From contig NW_027142325.1 of NCBI RefSeq assembly GCF_036365525.1, forward strand, positions 310,001 to 374,000: a DNA stretch of 64,000 nt, written 5' to 3'. Positions within the stretch are counted from its first letter, which is position 1. The number at the start of each line of letters is the position of its first letter. Below, piece by piece: positions 1 to 64,000 of this stretch. The notes under the pieces are model-generated. The model had not been told where the DNA came from. It made no database searches and worked only from the letters and a program-made list of their open reading frames with translations. The position numbers and the translations under genes were made by a program. Source of the stretch: Heterodontus francisci (taxonomy: Eukaryota).

Positions 1-877
1 AGGAAAAGATTAGCAAAGACAAACGTGGGCCCATTACAGGCAAAGATAGGGGAATTTATAATGGGGAATAGGAAATGGCAGAGAAACTAAACAAATACTT
101 TGTGTCTGTCTTAACAGAGAAAGATACAAAAAAATTGCCAAAAAACTAAAGAACCAAGGGACGAGCAGGAATGAGGTACTGAACAAAATTAGTATTAGTT
201 AAAAAAAAGTAGTACCGAATAAATTAATGGGAGTGAAAATTTATAAATCCCCTAGACTTGATGATCTATATCCCAAAGTGTTGAAAGAGGTGGTTGTAGA
301 GATAATGCGTGGTGATCATCTTCCAAAATTCTATAGATTTTCGAATGGTTTCTGGAGATTGAAAGGTAGCAAATGTAACCCCACTATTTAAGAAAGGAGG
401 GAGAGAAAACTGGGGAACTACAGACCTGTAAGTCTGACATCAGTAGTAGGGGAAATGCTAAAATCTACTTTAAAGGATGTTACAACTGGACACTTAGAAA
501 ATGATGGTAGGATTGAGCAGAGTCAACATGGATTTATGAAAGGGAAATCATGTTTGACAAACCTGTTAGAGTTTTTTGAGGATATAACTTGCAGAATAGA
601 TAAGGGGAAACCAGTGGATGTGATATATTTGGATTTTCAGAAGGCATTCAATAAGGTCCCACATAGGAGATTCGTAAGCAAAATTAGAACACATGGGATT
701 AGGGGTAATATACTGGCATAGATTGAAAATTGATTAATGGACAGAAAATGGAGAGTAGGAATAAACAGGCCATGACTAGCTGGGTACTGCAAGAATCATC
801 ACAATATATATCAATGATTTGGACATGGGCACCAAATATAATATTTTCAAGTTTGCTGATGGCACAAAACTAGTTGC
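1..877 (+). mobile_element. CR1 LINE ORF2 fragment (RT), interrupted by the LTR element; resumes at ~5850-7150
   Basis: [19 protein letters not shown]...YLDFQKAF and FAD motifs, with stops and frameshifts. Confidence 0.9.
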
Positions 878-3800
878 TCTTATGATCCTGTTGTTTTTTG
901 GGGGGAAAATATGTGGTGTGCCTTTGAGATGCCAAAAGATCTGAACTGCTTTAAGAACAAGCAAGCCTCAGGAGTTACCAAGAAGGTGCATTTTGGTTGC
1001 CCGTGGATACAACCATGTGGAGAGAGAGCCAACCAGGTTCCAAGGGTGCATCCTGGTTGCCTTGGATATAACCACTCGGAGATTGAGGGTCGGTATACAA
1101 TGCTACGATTGACTTTTAAAGTGGCTTTTTATTTGAGACAGATTGTTCTAACCGACAGACAGCTGGGCCAGCATGAACTGACCAGAGATCTCTGTTAATT
1201 TAAACTGAAGAAAGTAAATTTAGACTATTTTACCCCCCCCCCACCCCCTCAAAATTCTAAAAGTTAAGCCACATTGATTTCTTTGAAAGTGGTAGCAAAC
1301 TGTTGCTGTGTTCATCGCTGGACAAGAAGAACAACACTTCAACTGCTGAACTAGACTAGTGATTGTCCTACTGTTGGAGAACCTTCCCCCCCACCATCCC
1401 CCATCAGACAACTGCGAAGACTTCGAGCAACATTGGATAGTTTCTACATTGGGAAGATTCCATTTCGACAGGAGTGTAAATCTGCAAGGACTTTGTTACT
1501 TCTATTTTTAACTGTTGTTTTATCTTAATAGTGTTTAAGAATTTAGTTTTTCTAATAAACAGTTAATTTGTTGATCTAAAGACACCTGGTTTAGTTCATA
1601 CCATTCAGGGGTTAATAGATGGTTCAATTCGCCTGTGATTTTCTTTAGTTTGGAAAGTTTAAAGTTAGGCAATCTGTGGAGTGACAGGTCTCAATTGACA
1701 GTGCATTGCTCCCACCGCAATTAGAATTGTATATTTTTATTAGGGGCTTTGTCTTGAGCGGTCATGTCGTAACATATTAATTGGGGGCTCGCTCATGATT
1801 GAATCTTATTTTAATTAAATGGCTCACATCTGGGGTCAGAATGAGACTAATTTGGAGGGTTTGCAATTGGAATCATATTAATTACTCATTTCTGGGATAA
1901 CATATTTAAATTGGGGTCAATTGGAAACTCAATTGTTGGGATCTAATGTAACGCCAATTACAAAGAAATAAAGAACCAGATCTCTTGTATAATAAGGTAA
2001 AGTCTATACCATTATAATTGCATTAATGGTTGCAGCAGAGTTTTTGGGAAAGCAGAATGTTTCCCTGAGTGACTTGATAACTTTAACTCAGAATAAATTA
2101 AAAGAATTGGCAGCAAAATTGGGGTTAGAATTGAAATTAGGTGCCAAAAAAGCAGAGATAATTGACATAATAGTCCAACATCTGGAATTAGGAGAAGAAG
2201 ATGATGAAGGAGAATATGAGGAACAAGAAAGCAATAGTTCAGAGAGTGATGCAGTGGTATTGGCTAGGATTCAGTTAGAAATGAAAAAACTTGAGGATGA
2301 AAGGGAATTAAGAAAACTTGAATTGTAAAAAGAGGAAAGAGAAAAAGAAAAAGCAATAGTAATAAGTAAACTTGAACAAGAGAAAGAAACAACAAAAGAC
2401 TTAAGCTTGAATTCCAGAAAGAGGATGGGAGAAAGAGTGGGAATTTAAATTAAAAGAGATGGAACTAAAACAAAGGGATGGTCTTGAATCCAGAGAAAGT
2501 TCAGGTCAGGAAGAATCTGAATTTAGCTCAGGACCCAGCGAAAAGCTGTTTAAATTTATACAGTCTCTTCCTACATTTGAGGAAAGGGATGTAGAGGCAG
2601 TTTTCATATCTTTCGTAAAAATAGCCAAACAGATGAAATGTCCGAAAGAAAGCTGGACACTGCTTATGCAGGGCAGGTTGGTAGGCAGAGCTCATGAAGT
2701 TTATGCCATGCTTCCTGAAGAGGCTTCTGCAGATTATGAGATGGCAAAAAAGGCTATTCTCACTTGTGTATGAGTTAGTCCCTGATGCTTACGGTCAGAA
2801 GTTTAGGAACTTACGGAGATTGACTGGGCAGACATATTTAGAATTTGAGAGGATGAAGCAAATTATTTTTGACCATTGGATACAGGCATTAAAGATAGAA
2901 ACCACATATGAGAACCTTTGAGAATTGATTCTCTTAGAAGACTTTAAAAATGCCATTCCTTCAGTAGTGGGAACTCATATAGATAACCTGAAAGTTTTGA
3001 AAGTTAGGCAAGCAGCAGAAATTGCTGATGATTTTGAGCTTGTGAATAAGCCAACCTCTTTTGTCCGTCACCCCCATAAACCTGAGAAGGATAGAAATTG
3101 GGAGAGTGAAAGGAAAGCAAGTAGCCGGGGACAAGAAGGAACAGCTGGGAATGCCTCAGGATCACCTCCTCAGGTCAGAAAGGAAGGTGCTGAGGATAGA
3201 AGTGAGGTTCGCAAGCCAATGTGTTATCATTGTAACAAAACGGGCCATGTTCGTTCAGAGTGCTGGAAATAGTGAGGTAAACCCATAGGATCTGTTGGGG
3301 TATGCAAAGTTAGTGCACAGGAAAAGACTCCGACTGAGAGTATAGCAGACCAGGCTATAGCTTTGATGACAGCTATGAAACCAGATACTAGAACTAAAAG
3401 AGTGTAGAGGTTAAGAATAAAATGCCTGAGAGTTACAATGAATTTCTGTCAAAGGGGTGAGTAACTCCTGTAAGTGAGACAGGAAAACCTATCATTATAC
3501 TCAGCGACACAGGAGCAACCTAATCGCTCTTGCTAGAGAAAGATATAAGGGTTCCACCAGAGAGTGCCTTGAACCCTAAAGTTTTACTTAATGGAATTGG
3601 CGGGGTGTATATACGCATATCTTTGTATAAAGTATGCCTAGAGAGTGACTTAATATCTGAGATAGTTACTGTAGGTGTTGTCCATAGTTTACCAGTGAAG
3701 GGAACTGATCTACTCCGAGGAAATGATTTCTGGATCAACAGTATCAGTGTCTCCTAAAGTTACAGAGAAACCAAGTGAAATTAAGGAAATGGAGCAATTA

Positions 3801-4460
3801 CTGGAACAATTTTTCGTGGATATTTCCTGCGTGTATAGTTACCCGAGCAATGGCTAAACAGGATCCATTGTTGGAGGTAAAAGGGGCACCACAAATAGAT
3901 AGCCAAGTATCTGAAACCCTTATTTGGGGATTTAGATAATCCAAATGAGTTGTTTAACAGATCGTCTATCATTGCAGCACAGCAAGCTGATCCAGAGATA
4001 TACCGAATAGCACAGAGAGTTCTGTCAGAAGCTGAGGAGACAGGAGTCCCAGAAGGCTGTTATATGGCAAACGGGGTTTTGAGGAGGAAATGGAGACCGC
4101 CTCATAGGCCTGCAGACAAAGGCTGGACAGTTGTTGAACAGATAGTAGTACGACCTAAATATCGCCAAGGATTATTAAGGTTAGCACACGACATTCCTTT
4201 TGCAGGACATAGGGGAATTTGAAAGACCAAATCACACATAAGCCTGGTCAGGTTTTACAAAGGATGTGAGACAATTTTGTAGGACATGCCATACCTGTCA
4301 AATGGTGGGAAAACCACAACCTACCATAAAACCAGCACCGCTAGTTCCCACATCAGTGATTGAGGAACCATTTAGCAGCGTGTTAGTAGATTGTGTAGGA
4401 ACCTTGCCAAAAACAAAAGCAGGGCATCAATACATACTTAATATCATGGATATGGTAACA
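878..4460 (+). mobile_element. Gmr1-like Ty3/Gypsy LTR retrotransposon, 3'-truncated (5' LTR ~878-1774, tRNA-Pro PBS, SCAN-gag, CCHC, protease, integrase N-terminus)
   Basis: LTR ends ...cgtaaca, followed by ttgggggctcg. SCAN-like YELVPDAYGQKFR...LILLEDF; knuckle CYHCNKTGHVRSEC; protease DTGA at ~3505; integrase AHD..FAGH...CRTCHTCQ...PFS.V.VDCVG follows the protease directly. Confidence 0.88.
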
Positions 4461-4499
4461 GTGGGAATGTGAGTTGTGAGGGGATGCAAAGAAGCATCA

Positions 4500-5850
4500 A
4501 GGGGATTACTCTCAATCATCAGTAAAGTGATGGAAGGTGTCATCAACAGTGCCATCAAGCGGCACTTGCTTAGCAATAAGCTGCTCAGTGACGCTCAGTT
4601 TGGGTTCTGCCACAGCGACTCAGCTCCTGACCTCATTACAGCCTTGGTTCAAACGTGGACAAAAGAGCTGAACTCAAGGTGTGAGGTGAGAGTGACTGCC
4701 CTTGACATCAAGACAGCATTTGACCGAGTATGGCATCAAGGAGCCCAAGCAAAACTGAGGTCAATGGGAATCAGGGGGAAAGTCCTCTGCTGGTTGGAGT
4801 CATAACTAGCGCAAGGTAAGATGGTTGTGGTTGTTGGAGGTCAATGACCTGAGCTCCAGGACATCACTGCAGGAGTTCCTCAGGGTAGTGTCCTCGGCCC
4901 AACCATCATCAGCTGCTTCATCAATGACCTTCCTTCAATCATAAGGTCAGAATTGGGGATGTTCGCTGATGATTGCACAATGTTCAGTAGCATTTGTGAC
5001 TCATCAGATACTGAAGCAGTCTGTGTGGAAATGCAGCAAGACCTGGACAATATCCAGGCTTGGGCTGATAAGTGGCAAGTAACATTTGCGCCACACAAGT
5101 GCCAGGCAACGACCATCTCCAACAAGAGAGAATCTAACCATCTCCCCTTGACATTCAATGGCATTACCATCGTTGAATCCCCCACTATCAACATCCTAGG
5201 GCTACCATTGACCAGAAACTGAACTGGAGTAGCCATATAAATACTGTGGCTACAAGAGCAGGTCAGAGGTAGGGAATTCTGAGGCGAGTAACTCACCTCC
5301 TGACTCCCCAAAGCCTGTCCACAATCTACAAGGCACAAGTCAGGAGTGTGATGGGATACTCTCCACTTGTCTGGATGGGTGCAGCTCCAACAACACTCAA
5401 GAAGTTCGACAACAGGACAAAGCAGCCCACTTGATTGGCACCCCATCTACAAACATTCACTCCCTCCACCACCGACGCACAGTGGCAGCTGTGTGTACCA
5501 TCTACAAGATGCACTGCAGCAACGCACCAAGGCTCCTTAGACAGCACCTTCCAAACCCATGAGTTCTACCAACTAGAAGGACAAGGGCAGCAAATGCATG
5601 GGAACACCACCACCTGCAAGTTCGTTTCCAAGTCACACACCATCCTGACTTGGAACTATGTCGCCGTTCCTTCACTGTCGTTGGGTCAAAATCCTGGAAC
5701 TCCCTTCCTAACAGCACTGTGGGTGTACCTAGCCCACATGGACTGCAGCGGTTCAAGAAGGCAGCTCACCACCACCTTCTCAAGGGCAATTAGGGATGGG
5801 CAATAAATGCTGGCCTGGCCAGTGACGCCCACATCCCATGAATGAATTAA
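4500..5850 (+). mobile_element. CR1-superfamily LINE 3' portion (second family)
   Basis: QFGF...[28 protein letters not shown]; 3' tail gggcaattagggatgggcaataaatgctggcc. Confidence 0.85.
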
Positions 5851-7150
5851 AGAAAAGACAGGCCAAGTGAGTTGGCAGGAACATGGCAGATGGAATATAA
5901 CGTGGAAAAATGTGGGCCGGAATTTGAGGTTGGGTGGGAGGCTCCACCCACCATCCATAACGTCAGGGGCAAGCCCGCCTTCGCCAGGCCTGGGAGCAAC
6001 ACCAAGATCATATGTCCCCCAGGCCCTAAGTTGGCCTTAGGTGGGACTTCTGCCAATCAGTGGGCCAGCAGCTCTCAGTACCAGCAGCGCTACTGCTGGA
6101 ACTCCACCAAGATTCGGCAGCAAGAGGGACGCGGGTCCCGGATAAAGGTTTGTGAGGCTTCACCAGGGACAATTGTCTTGGCCGTTTCACGCCGCCACTG
6201 CCCCTGGTAAATTTGTAGTGGAGTCGGCAAGGCGTCGGGAATGGCACAGCGTGCCTCCCACTCAATTTTACAACTCCCCCCCACCCATGCCACTAGCCCA
6301 CTCCTGTAGGAGGTGTAAAATTCCAGCTGTGAAGTTATTCACTTTGCTGGGAAGAACAGAAATGCAGAGTATTTCTTAAATGGTGAGAGATTGGGAAGTG
6401 TTGATGTCCAAAGGGACCTGGGTGTCCTTGTTCATAAGTCACTGAAAGCTAACCTGCAGGTGCAGCAAGCAATTAGGAAGGCAAATGCTATGTTGGACTT
6501 TATTGTAAGAGGATGTGAGTAGAGGAGTAAAGGAGTCTTGCTGCAATTGTATAGAGCCTTGGTGAGACTGCACCTGGAGTATTGTGTATAGTTTTGGTCT
6601 CCTTACCTAAGGAAGGATATACTTTCCATACAGGGAGTGTAATAGCGGTTTGCCAGACTGATCCTTGGGATGGTCGGATTGTACTACGAGGAGAGATTGA
6701 GGAGACTGGGCCTATATTCTCTAGAATTTAGAAGAATGAGTGGTGATCTCACTGAAGCATACAAAATTCTTACAGGGCTCGACAGGGTTCTTGCAGGTAA
6801 GATGTTTCCCCTGGCTTGAGGCGTCTAGAACCAGGGGACACAGACTCAGAATAAGAGATAGGCCATTTAGGACTGAGATGAGAAGGAATTTCTTCATGCA
6901 GAGTCTGGTGTATCTGTTGAATTCTCTACCACAGAGGGCTATTGAGGCTCAGTCATTGAGTATGTCCAAGGAAAAGACTGATAGATTTCTAGACATTAAA
7001 GATGTCAAGGGATATGGGGATAGTGCAGGAAAATGGTGTTGAAGTGGAAGATCAGCCATGATCAAGTTGATTAGTGGAACAGGCTCAAGGGGCTGAATGG
7101 CCGACTCCTGCTCCTAGTTCTTATGATCCTATGTTTCCAAGTTCCTATGT
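5850..7150 (+). mobile_element. CR1 LINE 3' end
   Basis: WQMEYNVEKC...RTRGHRLRI..FRTEMRRNFF; tail ttcttatg/ctatgtt repeats. Confidence 0.88.
5914..6327. mobile_element. MITE (probably Harbinger-derived) inserted in CR1
   Basis: TIRs ggccggaattt...aaattccagc; interrupts CR1 gaaaaatgtg/aagttattc with tgt(g) duplicated. Confidence 0.7.
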
Positions 7151-9992
7151 TCTTTCTGTATTTGTTCTTTCTCTTTGGCCTCATTTGGCTGGTTTAAGAC
7201 CACTGGGGCTGCTATCACTTTACCTCCAGCCAAATCATCGCCGAGCTGCAAATCTATTCCGGCCACAGGCAGACAATGAATAATCCCTATTGTAACTGGT
7301 CCAGATACTAGTGTAGGTGGATCCAATACAAGAGCACTGACATGTATCCATCTTCAGTGCCTCTTACCAGAACCTTTGCCTTGATTGAGCTGTCTGGTGG
7401 AACGGTCATCCTTTTACCCAGCATTAAGGAGTGAGTGGCCAATGAATCTCAGAGCAGAACAATGGATTTTCCTGTCTCATTAGAGGGATATGGGACACCT
7501 TTCCCTTTCAAACAAAATCCTGATAACCTTCAGGAATCTTTTCTACTTCTGCTACATCTGGGACAGTATTCTTTGAGGAGTGTATTACAGTGGTTCGGGT
7601 CACAGGCTTGTCTGCCTTGTTGCCTACTTGGGCTCCTTTTCCAACTCAGCTCTGTGAACTCCTACAAAATTTACTGTCTCCCCTTTAAATTCCAGCTTTC
7701 ACATGCCACGTTTTACTGCAATGGAAACACACAGGTCTGTGGAAAACATTCCTGCCCTTTGCACTTTATTTCCTTACTGGTGCAGGTCTTCTTGCATTCT
7801 CACTTTTGGTTCCCTTTTCACCAGCACCCCATCTTTTATTATTATTAATCCACTTTCTGTCCTTCCCAGAACTCTTGCGATTATTATAGATGGGTTTTCC
7901 ATGAAAAAGGATTTTTGAGTAAGCACATAATCATCTGCCATTTCAGCAGCTTCTCTTACCCTTGTAATTCTTTGCTCCTCCATATGAGTCTTTATGTTGA
8001 GGGGGATGCTATTTTTAAATCCTTCTCGTACAATTATTTCTCTCAAATTTCCATTTGAGATTCTAACTTGAGAGATCGGATCCTGTGAACGAAAGCCATG
8101 AGTTTAATTCTTTCAAATTCAATAAAGGTTTGGGCAGGTTTTTTCCTAGCATTTCAAACCTGCGGCTGATAGGCACGTATGCATTTAAGATCGCAGTTTT
8201 AGTCTGTTCTTAATCAGAGGAGCTTTCTTCTGATAACATGGAATGAACTTCACAAGCTCTACCCACCAATTCATCTTGTACGAGGAGGGTCCAATATTCT
8301 TTTGGCCATCCTAGTCTGTATCTATTTTTTCAAAGGAGATAAAATGGAGCTCGACCTCTTCCTTATTACATTTTGGCACAAATTGTGAGTATCTTAAAAC
8401 AGCAAAGTTACTTTGCGAATTGTGGATCTAGTTTGAGTGGCTGGTTGCATTCTCACCTTGTACTTGCAGCCTTTCTAACTCAAACTTTCTCACCGCTTCC
8501 TGCCTTTCCTTTTGAAGTTGAAACTCTTCTTCCTCTTTTTCCTTTTGAAGTTGAAACCCTTTCCTCTTTTCTCAAGTGCAACTCCTCCCTCTCTTTCTGA
8601 ATTCTAGCTAGGGCCCTGTTTTCAGTATCAGATCCCATGGTTGCTTCTCCTGGTTCTGGGTTAAAATTAAAATGGCTCACTAGATTCTTCAACATTTTAG
8701 GTTTCTTTGTTTTTTGTTTGAAAGTGACTCCCACCTGGGCAGCTCAGGTTGTTACGACCAGGCGAGGAAGGGATCTCAGGCTCCTCTTTCGCCTCTTCTC
8801 TGGGTTGACCACAACAGGGTTTATCTTTTTTTAACACAGTGATTTAACTGACCACCTCAGTGAACAATTGCTCCAGTTTTCCTAATATAATTGCAAATGA
8901 ACCAACAAGACAGGTATTTTTGAGTGTAAACAAGAAAGATGTAAGTTTATTAACCTTATCACTCTAAACCGGTTAATATTACTAAAATACACTGCGCCTC
9001 CATGCCCATATTCACACAAGAGCCACACACACACACACACACACACACAAATAAATTACAGAGGGAAAAGCAAATTTTGGGAGGTTGGAGTAGAATCCTT
9101 AATAAATGCAGTTTAAATACTGAATCTCAGTCCCAGAGTCTTTAGTTGAAATTGTAGTCCTGAAGTCTTCGCTGGGCCATATGCACGGGTCGGGCTGGCT
9201 TCTCAGGTTCTGGAAGGCAGGAGAGGGACTTTATCCTTGTCCCCTGGTTGCTGACTGTAAGGATCTGTAAACTTGTCTTCCACCAGCGTCAGCTTGAGGC
9301 TTCTCAGGATCTGTACTGGAGAGAGAGAGAGAGAGATGCTGTTCCCTAGCTAGATCCCAGTTACTGTCTGGCTTCTGAGTCACCACTCACAAATCTCCTG
9401 AGTGGGCCAAGCAGTCATGTGATGTGACCACCTCTTTGTGTTTGAATCAGCATCTTCCGGAATGATCTTTGAAATTTTCCCCCGAGCTGTTCAGACATAC
9501 TTGATAGTGGGAGGTTTGGCTCTTTCAATGTCAATGGATGTCGATGGCTTTTGACGACCCCCATTGATAAGGTTATCCCAGATAAATGAATCGGAGAGCA
9601 TCCCATTGACCTGGCTCGACTGAGTAATCACATCTGTCTCCGGCCCGATTCTTTGGTGTTTTCATATGCAAATTGTGCGTGGCCAGCTTGGCTGCCAGCT
9701 GTTGCGTTTTCAAAAGTTATTTGTAACAATGTCCAGTACAAGTCTCAGGCAAAGTTCCATATGATGAAATTAATATTTCCATTTGGCATGTGGGGCTTCC
9801 GTCACACCTCTGGACCACGCCAAATGAAATGTGACAATGGATGCATTTCATTATAGGAGTTAAAAAAAAGAGAAAACACTGGAAAACACACATGCATTTT
9901 TTCATTCACTCTCATCCACTCTGTCATCCACTCAGAAATCTTAATATTGTTGCAGCTTGTCCTTTTTCCCTCTGAAGCAGCAGTGTTGATTT

Positions 9993-12900
9993 CACAGAAT
10001 CACAGAATCGTTACAGTGCAGAAGGAGGCCATTGTCTCCGCACTGGCTCTCTGAAAGAGCAATTTCCTCAGTTCCATTCCCCTGCCTTCTCTCCATAACC
10101 TTGCACATTCTTCCTTTTCATATAACTGTCTAATTCCCTTTTGAATGCTTCAATTGAACCTGCCTCCACCACATTCTCAGGCAGTGCATTCCAGACCTTA
10201 ACCACTTGCTGCAGGAAAAAGTTTTTCCTCATGTCACTTTTGCTTCTCTTACCAAATACTTTAAATCTGTGCCTTCTCATTCTCAATCCTTTCATGAGTG
10301 GGAACAGTTTTTCTCTAGCTACTCTTTCCAGACCCTTCATGATTATGAATACCTCTATCAAATCACCTCTCAGCCTTCTCTTCTCCAAGGAAAACAGTCC
10401 TAACTTCTCCAATCTATCTTCATAACTGAAATTCCTCATCCCTGGAACCATTCTGGTGAATCTTTTCTGTACTCTCTCCAATGCCCTCACATCTTTCCTC
10501 AAGTGCGGTGCCCAGAATTCAACGCAATACTCCAGCTGAGGACAATCTAGTGTCTTATACAAGTTCAACAAAACTTTCTTGCTCTTGTACTCTATGCCCT
10601 TATTAATAAAGCCCCAGACTCTCAATGACTTATGCACGTATATACCTAGGTCCCTCTGCTCTTGCACCCCCTTTAGAATTGTACTCTTTATTCTATATTG
10701 CCTCTCCATGTTCTTCCTACCAAAATGAATCACTTCACATTTCTCAGCATTGAACTTCATCTGCCACCTGTCTTCCCCTTCCACCAACTTGTCTATGTCC
10801 TTTTGTAGTTCTACACTATCCTCCTCACAGTTCACAATGTTTTGTATCATCTGCAAACTTTGAAATTGTGCCCTGTACACCAAGGTCTAGGTCATTAATA
10901 TATATCAGGAAAAGCAAGGGTCCCAACACTGATCCCTGGGGAACTCCACTACAAACATTCCTGCAGTCCGAAAAACATCCATTAACCACTGCTCTTTGTT
11001 TCCTGTCACTCAGCCAATTCCGTATCCATGTTGTTACTGTCCTGCTTATTCCATGAGCTACAGGTTTGTTCACAAGTCTGTTATGTGGCACTGTATCAAA
11101 CGCATTTTGAAAGTCCATGTACACTACATCAACAGCATTGCCCTCATCAACCCTCTCTGTTACCTCCTCAAAAAACTCTAGCAAATTAGTTAAACATGAT
11201 TTTCCATTAAGAAATCCATGCTGGTTTTCCTTAATTAACTCGTATTTGTCCATGTGACTATTGATTTTGTCCCAAATTATTTTTCCTAGAAGTTTTCCCA
11301 CCGCTGAAGTCAAACTGGCTGGCCTGTAGTTGCTGGGCTTATCTTTACACCCTTTTTTGAACAAGGGAGTAATGTTTGCAATTCTCCAGACCTCTGGCAC
11401 CACCCTCGAGTATAAGGAAGACTGAAAAATTATGGCCAGTGCCTCTGCGATTTCCACTGTCACTTCCCTCAATATCCTTGGATGCATCTCATCTGGTCCT
11501 GGTGCTTTATCCTCTTTAAGTACAGACAGCCTATCTAATACTTCCTCATTGTCAATTTTAAACCCTCTAATGTCTGACTTGCCTCCTCTTTCAACAATGC
11601 TTAGGTTGCATCTTCGTCCTTGGTAATGACAGATGCAAATTTAATACCTCAGCTATGCCCTTTAACTCCATGTGTAAATCCCCTTTCTGGTCCCTAATAG
11701 TCCCCACTCCTCCTTTTACCACCCTTTTACTATTTATATTCCTATAGAAAACTTTGGGATTCCCTTTAATGCTAGTTGCCAGTCTCTTTTCATGCTCTCT
11801 CTTTGCTTCTCTTATTTGATTTTTCACTTCCCCTCTGGACATTTTATATTTAGCCTGGTTCTCAATAGTATTTTCTACCTGGCATCTGTCACAAGCACAC
11901 TTTTTCTTCTTTATATTAATCTTTACCTCTTTTGTCATCCAGGGAGCTCTGGATTTGTTTGCCCTACTTTTCCCCATTGTCATCGACCGGTTTTCCTGCC
12001 AGCTTTTAACTCTAATTTATTCGCCCAACTCCATTCTTCTCCCATTGAAGTTGATTATTCTTACTCTGGATTGCTCTTTGTCCTTTTCCATAGTCAGCCT
12101 AAACCTTATGATACAATGATCACTATCCCCTAAATGCTCTCCTACTGATACTTGATCCAATCGGCCCACCTCATTCCCAAGAACCAGGTCTAGCAGTGCC
12201 TCCTTTCTTGTTGGACTAGCAACATACTGTTGTAAAACATTTTCGTGAACACACTCTAGGAACTCTTGCCCGTCACTGACCTTTACACTCCTATTATCCC
12301 AGTCTATGTTTGGATAATTAAAGACCCCCATTATAACTACCCGATAATTTTTGCAGCTCACTGGAATTTTCTTGCAAATTTGTTCCTCCACGTCCTTCCC
12401 ACTAGCTGGTGGCCTGTAGATAACACTGAGCAATGTAACTGTATCTTTTTTCTTCCTTAGCTCTAGCCAAATTGATTTTGTCCTCGACCCCTCTGGGACA
12501 TCCTTTTTCTCCAGCACTGCAACAGTTTCCTTCAACAATACCGCCACTCCTCCCCCTTTTTCCCTTTCTTACCTTTCCTGAACACCTTGTATCCAGGAAT
12601 ATTCAACACCCAGTCCAGCCCTTCTTTGAGCCTGGTCTCTGTTCAAGCCTCAACATCACATTTCCACAAGGCAATCTGCACCTGTACCTCACTGGTCTTA
12701 TTACCCACAGTCCATGCATTCACATACATGCACATTAACCCTGATTCAGACTTTATTACTTTCTCCCTTACGCTGACCCCACCTAATAATTTACTATTCC
12801 CGACTCCGAGTCGTGGATAGTGATGAGGATTGTCAGAGGATACAGCAGGATAGAGATCGGTTGGAGACTTGGGCGGAGAAATGGCAGATGGAGTTTAATC

Positions 12901-14550
12901 CGGACAAATGTGAGGTAATGCATTTTGGAAGATCTGATACAGGTGGGAAGTATACAGTAAATGGCAGAACCCTCAGGAGTATTGACAGGCAGAGAGATCT
13001 GGGCGTACAGGTCCACAGATCACTGAAAGTAGCAACGCAGGTGGATAAGGTAATCAAGAAGGCATACGGCATGCTTGCTTTCATCGGTCGGGGCATAGAG
13101 TATAAAAATTGGCAAGTCATGCTGCAGCTGTACAGAACCTTAGTTAGGCCACACTAGGAATATTGCGTACAATTCTGGTCACCACACTACCAGAAGGAAG
13201 TGGAGGCTTTGGAGATGGTACAGAAGAGGTTTACCAGGATGTTGCCTGGTCTGGAGGGCATTAGCTATGAGGAGAGGCTGGATAAACACGGATTGTTTTC
13301 ACTGGAATGACGGAGGTGGAGGGGCGACATGATAGAGGTTTACAAAGTTATGAGTGGCATGGACAGAGTGGATAGTCAGAAGCATTTTCCCAGGGTGGAA
13401 GAGTCAGTTACTAGGGGACATAGGTTTAAGGTGCGAGGTGCAAAGTTTAGAGGGAATGTGCGAGGCAAGTTCTTTACACAGAGGGTGGTGAGTGCCTGGA
13501 ACTTGCTGCCAGGGGAGGTGGTGGAAGCAGATACGATAGCGACGTTTAAGAGGCGTCTTGACAAATGCATAAATAGGATAGGAATAGAGGGATACGGTCC
13601 CCGGAAGAGCAGAAGGTTTTAGTTTAGGCAGGCATCAAGATCAGCGCAGGCTTGGAGGGCCGAATGGCCTGTTCCTGTGCTGTACTGTTCTTTGTTTTTT
13701 GCACTCTTGTTCTATCTATCTCCCCCAGTATTCTGTGCTCCTTGGTTTTCCTCTCTGATACTTGCTCCTGGTTCACACACCCCTGACAAGTTACCAGTTT
13801 TGCTTCCCTGCAATCTGAGCTCCCTCTCAGGTTCCCACCCCCTGACAATTTAGTTTAAACCTTCCCCCAACAGCACTGGCAAATCTCCCTGCAAGGATAT
13901 TCGTCCGTCTTGCTCAGATGCAACCCGTCCATCTTGTACAGGTCCCACCTGCCCCAGAACAGGTCCCAATGCCTCAGAAATCTGATGCGTTCCCTTCTAC
14001 ACCAGTTCTTCAGCCACATGTTCAATTGCTCAATTCTACTATTCCTCTGCTCACTTGCATATGGGACTGGGAGTAATCCTGAGATTACTGCTTTTGAGGT
14101 CCTGCTTTTTAGTCTCCTTCCTAGCTCCCTAAAATCTGCTTTCAGGACCTCATCCCCCTTCTTAACTATGTCATTGGTACCAATGTGGACCACGGCCTCT
14201 GGCTGTTCACCCTCCCCCAGAAGAATGTCCTGCAGCCGCTCCGTGACATCCTTGACCCTAACACCAGGGGAGGCAACACACCACCCTGGAGTCATGTTTA
14301 CTGCCATAGAAACGCCTCTCTGTTCCCCTAACTAATGAATCCCCTATCACTACTGCTCTTCCACTCTTCGTCCCCCCATTCTATGCAGCTGAGCCACCTG
14401 TGATGCCACAAACTTGGATCTGACTGCCACTCCTCTGAGGAATCATCACCCTCACTAGTATCCAAAATGGAAAACCGATTAGCGAGTGAGATCATATCAG
14501 GGGACTCCTGCACTACCTGCCTGGTTCTCTTAGATTGCCTGGCGGTCACT
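9993..14550 (-). mobile_element. Near full-length decayed CR1 LINE (ORF1 SGNH esterase, APE endonuclease, RT)
   Basis: ORF1 esterase VVHIGTND...DGLHL (13855-14307); APE IYRPP...GDSDH; RT FADD; tail (cacagaat)2. Confidence 0.92.
12810..13697 (+). mobile_element. HER1/CR1 3' fragment inserted antisense in the CR1 above
   Basis: WAEKWQMEFNPDKCEVMHFG...TRGHRFKV; tail ggcctgttcctgtgctgtactgttct. Confidence 0.9.
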
Positions 14551-17524
14551 CATTCTTTGGGGTATGGGGTTACTCTCCCTTTGGACACAATATCCTGATA
14601 ACATTCAGGGATCTCGTTACATTTTCCTGTACCCAGAGCAGACTGTTTCCTGGGACTTACTGCTGTTGCAATTAAAGCCACAGCCTGCTCTGCTGTGCTT
14701 TCCATCAGGGTCCCTTTTCCAGCACTGGGCAGGTGTGCCCTGATTAACCTTATAGGCTTTCCCCTAAGCTGCAACTGGACTCGCTCTGTGCACTTTTTGT
14801 TCCTCCACATGGGTCTTTATAGAAAGAGGGAGAGAGTTTTTCAATTCCTCAAGTAGAATCAACTCTCTGAGGTTTTCATACGTGGGCTGCACTTTAAGGG
14901 CCCTTAACCACTGGCCAAAAAACAGCTCCTTACTGCTTTCAAACTCGAGGTAAGTTTGATCAGCTTGTTACCGGAGGGTTCGGAATTTCTGGCAGTACGC
15001 TTCTGGTACTAGCTCATATGCCCCAATGATAGCATTTTTAGTCAATTCATAATTTAATGAACCAGCAACAGTGAATAAACCTTTTCCTGTTAGCTTGCTT
15101 TGTCGCTGGAGGATCCAGCTCTTTGCCGGCCATTTCAACTGTCTCGCAAGCTTTTCAAAAGTTACAAAAATGCTTCCACATCCCCCTCATTGAAACTTGG
15201 GATCAATTGGGAGAACTTTATGAGCTCAGCACATGGTCCTGAGTTAAGTGCAGTCTCCATATTGGCCATGCTTTCACTGGCCCCACACTGCCCCACCCCA
15301 CCCCACCCCCAGCTAATTCAAGCCGCCGTAACTCCCTATCTTGCTGCTCCTTCTGGAAAATTCTCTCTCTTTCTTCCTGTCTTCCAATTCATGTTTCCTT
15401 TGTTCGAATTGTGTCCTAGCTAACATTACCTTGTCTGAGTCTGACTCCAACCCTGTCTCCGAATCTTCAGGTTCGAGTGAAAAATGGTTGGCCACAAGTC
15501 TTAGGATGTCGGATTTCTTACCTCTTGCACGGAAAGTAATCCCAAACTGCCCAGCCACATTTTTCAACTTTTCCACTTATAGGGCCTTTATCTTATCCCA
15601 AGTTACTTCATCCTGGCTTGGGAAAGTACTGGCCTCGGATGCGGAGATGTTAGTATTCTAGCAACACAAACCACAAGAAAACCTGTATTGATTTTTTTTT
15701 TGTTGGGATCAATTTGGTTTCTCACTTCCAATTTCTCGTTTGTCTGTGTACAATGCCAGACTAGAGCCCCCAAATTTCTGTTACGACCAGGTGAGGAAGG
15801 GGTCTCAGACTCCCCTTTTGCCCCTTCTCTGGGTTGACCACAGCAGGGTTTATCTTTTTTAACAGAGATTTAACTTACCACCTCAGTGAGCGCTTACTCC
15901 TGTTCCTCTAATATATTTGCAAATGAACCAATCAGACAGGTTTTCTTTCTTGAGTTTAAACAAGAAAGATGTAAGTTTATTAACCTTATCACTCTAAACC
16001 GGTTAAAATTACTAAAATACGCTATGCATCCATACCCACATTCACACANNNNNNNNNNNNNNNNNNNNNNNNNNNNNNNNNNNNNNNNNNNNNNNNNNNN
16101 NNNNNNNNNNNNNNNNNNNNNNNNNNNNNNNNNNNNNNNNNNNNNNNNNNNNNNNNNNNNNNNNNNNNNNNNNNNNNNNNNNNNNNNNNNNNNNNNNNCA
16201 GAGTTGGGAGGTTGGAATCGAGTCCTTTATAAATGGAATGTAAATACTGAGTCTCAGTCCCAGAGTTTTTAGTTGAAATTGCAGTCCTGAAGATCTCGCT
16301 GGGCCATGTGCACGGGTCAGGCTGGTTACTCAGGTTCTGGAAGGCAGGAGAGAGACTTTATCCTTGTCCCCCGGTTGCTGACTGTAAGGATCTGTAGACT
16401 TGTCTTCCACCAGACGCAGATTGAGGCTTCTCAGGATCTCTACTAGAGAGAGAGAGAGAGAGAGACAGAGACAGAGATGCTGTTCCCTTGCTGGATCCCA
16501 GTGACTGTCTGACTTCTGAGTCACCAATCACAAATCTCTTGAGTGGGCCAAGCAGTCATGTGATGTGACCACCACTTTATGTCTGAATCAGCATCTTCCG
16601 GAATGATCTTTGAAATTCAGGGCTCTCCTCCTAGCTGTTCAGACATACTTGGCAGGGGAGATTTGACTCTTTCAATGTCAATGGGTGTCGATGGCTTTTG
16701 ATGACCCCTCATTGATAAGGTCATCCCAGATAAGTGAATCAGAGAGCACCCCATTGTTCTGACTAGCTGAGTAATCATATCTGTCTCCAGACTGATTCTT
16801 TGGTATTTCATATGCAAATTGTGCTTGGCCATCTGGGCTGCTAGCTGTTCAGTTTTTAAAAGTTATTTGTAACAATGTCCAGTACAAGTCTCAGGCCAAG
16901 TTCCATGCGATAAAACTAATATTTCCATTTGGCATGTGGGATTTCCATCACAGGGTTTTCAAATCTTCAATACTTAATCAATTTAACTTATCATGTGACA
17001 TGTCTCCTGCTCTTCTGCATGAAATGCGTCCTTTTGTTTCTCGCACCCGAGAAAAGAAATGAATGATATGAGAAAACCTGTTTGTTCAATTTTCACAGTT
17101 TTAGAGATCCATTTTCCTCCCATTTCCAAATATTTTATTTAAGCAGTTCAGAATCCCAGCTTTGAGCCCCCATTTTGGTATGGACAGGTGGTAACTTGTG
17201 TGGGTGGCTTCCAATTTTCACCTCCCAACTGATTGCGATTGTGTTTTGTTAAAAATGGTGCATTTTTAGGGCCAAATAAACTGACAAACGATAGTTTTCT
17301 TGTAGGTTAAAAAAACACCTATTTTCTTTGGAACAATTCCTGAAATGGTCGCAACCTTCACCCACTCGCACATTCACACATACACAAGAATAGATAGAGA
17401 GAAAAAGGTCGGATGCATTTAAAGTCCAAGGTAATATAAAACTTTGTGGATTACAGAATGCTGTTGAATCATCTGGGGAGAAAAGTCTTCTTTTAAAGGT
17501 ACAGGCCTGGTTGTCTGCTTGCTC

Positions 17525-17840
17525 TTTATTTATTTATTTAGAGATACAGCACTGAAACAGGCCCTTCGACCCACCGAGTCTGTGCTGACCGACAACCACC
17601 CATTTTATACTAATCCTACATTATCCCCATATTCCCTACCACATCCCCACCATTCTCCTACCACCTACCTACACTAGGGGCAATTTACCTATCAACCTGC
17701 AAGTCTTTGGCTGCGAGAGGAAACCGGAGCACCCGGCGGAAACCCACAGGGAGAACTTGCAAACTCCGCACAGGCAGTACCCAGAACTGAACCTGGGTCG
17801 CTGGAGCTGTGAGGCTGCGGTGCTAACCACTGCACCACCC
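17525..17840 (-). mobile_element. HE1-type tRNA-derived SINE
   Basis: Reverse of the tRNA-like head gtggttagcaccgcagcctcacagctccagcgacc, central gggtgctccggtttcctc, (ttta)n tail. Confidence 0.85.
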
Positions 17841-17844
17841 TAAA

Positions 17845-17985
17845 TGAACTTAATTCAATTAATTAATTAATTGAATTTAAATTCCACCAGCTGCCATGTT
17901 GGGATTTGAACCCATGTCCCCAGGACATTAGCCTGGACCTCTGGATTGCTAGTCCAGTGACATTACCACTACGCCACCATCTCTC
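17845..17985 (-). mobile_element. tRNA-derived SINE 5' part (same family as 21505-21870)
   Basis: Reverse of ggtggcgtagtggtaatgtcactggactagcaatccagagg...gggttcaaatccc. Confidence 0.7.
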
Positions 17986-18689
17986 CATTTTTTCTCTCCA
18001 TCTTGCTGAGGTGTTGTACAGTTCTATTGGTTAAAACTCAGCCCAAGGTTGGTGGTGTGAATTTGGTTTACCTTCACAGATGGAGAGTCTTAAAGTCACT
18101 TTGTAATTTCTCTGCTGTAATGGTTGTTCAGTTCTTGCTCAGCAGGGTTCTGCTTAGCTGGATCTCTCTCTCAGCCTCTGGCTGGAAACTGGCTTTCGGT
18201 GGTCTTGTCTGGATCTTCCTCTCTCTCCAGAGGGCTACCAATTAAGGTCAAAATCCATCACATTTGACTTTCTGTTAGGTGGTGCATGGCCCTGTTCCCT
18301 GGTGTGAGCACACAATGGACCAGGATGTAGAAACCATGGCTATCTATTGACGTCTGAATGGGAATCATTCTGTTATAATGATGCTACTTAACTCATTCAT
18401 TTTGGTTTGGGCTGTGAGTCAGTCTGTCTTCTGAACCTTTTGTTAGTTCATGCAGGTAGATAGGAGTCATCAATATGCAATGGGTTCTCCCAGAGCTATT
18501 TCAGATGAAGTTAACAAGTTTAACCCTCCACAGACGGAACTGTGTATTGTCAACACAAGAGGGGGTTCACGTGATCACTACTCCATATTGTCTGTGCAAT
18601 AATTGTCCTTGTTCTTGTGGTTCAGTGTAAAAGTTGACTTTTTATTTTCATAATTCCTCCAATTCATTGTTTATTTCAACACAGCTCCT

Positions 18690-19060
18690 TCCAAGCATGT
18701 GAGGAGAGACTGAAGAAGCTGGCATTGTCCCCTTAGAGCAGAGAAGGTTGAGGGAGATTTAGTCGAGGGGTTTAAAAACATTGAGGAGTTTTGATAGCGT
18801 AAATCATGAGAAACTGTTTCCATTGGCAGGAGGGTGATATTTTCTTACAGAGTGAGTTCAGATGATCTGGAATGCAGTGACTGAAAGGCTGGTGGAAACA
18901 GATTCAATACCAACCATCAAAAGGGAATTGGATAAATACTTGAAGGGTAAATATTGCAGAACCATGGAGAAAGAGTAAAGGTGTGGGACGAATTAGATAT
19001 CTCTCTCAAAGAACCAGCACAGGCATGATGGGGGAATGGCCTCCTGTGCTGTTTGATTTT
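18690..19060 (+). mobile_element. Old CR1 3' fragment
   Basis: gaggagagactgaagaagct...agagaaggttgagggagattta...atggcctcctgtgctg. Confidence 0.75.
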
Positions 19061-19774
19061 ATTTATAAAATAATGGATAGCTGGAAGTGAATTACAGCCT
19101 AGAATCTAATCGAGAGTTCTGGGGATTGAAAATCCTGTCCTGTTACACTGACAGTGGGATATTGCTCATCAGACACAGCGCTCTCTGATGACCTCAGGAT
19201 TTAATACAGGATCAGCTCATTTACATACGGAACAACAAATAATATAATGGAGGTGTTTTAGATGATGGAAGTATTTAACAATTTCCTCTGGTGGGGGAAT
19301 TACAGAACAAGGGAGCATAACCTTAGATTTATAGTTAGGCTGTTCAAGGGTTATGTCAGTAAGAACTTCACACAAAGGGTGACGAGACATTTCCTGCGAC
19401 ACTTGCTGAGACATTTGTTAATAAGACCTGCCTGTTTGAAGTCTGTGCCATGAAATTTATTCATGTAGTGTTGCCTCTTGTGGTGCTCTGCAGGCTGCCC
19501 TTGCTTCCCGGAGACAGGCAGTCCCACAGGTCACTACCTGTGTGACCCCATGCCCCGTTCTTCATTGATATGTGCGCAAGCAGCAGCATCCCCTGCCAGG
19601 GCCTGAACACGTTGAATTGGCACCATCCTGAAGACAACTGGCTGATGTAACGTCAGGATTCCAAATTTGAACAGCCCAGATCCTGGTAACGCTGAATTGT
19701 CCACTCCTGAGCAAAGAAGCAAGATGGACTCTACAGCAGCTCCCCTGCTCTGCTTCAAGTAGTGCAGTGGGATC

Positions 19775-19960
19775 TTTTACATCCACCTGAGAGCAGACAG
19801 GGCCTCGAGTTAACGTCTCACCCGAAAGACAGGACCTCCAACAGTGTAGCACTGCCTGAGTACTGGACTGGAGTGATTTTGTGCTGAAGCCTCTGGAATG
19901 GGCATTGAACAGACAGCTTTCTGATTGCAAAGTGAGAGTGCTACACACTAAGCCACAGCT
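19775..19960 (-). mobile_element. Deu-domain (SacSINE1/AmnSINE1-like) SINE fragment
   Basis: gggatcttttacatccacctgagagcagacagggcctc...aacgtctcacccgaaagac...cagtgtagcact, matched to recalled consensus. Confidence 0.6.
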
Positions 19961-19974
19961 CTCACTATAAAGGG

Positions 19975-21500
19975 TTAGCATAACTTCCCTGCTTTTGTAA
20001 TCTATGTCACTATTTATAAAGCCCAGGATCCCATATAATTTTTAAAGACCATTATCCACTTCTCCTGCCACTAAGACAGATTTTTATATAGAAATGCCCA
20101 AGTCTCTTGTCCGAGCTGGAAGTGAATTACAGCCTAGAATCTAATCGAGAGTTTTGGGGACTGAAAATCCTGTCCTGTTGCACTGACAGTGGGACATTGC
20201 TGTTCAGACACAGCGCTCTCTACAGCCTCTTTAAAATTGTATTTTTTGTTATATTGCCTCTCCTCATTCTTCCTTCCAAAATGCATTATTGCACACTTCT
20301 CGGAATTAAATTTCATCTGCCATGTGTCTACCCATTTTACCAGTCTGTTTATGTCCTCCTGAATTCTTTACCATTCCCCTCATTTCTTTGTTTCGTGTCA
20401 TCTGCAAACTTTGAAATTATGCCTTGTATACCAAAGTCCAGGTTATTACTTCATCAAAGAACTCAATCAAGTTGTCAGAAATTATTTGCCTTTAACAGAT
20501 CTGTGCTGGCTGACATTTGTTAACCCATATTTTTCTAAGTGACAACTAGTTTTGTCTTAGATTATTGTCTGGAATAGTTTCTCCCCCACCCCACAGCCCC
20601 CAATCTACCCACTGACATTAGGCTGACTGGCCTGTAGTTATTAGGTTTATCCCTCTCCTCCTTTTTGAACAGGGGTGTAACATTTACAACCTGCCAGCCC
20701 TCTGGCATCACTCCCATATTGAAAGAGGATTGGACGATTGTAGCCACAGCTTCTGCTATTTCCATCCTTATCCCTCAGGAATCTAGGATGCTTCCCACAT
20801 CTGGTCTGGGTGACTTTCCTACTTTGGACACTGCTAACCTTTCAAGTACTTCCTCTTTATCTCGTTTCTCCGAGTCAATTTCTCTACTACCTCCTCCATT
20901 ACTGTGACACCGGCAGCTTCCTCCTATTTTGGGGAGAAATGTTCATTCAGTACCTCAGCCATGCCCTCTGCCTCCACACCATTTATTTTCTGGTCCCTAA
21001 TCACCAGAACCTTTCCGCTGACTATCCATCTACTATGTTTAGAAAGGACTTTAGTGTTCCAGATGTTTATGCTTGTTGGAGGCCAATCATCTCAGGCCCA
21101 GATGCAGGAGATCCTCAGAGTAGTGTACCAGGTCCAACCATCTTCAGCTGCTTCATCAATGACCTTCTCTCCATCATAAGCTCTGAAGTGGGGATGATCC
21201 CTGATGATTGTGCAATGTTCAGCACCTTTTGTGACTCCTCAGAATCTGAAGCAGTTCAAGCCTGCATGTAGCAAGACATGGACAACATTCAGGCTTGGGC
21301 TGATAAGTGGAAAGTAACATTCGCACCACAGAATTGCCAGGCAATGACCATCTCCAACAAGAGAGAATCTAACCATCAGCCCTTGACATTCTACAGCATT
21401 ACCATCGTTGAATACTCCACCATCAACATCCTGGAGGGATTCAGAAGAAACTTAACTGGACCAGCCATATAAATACTATGGCTACAAGAATAGATCAGAG
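19975..21500. mobile_element. Patchwork of decayed CR1 (minus, to ~21050) and CR1-superfamily (+, 21080-21500) fragments
   Basis: MKFNSEKC, NVTPLFKK..KPNNYRPVSL on minus; PGPTIFSCFINDL, QAWADKWKVTF on plus. Confidence 0.75.
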
Positions 21501-21504
21501 ATTG

Positions 21505-21870
21505 AGGGTGACAGTGGTTCAGTGGTGCTGTCACTGATGTAATAATCTAGAAGCCCAGGCTAATTCCCCTGGGGCATGTGTTCAAATCCCACCATAGCAG
21601 CTGGTGGAATTTAATTTCAAATAATTGAAAAGAATCTCAAAATAATTGCCACTTTCAAGAATGGTGCCATAAAACTATTATCACTTGCCATTAACAAAAA
21701 CATTTGGTTCACTAATGTCCTTGTCTGGCCTATAGGTGACTGCAAACCCACAGCAATGTGGTTGACTCTGAACTGCCCTCTGAAATAGCCCAGCAAGTCA
21801 CTCAATTGTCTGGGGCAATTAGGGATGGGGAACAAATGCTGGCCTTGCCAGTGATGCCCACAGGAATTTA
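21505..21870 (+). mobile_element. tRNA-derived SINE sharing its 3' tail with the LINE at 4500-5850
   Basis: Head gtggtgctgtcactg...gttcaaatccc; tail gggcaattagggatgggg..aaatgctggccttgccagtgatgcccaca. Confidence 0.7.
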
Positions 21871-22189
21871 AAAAAAACTTTATGTTACCCACTTATATTT
21901 TCTCATACATTCTCTTTGTCTTCTTTCCTTTTTCAGGTCTCCCAAACACTTTCAGTACTGACTCTCTATGTATAATGAATCAGACATTGATCATAAACCT
22001 TCTTTTCCTGTCCCATTTTAAACTCAATATCTTTATTCATCCAAGAAGCTGTAGTATTGGATGTTCTTCTTCCTTTCGCCATCCTAGGAATGTTTTTAGC
22101 CTGTACCTGAAATATCTCCTCATTAAAGGCCCCCATTGCTCACATTCTGTTTCACCTGTCTATCTTGGTTTTGAACCCATCAACTATAA

Positions 22190-25100
22190 ACCATCTGAAC
22201 CCGTCTGTTATATTCCAGCCTGTAACTCACTGTTATTTATCCATTATTTAATGTATAAACTACCCAAACCCCTCTGTTATATTCCAGCTTGTAACTCACT
22301 GTTATTTATCCATTATTCTATGTATAAACTACCCAAACCCCTCTGTTATATTCCAGCCTGTAACTCACTGTTATTTATCCATTATTCTATGTATAAACTA
22401 CCCAAACCCCTCTGTTATATTCCAGCCTGTAACTCACTGTTATTTATCCATTATTTAATGTATAAACTACCCAAACCCCTCTGTTATATTCCAGCTTGTA
22501 ACTCACTGTTATTTATCCATTATTCTATGTATAAACTACCCAAACCCCTCTGTTATATTCCAGCCTGTAACTCACTGTTATTTATCCATTATTCTATGTA
22601 TAAACTACCCAAACCCCTCTGTTATATTCCAGCTTGTAACTCACTGTTATTTATCCATTATTCTATGTATAAACTACCCAAACCCCTCTGTTATATTCCA
22701 GCCTGTAACTCACTGTTATTTATCCATTATTCTATGTATAAACTACCCAAACCCCTCTGTTATATTCCAGCTTGTAACTCACTGTTATTTATCCATTATT
22801 CTATGTATAAACTACCCAAACCCCTCTGTTATATTCCAGCCTGTAACTCACTGTTATTTATCCATTATTCTATGTATAAACTACCCAAACCCCTCTGTTA
22901 TATTCCAGCCTGTAACTCACTGTTATTTATCCATTATTTAATGTATAAACTACCCAAACCCCTCTGTTATATTCCAGCCTGTAACTCACTGTTATTTATC
23001 CATTATTTAATGTATAAACTACCCAAACCCCTCTGTTATATTCCAGCCTGTAACTCACTGTTATTTATCCATTATTCTATGTATAAACTACCCAAATCCC
23101 TCTGTTATATTCCAGCCTGTAACTCACTGTTATTTATCCATTATTTAATGTATAAACTACCCAAACCCCTCTGTTATATTCCAGCCTGTAACTCACTGTT
23201 ATTTATCCATTATTCTATGTATAAACTACCCAAATCCCTCTGTTATATTCCAGCCTGTAACTCACTGTTATTTATCCATTATTTAATGTATAAACTACCC
23301 AAACCCCTCTGTTATATTCCAGCCTGTAACTCACCGTTATTTATCCATTATTCTATAAATTACCCAAATCCCTCTGTTATATTCCGGCCTGTAACTCACT
23401 GTTATTTATCCATTATTCTATGTATAAACTACCCAAATCCCTCTGTTATATTCCAGCCTGTAACTCACTGTTATTTATCCATTATTCTATGTATAAACTA
23501 CCCAAACCCCTCTGTTATATTCCAGCCTGTAACTCACCGTTATTTATCCATTATTCTATAAATTACCCAAATCCCTCTGTTATATTCCGGCCTGTAACTC
23601 ACTGTTATTTATCCATTATTCTATGTATAAACTACCCAAATCCCTCTGTTATATTCCAGCCTGTAACTCACTGTTATTTATCCATTATTCTATGTATAAA
23701 CTACCCAAACCCCTCTGTTATATTCCAGCCTGTAACTCACTGTTATTTATCCATTATTCTATGTATAAACTACCCAAATCCCTCTGTTATATTCCAGCCT
23801 GTAACTCACTGTTATTTATCCATTATTCTATGTATAAACTACCCAAACCCCTCTGTCATATTCCAGCCTGTAACTCACTGTTATTTATCCATTATTTAAT
23901 GTATAAACTACCCAAACCCCTCTGTTATATTCCAGCCTGTAACTCACTGTTATTTATCCATTATTCTATGTATAAACTACCCAAATCCCTCTGTTATATT
24001 CCAGCCTGTAACTCACTGTTATTTATCCATTATTTAATGTATAAACTACCCAAACCCCTCTGTTATATTCCAGCCTGTAACTCACTGTTATTTATCCATT
24101 ATTCTATGTATAAACTACCCAAATCCCTCTGTTATATTCCAGCCTGTAACTCACTGTTATTTATCCATTATTTAATGTATAAACTACCCAAACCCCTCTG
24201 TTATATTCCAGCCTGTAACTCACTGTTATTTATCCATTATTCTATGTATAAACTACCCAAATCCCTCTGTTATATTCCAGCCTGTAACTCACTGTTATTT
24301 ATCCATTATTCTATAAATTACCCAAATCCCTCTGTTATATTCCAGCCTGTAACTCACTGTTATTTATCCATTATTCTATGTATAAACTACCCAAACCCCT
24401 CTGTTATATTCCAGCCTGTAACTCACTGTTATTTATCCATTATTCTATGTATAAACTACCCAAATCCCTCTGTTATATTCCAGCCTGTAACTCACTGTTA
24501 TTTATCCATTATTTAATGTATAAACTACCCAAACCCCTCTGTTATATTCCAGCCTGTAACTCACTGTTATTTATCCATTATTTAATGTATAAACTACCCA
24601 AATCCCTCTGTTATATTCCAGCCTGTAACTCACTGTTATTTATCCATTATTCTATGTATAAACTACCCAAACCCCTCTGTTATATTCCAGCCTGTAACTC
24701 ACTGTTATTTATCCATTATTCTATGTATAAACTACCCAAATCCCTCTGTTATATTCCAGCTTGTAACTCACTGTTATTTATCCATTATTCTATGTATAAA
24801 CTACCCAAACCCCTCTGTTATATTCCAGCCTGTAACTCACTGTTATTTATCCATTATTCTATGTATAAACTACCCAAACCCCTCTGTTATATTCCAGCCT
24901 GTAACTCACTGTTATTTATCCATTATTTAATGTATAAACTACCCAAACCCCTCTGTTATATTCCAGCCTGTAACTCACTGTTATTTATCCATTATTTAAT
25001 GTATAAACTACCCAAATCCCTCTGTTATATTCCAGCTTGTAACTCACTGTTATTTATCCATTATTCTATGTATAAACTACCCAAACCCCTCTGTTATATT

Positions 25101-27058
25101 CCAGCCTGTAACTCACTGTTATTTATCCATTATTCTATGTATAAACTACCCAAATCCCTCTGTTATATTCCGGCCTGTAACTCACCGTTATTTATCCATT
25201 ATTCTATAAATTACCCAAATCCCTCTGTTATATTCCGGCCTGTAACTCACTGGTATTTATCCATTATTCTATGTATAAACTACCCAAACCCCTCTGTTAT
25301 ATTCCAGCCTGTAACTCACTGTTATTTATCCATTATTCTATGTATAAACTACCCAAACCCCTCTGTTATATTCCAGCCTGTAACTCACTGTTATTTATCC
25401 ATTATTTAATGTATAAACTACCCAAACCCCTCTGTTATATTCCAGCCTGTAACTCACCGTTATTTATCCATTATTCTATAAATTACCCAAATCCCTCTGT
25501 TATATTCCGGCCTGTAACTCACCGTTATTTATCCATTATTCTATAAATTACCCAAATCCCTCTGTTATATTCCAGCCTGTAACTCACTGTTATTTATCCA
25601 TTATTCTATGTATAAACTACCCAAATCCCTCTGTTATATTCCAGCCTGTAACTCACCGTTATTTATCCATTATTCTATAAATTACCCAAATCCCTCTGTT
25701 ATATTCCGGCCTGTAACTCACTGTTATTTATCCATTATTCTATGTATAAACTACCCAAACCCCTCTGTTATATTCCAGCCTGTAACTCACTGTTATTTAT
25801 CCATTATTCTATGTATAAACTACCCAAACCCCTCTGTTATATTCCAGCCTGTAACTCACCATTATTTATCCATTATTCTATGTATAAACTACCCAAACCC
25901 CTCTGTTATATTCCAGCCTGTAACTCACTGTTATTTATCCATTATTCTATGTATAAACTACCCAAATCCCTCTGTTATATTCCAGCCTGTAACTCACCGT
26001 TATTTATCCATTATTCTATGTATAAACTACCCAAATCCCTCTGTTATATTCCAGCCTGTAACTCACTGTTATTTATCCATTATTCTATGTATAAACTACC
26101 CAAACCCCTCTGTTATATTCCAGCCTGTAACTCACTGTTATTTATCCATTATTCTATGTATAAACTACCCAAACCCCTCTGTTATATTCCAGCCTGTAAC
26201 TCACTGTTATTTATCCATTATTCTATGTATAAACTACCCAAACCCCTCTGTTATATTCCAGCCTGTAACTCACTGTTATTTATCCATTATTCTATAAATT
26301 ACCCAAACCCCTCTGTTATATTCCAGCCTGTAACTCACCGTTATTTATCCATTATTCTATAAATTACCCAAATCCCTCTGTTATATTCCGGCCTGTAACT
26401 CACTGTTATTTATCCATTATTCTATAAATTACCCAAATCCCTCTGTTATATTCCAGCCTGTAACTCACCGTTATTTATCCATTATTCTATAAATTACCCA
26501 AATCCCTCTGTTATATTCCGGCCTGTAACTCACTGTTATTTATCCATTATTCTATAAATTACCCAAATCCCTCTGTTATATTCCAGCCTGTAACTCACCG
26601 TTATTTATCCATTATTCTATAAATTACCCAAATCCCTCTGTTATATTCCGGCCTGTAACTCACTGTTATTTATCCATTATTCTATAAATTACCCAAATCC
26701 CTCTGTTATATTCCAGCCTGTAACTCACCGTTATTTATCCATTATTCTATAAATTACCCAAATCCCTCTGTTATATTCCAGCCTGTAACTCACCGTTATT
26801 TATCCATTATTCTATAAATTACCCAAATCCCTCTGTTATATTCCGGCCTGTAACTCACCGTTATTTATCCATTATTCTATAAATTACCCAAATCCCTCTG
26901 TTATATTCCAGCCTGTAACTCACCGTTATTTATCCATTATTCTATAAATTACCCAAACCCCTCTGTTATATTCCAGCCTGTAACTCACTGTTATTTATCC
27001 ATTATTCTATGTATAAACTACCCAAACCCCTCTGTTATATTCTAGCCTGTAACTCACT
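22190..27058 (+). repeat. ~4.9 kb minisatellite, 69-bp unit with a 65-bp variant, about 70 copies
   Basis: Unit ctctgttatattccagcctgtaactcactgttatttatccattattctatgtataaactacccaaaccc; the variant lacks 4 nt (tgta). Confidence 0.98.
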
Positions 27059-27220
27059 CGTGTCTGATGTCTGTGTATAAACCATCCCAATCTGACCATA
27101 TGATGTTATATCTGCTGTCACTAGATCACAATCAGTATATTATCTCACAGTTTGATTTTGAAACAGTATTCTCTGTCCCTGTGCTGTTTTAATATTCTCG
27201 CTCTCTCTCTCTCTCCACAG

Positions 27221-27604
27221 AGGTTTCTGCTAATGGTTGGACAATGAGCACTGCGGATGATGTGAGTGTTGAGGAAGGAGGGTCCGCTGTCTTGCCGTGT
27301 ACTTTCACTCACCCACACCCTGATCAGACGGTCACCGGCTCTGTGATATGGTACAAAGGCCGTTACAATGTTATTTTTAAGTGTACATATTCTGGTCCGG
27401 GCCATTCACAGAGTGAGCTGTGTGAGAATGTGATACAGCAGGACGGCGGGAATCGATTCAGATTCGTGGGGAACTTCAGTAACAAAGATGTCTCAATAAT
27501 GATGGAGCGGCTGATCCGGGCGGACAGCGGTCCTTATCAGTGTCGTGTGGAGCTCAATATTGGAAATATTAATGTACTGAAACTAACGAGTCTGAGAGTG
27601 GAAG
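27221..27604 (+). CDS. SIGLEC15-like: Exon encoding end of signal peptide plus Siglec-15-like V-set Ig domain (V1)
   Basis: Acceptor (ct)n-ccacag|27221, donor gaag|gtgagg at 27604; 384 nt, phase 1/1. Translation xVSANGWTMSTADDVSVEEGGSAVLPCTFTHPH...IWYK...IFKC...SELC...RFRFVGN...DVSIMMERL..ADSGPYQCRVEL parallels the recalled Siglec-15 V-set (WSMQVP..EAGDAAVLPCTFTHPH..IW..VFRC..SELC..RFRLLGN..DLSLRVERL..ADDRRYFCRVEF): all four Cys and the Arg of C-R-V-E are kept. Confidence 0.93.
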
Positions 27605-27624
27605 GTGAGGAACAATGTTCAGGG

Positions 27625-27900
27625 GCTGCAGCTGCCCCGATAGCTCAATGGCTAAAGACTCCACCTGGTCTGGTCCTGAACCACATGGGTAAATAAACTC
27701 TCAGCAATCCCGGGATTTGAAAGGGGAATATTGCCCGGGATTCCTGCTCCTGATCACTCTCCAGACACTCCTGCTGGAAGGTGTCTTATTGGACATTGAA
27801 TAAGACAATGGGCCAGCATGTGATGCTCTCCACAGTCAAATAGTCCATTGCCACTCATTGACCAGGCTTGTGCTGTAAGGAAGGCCATCTGGGTGAGATC
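27625..27900 (+). mobile_element. LF-SINE-like element just downstream of exon V1
   Basis: gggattcctgctcctgatcactctccagacactcctgctggaa...gtgatgctctccacagtcaaatagtcc...cactca...ggccatctgggtgag resembles the recalled LF-SINE body. Confidence 0.6.
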
Positions 27901-28916
27901 AGTAATAATATTTTAGGATAATGAGCTATTTCAGTTTGGACATTGGGTAAGTGCAGCATGTCCATCTCAGTCTCAGTGCTGTAGGCCTGCAGTGTCCAGC
28001 TCAAAGCTGATTGGACCTGTTCCACCACTTCATATATTCTCAGTGGAGAATTGGCGGGTGGATCACAGGGAGACGATGTCAATTGGGTCATTGCTGCTCA
28101 GCTCACACTTCAGGGCAGTACCGAGGGAGTGCTGCACTGGCTGAGGTGCCATTAGCTGCACTTTAACCTTCCTCCGATGTTGCCCCGCACGTCGATTGAA
28201 TCTTCTGGGCATTTCTGGGACCAATGGGAAATGATATTTAACCGAGACAAATGCAGTGTGATGCGGGTAGGTAGGATCAACACGGAATTCACTGAACATT
28301 TACAGGGAATAATACAGAAAGTGGCTGAGAGAGAAAAGGATCGAGACTGTTAATGTACACACATCACTCAAAATTCACAACCAATGCAGTGAAGCCATTG
28401 ACAAAACAAACAGGGCATTGGGTTGTATTAACAAAACCATTCAGTACAAGTCAAACCACTTCCCACTTTCTGCTAGTCTGAGAAACGTCCCTGACCTCTT
28501 ACCCTCTGTTTCCTGTTTTGTCACCATCTTTCAATCTGTTCTGCTACCCGGCCTCCTGAGCCCACAATCCCTGGGATCTCCACTGGCTGAGTACTACACT
28601 GGGCAATGCCTCTACCTACTGGACCACAGGGAGAGCTCAGAACTGAAATAAATTAAAGTTCTCATCAAGACCTGGATTTTGCTGCCTCACTGTGTGGTGG
28701 AGGGAGGTTCAATTGAAACATTTAAAAGGGAATTAGATTGAAATAAAGGAAGAATGTGCAGGGTTTTGGGGAGAAGGCGGGGGGAATAGCAGGAAGTGAA
28801 TTGCTCTTTCGGTGAGCCGGTGCAGACATGTTGGGCTGAATGGTCTCCTTCTGCAGTGTAACAATTCTGTGATCTGTGAAGACACTGATCCATTCTAATG
28901 TCTGTCCTTTCCTCAG

Positions 28917-29267
28917 CTGCTAGTGGAAATGTCTCAGTGGTGACTGGGACCGAGGGAGCTTCAGTTACATTGCCCTGTATGTTCACACCCAGGAGTTACC
29001 GCACCCTGTCCACTGTTACATGGATGAGGAAGGAGCCCTACCAACACATAGTCACATTTAGAGCCCAATCAAATGGATCTTGGACAACTGCAAATGGTGG
29101 AAATCGGTACGAGCTCATCGGGAATCCAAAGGAGGGAAACGCCTCAACCAGGATAAACCAGCTGAGTGTGAATAACAATCACACTTACCTGTGTCTGGTG
29201 GAATACACATCATTGGACAATTATCAACATCTGATCCAGACTGAGACACAGCTGCAGGTTGTACATG
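28917..29267 (+). CDS. SIGLEC15-like: Exon encoding second V-set Ig domain (V2) of the Siglec-15-like receptor
   Basis: Acceptor tgtcctttcctcag|28917, donor catg|gtaaga at 29267; 351 nt, phase 1/1, in frame with V1. V-set pattern EGASVTLPC..TW..RYELIGNPKEGNAS.RI..L....TYLCLVE; WMRKEPY echoes Siglec-15 WRAGEPY; four N-X-S/T sequons (NVS, NGS, NAS, NHT). Confidence 0.9.
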
Positions 29268-29339
29268 GTAAGAAACCATTCCCACATTCTCCAGTGTATC
29301 GAGGTTGTACAGTGAGGGTGAGCAGTGTAATATAAAACA

Positions 29340-29650
29340 CTCATCAGCTGTGGCTCAGTGGTTATCACTCTCACCTCTGAGTCAGTCGGTTGTGGGTTCA
29401 AGACACTCCAATGCAATACTGATGGAATGTGACACTGTTTAAGGTACTGTGTATGAGAAGAGATATTAAAGTAAGGCCTTATCTGGAAGAGTATGGGAGT
29501 TGACCTAATGTCCTGGTCAATACTTATCTCTGAACCAACATCATCAAACCATAGTCTGATAATTATCTCATTGCTGTTTATGGGATCTTGCTGTGTGCAA
29601 ATTATCTGCTGTGTATCCTGCATTAAAACAGTGACTACACTTCAAAAACA
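29340..29650 (+). mobile_element. Deu-domain SINE
   Basis: tRNA-like head gtggctcagtggttatcactctcacctctgagtcag..gggttcaag; body tatgggatcttgctgtgtgcaaatt...cagtgactacacttcaaaa. Confidence 0.6.
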
Positions 29651-30366
29651 AAGTTCTGTCATTCACTGACTTCCTGGCTGACCTGCATCTTAACTCCATT
29701 TAATGAACTTGTTTCTGGAACCCTTCCTACCCTTGTCTAACAAAATCTATCAATCTCAGTGTTGAAATTTTCAATACATTCCCAGCATCAATAGCTTTTC
29801 CAGGGAGAGTTTCAGATTTCCATTATCCTTTGTGTGAAGAAGTCCTTCCTGACATCACCCCAAACAGCCCAGCTCTAATTTGAAGGTTATGGCCCCTTGT
29901 TCTGGACTCTCCCACCAGAGGAAATAGTTTCTCTCTATCTGTCCGGTGCCAGGGATCGGGACATCGGCTCAGGGCTGGAGAGGAACTTGCAGTGGGAGGG
30001 GGAGGATCCAGTTGTCATCATCCCCATGGGTACCAACAACGTATTTATAGAACCAGGAAAAAGGTTCTGCAAAGCGAGTATGAGCAGCTAGAAGCTAAAT
30101 TAAAAAGCAGGACCACAAAGGAAATAACCTCTGGGGTATTACCTGAGCCACGAGCATATTGGCGGAGGGTAAATAAGATTAGATAGTTAAATGCATCGCT
30201 CAAAGAGTGATGAGGGAGAACTGGGTTTTGATTTATGGGGCACTGGCACCTGTACTGGGGAATGTGGGAGCTGTACCGTTGGCACGGTCTTCATCTGAAC
30301 CATGTTGGGACCAGTGTTCTGTTGAGTCATATAACTAGGGCAGTAGAGAGGGCTTTTACACTAAAA

Positions 30367-33050
30367 GGAAGGATGAATGAGAATGGACAGAGACTGCTTG
30401 AGTTGTGTACCTATCATAACCTCTGCATCACCAACTTGTTCTTTCACACTAAACCCTGTCACCAGGTTTCTTGGAGGCACCCAAGATCACGTCGTTGGCA
30501 CCAGCTGGACCTCATCGTCACAAGGCGAGCCTCTCTAAACAGCGTTCAAATCACACGCAGCTTCCACAGTGCGGACTGCGACACCGACCACTCCCTGGTG
30601 TGCAGCAAAGTTAGACTCAAACCAAAAAAGCTGCATCACTCCAAGCAGTAGGGCCGCCCGCGCATCAACACGAGCAGAATTTCTTATCCACAGCTGTTAC
30701 ATAAGTTTCTAAATTCACTTGAAAAAGCCCTTCAAAACACTCCCTCAGGGGATGCAGAGACCAAGTGGGCCCACATCAGAGACACCATCTATGACTCAGC
30801 AATGACCACCTATGGCAAACGTGTGAAGCAGAATGCAGACTGGTTTCAATCTCACTTTGAAGAGCTGGAACCTGTCATAGCCGCTAAGTGCATTGCACTG
30901 CTGAACGACAAGAAAGCCCCCAGCGAGTTAACATCCGTAGCACTTAAAGCAGCCAGAAGCACTGCACAAAGAACAGTCAGGCGCTGCACAAATGACTACT
31001 GGCAACACCTATGCAGTCATATTCAGCTGGCCTCTGACACCGGAAACATCAGAGGAATGTTTGATGGCATTAAGAGAGCTTTTGGGCCAACCATCAAGAA
31101 GATCGCCCCCCCTCAAATCTAAATCAGGGGACACAATCACTGACCAAGGCAAGCAAATCGACCGCTGGGTTGAGCACTACCGAGAGCTGTACTCCAGGGA
31201 AAATGTTGTCACTGAGACCATCCTCAATGCAGCCCAGTCTCTGCCAGTCATGGATGAGCTGGATGTACAGCCATCAAAATCGGAACTCAGTGATGCCATT
31301 GATCCTTTAGCCAACGGAAAAGCCCCTGGGAAGGACGGCATTACCCCTGAAATAATCAAGAGTGCCAAGACTGCTATACTTTCAGCACTGTACAAACTGC
31401 TTTGCCTGTGCTGGGATGAGGGAGCAGTACCACATGACATGCGCGATGCCAATATCATCAACCTCTGTAAGAACAAAGGTGACCGCGGTGAATGCAACAA
31501 CTACTGTGAAATCTCCCTGCTCAGCATAGTGGGTAAAGTCTTCGCTCGAGTTGCTTTAAACAGGCTCCAGAAGCTGGCTGAGCGTGTCTACCCTGAGGCA
31601 CAGTGTGGTTTTCGAGCAGAGAGATCCACCACTGACATGCTGTTCTCCCTTCGTCAGATACAGGAGAAATGCCGTGAACAACAGATGCCCCTCTACGTTG
31701 CTGTCATTGATCTCACCAAAGCCTTTGACCTCATCAGCAGACGTGGTCTCTTCAGACTACTAGAAAAGATCGGATGTCCACCAAAGCTACTAAATATCAT
31801 CACCTCATTCCATGACAATATGAAAGGCACAATTCAGCATAGCGGCGCCTCATCAGACCCCTTTCCTATCCTGAGTGGCGTGAAACAGGGCTGTGTTCTC
31901 GCACCCACACTGTTTGAGATCTTCTTCTCCCTGCTGCTCTCTCATGTGTTCAAGTCTTCAGAAGAAGGAATTTTCCTCCACGCAAGATCAGATGGCAGGT
32001 TGTTCAACCTTGCCCGTCTAAGAGCGAAGACCAAAGTACAGAAAGTCCTCATCAGGGAACTCCTCTTTGCTGACGATGCTGCTTTAACATCTCACACGGA
32101 AGAGTGCCTGCAGAGTTTCATTGACAGGTTTGCGGCTGCCTGCAATGAATTTGGCCTAACCATCAGCCTCAAGAAAACGAACATCATGGGACAGGACGTC
32201 AGAAATGCTCCATCCATCAATATCAGTGACCATGCTCTGGAAGTGGTTCAAGAGTTCACCTAGCTGGGCTCAACTATCACCAGTAACCTGTCTCTGGATG
32301 CAGAAATCAACAAGCGCATGGGAAAGGCTTCCACTGCTATGTCCAGACTGGCCAAGAGAGTGTGGGAAAATGGCGCACTGACACGGAACACAAAAGTCCG
32401 AGTGTATCAAGCCTGTATCCTCAGTACCTTGCTCTACAGCAGCGAGGCCTGGACAAAGTATGTCAGCCAAGAGCGACGTCTCAATTCATTCCATCTTCAC
32501 TGCCTCCGGAGAATCCTTGGCATCAGGTGGCAGGACCGTATCTCCAACACAGAAGTGTTCGAGGCGGCCAACATCCCCAGCTTGTACACACTACTGAGTC
32601 AGCGGTACTTGAGATGGCTTGGCCATGTGAGCCGCATGGAAGATGGCAGGATCCCAAAGGACACATTGTACAGCGAGCTCGTCACTGGTATCAGACCCAC
32701 CAGCTGTCCATGTCTCCGCTTTAAAGACGTCTGCAAACGCGACATGACGTCCTGTGACATTATTCACAAGTCGTGGGAGTCAGTTGCCAGTGATCGCCAG
32801 AGCTGGCGGGCAGCCATAAAGGCGGGGTAAAGCGTGGCGAGTCGAAGATACTGAGCAGTTGGCCGGAAAAAGAACAGAAGCGCAAGGGGAGAGCCAACTG
32901 TGTAACAGCCCTGACAACCAATTTTATCTGCAGCGCCTGTGGAAGAGTCTGTCACTCTAGAATTGGCCTTTACAGCCACTCCAGGCGCTGCTCCACAAAC
33001 CACTGACCACCTCCAGGCGCTTACCCATTGTCTCTCGAGACAAGTAGGCC
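30367..33050 (+). mobile_element. RTE-clade LINE, 5'-truncated, few disruptions
   Basis: NENGQRLLELC..HPRSRRWHQLD..DTDH (APE); PEAQCGFR, GVKQGCVLAP, LLFADD (RT); RWLGHV.RMEDGRIPK. Confidence 0.93.
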
Positions 33051-34390
33051 AAAGAGTGGGGGGAAGAGATCATGTGAGAGGAGATGTGGTAAATCAAATG
33101 AAAACGATAAGGTAATCGAGCAGAGTGGCGAATTAAGTAGTGATAACCAGAGTGCGGCAAGCTTAAGAGTGTACCAGCAGAGAAGACCAGAGATGGCAGA
33201 AATGGTATAAAGAGAGAGTTAAAGGCGCTGTATCTGAATGCACACAGCATTCGTAATGAACAGTTGCTACACTGTATGACAGAGTATACAGGAAGAAATA
33301 AATGGGGCCTGTAAGAAAGGTACTGCAATCACATGGGTGATTTTAATCTATATAGATTGGACGAATCAGATTGGCAAATGTTGCTTGAAAAATGAGTTCA
33401 CAGAGTGTATTTCGGACAATTTCACAGAGCAGTACGTTCTGGAACCAACTAGGGAGCATGCTATTCTAGACCTGGTAATGTGCAATGAGACAGGATTGGT
33501 CATTAACCTCATGGTAAAGGAGCCTCTAGGTGACAGTGATTATAACATGAGAGAATTTCACATTCAGTTTGAAGGGGAGATGTGTGGGCCTAAGACGAGT
33601 GTTTAAACCTAAATAAAGGTAAATACAAGAGTATGCCAGCAAAAAATATAAAATCAGACTGTAAAAGCTTCTACAGGTACGTAAAAAGGAAAAAGACAAA
33701 TGTGGGTCCATTACAGGCAGAGTAAGGACAATTTATAATGGGAATAGAGAAATGGCAGAGAAGCTAAATAATTATTTTGTGTCTGTCTTCCCTGAGGAAG
33801 ATATAAGAAATTTCCCAGAATTAGAGATCCAAGGGGTTAGGGGGAATGAGGAATTGAAGGAAATTAGTATTAGTAAGAAGATTGTATTGGAGAAATTAAT
33901 GGGGCTGAAGGTTGATAAGTCCCCGGGACCTGATATTCTACATCCCAGAGTGTTTAAAAAGGTAGCTATGGAGATAGTGGATGCATTGGTGATCATCTTC
34001 CAAAATTCTATAGATTCTGGAGCAATTCCTGCAGATTGGAAGGTTGCAAATGTCATCCCACTATTTAAGAAGGGAGGGAGAGAAAACAGGGAATTACAGA
34101 CCTGTTAGCCTTACATCGGTCATTGGGAAAATGCTAGAATCTATTCTAAAGGATGTGATAAATGGACACTTGGATAATAATGATCTGATTGGGCATAGTC
34201 AACATGGATTTATGAATGGGAAATCATGTTTGATGAACCTGTTGAAGTTTTTTGAGGATGTTACTAACAGAATTGATAAAGCAGAGTGGTATACCTGGAT
34301 TTTCAGAAGGCTTTTGATAAAGTCCCCCACAGGAGGTTGTTTAGCAAAATTAAAGCACATGGGATAGGAGGTAATCTACTGGCATGGATT

Positions 34391-35560
34391 TCTTTCTTTT
34401 TCTTTTTCTTTTGGGCCTCCTTATCTCGAGAGACAATGGATACGCGCCTGGAGGTGGTCAGTGGTTTGTGAAGCAGCGCCTGGAGTGGCTATAAAGGCCA
34501 ATTCTGGAGTGACAGGCTCTTCCACAGGTGCTGCAGAGAAATTTGTTTGTTGGGGCTGTTGCACAGTTGGCTCTCCCCTTGCGCCTCTGTCTTTTTTCCT
34601 GCCAACTACTAAGTCTCTTCGACTCGCCACAATTTAGCCCTGTCTTTATGGCTGCCCGCCAGCTCTGGCGAATGCTGGCAACTGACTCCCACGACTTGTG
34701 ATCAATGTCACACGATTTCATGTCGCGTTTGCAGACGTCTTTATAACGGAGACATGGACGGCCGGTGGGTCTGATACCAGTGGCGAGCTCGCTGTACAAT
34801 GTGTCTTTGGGGATCCTGCCATCTTCCATGCGGCTCACATGGCCAAGCCATCTCAAGCGCCGCTGACTCAGTAGTGTGTATAAGCTGGGGGTGTTGGCCG
34901 CTTCAAGGACTTCTGTGTTGGAGATATAGTCCTGCCACCTGATGCCAAGTATTCTCCGAAGGCAGCGAAGATGGAATGAATTGAGACGTCGCTCTTGTCT
35001 GGCATACGTTGTCCAGGCCTCGCTGCCGTAGAGCAAGGTACTGAGGACACAGGCCTGATACACTCGGACTTTTGTGTTCCGTGTCAGTGCGCCATTTTCC
35101 CACACTCTCTTGGCCAGTCTGGACATAGCAGTGGAAGCCTTACCCATGCGCTTGTTGATTTCTGCATCTAGAGACAGGTTACTGGTGATAGTTGAGCCTA
35201 GGTAGGTGAACTCTTGAACCACTTCCAGAGCGTGGTCGCCAATATTGATGGATGGAGCATTTCTGACATCCTGCCCCATGATGTTCGTTTTCTTGAGGCT
35301 GATGGTTAGGCCAAATTCATTGCAGGCAGACGCAAACCTGTCGATGAGACTCTGCAGGCATTCTTCAGTGTGAGATGTTAAAGCAGCATCGTCAGCAAAG
35401 AGGAGTTCTCTGATGAGGACTTTCCGTACTTTGGACTTGGCTCTTAGACGGGCAAGGTTGAACAACCTGCCCCCTGATCTTGTGTGGAGGAAAATTCCTT
35501 CTTCAGAGGATTTGAACGCATGTGAAAGCAGCAGGGAGAAGAAAATCCCAAAAAGTGTGA
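34391..35560 (-). mobile_element. RTE-clade LINE 3' fragment with open 335-aa reading frame
   Basis: LLFADD...RLRWLGHVSRMEDGRIPK...CSTCGRACHSRIGLYSH; (aagaaa)n tail at 34391-34412. Confidence 0.93.
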
Positions 35561-35944
35561 AAAAAACTAATTGAAACCTACAAAATACTTAAAGGGATAG
35601 ACAGAGTAGATGCAGCCATGATGTTTCCCCTGGGTGAGGAGTCTCGAACCAGGGGACACAATTTCAAAATAAGCGGGAAGCCACTTAGGACAGAAATGAG
35701 GAGAGATTTCTTTACTCAGAGGGTTGTGAATCGTTGGAATTCTCTACCCCAGAGGGCTGTGGAAGCTCAGTCATTGAGTGTGTTTAAAGCAGAGATTGAC
35801 AGATTTCTAAATACCAATGACATAAGGGGATATGGGGATAATGTGGGAAAAATGCATTGAAGTGGATGATCAGCCATGATCATCTTGAATGGCAGGGCAG
35901 GCTGGATGGGCTGAATGGCCTACTCCTGCTCCTATGTTCCTATG

Positions 35945-38310
35945 AAGGCAGAGTTATCTAAAGTGAACTGGGAAACTAGGTTAAAAGGTAGGACAGTAGA
36001 GATGCAGTGGCAGACTTTTAGGGAGATATTTAATAACTCTCAGCAAAGATTTATTTGAGTGGAAAGAATGATTCTTTGAGAAACATGCATCATCCGTGGT
36101 TAAATAAGCAAGTTGAGGATAGTATCAAATGAAAGAAACACTGTATAAATCTGCAAAGGTTAGTGCTGTGTCAGAAGCTTGGACAGTCTGAGAGAGAACT
36201 AGCTGGTGATATAAAAACAGATTGTAAGGGTTTCTACATGTATTTAAATAAGAAAAGAGTAACTAAAGCTAGAATTGGTTCTCTAGAGTGTGAGTCTGGG
36301 TAATTGATCATGGTAAACAAGGAAATAGCGGAGGTGTTGAACAGGTATTTTGTATCTGTTTTCACTGCAGAAGACTGAGAAAACCTGCCAAAGATACTTG
36401 AAAATCAGGAGGTGAAAGGGAGGGAGAAATTTAAAACAATCACCATCACCAGGGAAAAGCTGCTGGGAAAACTATTAGGCCCAAAGGTTGACAACTCCCC
36501 AGGATCAGATGGTCTGCATCCTAGGGTCTTAAAAGAAGTGGCTGCAGACAGAGTAGAGGCTTTGTTTATAATCTTCCAAAATTCATAGATTCTGGAAGGG
36601 TCTGAGCGGATTGCAAAATAGCAAATGTAAAATCTTCATTCAAGAAAGGAGGGAGACAGGAAGCAGGAAACTATAGGCCAGTTCGTCTAACATATATCAT
36701 AGGGAAATTGCTAGAATCCATTATTAAGGAGTTTATAGAAGGATACTTCGAAAATCATAATGGGATCTGACAGACTCAACATGGTTTTGTAAAAGGGAAA
36801 TCATGTTTAACTAATTTATTAAAGTTCTTTGAGGAATTCACAAGCAAGGTGGATAAAGGGGAATCTGTAGTTGTGGTGTACTTGGACTTCCAAAAGGTAT
36901 TTGATAAGGTGTCACATAAAAGGTTACTACACAAGATAAGAGCACATGGTGTAGGAAGTAACATATTAGCATGAATAAAAGACTAGTTAGTTAACATGAA
37001 GCAGAGAGTAGGGATAAATGGGTCTTTTTCAGGTTGACAAGATGTAACAAGTGGAGTGCCACAGGGTTCAGTGCGGGTGCCTCAACTATTTTAAATTTAT
37101 GTCAATGAATTGGGGCGGCACAGTGGTTAGCACCGCAACTTCACAGCTCCAGGGACCCGGGTTCGATTCTGGGTACTGCCTGTGTGGAGTTTGCAAGTTC
37201 TCCCTGTGACCGCGTGGGTTTTCGCCGGGTGCTCCGGTTTCCTCCCACAGGTGATAGGTAAATTGGCCATTGTAAATTGCTCCTAGTGTAGGCAGGTGGT
37301 AGGGAATATGGGATTACTGTAGGGTTAGTCGGGACAGACTCAGTGGGCCAAAGGGCCTGTTTCAGTGCTGTATCGCTAAATAAAATATAAATAAAAAGAG
37401 ACCAAATGTATGGTTGCTAAATTTGCCCAGGACACCAAGATAGGAAGTAAGCTGTCAAGAGGACATAAAGAGTTTACAAAAGGATATAAATAGATTAAGT
37501 GAGTGGGTAAAAATTTAGCAGATGGAGTATAATGTGGGAAAATGTGAACTTGTCCACTTTGACAGGAAGCTTAGAAAAGCGGTATACTATTTAAATGGAG
37601 AGAGATTGCAGAACCCGGTGGTACAGAGGGATCTGGGTGTCCTGGTACATGAGTCACAAAAGGTTAATATGCAGGTACAGCAAGTGATTAGGAAGGTAAA
37701 TGGAACATTGATGTTTATTGCAAGGGAAATTGTGTGTCAAAGTGGGTAAGTTTTACTGCAGCTGGACAGGGCCTTGTGAGACCACATCTGGAGAACTGTG
37801 TGCAGTTTTGGTCTCCTTATTTGAAAAGGATATAATTGTGTTAGAAGCAGTTCAGAGACGGATCACTCGACTAATTCTGGGGATGGAGAGCTTATCTTAT
37901 GAAGAAAGGTTGAACAGGTTGGGCCGAGACTTGTTGGAGGTTAGAACAATGAGAGGTGATCTTACTGAAACATATAGGTTCCTGAGGGGACGTGATAGAG
38001 TGTATACTGGGAGGGTGTTTTCTCTTGTGGGGGAGACGAGAACTAGGGGACACAGTTTAAGAATAAGAGCTCTCCCTTTTAAGATGGCGATGAGGAGAAT
38101 TTCTTTTTCTCGAACGGTCATTAGTCTGTGGAATTCTGTTCCCCAGAAAGCAGTGGAGGCAGGGTCAATGAGTTTATTCAAAGCTGAGTTAGATGGATTT
38201 TTGATAGACAAGGGAGTCAAGGGTTATGGGGGGGGGCAGACAGGAAAGTGGAGTTAGGATCACAACCAGATCAGGAATAATCTTATCGAAAGGCGGAGCA
38301 GGCTCACAAG
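35945..38310 (+). mobile_element. Decayed CR1 ORF2 to 3' end
   Basis: [32 protein letters not shown] motifs. Confidence 0.85.
37111..37397 (+). mobile_element. HE1-type SINE
   Basis: ggggcggcacagtggttagcaccgc...gggttcgattc...gggcctgtttcagtgctgtatc, (taaa)n tail. Confidence 0.85.
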
Positions 38311-38526
38311 AACAAAAGAAATAGCAGCAGGAATAGACCATGTGACCCGTCAAGCCTGCTCCGCCATTCAATATGATCATGGCTGATCTTGGGCTTCAAT
38401 TCCACTTTCCCGCCCAGCCTCAGTCTCAGCCTTAAATATATTCAGTGATGGAGCATCCGCAACCCTCTGGGGTAGAGAATTCCAAAGATTCACAACCCCT
38501 TGAGTGAAGTAATTTCTCATCTCAGT

Positions 38527-39365
38527 TGTCATACTGGGCCCCCCACCTGCCAAGAATGAGGCACATTAATTTCACCACACGGACATTAAATTTCAAATTG
38601 TTGTTGGGAAGAAGAGAAGGCCTGTGACAATGGGTTACCAGGCCCCTGGCTGGAAAGATATTTTTGGAACAAAGGAGCTATCCCCTGCTCCAATACAATC
38701 CACAAACAGATGTGGTCAGACCAGTTAGTCACATGACTAACCTGCTTGGTTGGCATCTCGATTTATTTCTGATTTGTACAGTTTTGAACTGAGAATCTGC
38801 AGAAAACTGTTTACTCCCAGACTGAAGAAGACCTCCTGTCTGTCTGTCTGCCTGCTCCCATCGCTTTCTCACCAGCTTCTGAATCCATTGAAGACACATG
38901 AACCCCAAGAGAGAAAAGTCTCCTACAGTGAACAAGGTTTAAGAAGAATACTGGGCCCCAATGAAAAGCAAGATCTGCTTACAAGCAAGGACTCTGCAGT
39001 GAGTTCGAAGACCTGTAACAAAAACTCTTCAGATATTGCTGTAAGCTTTTACGCTTTATTTCTTCTGCTCTTTTCTGTCCCTATCTGCATGTGTATACCA
39101 CGTATGCATGCTAGCATGAGCGCGTCGTGCATCCATAGGCATTAACTGAATTAGAGTTTAAGTTTAATAAAATTTCACTTTTCTTCTTTAAACCTAAGAA
39201 AATCTGTTTGTGCTGGTTTCATTGCCTTATAATTGGAAAGCTGTGAACAAGAGTTCACCAAGGGAGAGCTAAAAACACAGTGTATTTGAAATAAAACCCT
39301 GTTACAGTAATACCAGGTGAAGGCCGAAAGGGAATCCTAGACCTCTTTCTCACCTGATCGTAACA
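38527..39365 (+). mobile_element. Solo LTR with perfect 4-bp TSD (CAGT)
   Basis: cagt|tgtca...cacctgatcgtaaca|cagt; related to the LTR at 56413-57149. Confidence 0.9.
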
Positions 39366-39394
39366 CAGTCCTTATCCTGAGACTGTGCCCCTGT

Positions 39395-40414
39395 TGTTAC
39401 GAGGGTTTCCATTTTTTGTTATAACTTGAGAATCTATATTTTAAAAACTGAAAAGGATTCCATGGATGCTGGAATCTTCAAGAAGCTGAACTTTGGATGT
39501 TTTTTTATGGGAAGGTCAACAGAAGGTTGACCATTAAACAAATTTTACTGAAAAACATCGGTTTGCAAATAACCCAGCAGGGTGTTTGTGCTGTGACTCT
39601 GAAAAGGATGTTTACAAGGAAATGACAAACCAAGATTTCAGGTTGTCATACAGCCTGCCTCTGGAAAAGCTTTTGTTTCATTTTGAACTCTTAAGAAAGG
39701 CCAGTGGTTGTTTGGCCAAGAACAGAAAGAAATTTGCTTCCTGACCTGCCAGAAGAAAACAGCTCTCTCTTTAAAGAATTCCTGCATCAAGTTGTATTGT
39801 TGCCTCCCTGTATTTGAAGAAATCCTGAATATTTTCAGAAACCTTGCATCTTTGAAAGAACTTTGCATAGAATGTGCAAGAATTGAAACCTTTGTTACTG
39901 CACATCTGATGTAAGACTTATGCAATGCCTTCCGTAGCTGCATCTCTTGAAAACCTACCTAGACTGTTCATCAACATTGTTGGAAAGAACTGTTCTAGGA
40001 CGATTCCCAGTGGCAGCCACCTATTCGCCTTTGGGACACCTCGCCAACACAGAGGACTTCCATACCTTCTCTTCAGTCTCAGTTTTTTATTCCTTCCAAC
40101 TGTAACAGTTGTAAACAAAAATCATTTTTTCTCCCGGTTAACCGGTTGTTTATGTGAGTGTGTGAGGGCGAGGATAAAAATAAAGGGTTTTAATATTTCA
40201 ATTCGTGCATATGTTTACTTCATTATTGGTTAAGACTTAGTTTATAATAAATGGATAATTTTGTTGTTTATTAAAAAATATCTGGTTGGTGTGCTTTATT
40301 CTGGAGTAAAATAGATTGGCTGTTTCAGTAAGTGGGAAAATTTAAATACATGTTGTGACCTGTGGAGAAGTGGGACTGAATTAACAGTGCACTCCTCCTG
40401 CCTCGGTTATAACA
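39395..40414 (+). mobile_element. Solo LTR (different family; 3' end related to the LTR at 878-1774)
   Basis: tgttac...ttataaca termini; cctgtggagaagtgggactgaattaacagtgcactc resembles ~1675-1710. TSD unclear. Confidence 0.75.
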
Positions 40415-40914
40415 TCTTGTTTTAGATTCCCCGCATGGCGGAAACAATCTCTCAGTGTCTACCCGATCCAGAACTTTCAGAATCATGTACATTTCAATGA
40501 GATGCCTCACATTTTTCGAAATTCCAGAGAATGTAGTCCCAATTTACACAGCCTTTCATCATAGGACAACCCCCTCATCCCAGGGACCAATTTAGTGAAC
40601 CTTCGCTGCAACCTCTCCAATGCAAGTATATCCTTTTTTAAATGTGGAGACCAAAAATGCACACAGTGTTCCAGATGTGGTCTCACCAAATCCCTGTACA
40701 ATTATAGCAAGACTTCTTTATTCCTGTACTCCAATCCCCTTGCAATAAAGGCCAACATGCCATTTGCCTTCCTAACTGCTTGCTGTACCTGCATGCTATC
40801 TTTTTATGCTCGAAGGGTGACAGTATTAAACCTTTTCATTGTAAATACAACAGTATTAACTTGTCACTGTAAATACTACTGTATTAATCCCTGTCACTGT
40901 AAGTTTTTTTATTA

Positions 40915-41205
40915 GAGTCATAGAAAGATACAGCACCGAAACAGGCCCTTCGGCCCACCGAGTCAGCACCGACCATCAACCACCCATTTATACTTATCCT
41001 ACATTAACCCCATATTCCCTCTCACATCCCTACCTTCCCTCAATTCTCCTAACATCTACCTACACTGGAGGCAATTTTACAATGGCCAATTTACCTATCA
41101 ACCCTCAAGTCTTTGGCTGTGGGAGGAAACCGGAGCACCCGGAGGAAGCCCACACGGTCACAGGGAGAACTTGCAAACTCCGCACAGGCAGTACCCAGAA
41201 TTGAA
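40915..41205 (-). mobile_element. HE1-type SINE, 5'-truncated
   Basis: gatacagcaccgaaacaggcccttcggcccacc...gggaggaaaccggagcaccc. Confidence 0.82.
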
Positions 41206-41432
41206 TTTCTACAGGATTAATCCCTGTCAGTGTAAGGAACTATATTATTCATACACTCCAATTGCCATTTTCATTCACAGTCCATACTCTTCGCTTAATT
41301 GAGGTCCATCACGATATTTCTGTCCTGCAATCGAGATTCACAATTATCCACAGACTTTGATTAATTGTCTCTGCATTGTTGGTCTCTCACCTTTGCTTGT
41401 CTCTAATTTGATTTCTTTCTCTTTCTGTTCAG

Positions 41433-41532
41433 CTGCAGAGACTTTCCCCATTGCGATATTGTGCATTCCACTTGGAGTGAAACTCCTCGCCCTTATAGTG
41501 ATGTGGATTATTTTGTTGAGGGATAAATCCAG
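41433..41532 (+). CDS. SIGLEC15-like: Transmembrane exon with intramembrane lysine
   Basis: Strong acceptor tttctttctctttctgttcag|41433 (phase 1, matching the V2 donor), donor tccag|gtatgt (phase 2). Encodes AAETFPIAILCIPLGVKLLALIVMWIILLRDKSR; LGVKLL resembles the Siglec-15 TM LGFKALL. Confidence 0.85.
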
Positions 41533-41634
41533 GTATGTAATATTGCTGGGAGACTCTTGTCTTTAAATGCCTGAAGCTTGATTCATGGGTGAGCTTTGGT
41601 GGTGATTCAAACACTTGAGCCATTCTGGTCGATG

Positions 41635-41862
41635 AACAACCACACAGTGCATGTCCAGCAGAGGTCGCTGGATCCCAGCAGGATCAGGAACTCTGGGCAA
41701 TGTTTCCTTTCCCTATCCCAGTAGCTCTTGGACCAATTGGAGAGCCCCGACTGCAGCCCAGCTGGGATTGGCTAACTCAGCCCAGACATGGGATGGAAAC
41801 TGGCCCCTTCCTGGTCTGTATGATTCAGCTCCTCACAGCAGGAACTTGCTGAGCTATCGGGG
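41635..41862 (-). mobile_element. LF-SINE-like element just downstream of the TM exon
   Basis: Minus strand ccccgatagctcag...catacagaccaggaagg...gctgagttagccaatcccagc...cagagttcctgatcctg...atccagcgacctctgctgga. Confidence 0.6.
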
Positions 41863-42449
41863 ACCTGATTAAATCTCCCAGACCACCTGTATTCACTATT
41901 GTCTATTTTAATCTGCAAGGTTAAGCCCTCAGGGCATATTATGGTTCAAAACTGATTGAGTTGAATTTGATTGCAGTGCTGGGTTATTGACAGTCAGATT
42001 CCTGTTCACTTTCCAACCTCAGTCTTTCCCCAAGGCTTTCTGGAAAACACCAACCACTCACCTCAAGACCCGGAAAAAGAATAAAACACTCTGGGGATTG
42101 GCTGCTGTTCAGATGATGAGAATGATGGTTATCACAGTGTTGAAAATGATTCGCAGTTCCCTTTGACTCAGTTTTTGGTCACCTGTCCTCATATCTCCTC
42201 ATGTGACTCGGTGTTCCATTTTGCCTGATTGTGTTCCTGTGAAGCACATGTTAAAAGTGCTATATAAATGCAAGTTTTTGTTCTTGCTATATAAACAAAG
42301 TGACTCCTGACATCGCAGCGGTCTGCTGACATAATCAGAGCGCTCCAAGCTGTGAACATGTGCAAACGGTCGCCTGCGCTGAGATGCTGCACATACTCAG
42401 CCTACGTCTTGCCAGGACTAACTGGTGCATGCGAAGGAAAACATTCTCC

Positions 42450-43855
42450 CCCCTCGCCCACTCACTCCCCACTCCTCGCTTCCAGCCACCCTGCTCTCCA
42501 GCTGCTCACTCCCCTCTTCCGCCCACCATCCTGCTCTCCAGCTGCTCACTCCCCTCTTCCGCCCACCATCCTGCTCTCCAGCTGCTCACTCCCCTCTTCC
42601 GCCCACCATCCTGCTCTCCAGCTGCTCACTCCCCTCTTCCGCCCACCATCCTGCTCTCCAGCTGCTCACTCCCCTCTTCCGCCCACCATCCTGCTCTCCA
42701 GCTGCTCACTCCCCTCTTCCGCCCACCATCCTGCTCTCCAGCTGCTCACTCCCCTCTTCCGCCCACCATCCTGCTCTCCAGCTGCTCATTCCCCTCTTCC
42801 GCCCACCATCCCACTCTCCGGCCGCTCACTCCCCGCTTTCCCCGGCCCATCCCGCTCTCCGCCGCTCACTCCCCGCTTTCCCCTCACCATCCCGCTCTCT
42901 GGCCACTCACCCCCCCACTTTCCCCACCCCCCCCATCCCTCCAGATGCTAGCTCCAAGGCCCGCTGCTTCCTTCCTCTCGGCTACTCGATCCCACATTCG
43001 ATCGTTCCTCACCGCACTGCCCAGAGAAGCCAGGTGGGCCTGGAGGGGTGATGGAACGATATTGGAGTGAGTGGCCGAGAGGATGGAAGCGGCGCGGCCT
43101 GGAGCTAGTGTCTGGAGGGATGGTGGGGTAAGCGGGAAGTGAGCAACCGGAGAGTAGGAACCGGGGGAAGCGGGGAGTGAGCAGACGGAGAGTGGGATGG
43201 GGGGGAAGTGGGGAGTGAGCGGCTGGAAAGTGGGATGGGGGTGGAAGCGGGGAGTGAGCGGCCGGAGAGTGGGATGGGGGGGGGGAAAGTGGGGAGTGAG
43301 CGGCCGGAGAGTGGGATGGGGGGGGAAGCGGGGAGTGAGCGGCCGGAGAGTAAGATGGCGGGGGGGATACGGGGAGTGAGCGGCCAGAGAGTGAGATGGG
43401 GGGGGGGGGAAAGGGGGAGTGAGCGGCCAGAGAGTGAGATGGGCGGGAAAGCGGGGAGTCAGCGGCCGGAGAGTGGAATGGGGGGGGGAAGGGGGAGTGA
43501 GCGGCCGGAGAGTGGGATGGGGGTAGAAACGGGAAGTGAGCGGCTGGAGAGTGGGATGGGGGGGAAGCGGGGAGTGAGGGGCCGGAGAGTAGGATTTGGG
43601 GGAAGCGGGGAGTGAGCAGCCGGAGAGCTTGATCGGGTGTGGGGGCGAAGCAGGGATTGAGCGGCCGGAGAGCTTGATCCGGTGTGGGGGGGAAGCAGGG
43701 AGTGAGCAGCCGGAGAGCAGGATGGGGGGGGGGGCGGGGAAGTGGGGAGTGTGCAGCCGGAGAGTGGGATGGGGGGGGGGGAGCGGGGAGTGAGCGGCCG
43801 GAGAGCAGGATGGGGGGTGAAGCGGGAAGTGAGTGAGCGGACAGCGGGATGGCAC
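42450..43855. repeat. Foldback structure: C-rich ~40-bp minisatellite arm, short spacer, inverted G-rich arm
   Basis: About 8 near-identical 40-bp units from 42491. 42930-43000 is the approximate reverse complement of 43058-43130, and the right arm consists of gggagtgagcggccggagagtgggatggggg units. Confidence 0.88.
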
Positions 43856-44254
43856 TGAAACCTCACTGAATTACGGAGGGTGTGCAGCACTGTCAGAGGT
43901 GCTGTCCTTCTGAGAAAGTTTAAACAGTGCAACGTTCTCCGAGTATCAACCAAAACATGTCCATTGTCTGCTGTCATGTTTGCTTATGAAATGACAGTCA
44001 CTGCTCCTAAAGTAATTCACTTTAGGTGAATTAAGATGACTAGCTACTAAATAACTGGCGCATGCGCAGGAGGGAGGGGAGACTGTTGGGGGTGGGATGG
44101 CGGTGGCAGCATGACAATATTTGAGTGGATCTTTGGGTTGAAGTTGTTTATCTGTGATAAACAGATAAACCATCATTAATCCTGGCAGCTGCCTGAACGT
44201 CGCAGACACTGATGTTACAGTGGAACAGGCTGCATTTTCGCATGTGCTAGTACT

Positions 44255-44268
44255 GCGCCACCTGATGG
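44255..44268 (-). promoter_or_regulatory. CTCF-like binding motif
   Basis: Minus strand reads CCATCAGGTGGCGC, close to the CTCF core consensus CCACCAGGGGGCGC. Confidence 0.45.
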
Positions 44269-44498
44269 TTGCGTTGTCAGCAAACGCCGCCCTTTATAAA
44301 TGCAAGTTGTTGTTCTTGCTGAAAACAGGAACAACAATCAGACCCATTGTGTCAGTGTTTAACACTGATAATCTAATCTGTTTTTAAATACATGGGGAAT
44401 CCTATGTAAACAGCTGCAGGTTGTATATGGCGGTTCTGAAAATGCTCTTATTTTACTGTTAATATGGCTCATTTTATTTAATCTTGTTTTGTCCCCAG

Positions 44499-44514
44499 AA
44501 AGGAGCAGGACTGA
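44499..44514 (+). CDS. Probable terminal coding exon (short cytoplasmic tail ...SR-KEQD*)
   Basis: Long pyrimidine tract ttttatttaatcttgttttgtccccag|44499; a phase-2 join gives AG|A AAG GAG CAG GAC TGA. A weaker alternative acceptor exists near 42022-42034. Confidence 0.5.
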
Positions 44515-44708
44515 TCCATCGCAGGAGGCTGAGAAACTGAATGTTCAAACCGCAATATAAACCTGTTCCACTCGCCCTGCACTGAATCTCATCCAGCAAT
44601 TTAAACTGGACTTGCTTTGGTCATCATTCACTGTGTGATCCTGGGTACTGAGTACAAAATTCTTCCTGTTAATCAGCTATTCAGCAAGGTTCTGCATCAC
44701 ACTGTGAT

Positions 44709-44870
44709 GATCATTTAGACTTAGTGGGACAGTGTAACATGGGTGATAGCGAATCAACAGCCCGATTTAAATCCCTGACATTGGCTGGAATGGAAATAAA
44801 AATGGGGAGAGATATAAAACAGGCTGCTGATTGGCCGTTTTACACTATCACACAAAGTCCAGATGACCCC
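44709..44870. mobile_element. Short palindromic MITE
   Basis: TIRs gatcatttagacttagtgggacagtgtaa ... ttacactatcacacaaagtccagatgaccc; absent from the paralogous segment at 49480-49620. Confidence 0.7.
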
Positions 44871-45142
44871 GTTACTCTGAATGGAATCTGAATGTGAACA
44901 TTCTCAATATCAGTCTGTCTAAATGGCCAGGCTTTATTTATGGTGTAAACAGTGGGAGAGCTCATGGGGCAGAGGTGACTGTGAGTAGGACAGGTTTGAA
45001 ACCCCAATTATTCCAGCTGCTTTGCTCAGGGAACTGGCTGCTGTTTCTAGCTCCTCGGCTGTGACGGGAGATTCTGCTGGAGGTCAGTCAGCTTTCAATA
45101 ACTGATCTCAGAGTGAATCTGTGCTTTTACTGTCAGTCGATC

Positions 45143-45213
45143 AAAGTTACATGATGGAGCTGCAATGATTGTGAACACTGTACACAATCCTGGTAGCTCC
45201 ATCATGTAACTTT
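45143..45213. other. 71-nt near-perfect hairpin (pre-miRNA-like)
   Basis: aaagttacatgatggagct (45143-45161) is the exact reverse complement of agctccatcatgtaacttt (45195-45213); inner stem gattgtg/cacaatc. Confidence 0.6.
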
Positions 45214-46448
45214 CATGTGCTCTTGTGAAGTTCCTTTGGGACAATTCGCTACATTAAAGGTGTTATATAAATGCCAGTTATCGTTGTTGCTTCTACGAGG
45301 TGCTCTTAGTGGCTGGGAGCTTGGGCGGAGGAAGTCTGCTGAGCTTCAATTCAGACGGACACTGCGGATGGCACTCTGGGCCTCGAGGGCTGGGCTGGAG
45401 ATTGCACCATTCGGCCTGGGCTGCAGCATTCTGGGCAGCAAGGGCACTGGCAGAGTGTTTGGGTTGGATGCAGGAATGCTGTCATCATGACAGGGAACAG
45501 CAGGCTCCTCTTCTATGGAGCCACTGCCGGTCTCCCAGTGCCTCAGGAACCCTCACCATCTGCTGGAGAACTGTTGCTGAACTGCTGCACTGATCTGGAA
45601 TCCCATTTCAACAGTGGCACCCAGAGGTATATAATGGCAGCAGACTGAGACTCCAAGGCAGCAGTCTGTGCTGTGTTGGAAGCTCAGATTGGTAATCAGA
45701 CGCTCCAACAGGTTGGGTTCCGCCTGGAATGAATGAGCTCCAAGATCTGTGCAAAGCCCTGTGCCAAGGTTGGGGACTGACTCCTCCACGCTCCTTGATA
45801 TTGTGCCCAGGCTTTTGGGCAGGATTTCCAGTTTACCGAGTACTTTGTTGAGCACGCCCATCAGCCTTCATCTGTAGCCTGGCTCATCCAAACTCCTCAC
45901 CTGAGTTGTGTGCAGCAGAACTGTCTGCAACCTTCCCTCCGGCGAGCTGGCACATATGGGATCCTCCCACCGCTCCCCCAACTCCACAGCTCCTTGTGCC
46001 CGTGTTCCCTCATCTATACTAGCGTCTGAAGTCCACAGAGAGTCAGTCTCTGAGCTGCGAGAGTGAAATCAAGCAACAGTACTTCATCATCATCCATCTC
46101 TTCTTCCTCCACTGGCTGAACAGATTCTTCTTTGTGGGAGCTGAAATGAAAAGGCGAAAGGGTTAAGGTTGTGATTTGGTGAGAGGAGTGAGAGTGCGCT
46201 GACACCAGCTGCAATGTTTCATTCAGTCTGAGTGGGATGGGGAAGAAGTGAGGACCGAGAAGGAAGATTAGGTTTACAGAAACCCTGATCATTGATCTCT
46301 CCAGCTTCACCAATCACCACAGCTTTAGTGATGCCCCTTCCCATTCCCAGTATTGCAAGAATTGTCTGTTCCAGTTTCCTGGTGCTGCCTCCTGTTATCC
46401 CGCACCTTCTCCCACAAGGAAGAGAAAGTTCGTTAATGAGTGTTCAGC

Positions 46449-47775
46449 NNNNNNNNNNNNNNNNNNNNNNNNNNNNNNNNNNNNNNNNNNNNNNNNNNNN
46501 NNNNNNNNNNNNNNNNNNNNNNNNNNNNNNNNNNNNNNNNNNNNNNNNNNNNNNNNNNNNNNNNNNNNNNNNNNNNNNNNNNNNNNNNNNNNNNNNNNNN
46601 NNNNNNNNNNNNNNNNNNNNNNNNNNNNNNNNNNNNNNNNNNNNNNNNTGTGTAGATTGTGTGTCTGTGTGTGTGTGTATCTGTGTGTATCTGTGTCTGT
46701 TTGTATATCTGTATGTGTGGTGTGTGTGTATCTGTGTTGTGTGTGTGTCTGTGTGTGTGTATCTGTTTGTATATCTGTGTGTGTAGATTGTGTGTCTGTG
46801 TGTGTGTGTATCTGTGTGTATCTGTGTCTGTATATCTGTGTGTGTGGTGTGTGTGTCTGTGTGTGTGTATCTGTTTGTATATCTGTGTGTAGATTGTGTG
46901 TCTGTGTGTGTTTGTGTGTGTGTGTGTGTATCTGTGTTGTGTGTATCTGTCTGTGTGGTGTGTTTGTATATGTGTGTGTATCTGTTTGTATATCTGTGTG
47001 TGTGGTGTGTGTGTATCTGTTTGTATATCTGTGTNNNNNNNNNNNNNNNNNNNNNNNNNNNNNNNNNNNNNNNNNNNNNNNNNNNNNNNNNNNNNNNNNN
47101 NNNNNNNNNNNNNNNNNNNNNNNNNNNNNNNNNNNNNNNNNNNNNNNNNNNNNNNNNNNNNNNNNNNNNNNNNNNNNNNNNNNNNNNNNNNNNNNNNNNN
47201 NNNNNNNTGTATCTCTGTGTGTGTCTGTGTATGTATGTGTGTGTATCTGTTTGTATATCTGTATGTGTGGTGTGTGTGTTTCNNNNNNNNNNNNNNNNNN
47301 NNNNNNNNNNNNNNNNNNNNNNNNNNNNNNNNNNNNNNNNNNNNNNNNNNNNNNNNNNNNNNNNNNNNNNNNNNNNNNNNNNNNNNNNNNNNNNNNNNNN
47401 NNNNNNNNNNNNNNNNNNNNNNNNNNNNNNNNNNNNNNNNNNNNNNNNNNNNNNNNNNNNNNNNNNNNNNNNNNNNNNNNNNNNNNNNNNNNNNNNNNNN
47501 NNNNNNNNNNNNNNNNNNNNNNNNNNNNNNNNNNNNNNNNNNNNNGTGTGGTGTGTGTATCTGTGCGTGTTTGTGTGTATCTGTTTGTATATCTGTGTGT
47601 GTGGTGTGTGTGTGTATCTGTGTATGTGTGTATCTGTGTGTGTGTATCTGTTTGTATATCTGTGTGTGTGTGTGTATCTGTTTGTGCGTCTGTGTGGGTG
47701 TGTATCTCTGTGTGTGTCTGTGTATGTATGTGTGTGTATCTGTTTGTATATCTGTGTATGCGTCTGTGTGTGGTG
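46449..47775. repeat. GT/GTAT compound microsatellite with three N-gaps
   Basis: (tgtgtgtatctg)-type low-complexity sequence; N runs at 46449-46648, 47035-47207 and 47283-47545. Confidence 0.95.
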
Positions 47776-48084
47776 TGAGTTATGGGTGTAACCTTTTCTA
47801 CAATGCTGAGTGTGAGAGTGTGATGTCAAGCCTGTTCATTGAAGTGTTCAGTACTGAGTAATAGAAATTGTGGGTAAGTGGGGGATAGGGATGATGTTAA
47901 TTCAGCCACTGATGTGGCTAGAAGTGCAGCTGTCATTTGAAGTTTGATCTTAACTCAACAACTCTTGTCAGATAATTGAACTTCATCGACACTGTATCCA
48001 GGTACATGGCTCCACATTCCTTGTGTTTAGCTCCTCTGTAATCTCCTCCCCTTGCTTCCTCAGCATGTGCTATGAAGTTTCCCT

Positions 48085-48440
48085 TCTCCTCAGGGATAGA
48101 GGATGCCCCATTCCTTCTCCTGAGGATATCCCTCCTCCACCTCCAGACCACCCATTTCTCCTCAGGGATGGAGAATGTCCCTCCTCCACCTCCACCTCCA
48201 GCCCACCCACTTCCTCTCAGGGATAGAGGATGTCCTTCCTCCACCTCCAGACCACCCACTTCCTCTCAGGGATAGAGGATGTCCCTCCTCCACCTCCAGA
48301 CCACCCACTTCCTCTCAGGGATAGAGGATGTCCCTCCTCCACCTCCAGACCACCCACTTCCTCTCAGGGATAGAGGATGTCCCTCCTCCACCTCCAGACC
48401 ACCCACTTCCTCTCAGGGATAGAGGATGTCCCTCCTCCTC
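48085..48440. repeat. 49-bp tandem repeat, about 7 copies
   Basis: Unit cctctcagggatagaggatgtccctcctccacctccagaccacccactt. Confidence 0.92.
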
Positions 48441-49171
48441 TCCATTTCCGACACCAAGGCCTCCAGTGCAGCATCAGGGAAACTTTATGTCCGCACTCTC
48501 CCAGGCTCAGACATTTGTGATAGGTTTCATTCCACTTCCTCACACCACATCCAGAAGACCAATCCACCTCCTCTTTAAGAGGTACTGACTATCTTTAAAT
48601 GGTGTGGGTTACTGGTATAGTAATTGAATATTGAATTGTGTTCAGGTGATGGGCATTAACTGGGGATTCACTTGTCTTTACATAGGAGCAGACTGAAACT
48701 GTGGTAATGGGGATCAGGAGGTGCATGCTTGTAAAACGTATCTTGGTAAATAAAAGCTTACAATTGCGTAAGGTTTGGGCTCCAGTTCTATCCTTCAGGA
48801 CCCAGCTTTCTGGAACACAAGAATGTGTATTTGTGCAGCACAATCTACGGATGTGGGTTATTTGTCGAACGCCATCCCAACACTCCTCCTCCTCCCCGCT
48901 AATCAATTTATCCCCCATAGAGGTTGATGGACATTCTGACAATACTGGAAGCTGATGCAGCATCTGTCCTTCTCACTTGATGCTGTGGTTTGTCCCTCTT
49001 TTTTCCAACAGTTATATAAATATCCCTAGTCTGTTAGTCAGCAACACTTTGCTCTCTTTTTCAAATCAACATGAAGAGACTTCCAGTTAGCTAGTAAATT
49101 CAGGAAGATTTATAAACTGATTGTGGGCAGGTTTCGCAGGAGGTGAAGGAACGCTTTGAGCAACTTCTGTA

Positions 49172-49181
49172 TTTCAGTTTC
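49172..49181. promoter_or_regulatory. IRF/ISRE-like element upstream of the putative leader exon
   Basis: tttcagtttc = GAAACTGAAA on the minus strand (GAAANNGAAA), about 50 bp upstream of the ATG; an ETS-like caggaag lies at ~49101. Confidence 0.35.
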
Positions 49182-49229
49182 ATGAGACAAGAAGCAGAGT
49201 GAGAAGGACGAAATACTGAAGAGTTGGCG

Positions 49230-49277
49230 ATGGGTTCTCTCTACGTTTGGCTTTCCGCTGTCTTATTGTCGGTCTCG
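49230..49277 (+). CDS. Putative signal-peptide (leader) exon of a downstream gene
   Basis: Good Kozak context gcgATGg; encodes hydrophobic MGSLYVWLSAVLLSVS followed by tcg|gtacgg, in apparently non-TE sequence. Donor is phase 0; no downstream exon recognised in the window. Confidence 0.45.
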
Positions 49278-49789
49278 GTACGGAGTTACAGAAGGTGCTT
49301 TCGAATAATAACTGTTCAAATTCATTTTGTTGTTAAAGTCATTGAATGGTTACAGCACAGAAGGAGGCAGTTCAGCCCACCGTGTCTGTGCTGGCTCGCT
49401 GCATGAGCAACTCAGCTAGTCCCACTCCCTTGTCCCGTTCCCGTAGCTTTGTAAATATTTTCTCTTCGGGTGTTTAGCATTCACTGTGTGATCCTGATAC
49501 AGAGTACAAAGTTCTTCATGTTAAACAACTCTTCAGCTCGTCTCTGATCACACACTCATTTCAAATGGAATCTGAAAATGATCTTTCCCAACCTAAGTCT
49601 GTATAAATGCAGGTGGTTATAAATTCTGGTGCAGCCATTTCGGGAAAGCGGGGACCTCAAGCTACTGCCCTGTGTTAATGCTGAGTCCTGAGACTCTCCC
49701 AATATTCAGCCTTAAGGTTCTCTATAATGGAGCAGGTGAGGTACAAACAGCAGCTGTACTGAGGAACCTGAGGGAGTGACCGCGGCCCG

Positions 49790-49956
49790 CGTATCCAGTA
49801 GTGACCTCAGTCCATGTATCCAATGGTGACCACAGCCATGTATCCAATAGTGACCACAATCCACGTATCCAATAGTGACCTCAGTCCACGTATCCAATGG
49901 TGACCACAGCCCACGTATCCAATAGTGACCACAGCCCACGTATCCAATAGTGACCC
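49790..49956. repeat. ~25-bp tandem repeat, about 7 copies
   Basis: Unit gtatccaatagtgaccacagcccac with variants. Confidence 0.9.
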
Positions 49957-49987
49957 AGTAATAATCTCTGGTTGGACCTATTCCTGC

Positions 49988-50840
49988 TGTTACAACCTCA
50001 AGCTCAAGACAAAGCCCCCAATCAAAATATATGATTCTGATTGCAGTGGGAGAAACATACTTCCGTCCCTCTACAGATCGCCTAACATATCACTTTAAAC
50101 TTTCCAAATTAAAGAAAACCAGAGCCAAACTGACCATCTATTAACTGCCGAATGAGGCTAACCAAACCAGGTGTCTTTAGATCAACAAATTAACTGTTTC
50201 ATTAGAAAAAATAAATTCTTAAAACACTAAGATATAAACAACATTTAAAATAGAAAAAAGTATTCTCCTTGCAGATTTACCCTCCTGCCAAAGTGGAATC
50301 TTCCAATGTGGAACTGACCGAGGTTGGTTGAAGTCCTCACAGTCGTCCAATGGGGATAGAAAAAATGTCCAACATCCAAAACATCAACTCATCTTTCATC
50401 CGGTGATGGCCTCAGCCAATCAACAACTCGCAAGCACTTCAATTAATCAATTTATTTTAGAATTTTGAGGGGTGAAAAAGTGATCAGTCTAAAATTCACC
50501 TTCCTTCAGTTTAAATTACCAGAGATCTCTGTTCCAATCATGCTGGTCCAGCTGTCTGTCTTAGAACAGTCTATTTCAAAATAAAAAGCCAGTTCAAACA
50601 GTTAATCACAACAATGTATATTTAGCCTCAGTTTCTGAGTGGCTGTATCTGGGGCAACCATGATGCACATTTGAAGCTAGCTGTTCCACTCTGTAGGGTT
50701 GTATCCAACGGCAACTAAAATGCATCTTTTGACTCACAGTCCCCGGAACCTGTTGCCTTAAAGTTGGCCTGATCCTTTTACAGCCTTAAAGGCACACCGC
50801 AAACTTCCCAGAAAAGAAAACAAACTACAGGATCATAACA
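49988..50840 (-). mobile_element. Solo LTR of the same family as 878-1774
   Basis: Reverse complement begins tgttatgatcctg and shares internal blocks (aaacagttaatttgttgatctaaagacacctgg); near-TSD ctgc/ctgg. Confidence 0.87.
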
Positions 50841-51167
50841 CTGGCGATTTGTGACATTTGGCCAGTTGCGCATCCACTTTAGTCAAGTGTTGTTGGTTAG
50901 GAAAGGCCAAGTAAAATATTTCAATATTTCAGTTTTTGTTTTGTAGAATGCAACAATTTTAGGGCCAAGAATTAAAGCAGAATTTATAAATCAAACGCTA
51001 ACTGGGTAACCCAATTCCTGAGTTTTCTTTGGGGGGGGGGAGGTGTTACTGCTCAACCTTTTCTCTCTACCAGAGGTACCAGAGGGAACCAACCCATGTT
51101 CAATCCTTTTCTCGCTCACATTCTTGACATTTAACTCACATTCCTGGTGTTTTCCCCTTACATTCCT

Positions 51168-51813
51168 GGGCTGTAATTTTAGGTCACCCCCACCATCGAG
51201 CAGGGTGGTGGCAGGGCCGCTCCTGACACCTTCCTGCCCCCCTGCAATTTTATGTGGGGTGGTGGTGAGAAACAGCCCACCCATCCAGGCCAATTAACTG
51301 CCACTTAAGGGCCTCCTCCCACCGCCACTATTATTTTACAGCAAAGGCCCCAAGCACACTGCCAGCCAAAAGCTGGCTGCGTTATTATGGGCTGGAAAGG
51401 GAGTTCTCCTGATTGGGCACCTTGTGCCCCACAGAGGGCCCCCCCCACGACCCAACTCCACAACACTTCCCCCTCACCGCCCCCTACCCAACTGCCTCGT
51501 CGGGGCCTGGCTGATTGTCCCTGATGAGTCCCCAAAAACTGACTTTAATTCCGGGCACAGACTTCCTCGTGCTTCCGCTGGCTGGGTGTAGTCTCAGCTG
51601 TGGCCACCACTCCCAGTGACGCTGCTGGGACTACAGCCGATTGGCTGGCAGCTCCATTAGGCGGGACTTCCTGCCTAAAGCAGGTCGAAGTCCTGCCCGG
51701 GGCCAATTAAGGGCTTGGGAAGTGAAAAATCCTGGCTTTGCTCCCCCCGGGCAGCCACCCCCAACTTTTCGGCCGGTGGGTGGGGCCTCCCGTCCAACAT
51801 AAAATTCCGGCCT
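51168..51813. mobile_element. GC-rich MITE related to 5914-6327
   Basis: TIRs gggctgtaatttt...aaaattccggcc; internal ggccaattaag and gggcgggacttcc motifs. Confidence 0.7.
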
Positions 51814-52029
51814 TGATGTTTTTCCTTCGCGTTACTAGCGTTTACGGGTGTGACGGGAGATTCTGCTGGAGGTCAGTCAGCTTTCAATAACTGATCTCAG
51901 AGTGAATCTGTGCTTTTACTGTCAGTCGATCAAAGTTACATGATGGAGCTGCAATGATTGTGAACAGTGCAATAAATAATTCTTTGTGTATGTACTTTGG
52001 CTCCTCCTTAGCATCGCCTTTTACTACAT

Positions 52030-55000
52030 TTCATAGAATCATACAGCACAGAAGGAGGCCATTCGGCCAATTGTGCCTGTACTACCTCCTTGAAAGAGAG
52101 TTCCAATTAGTTCGACTCAACTGCTCTTTCCCCATAACCCTGCAAAGTCTTCCCTTTCAAATATTTATCCAATTCCCTTTTGAAAGTTACTATTGAATCA
52201 GGCAGAACATTCCAGATCAGAACTCACTGTGTAAAAAATGTCTCCTCTTGTCACAGATCAGGCAGCATCTGTGGAGTGAGAAACAGAGTTAACATTACTA
52301 TTGAATCCGCTTCCACTGCCCTTTCAGGCAGTGCATTCCAGATCACAACAACTCGCTGTGTAAAATAACTGTCTCCTCATCTCACTTCTGCTTCTGGTTC
52401 TTTCTTAGCTCTGTGTCCTTTGGTCACTGAACACTTGAGAACCAATTTTGGGATGTGGTAGCCCTGGTAAGGCCAGCATTTATTGCCCATTCTAATATGA
52501 ATAGGAAGGGAATAGAGGTTTATGGGCCCCGGAAGTGCAGAAGGTGTTAGTTTCGGCAGGCATCAAGATCGGCGCAGGCTTGGAGGGCCGAATGGCCTGT
52601 TCCTGTGCTGTACTGTTCTTTTTTTTTAGAGATACAGCACTGAAACAGGCCCTTCGGCCCACCGAGTCTGTGCCGACCATCAACCACCCATTTTATACTA
52701 ATGCTACACTAATCCCATATTCCTACCACATCCCCACCTGTCCCTATATTTCCCTACCACCTACCTATACTAGGGGCAATTTATAATGGCCAATTTACCT
52801 ACCAACCTGCAAGTCTTTTGGCTGTGGGAGGAAACCGGAGCACCCGGAGAAAACCCACGCAGACACAGGGAGAACTTGCAAACTCCACACAGGCAGTACC
52901 CAGAATTGAACCCAGGTCGCTGGAGCTGTGAGGCTGCGGTGCTAACCACTGCGCCACTGTGCCGCCGCTCTTTGTACCCTTGAGAAGGTGGTGGTGGGTC
53001 ATGTGGGTTCTCTTGTTGAATCACTGCAGGCTGTGTGGTGATGGTCCTCCCACAATGCTGTCAGGGTAGGAGTTTGAGGAGTTTGACCCAGAGACAATGA
53101 AGGAACAACATTTGGATGGAGTGTGACTTAGAGGAGAACGTGGAAGTGATGGTGTTTCCATGTACCTCCTGCCCTTGTTCTTCTAGCTCGTGGCTTTGGG
53201 AGGTGCTGCTGAAGAAGCTTTGGTGAGTTGTCCATTCGATATTACACGTTGTAGCTACAATTTGCCAGTGATGGAGGGAGTGAATGTTTAACGAATGTAA
53301 TTGAGATAAATTTATATCCCATCAGGTCAGTATTTGATAGGACTGTGTAGAAGGAGCGCTACTCTCTATCGAACCCGTGCAGTACCTGCTGTGATGTTTG
53401 ATGGGACAGAGTACAGGAAGCTAGCTGTTCCGTGCAGTGCTATCGACGGATGTGGGTTAATCGTCATCCCCACACCCAATCTCCCCATGAATTAATTTAA
53501 AGTTTGCTGGACATTCTGATAACAATACTGAAAGCTAATGCAGCATCTTTCATTCTCACGTGATGCTGTGGTTTGCGCCTCTTGTTTGCCAACAGTTATA
53601 TCAATGCCACACCTCTGCTGTGAGGCCTATCTGGAACCTCTGTTGCTGCGTTTCTTGGAAAGCCTACCCAAACTGATCTTCAACATCGTCTAGAAAGAAC
53701 TGTTCTGGGAAGATCCCAGTGACAGCTGTCTGGATGCATTTGGGACTCCAAAACAAAGGACATCTTTCCATATCTTCTCTTTTTTTAGTTCATTCATTGG
53801 ATGTGGTGTCAAGCTTCTTGAGTGTTGTTGGAGCTGCACTCATCCAGGCAAATGGAGAGTATTCCATCACACTCCTGACTTGTGCCTTGTCGTTGGTGGA
53901 CAAGCTTTGGGGAGTCAGGAGGATTCCGAGCCTCTGACCTGCTCTTTTAGCCATGGTAGTTATATGGCCACTCCAGTTCAGTTTCTGGTCAATGATAACC
54001 CCAGATTGTTGATAGTGCGGGATTCAGCAATCGTAATGCCATTGAATGTCAACGGGAGATGTTGGAGGTCTCTGTTTTTGGAGATTGTAATTGCCTGGCG
54101 TTTGTGTGGTGGGAATGTTACTTGCCACTTATCAGCCCAAGCTTGGATATTGTCCAGGTTTTGCTGCATTTCTACACAGACTGCTTCAGTATCCGAGGAA
54201 TCGCGAATGGTGCTGAACATTGTGCATTCATCAGCAAGCATCCCAACTTCTGACCTTATGACTGAAGGAAGGTCATTGATGAAGCTGCTGAAGGTGGTTG
54301 GGCCTAGGACATTACCCTGCAGAACACATGCAGTGCTGTCCTGGGACTGAGATGCTTGACCTCCAACAACCGCAACCATCTTCCTTTGTGCTCGGTAGGA
54401 CTCCAGCTAGTGGAGAGTTCTCCCTCTGATTCCCGTTGACCTCAGTTTTGCTAGGGCTCCTTGATGCCATACCTGGTCAAATGCTGCCTTGATGTCAAGA
54501 GCAGTCACTCTCACCTCACCTCTGTAGTTCAGCTCTTTTGCCCATTTTTGAACCAAAAGGTCAGGAACTGAGTGACTCTGGCAGAACCTAAACTGAGCAT
54601 CAGTGAGCAGGTTATTGCGAAACAAGTGCCAATTGATAACACTGTCGACGACACCTTCCATTACTTTACTGATGATTAAGAGTAGACTGATAGGGTGGTA
54701 ATTAGCCGGGTTGGATTTGTCCTGATTTTCCTGTACAGGACATATCTGGGAAATTTTCCACATTGCAGGGTCGATGCCAGTGTTGAAGCTGTACTGGAAC
54801 AGTTTGGCTCGGGGCACGGCAAGTTCTGGAGAACAAGTCTTCAGTACTTTTGCCAGAATGTTGTCAGGTCCCGTAGCCTTTGCAGTATCCAGTGCCTTCA
54901 GTTGTTACTTGATATCACCTGGAGTGAATCAAATTGGCTGAAGACTGGCACCTATGATGCTGGGGACCTCAGGAAAAGGCTGAGATGTCTTTAGACTTAT

Positions 55001-56412
55001 CTTTTGCACTGATGTGTTGGGCTCCCCCATCATTGAGGATGGGATATTTGTGGAGCTACCTCCTCCACTTAGTTGTTTAATTGTCTGCCACCATTATTCA
55101 CGACTTGATGTGGCAGGACTGCAGAGCTTAGATCTGTTCTGTTGGTTGTGGGATTGCCTAGCTCTGTCTATCACATGCTGCTTACACTGTTTGGCACACG
55201 TAGTCCTGTAGTCCTGTGTTGTAGCTTCACCAGGTTGACACCTCATTTTGAGGTATGCCTGGCTCTCCACTCTACTTTGAACTTGCTATATGTGCATGCT
55301 AACTTTCTGCATTCCTTGTGCAAGTACATCCAAGTCTCTCTGAACATCAACATTTCAAAATTTCTCACCTTTTACAAAATATTCTGCATTTCAGTTCTTA
55401 CTACCAAAGTGAATAACCTCACCCTTCCCCACTTTGTACTCCATCTGCCACCTTGTTGCCCACTCACTTTACCTGTCCATATCTCTTTGCGGCCTCATCC
55501 TCACAGCTTGCATTGCCAGCTAGCTTTGTACCATCACCAAACTTAGATACATTGCTCTCAGTCTCGTAATCTAAGTCATTAATATAAATTGTAAATAGCT
55601 GAGGCCCTAGCACTGATCCTTTTGGCACTCCACTAGTTACAGTCTGCCAACTTGAAACTGCCCTGTTGATCCCTGCTCTCTGCTTTCTGTCTGTTAACCA
55701 ATCATCTGCCATGCTAATATTACCCCCAACTCCATGCAGCTTTATCTCATGTATTAGCTCTTTGTGTGGCAACTTATTGAATGCCTTTTGGAAATACAAG
55801 AATACTACACCTACCATCTAACCCCGATAATCTTCGATTCCCTTGCCTAACAAGAATCTATCTACCCCCGCCTTAAACTTATTCAATGACCCTGCCTCTA
55901 CCACCTTCTGAGGCAGAGAGTTCCAAAGTCGCACAACCCTCAGAGAAAATATTTCTCCTCATCTCTGTCCTAAAAGGGTGACTCCTAAATTTAAAACAGT
56001 TCCCCCCTAGTTCTGGACACAAGAGGAAACATCCTTTCTACACCCACCTTGTCAAGATCATTCTGGATCTTATATACTTCAATCACGTCTCCCCTCACTC
56101 TTCTAAACTCCATTGAAAACAAGCCCAGTCTGTCCAACCTTTCCTCATAAGACAACCTACTCATTCCAGATATCTATTTTGTAAATCTCCTCTGAACCAC
56201 CTCCAACGCATTCACATCCTTCCTTAAATAAGGAGACCAAAACTGCATACAGTTTTCTCGATATGGTCTCACCAATGCCCTGTGTAACTGAAGCGTAACA
56301 TCCTTACTTTTATTTTCAATTTCTCTCGTAATAAAGGATAGCATTTCATTAGCCTTCTTTATTACTTGCTGTACCTGTGTACTAACGTTTTGTGATTCAT
56401 GCACGAGAATAC
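52030..56412 (-). mobile_element. Patchwork of CR1-superfamily LINE fragments (mostly minus; a short + HER1 tail at 52493-52620)
   Basis: ALDIKAAFDQVWH, VLGPTTFSSFINDL (53800-55260); [13 protein letters not shown] (55464-55817); LVRPY..CMQFWSP (56174-56412). Confidence 0.8.
52620..52966 (-). mobile_element. HE1-type SINE, full length
   Basis: Reverse of ggcggcacagtggcgcagtggttagcaccgcagcctcacagctccagcgacc; poly-T/A tail. Confidence 0.88.
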
Positions 56413-57530
56413 TGTCAGGCAAACCCCACCTGCCCCTCCACCCTCACCTGCCAAGACTGAGGCACACATTATTCTGCCACATGAACATTAAAACTTAAAA
56501 TTGCAAGCTCCTGACTGGAAAGACATTTGCACGATAACAGATAGTGTTGGAACAAGAGACAAAGGACCATGCCCTGACCCATTCAACCAACAATGGACTT
56601 TTGATTACCAGATGTTGATGGTGAGGGGAGCTCGCATTCCAGGTGCTAAGATAGCAGAATCCACAAATGCAGAAGTGGTCAGACCAGTTTTAGTCACATG
56701 ATTAGCTGGCTGTTGAAATTTGAACTTCCAACAAAGGATTTGAACTCTGAAGGCTGTTAGCTCCTGGACTAAAAAGACATGTCTGCCTGTCCATCTCCTT
56801 CCCATGGAACTGAATCTTGTGAAAACATGTGAACCACAAACTTTTCTTCTCTTTTCTGCCCCTATCTGCATGTGTATGTCGCATGTGCATGCTAGCCTGG
56901 GCGCATCGTATATCCATAGGCGTGAACTTTATTAGAGATTAAGTAAGTTTAATAAATTTCACTTTTCTTCTTTAAGCCAAAGAAAGCCTGTTTGTGCTCA
57001 TTTCTTTGCCTTATAATTGGAAAGTTGTGAACAAGGATTCACAAAAGGGGAGCTCAAAACAGAGTGTGTTTAAAATTCAACCCTGTTACAATAAGACCAG
57101 GTGAAGATAGTAACAGACCTCTAGACATCTTTCTCACCTGGTCGTAACAGAAATTGGGTGCTAGCATCAGGAATTTTACCCACAGACGAACGAGTGAAAT
57201 TGGAAGTGAGAAGCCAAATTTTTCCCAATCAAAACGAGCAAAGATCAATACAGGTTTTCTTGTGATTGTGTGCTATTGAATATTAACATGTCTGCAACTG
57301 AAGTGAGTAGCTCTCCAAGCCAGGGTAAAGTAATTTGCGATAGGTTAAAAGCACTGTCTATGAAGGAGTTGAGGAAAATGGCCGAGCAGTGTGGAATCAC
57401 AGTAGGTGGCAAGGATAGGAAGCCTGAACTCCTAAGGCTAGTGGCCCACCATTTTTCTCTCGAATTAGGAGATGCAGAAGCAGTGTTAGAAACAGAATCT
57501 GACAGGGTATTGTTTGCAAAGATACAATTG

Positions 57531-57897
57531 TTTAGTTTAGTTTAGAGATACAGCACTGAAACAGGCCCTTCGGCCCACCGAGTCTGTGCCGACCATCAAC
57601 GACCCATTTAAACTAATCCTATTCCTACCACATCCTCACCTGTCCCTATGCTTCCCTACCACCTACCTATACTGGGTAGCAAACTGGCAAGCAATTTATA
57701 ATGGCCAATTTACCTATCAACCTGCAAGTCTTTGGCATGTGGGAGGAAACCGGAGCACCCGGAGGAAACCCACGCAGACACAGGGAGAACTTGCAAACTC
57801 CACACAGGCAGTACCCAGAATTGAACCCGGGTCACTGGAGCTGTGAGGCTGCGGTGCTAACCACTGCACCACTAACCACTGCGCCACTGTGCCGCCC
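57531..57897 (-). mobile_element. HE1-type SINE inserted in gag
   Basis: (tttag)n tail, tRNA head with internal duplication ctaaccactgc; ttg duplicated at the insertion site. Confidence 0.88.
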
Positions 57898-59719
57898 TTG
57901 GACCAGAGGAGACTTGAATTTGAGGAAAGGGAGAGAAAGAAAGAGAGAGCCTTTCAGAAGGAATGTGAAGAAATAGAGAGAGAGGCAAGAGAGAAAGAAA
58001 GACAGGAGAAGAAATGAGGAAGAGAGAGAGAGAGAGCGAGAGAGAAAGAATATTCCGGAAAGAATCCGAAGAAAGAGAGTTGAAGCGGCTTGAGTGATGG
58101 AGTAACCCCAGTGAAAGAATGGCCAATATGGAGGAGCATATTTCAGGGCTGGGTACAGGATTGCTAAAACGCATTCAGTTAATTCCACAATTCAATGAGG
58201 AAGATGTGGAAGTATTTTTTGTGTCGTTTGAGAAACTGGCAAGTGAACTAAAATGGCCATCTGAGACCTGGTCTCTCTTATCGCAAAGCAAACTAACTGG
58301 AAAAGCCCATGAGGTTTATTCCTTGTTGCCAGATGAGAGTTCATTAAATTATGAAGTGACCAAAAATGCTATCCTCTGGTCATATGAATTAGTACCCGAA
58401 GCCTTTCGCCAAAAGTTTAGAACCCTCAAAAAGCAAGCCAATCAAACTTATCTGGAGTTTGAAAGAAGCAAGCAGCTGGCTTTTGACCAATGGCTGAGTT
58501 CTTTAAAAATCCAGCTCAGCTATGAGACTCTCAGAGAAGTAATCCAGTTAGAGGAATTTAAAAACTCTCTCCCATTCTCAATAAAGACCCATGTAGAGGA
58601 GCAGTGGGTTCAGAGAGCCCGGCAAGCGGCCGTTCTGACCGATGAGTTTGCTTTAATTTATAAGTCGGTTTCCCAGGGAGAACCTTTCTTAATCACCCCC
58701 ACAAATCCGAAAAGGACAAAGGGTGGGAAGGTGATAGAAGCCCAGACAGTCCTGGGAGAGAAAGGAAAGCAGGAGACACAGGGGGCCCTCCTCCAGCAAA
58801 AAAGGAAGGTGCAGTGAGCAAGAGTGAGACCCGAAGATCTGTGTGCTTCCATTGTAATAAAGCAGGGCATTTAAACGCTGACTGCTGGAAACTAAAGGGG
58901 AAACCGGGAGGGTTAATCAGGGCACATCCACTCAATGACCTGATGCAAAGCACAGCAGAACAAGCTGTGGCTTTTACGAAAGACCAACCCCCGCATAAGA
59001 CAGCAGTTTGACTGGCCAAAACTCCACAAAGAGGTGGTGGAGTACTGCAAGAATTGCCACATGTTCCAGGTTGAGGGGAAACCCCAAGCTACAGTGAAAC
59101 CTGCAGCCCTAAATCCTGTACTGGTGTTAGGAGGACCCACCAGCAGAGGGCTGGTGAACTGTAAGGGACCCCAAATGAGAACAAAAGGAGGCAGGAAGGC
59201 ACACGGCTGGCAAAAGTTTAGAAAGAGAAAGGGAAAAAGTGACCAACAGGGCAGGTTAAAGGAAGTCCAGGAAGAATCCTGGATGAAAACCTCTGCTGTC
59301 TGGTCAACCAACCCCGATAAATGTGAATGACTAGACCCCACAACCTCCTATGTAAATGTAGATTCCAGAAGCACCCCACCAGCACTGCTAACAGCATTTA
59401 CAGGAACCTGTAGAGACCAAAAGACCTCTAGGGGGCACAGAAACCGTGAGGGTGATGCCTCATCTCGTCGAAGTGACACAGGCGAGTGCAGTTAAGTCTG
59501 CAGAAATACCTGCAGGTAGGAGTGTCCCCAGAGAACAAAGGAGAGAGTAACAAAGGCTCCTCCCCCACAGTCAGAGGAAAAGGGAACCACCCATCCCCTG
59601 AAGTCAAAAGTCTTTGCAAGACTCAGATAATTCAGGATTGACCCGCCCACAACTAACTCTCCTGAGAAAAAAAGGGGGAAATTAAAACAGCCCTGGCATC
59701 CAGTAAAGACCATTTTTAT

Positions 59720-61135
59720 TAGTCATAGAGTCTTACAGCATAGAAACAGGCTCTTAGGCCCACCGCGTCCATGCCGACCATAATGCCTATCTATACTAAT
59801 CCCACCTGCCTGCATTAATTCCATATCACTCTATGCCTCGCTCATTCAAGTACCTGTCCAGATGCCTCTTAAATGTCGCTACTGTTCCTGCCTCCACCAC
59901 CTCCTCAGGCAGCTCATTCCAGATACCCACTATTCTTTGTGTGAAATATTTACCCCTTTGATCCCCTTTAAACCTCCTCCCTCTCACCTTAAATCTATGC
60001 CCTCCAGTTGTCAGTCACCCCTACCATGGGAAACAGACTCTGGCTATCTACCCTATCTATGCCTCTCATAATTTTATATACCTCTATCATGTTCCCTCTC
60101 AGCCTCCTTCGCTCCAGGGAAAACAGACACAGCCTGTCCAATCTCTCTTTATAATTCAAGCCCTCCAAACTTGGCAACATCTTTGTGAATCTTTTCTGCA
60201 CCCTCTCTAGCTGAATCACATCTTTCCTGTAGTGCGGCGACCAGAACTGCACACAGTACTCCAAATGCGGCCTAACCAACGTTATGTACAACTGTAACAT
60301 GACGTCCCAACTCTTGTACTCAATGCCTCGGCCGATGAAGGCAAGCATGCCATACGCCTTCTTCACCACCCTGTCTACCTGTGTTGCCACTTTCAGGGAA
60401 CTATGTACTTGCACCCCAAGGTCTCTCTGCTCAACAACACTCCTCAGGGCCCTGCCATTCACTGTATATGTCCTGCCCTGGTTTAACTTCCCAAAATACA
60501 TCACTTCACACTTGTCTGCATTAAATTCCATTTGCCACTCCCTTGCCCTCTTTCCCAGTTGGTCTATATCCTGTTGTAACCTTAGACAACCTTCTTCACT
60601 GTCCACTACTCACCAATTTTGGTGTCATCTGCAAACTTACTAATCATGCCCCCTACATTCACATCCAAATCATTAATATATATGACAAACAACAGAGGGC
60701 CCCGCACCGATCCTTGCGGCACACCACTGGTCATCGGCCTCCAATCTGAAAAACAACCCTCCACTACCACCCTCTGCCTCCTATCACTAAGCCAATTTTG
60801 TATCCAATTTGCTAGCTCACCCTGGATCCCATGCGGGACCTTGTCAAAGGCCTTGCTAAAGTCCATGTGGATAACGTCCATCGCCCTGCCCTCGTCAATC
60901 CTCTTGGTCACCTCCTTGAAAAACTCAATCAAATTCGTGAGACATGATTTCCCACACACAAAGCCATGCTGACTATCCCTAATCAGACCATGCCTTTCCA
61001 GATGCATATAAATCCTGTCTCTCAGAATCCCTTCCAATAACTTTCCCACCACTGATGTAAGGCTCACCGGCCTGTAGTTCCCTGGTTTATCCCTGCTGCC
61101 CTTCTTAAATAAAGGCACAACATTAGCTATCCTAA
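59720..61135 (-). mobile_element. HER1/CR1 ORF2 3' portion
   Basis: [34 protein letters not shown]. Confidence 0.92.
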
Positions 61136-61429
61136 TAGCCTAATTAACTATCCTAATTGACTATCCTATTAACTATAGGCTTTAAGAAGGGATATGAATG
61201 AGAGAAATGCATGGTTTTTCTTTCTGTATCTTATATTTCTCTCAAACCCTGCCATTTTTGTTCAAATCACACTTCATTCCCCTGGATGTGGAGGTGTCAG
61301 GCAAGCCCACCCACCACCTCCCCCACCCCCCCCCCCCCCACCCCCACCCCATCCTCCCCACCCACCTGCAAGAATGAGGAAAATTAATTCTGCCACATGA
61401 ACATTGATTTTAAACTATTGCTGGTGAAT

Positions 61430-62050
61430 CAAGTGCAGGGGGCAGCGTACCATCCTGGAATCACGTCTGCGACTACAGAAACGCCTGTTTGTTCCCCTAA
61501 CTATAGAATCCCCAGTTGCTATTGCTTTTCTGATCTTCCTCCCCACCCCTGTACAGATGAGCCACCCTTTGGGCCATGGTCTTGGTACTGGCTGTACTTC
61601 CCCGATGGACCATTGGCCTCACCAGTATTCGGAACTGGACACTGGTTGGAGATCAAGATGCTCTCAGCAGATTCGTGCAATACCTGCTGCATCCTCCTTG
61701 TCCATCTGGCTGTTGCCCAATCGTTGCTACCTTCTCTCTCCTAAGCTGTGGGGCGACTGCATCCAGAAACGTGCTTTCCTCAAAACTCACAGTCTAGCAA
61801 AACAGCACGCTGACGGGAGCTGCTTTTCCAGCTCTGAAATTCAGAGCTCGAGCTCCTCCAGCTGATGACCCTTGCTGCACATGTGATTGTCCAGGACAGG
61901 AGAAGAGTCCTGCAGTTCCCACATGGAACAGGATGAGCATTTCATGGGACTGAGGTGCACTACCATGTCTTTCTTTATTGTACTATTAACTAACTTATCA
62001 GAAATAAATATAAGACCAAAAGAAATAGTCACCAGCTACTCACTGATCAG
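61430..62050 (-). mobile_element. Decayed CR1 ORF1 fragment
   Basis: CSSCSMWE...HMCSKGHQLEELEL zinc-finger/leucine-zipper start. Confidence 0.7.
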
Positions 62051-62104
62051 CTTATTCTCTTATGCTGATGTTGCTTTAGGTTTTTTGTAACTCGCTCCCA
62101 GACA

Positions 62105-64000
62105 CTCACTCTCCCCAGAGTGGGAGCATTATATATTTGGGCAGTGGCTGAACCCGAGACACTACACATGTAGTGTCTCCCACCCGCCCTCCTCCTCTAA
62201 CCAAAAAAAAAGGACTCTGGTGTGTTGATAAGGTAAGCTTTTTTATTTCTTCTGTATTGTGTGATTGGTTAAAAATCTACTTTCTTTTTTTGATTTATCT
62301 ATTAATTGGTTATTTGAAAAAGACCATAGCAGAGAAGTATCAGAAAGTATTTAACTCATAAATTTATATAAAGTAATAAAGTAATTAACTAAGTAGAAAT
62401 GGCTGGGCAGGTGATGTGCTGTAGCTGTATGATGTGGGAGCTGGCTGTCCCCATTGTGAACGGCAGGGACCACATCTGCAGCAAGTGTTGGTTGCTGGAA
62501 GAACTCCGGCTCAGAGTTGATGATCTGGAATCTGAGCTTCAAACACTACGGCACATCCGGGAGGGGGAGAGTTACCTGGACGTTTTGTTTCAGGAGGCAG
62601 TCACACCTGGTAGATTAAGTAATTCAAATTCAGTTAGTGATCAGGGACAACAGGGTGTGATTGCAAGTGAGGCAGGTAGGGGGATCCTGAGTTCAGGAGT
62701 GGAGGAGCCTCAGCCTTTGACCTTATCCAACAGGTACGAGATACTTGCTCCCTGTCTGGATGAGGAAAAGGGCTGCGGGGAGGATGAGCCAACTGACCAT
62801 GGCACCATGGTGCAGAAGGCCATTCAAGAGGGGGGAGCAAAAAGACAAGTGGTAGTTTTTGGAGATTCTATAATTAGGGGGATAGATAGTATCCTTTGCA
62901 AGCCGGATCGGGAGTCCCGCATGGTGTGTTGCCTGCCCGGTGCCAGGGTGCAGGACATCTCTGACCGGCTTGAAAGGATATTGGAGCGGGAGGGGGAGGA
63001 TCCAGTTGTTGTGGTCCACATTGGGACTAACAACATAGGCAAGGCTAGGATGGAGGACCTGTTTGGGGATTATAAAGCACTGGGAGCGAAATTAAGGAAC
63101 AGGTCCTCGAGGGTCATAATTTCCGGATTACTGCCCGAGCCACGTGCAAATTGGCTTAGGGATAAGAATACTAGGGAAGTAAACAGGTGGCTAAGGGAGT
63201 GGTGTGGGAAAGAGGGGTTCCATTTCATGGGGCATTGGCATCAGTTTTGGAACCGGGGGGGATCTGTACCGATGGGACGGTCTCCACTTGAACTGATCTG
63301 GAACCAGTGTTCTAGTGAAACGGATAAATAGGGTGGTCTCTAGGACTTTAAACTAGTGACTCAGGGGGCAGGGAAAGGGAAAACGACAGGGAGTATGATG
63401 GTAAATAAAAAGGTAAGCAGCAGGTTAACGTGTGCAGGAGGGTTTAAGTTCAAGGCAGACTATGAAAGAAGCAGAAAGGAAGGATAACTCAGGAGTTATT
63501 ATTAGAGATGTTGGAAATCATGAGGGTAAGAAAGCTAGCATAAAGGCACTTTACCTGAATGCTCGTAGCATTCGTAACAAGGTTGATGAGTTAACGGCAC
63601 AAATCATCACGAATAAATATGATTTGGTAGCCATTACGGAGACATGGTTACAGGTTGGTCACGACTGGGAGTTAAATATCCAGGCGTACCAGACTATTCG
63701 GAAGGACAGACAGGAAGGTAAGGGAGGTGGTGTAGCTCTGATATTCAAGGACGACATCAGGGCAGTGCTGAGAGATGATATAGGTTCTATGGAGAATGAG
63801 GTTGAATCAATTTGGGTGGAAATTAGAAACTCTAAGAAGAAAAAGTCATTGATAGGCGTAGTCTATAGGCCACCAAATAATATCACATTGGGGCGGGCAA
63901 TAAACAAAGAAATAACTAATGCCTGTAAAAATGGTACGGCAATTATCATGGGGGATTTTAATCTACATGTAGATTGGTCGAACCAGCTCAGTCAGGGTAG
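62105..64000 (+). mobile_element. 5' end of a young, probably full-length CR1 LINE: 5' UTR, ORF1 (62399-~63350) and start of ORF2 APE endonuclease
   Basis: ORF1 CCSC..CSKC zinc finger, leucine zipper, GDS/HIGTNN SGNH esterase, with a frameshift in the G-run near 63255. ORF2 YLNARSIRNK...AITETWL...GGGV...YRPP...MGDFN runs off the window. Confidence 0.92.

What the first reader, a model, noticed from the sequence alone, without database searches (positions are those of the whole stretch)
27221..44514. Shark Siglec-15-like receptor with a non-canonical V-V-TM(Lys) architecture and minimal tail
Seen: four exons with canonical splice sites and matching phases (1/1, 1/1, 1/2, 2/stop) join into an open frame of about 283 codons across about 17 kb of TE debris. 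Known: Siglec-15 is V-set + C2-set with a TM lysine that recruits DAP12/DAP10. Here the C2 position holds a second V-set domain, and the TM is a separate exon 12 kb away. Inference: a lineage-specific sialic-acid-binding activating receptor derived from Siglec-15, possibly part of an undescribed cartilaginous-fish family or cluster.
Basis: partly seen in the sequence, partly recalled or inferred. Interest (0 to 1): 0.85.

Follow-up and report, generated by a model that had tools for sequence, protein, structure and literature searches.

The report
Shark Siglec-15-like activating receptor gene
This is one intact-looking copy of a large shark and ray gene family related to the sialic-acid receptor Siglec-15; the family has two V-type domains, no C2 domain, and both activating and inhibitory versions, but I could not show that this particular copy is expressed.

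Summary
The four exons are real. They have canonical GT..AG sites and matching phases, and they read V-set, V-set, TM(Lys), then a 5-residue tail (283 codons).

**Kinship with Siglec-15.** Both V exons hit human Siglec-15 best among solved structures. V1 keeps the sialic-acid Arg, the Siglec-15-specific extra disulfide and the Trp/Tyr contacts. V2 has Leu in place of the Arg. The TM motif IPLGVKLL matches bird Siglec-15 VPLGIKVL.

[quoted passage not shown] Of 85 public elasmobranch models, 22 are V-V-TM(K)-short tail and 27 are V-V-TM-ITIM. This is therefore a paired activating/inhibitory family. I found no paper that describes it.

V2 does not replace C2. Chimaera, ray and shark also have V-V-C2-TM proteins, and their V2 domains form one clade with this family's V2 (99/98). 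V2 is therefore old, and this family lost C2. The 12-kb intron holds no C2 remnant.

**Caveats.**
- No leader exon lies in the 27 kb upstream.
- RNA contigs show the V1-V2 joint but carry paralog letters at diagnostic sites.
- No public protein is identical to this copy.
- Sialic-acid binding and adaptor pairing are inferred.

The scan has noted this family many times in this genome.

The parts
22198..27058 (+). 69-bp satellite (71.5 copies) that ends 163 bp before the V1 acceptor; presumably inside the long first intron
   Evidence: Tandem Repeats Finder. The pattern scan found 72 copies, all in this block.
27221..27604 (+). Exon encoding V1, a Siglec-15-type V-set domain. It has the F-strand Arg (YQCRVEL), the B-F Cys pair and the extra Cys pair (FKC...ELC)
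   Evidence: Translation. Pfam V-set 9e-13. PDB 7zoz 3.4e-17 with the Arg, Trp, Tyr and four Cys aligned. AF2 model plus Foldseek, top hit 7zoz_A.
27605..28916 (+). Intron between V1 and V2 (GT..AG)
   Evidence: Sequence. A joint skipping 1312 bases is seen in all four RNA-like runs.
28917..29267 (+). Exon encoding V2, a second V-set domain with Leu where V1 has the Arg (YLCLVEY)
   Evidence: Translation. Pfam V-set 2.8e-15 over profile positions 5-108 of 109. PDB best hit is the Siglec-15 V domain (4.9e-9). AF2 model has 9 strands and pLDDT 89.7. Foldseek returns only V-type domains, with TM 0.81 to 7zoz_A.
29268..41432 (+). 12.2-kb intron filled with LINE fragments; no Ig or C2 exon
   Evidence: tblastn of 237 relatives, including canonical Siglec-15 and chondrichthyan V-V-C2 proteins, gave no Ig hit at E<=1. 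RVT_1 reverse-transcriptase ORFs.
41433..41532 (+). Exon encoding the short stalk and the transmembrane helix with Lys (AETFPIAILCIPLGVKLLALIVMWIILLRDKS)
   Evidence: Translation. 100% identical to the TM part of RefSeq paralogs P0175, P0224 and P0227. The Lys sits in the same register as in tetrapod, lungfish and chimaera Siglec-15 kin.
44499..44514 (+).
   Evidence: Sequence. The same end is found in RefSeq paralog P0175.
44503..44560 (+). Alternative reading of the last exon. An acceptor AG 4 bases downstream, or skipping of the TM exon, gives the tail RSRTDPSQEAEKLNVQTAI*
   Evidence: Sequence. The tail is present in RefSeq isoforms P0174, P0222, P0228 and P0232, and in Heptranchias P0004.

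Best explanation
The stretch holds the four downstream exons of one paralog of an elasmobranch multigene family descended from the Siglec-15 lineage. Its leader exon lies outside the window.

The product would be a type I membrane protein. It has an N-terminal V-set domain built like the Siglec-15 sialic-acid-binding domain, with the key Arg in place. A second, strongly conserved V-set domain follows and lacks that Arg. There is no C2 domain. The transmembrane helix carries a Lys at the Siglec-15 position, and the tail of 5 (or 20) residues has no Tyr.

**Inferred mechanism:** V1 binds a sialylated ligand. The TM Lys pairs with the Asp of an ITAM or YxxM adaptor (DAP12/DAP10 type), which signals activation. 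Sister genes with nearly the same ectodomain but an uncharged TM and ITIM/ITSM-like tails give the opposing signal, so the family would act as paired receptors.

**Shown:** exon structure, domain types, kinship with Siglec-15, the family's architecture classes, and the age of V2.

**Inferred:** the ligand, the adaptor, and the function of this copy.
For: - **Exons and frames:**
- **Domain types:** V-set for both Ig exons.
- **V1 and Siglec-15 by sequence:** the best solved relative is 7zoz (3.4e-17). W44, C64, Y87, C95, C104, C142 and R143 are all aligned and conserved. Those residues are defined as the disulfides, the sialic-acid salt bridge and the contacts in PMC10264397.
- **V1 and Siglec-15 by fold:** the V1 model's top hits are Siglec-15, sialoadhesin, Siglec-7, CD33 and Siglec-8.
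- **Conservation of the Arg:** it is kept in 58 of 68 distinct family V1 domains.
- **TM motif:** IPLGVKLL against gull Siglec-15 VPLGIKVL.
- **Paralog models:** identical joints in RefSeq P0175.
- **RNA:** the V1-V2 joint is seen in four RNA-like runs of the same animal.
- **Family census:** 22 activating-type and 27 ITIM-type V-V models.
- **Paired ectodomains:** WIN_V2 is 98% identical to the V2 of an inhibitory paralog, and WIN_V1 is 93% identical to the V1 of another.
- **Age of V2:** the V2 clade is shared with the V-V-C2 proteins of Callorhinchus, Mobula and Heptranchias, at 99/98.
Against: - No leader exon or promoter copy lies in the 27 kb upstream.
- At 27309 and 29174 every RNA contig carries another letter than the window, so the transcripts seen come from paralogs.
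- The loose end after 29267 runs into an inhibitory-type exon that is absent from the window.
- No public protein is identical to this copy. The best match is P0221, at 99% in V1 and 93% in V2.
- The G-strand contact region of human Siglec-15 (DRYE) is not conserved.
- No binding or adaptor data exist, and I did not verify a shark DAP12.
Confidence: 0.7

Rival explanations
1. This copy is a silent or dying duplicate in a birth-and-death cluster. The four exons are still intact, but the gene lacks a usable leader or promoter and is not expressed.
For: - No leader lies within 27 kb upstream, and a 4.9-kb satellite abuts V1.
- The window's own letters at 27309, 29174 and 27567-27571 are absent from the RNA contigs.
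- Among the clusters I listed, no RefSeq protein is identical to it.
- The family's public models include many truncated or chimeric ones, such as P0030 and P0221.
Against: - There are 283 codons without a stop or frameshift, six canonical splice sites, and all conserved Cys, Trp and Arg residues are kept.
- The next gene's leader at 49230 is also more than 14.7 kb from any V exon, so long first introns are normal here.
- Contigs drop rare variants and show presence, not absence.
Confidence: 0.3
2. The protein is a Siglec-15 relative by descent but not a sialic-acid lectin. V1 and V2 together bind a protein or pathogen ligand, and the Arg is a relic.
For: - The G-strand contacts of human Siglec-15 are not conserved.
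- 10 of 68 family V1 domains have lost the Arg.
- V2 is more tightly conserved than V1 (TWMRKEPYxHIVTF is nearly invariant). This suggests a constrained function of its own.
Against: - The Arg, the Trp, the Tyr and both disulfides of the Siglec-15 site are kept in this copy and in 85% of the family.
- The V1 model's fold neighbours are almost all sialic-acid-binding Siglec domains.
Confidence: 0.25
3. It belongs to another shark or skate IgSF receptor family (MDIR/CD300/pIgR-like or TIM-like) and only resembles Siglec-15 by chance.
For: - V2 also hits TIM-2 (1.2e-7) and pIgR (1e-5).
- NCBI's automatic names for family members are inconsistent (pIgR-like, HAVCR1-like, JAML-like, CD33-like).
- MDIRs are activating/inhibitory multigene families in skate.
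Against: - V1 scores 30 bits higher on Siglec-15 than on any other solved protein, and it shares the Siglec-15-specific second disulfide.
- The best non-elasmobranch relatives in 1.8 billion representatives are named Siglec-15.
- The TM Lys motif is shared with Siglec-15.
- V-V-C2 kin carry a Siglec-15-type C2.
- No hit bore an MDIR name.
Confidence: 0.05

Closest known systems
Siglec-15 of tetrapods (human Q6ZMC9, structure 7ZOZ)
   Same: - The N-terminal V-set has the B-F disulfide, the extra C'-C'' disulfide, the F-strand Arg, and the Trp and Tyr contacts.
- The TM Lys sits in the motif PLG-x-K-x-L.
- It is the best sequence and fold match for V1, and the best sequence match for V2.
   Different: - Tetrapod Siglec-15 is V-C2-TM with a tail of about 45 residues. 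It is named consistently as Siglec-15 and is activating only.
- Here there is a second V-set, no C2, and a tail of 5-20 residues.
- Here there are also many paralogs, including ITIM-bearing ones.
Chondrichthyan V-V-C2-TM proteins (Callorhinchus XP_042192165, Mobula hypostoma XP_062903801 'Siglec-15 isoform X2', Heptranchias XP_067838218)
   Same: - They have the same V1-V2 order, and their V2 domains form one clade with this family's V2 (99/98).
- Two of the three have a TM Lys.
   Different: They keep a Siglec-15-type C2 domain between V2 and the TM. Their V1 is only about 33-36% identical to the window's V1. They are better candidates for the true SIGLEC15 orthologue.
RefSeq models of Heterodontus francisci paralogs (XP_067885083, XP_067885291 and others)
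   Same: They have identical exon joints, an identical TM exon, and V1 and V2 that are 86-99% identical.
   Different: None is identical to this copy. They have leaders, and this copy's leader was not found.
Paired activating/inhibitory receptor families (CD33-related Siglecs, KIR, skate MDIR)
   Same: Near-identical ectodomains are joined either to a charged TM with a short tail or to an uncharged TM with ITIM-type motifs. The genes sit in tandem clusters.
   Different: The ectodomain descends from the Siglec-15 lineage. To my knowledge that lineage is not a paired family in mammals. MDIRs are reported as CD300/pIgR-like.

Membership tests
Siglec-15 | N-terminal V-set domain with the F-strand Arg that salt-bridges sialic acid (R143) | tested here: met
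   YQCRVEL aligns with YFCRVEF of 7zoz. The role of R143 is described in PMC10264397. The Arg lies in strand 103-111 of the model.
Siglec-15 | Second intradomain disulfide C95-C104 (C' strand to C'-C'' loop), unique to Siglec-15, plus C64-C142 | tested here: met
   All four Cys are aligned. They are conserved in 65-68 of 68 family V1 domains. The feature is described.
Siglec-15 | One C2-set domain between the V-set and the membrane | tested here: not met
   The second domain is V-set. No C2 exon lies in 29268-41432.
Siglec-15 | Lys in the transmembrane helix | tested here: met
   IPLGVKLLALIV is in register with mammal, bird, frog and lungfish Siglec-15.
Siglec-15 | Association with DAP12/DAP10 | not testable with these tools
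   No adaptor sequence of this species was in hand, and literature look-ups gave nothing for sharks.
Siglec-15 | Binding of sialylated glycans | not testable with these tools
   This needs protein expression and a glycan or cell-binding assay.
Siglec-15 | Orthology to SIGLEC15 (tree position, synteny) | tested here: inconclusive
   In the tree, the family's V1 clade, the V1 of V-V-C2 kin and the tetrapod clade are joined by unsupported branches (58/86 and lower).
Siglecs in general | V-set followed by one or more C2-set domains | tested here: not met
   The architecture is V-V-TM.
Paired activating/inhibitory receptor family | Paralogs with closely similar ectodomains, with either a charged TM and short tail or an uncharged TM and ITIM-type motifs | tested here: met
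   P0175 and P0174 are the charged-TM type; P0171, P0173 and P0176 are the ITIM type. WIN_V2 is 98% identical to an inhibitory paralog's V2. Census.
MDIR / CD300 / pIgR-like receptors | V domains most similar to CD300, TREM or pIgR | tested here: not met
   V1 has no CD300 or pIgR chain among the best 60 solved chains. V2 hits pIgR only at 1e-5, below Siglec-15. Skate MDIR sequences themselves were not compared.

The most novel reading that the evidence does not exclude
Sharks and rays have turned the Siglec-15 lineage into a large, fast-turning family of paired activating and inhibitory receptors with a V-V ectodomain that has lost C2. In mammals, to my knowledge, this lineage is a single activating gene. 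This would be an independent invention of what CD33-related Siglecs or KIRs do in mammals. The shared V2 of chimaera, ray and shark V-V-C2 proteins would also mean that the early chondrichthyan Siglec-15 was V-V-C2.
Probability: 0.5. Interest if true: 0.7.

Novelty: new variant of a known kind. Interest (0 to 1): 0.5.

Why it matters
Siglec-15 is treated as the conserved, single, activating Siglec of vertebrates, and it is a drug target in bone disease and cancer.

- **A different evolutionary course.** An elasmobranch family keeps Siglec-15's sugar-binding domain and TM Lys but adds a second V domain, drops C2 and spawns ITIM-bearing twins. The lineage can therefore evolve like a classical paired-receptor family.
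- **Natural variants.** The family offers natural variants of the binding site: Arg kept in 58 of 68 V1 domains and lost in 10.
- **Age of sialic-acid immune sensing.** It makes testable how old paired sialic-acid sensing by immune cells is.

For this window alone the gain is modest. It is one of many copies, and public gene models of its paralogs already show the architecture.

Tried and rejected
- **Leader exon.** I searched the window by tblastn with five paralog leaders, and by blastn with the 49230 leader region. The only hit was the downstream leader itself.
- **C2 exon or remnant in the 12-kb intron.** I found none.
- **Inhibitory-type TM or tail exon in the window.** I found none.
- **Hits at 62411-62611 and 62921-63019.** These are transposon-derived pieces of chimeric public models, not receptor exons.
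- **Joined model.** Each exon was searched by reference.
- **Literature.** Searches for a description of the family in sharks, cartilaginous fish, elephant shark or fish evolution found nothing relevant. The MDIR look-up gave only a secondary mention. The DAP12 look-ups said nothing about sharks.
- **Not used.** I did not run complex prediction because no adaptor sequence of this species was in hand.
Full report
**Observation.** The four exons exist as described.
- V1 is 27221-27604, V2 is 28917-29267, and the TM exon is 41433-41532. The last exon starts at 44499 and its stop is at 44512-44514.
- All introns are GT..AG.
- The split codons give Ala, Ala and Arg. The frame runs for 283 codons and ends ...LLRDKS-R-KEQD.
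- Pfam calls both Ig exons V-set (9e-13 and 3e-15; V2 covers profile positions 5-108 of 109).
- The TM exon reads AETFPIAILCIPLGVKLLALIVMWIILLRDKS.
- I did not search or fold the joined model.

**Kinship with Siglec-15, by sequence.**
- Among all solved structures, V1 hits human Siglec-15 (7zoz) at 3.4e-17. CD33 comes next at 2e-7.
- That alignment keeps W44, C64, Y87, C95, C104, C142 and R143. The structure paper names these as the two disulfides (the second one unique to Siglec-15), the sialic-acid salt bridge and two ligand contacts (PMC10264397).
- The G-strand contacts (DRYE) are not kept.
- V2 also hits the Siglec-15 V domain best (4.9e-9). It has Leu where the Arg should be, and only two Cys.

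**Kinship with Siglec-15, by fold.**
- The V1 model (AlphaFold2, built on a family alignment, pLDDT 85) has 7zoz_A as top fold match. Sialoadhesin, Siglec-7, CD33 and Siglec-8 follow.
- The V2 model (pLDDT 90) has nine strands including C' and C''. It matches only V-type domains, and its highest TM-score (0.81) is to 7zoz_A.

**Transmembrane segment.** The TM Lys lies in the same register and motif as in Siglec-15 of mammal, bird, frog and lungfish (IPLGVKLL against gull VPLGIKVL).

**The family.**
- A search of 1.8 billion representatives found 244 relatives.
- The closest relatives are all from sharks and rays: Heterodontus, Heptranchias, Mustelus, Chiloscyllium, Hemiscyllium, Stegostoma, Rhincodon, Pristiophorus, Rhinoraja, Amblyraja, Hemitrygon, Hypanus, Mobula and Narcine.
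- The nearest non-elasmobranch relatives are named Siglec-15.
- Heterodontus francisci models are 86-99% identical to the window's exons. The TM exon is 100% identical to three of them. The window is therefore from that species or a very close one.
- P0174 ends RSRTDPSQEAEKLNVQTAI. In the window this tail follows from an acceptor 4 bases further on.
- TM-skipping isoforms reach the same tail in frame.
- P0171, P0173 and P0176 have the same two V domains joined to an uncharged TM and a tail with ITIM/ITSM-like motifs (CTYAEL, CTYASI, VIYAAV).
- A census of 85 family models gave 22 V1-V2-TM(K)-short tail, 27 V1-V2-TM-ITIM, 16 V1-V2 without a TM, and a few V1-only forms. None has a C2.
- The window's V2 is 98% identical to the V2 of an inhibitory paralog. 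Its V1 is 93% identical to the V1 of another.
- This is the signature of a paired activating/inhibitory receptor family.

**Origin of the V-V layout.**
- The C2 and TM part of mammalian and bird Siglec-15 finds a Siglec-15-type C2 in Callorhinchus P0025, Mobula P0043 and Heptranchias P0023. By Pfam these proteins are V-V-C2-TM.
- Two of the three have the TM Lys.
- In a careful maximum-likelihood tree of 66 V domains, all V2 domains of the V-V-TM family and the V2 domains of these V-V-C2 proteins form one clade (99/98). The V-V-TM V2 domains form a subclade within it (100/99).
- V2 is therefore older than the split of chimaeras from sharks and rays. The window's family is best read as V-V-C2 minus C2, not as a V domain put in the place of C2.
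- Lungfish Siglec-15 (P0019) has a V duplication of its own (97/87).
- The deeper links among the V1 clades and tetrapod Siglec-15 are not resolved. Orthology to SIGLEC15 is left open, and the V-V-C2 genes are the better candidates.

**No C2 in the intron.** tblastn of all 237 collected relatives against the window found no Ig-like hit between 29350 and 41350 at E<=1. That stretch holds LINE reverse-transcriptase fragments on both strands.

**Is this copy alive?**
- Four DNA runs of one sample hold 0.91 of the stretch's words, so the copy is real DNA.
- Four small runs of the same sample behave like RNA. Depth is confined to the two exons, and a GT..AG joint of 1312 bases is present in all four. 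One 593-base contig spans V1-V2 spliced.
- These are contigs of a multigene family, which limits what they show. At 27309 and 29174 every contig carries another letter than the window. The contig across the joint has 10 mismatches.
- The loose end after 29267 continues into an inhibitory-type stalk exon that is absent from the window.
- The splice pattern is therefore shown for the family, not for this copy.
- The V2-to-TM and TM-to-last-exon joints rest on RefSeq paralog models only.
- No leader exon or second promoter copy lies in the 27 kb upstream. A 69-bp satellite of 71.5 copies ends 163 bp before V1.
- The single leader exon in the window (49230-49292) lies 4.7 kb after the last exon and more than 14.7 kb from any V exon. 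First introns in this cluster are therefore long, and this gene's leader may simply lie beyond the window.
- Earlier notes of this scan place another V-V-TM(K) gene 37 kb before the window.
- No listed public protein is identical to this copy.
- Against decay: there are 283 open codons, six good splice sites and all conserved residues.

**Mechanism.**
- Shown: the domain make-up and the conserved site.
- Inferred from what is established for Siglec-15: V1 binds a sialylated ligand through the Arg. The TM Lys recruits a DAP12/DAP10-type adaptor. The Tyr-free tail does not signal by itself. ITIM-bearing paralogs counteract.
- The Arg is kept in 58 of 68 distinct family V1 domains and lost in 10 (His in 5, Gly in 2).
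- V2 is more uniform than V1, and TWMRKEPYxHIVTF is nearly invariant. This suggests a constrained role as a spacer or a second contact surface.

**Novelty.**
- I found no paper that describes this family.
- Skate MDIRs are reported as CD300/pIgR-like. Their sequences were not compared directly.
- Public automatic gene models already show the architecture, and this scan has flagged the family many times in this genome.
- I rate it a new variant of a known kind, of moderate interest. This window is one ordinary member of the family.

Noticed in passing
window 22198-27058: A 69-bp satellite, 71.5 copies at 95% identity, ends 163 bp before the V1 acceptor. Scan notes report a ~70-bp repeat as a Tx1 retrotransposon target just outside both ends of the window.
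   Followed up: partly
window 49230-49292 (+): A leader exon (MGSLYVWLSAVLLSVSVR...) of the next family member lies 4.7 kb after this gene's last exon. The upstream extension used in paralog model P0175 holds a stop here. Where paralog protein models imply a phase-1 end after TAC A, the DNA reads TACAGAAGgt. The next GT would give a different phase.
   Followed up: partly
window 33358-33603 and 30432-30819 (+): The RefSeq model XP_067884631 (P0030), from a paralogous locus, runs from V1/V2 into transposon ORFs that are 98.8% identical to this intron. That makes it a chimeric gene model. It also means the intron's transposons were copied along with the gene.
   Followed up: partly
window 44499-44560: The last exon is read in two frames in the family: RKEQD* or RSRTDPSQEAEKLNVQTAI*. 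The two acceptor AGs are 4 bases apart, and TM-exon skipping reaches the long tail in frame, giving a soluble isoform. The long tail is conserved in Heptranchias.
   Followed up: partly
window 42461-43852: G+C-rich tandem repeats (40-bp unit in 11 copies; 39-45-bp units in about 18 copies) lie in the intron between the TM exon and the last exon. G+C is 0.61 in this 2-kb bin.
   Followed up: no
window 30992-32263 (+), 34458-35465 (-): LINE reverse-transcriptase ORFs (RVT_1, 3e-30 and 1e-6) lie in opposite orientations inside the V2-TM intron.
   Followed up: partly
window 45056-45180 and 51845-51969: A 125-base stretch is repeated at 98.4% identity on either side of the next gene's leader. A first-stage note flags a hairpin here.
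   Followed up: no
P0019 (Protopterus), P0018 (Pleurodeles), P0001 (Protopterus, 7 V domains): Lungfish Siglec-15 and a newt 'Siglec-12-like' protein each have their own tandem V duplication. One lungfish protein strings seven such V domains before a C2.
   Followed up: partly
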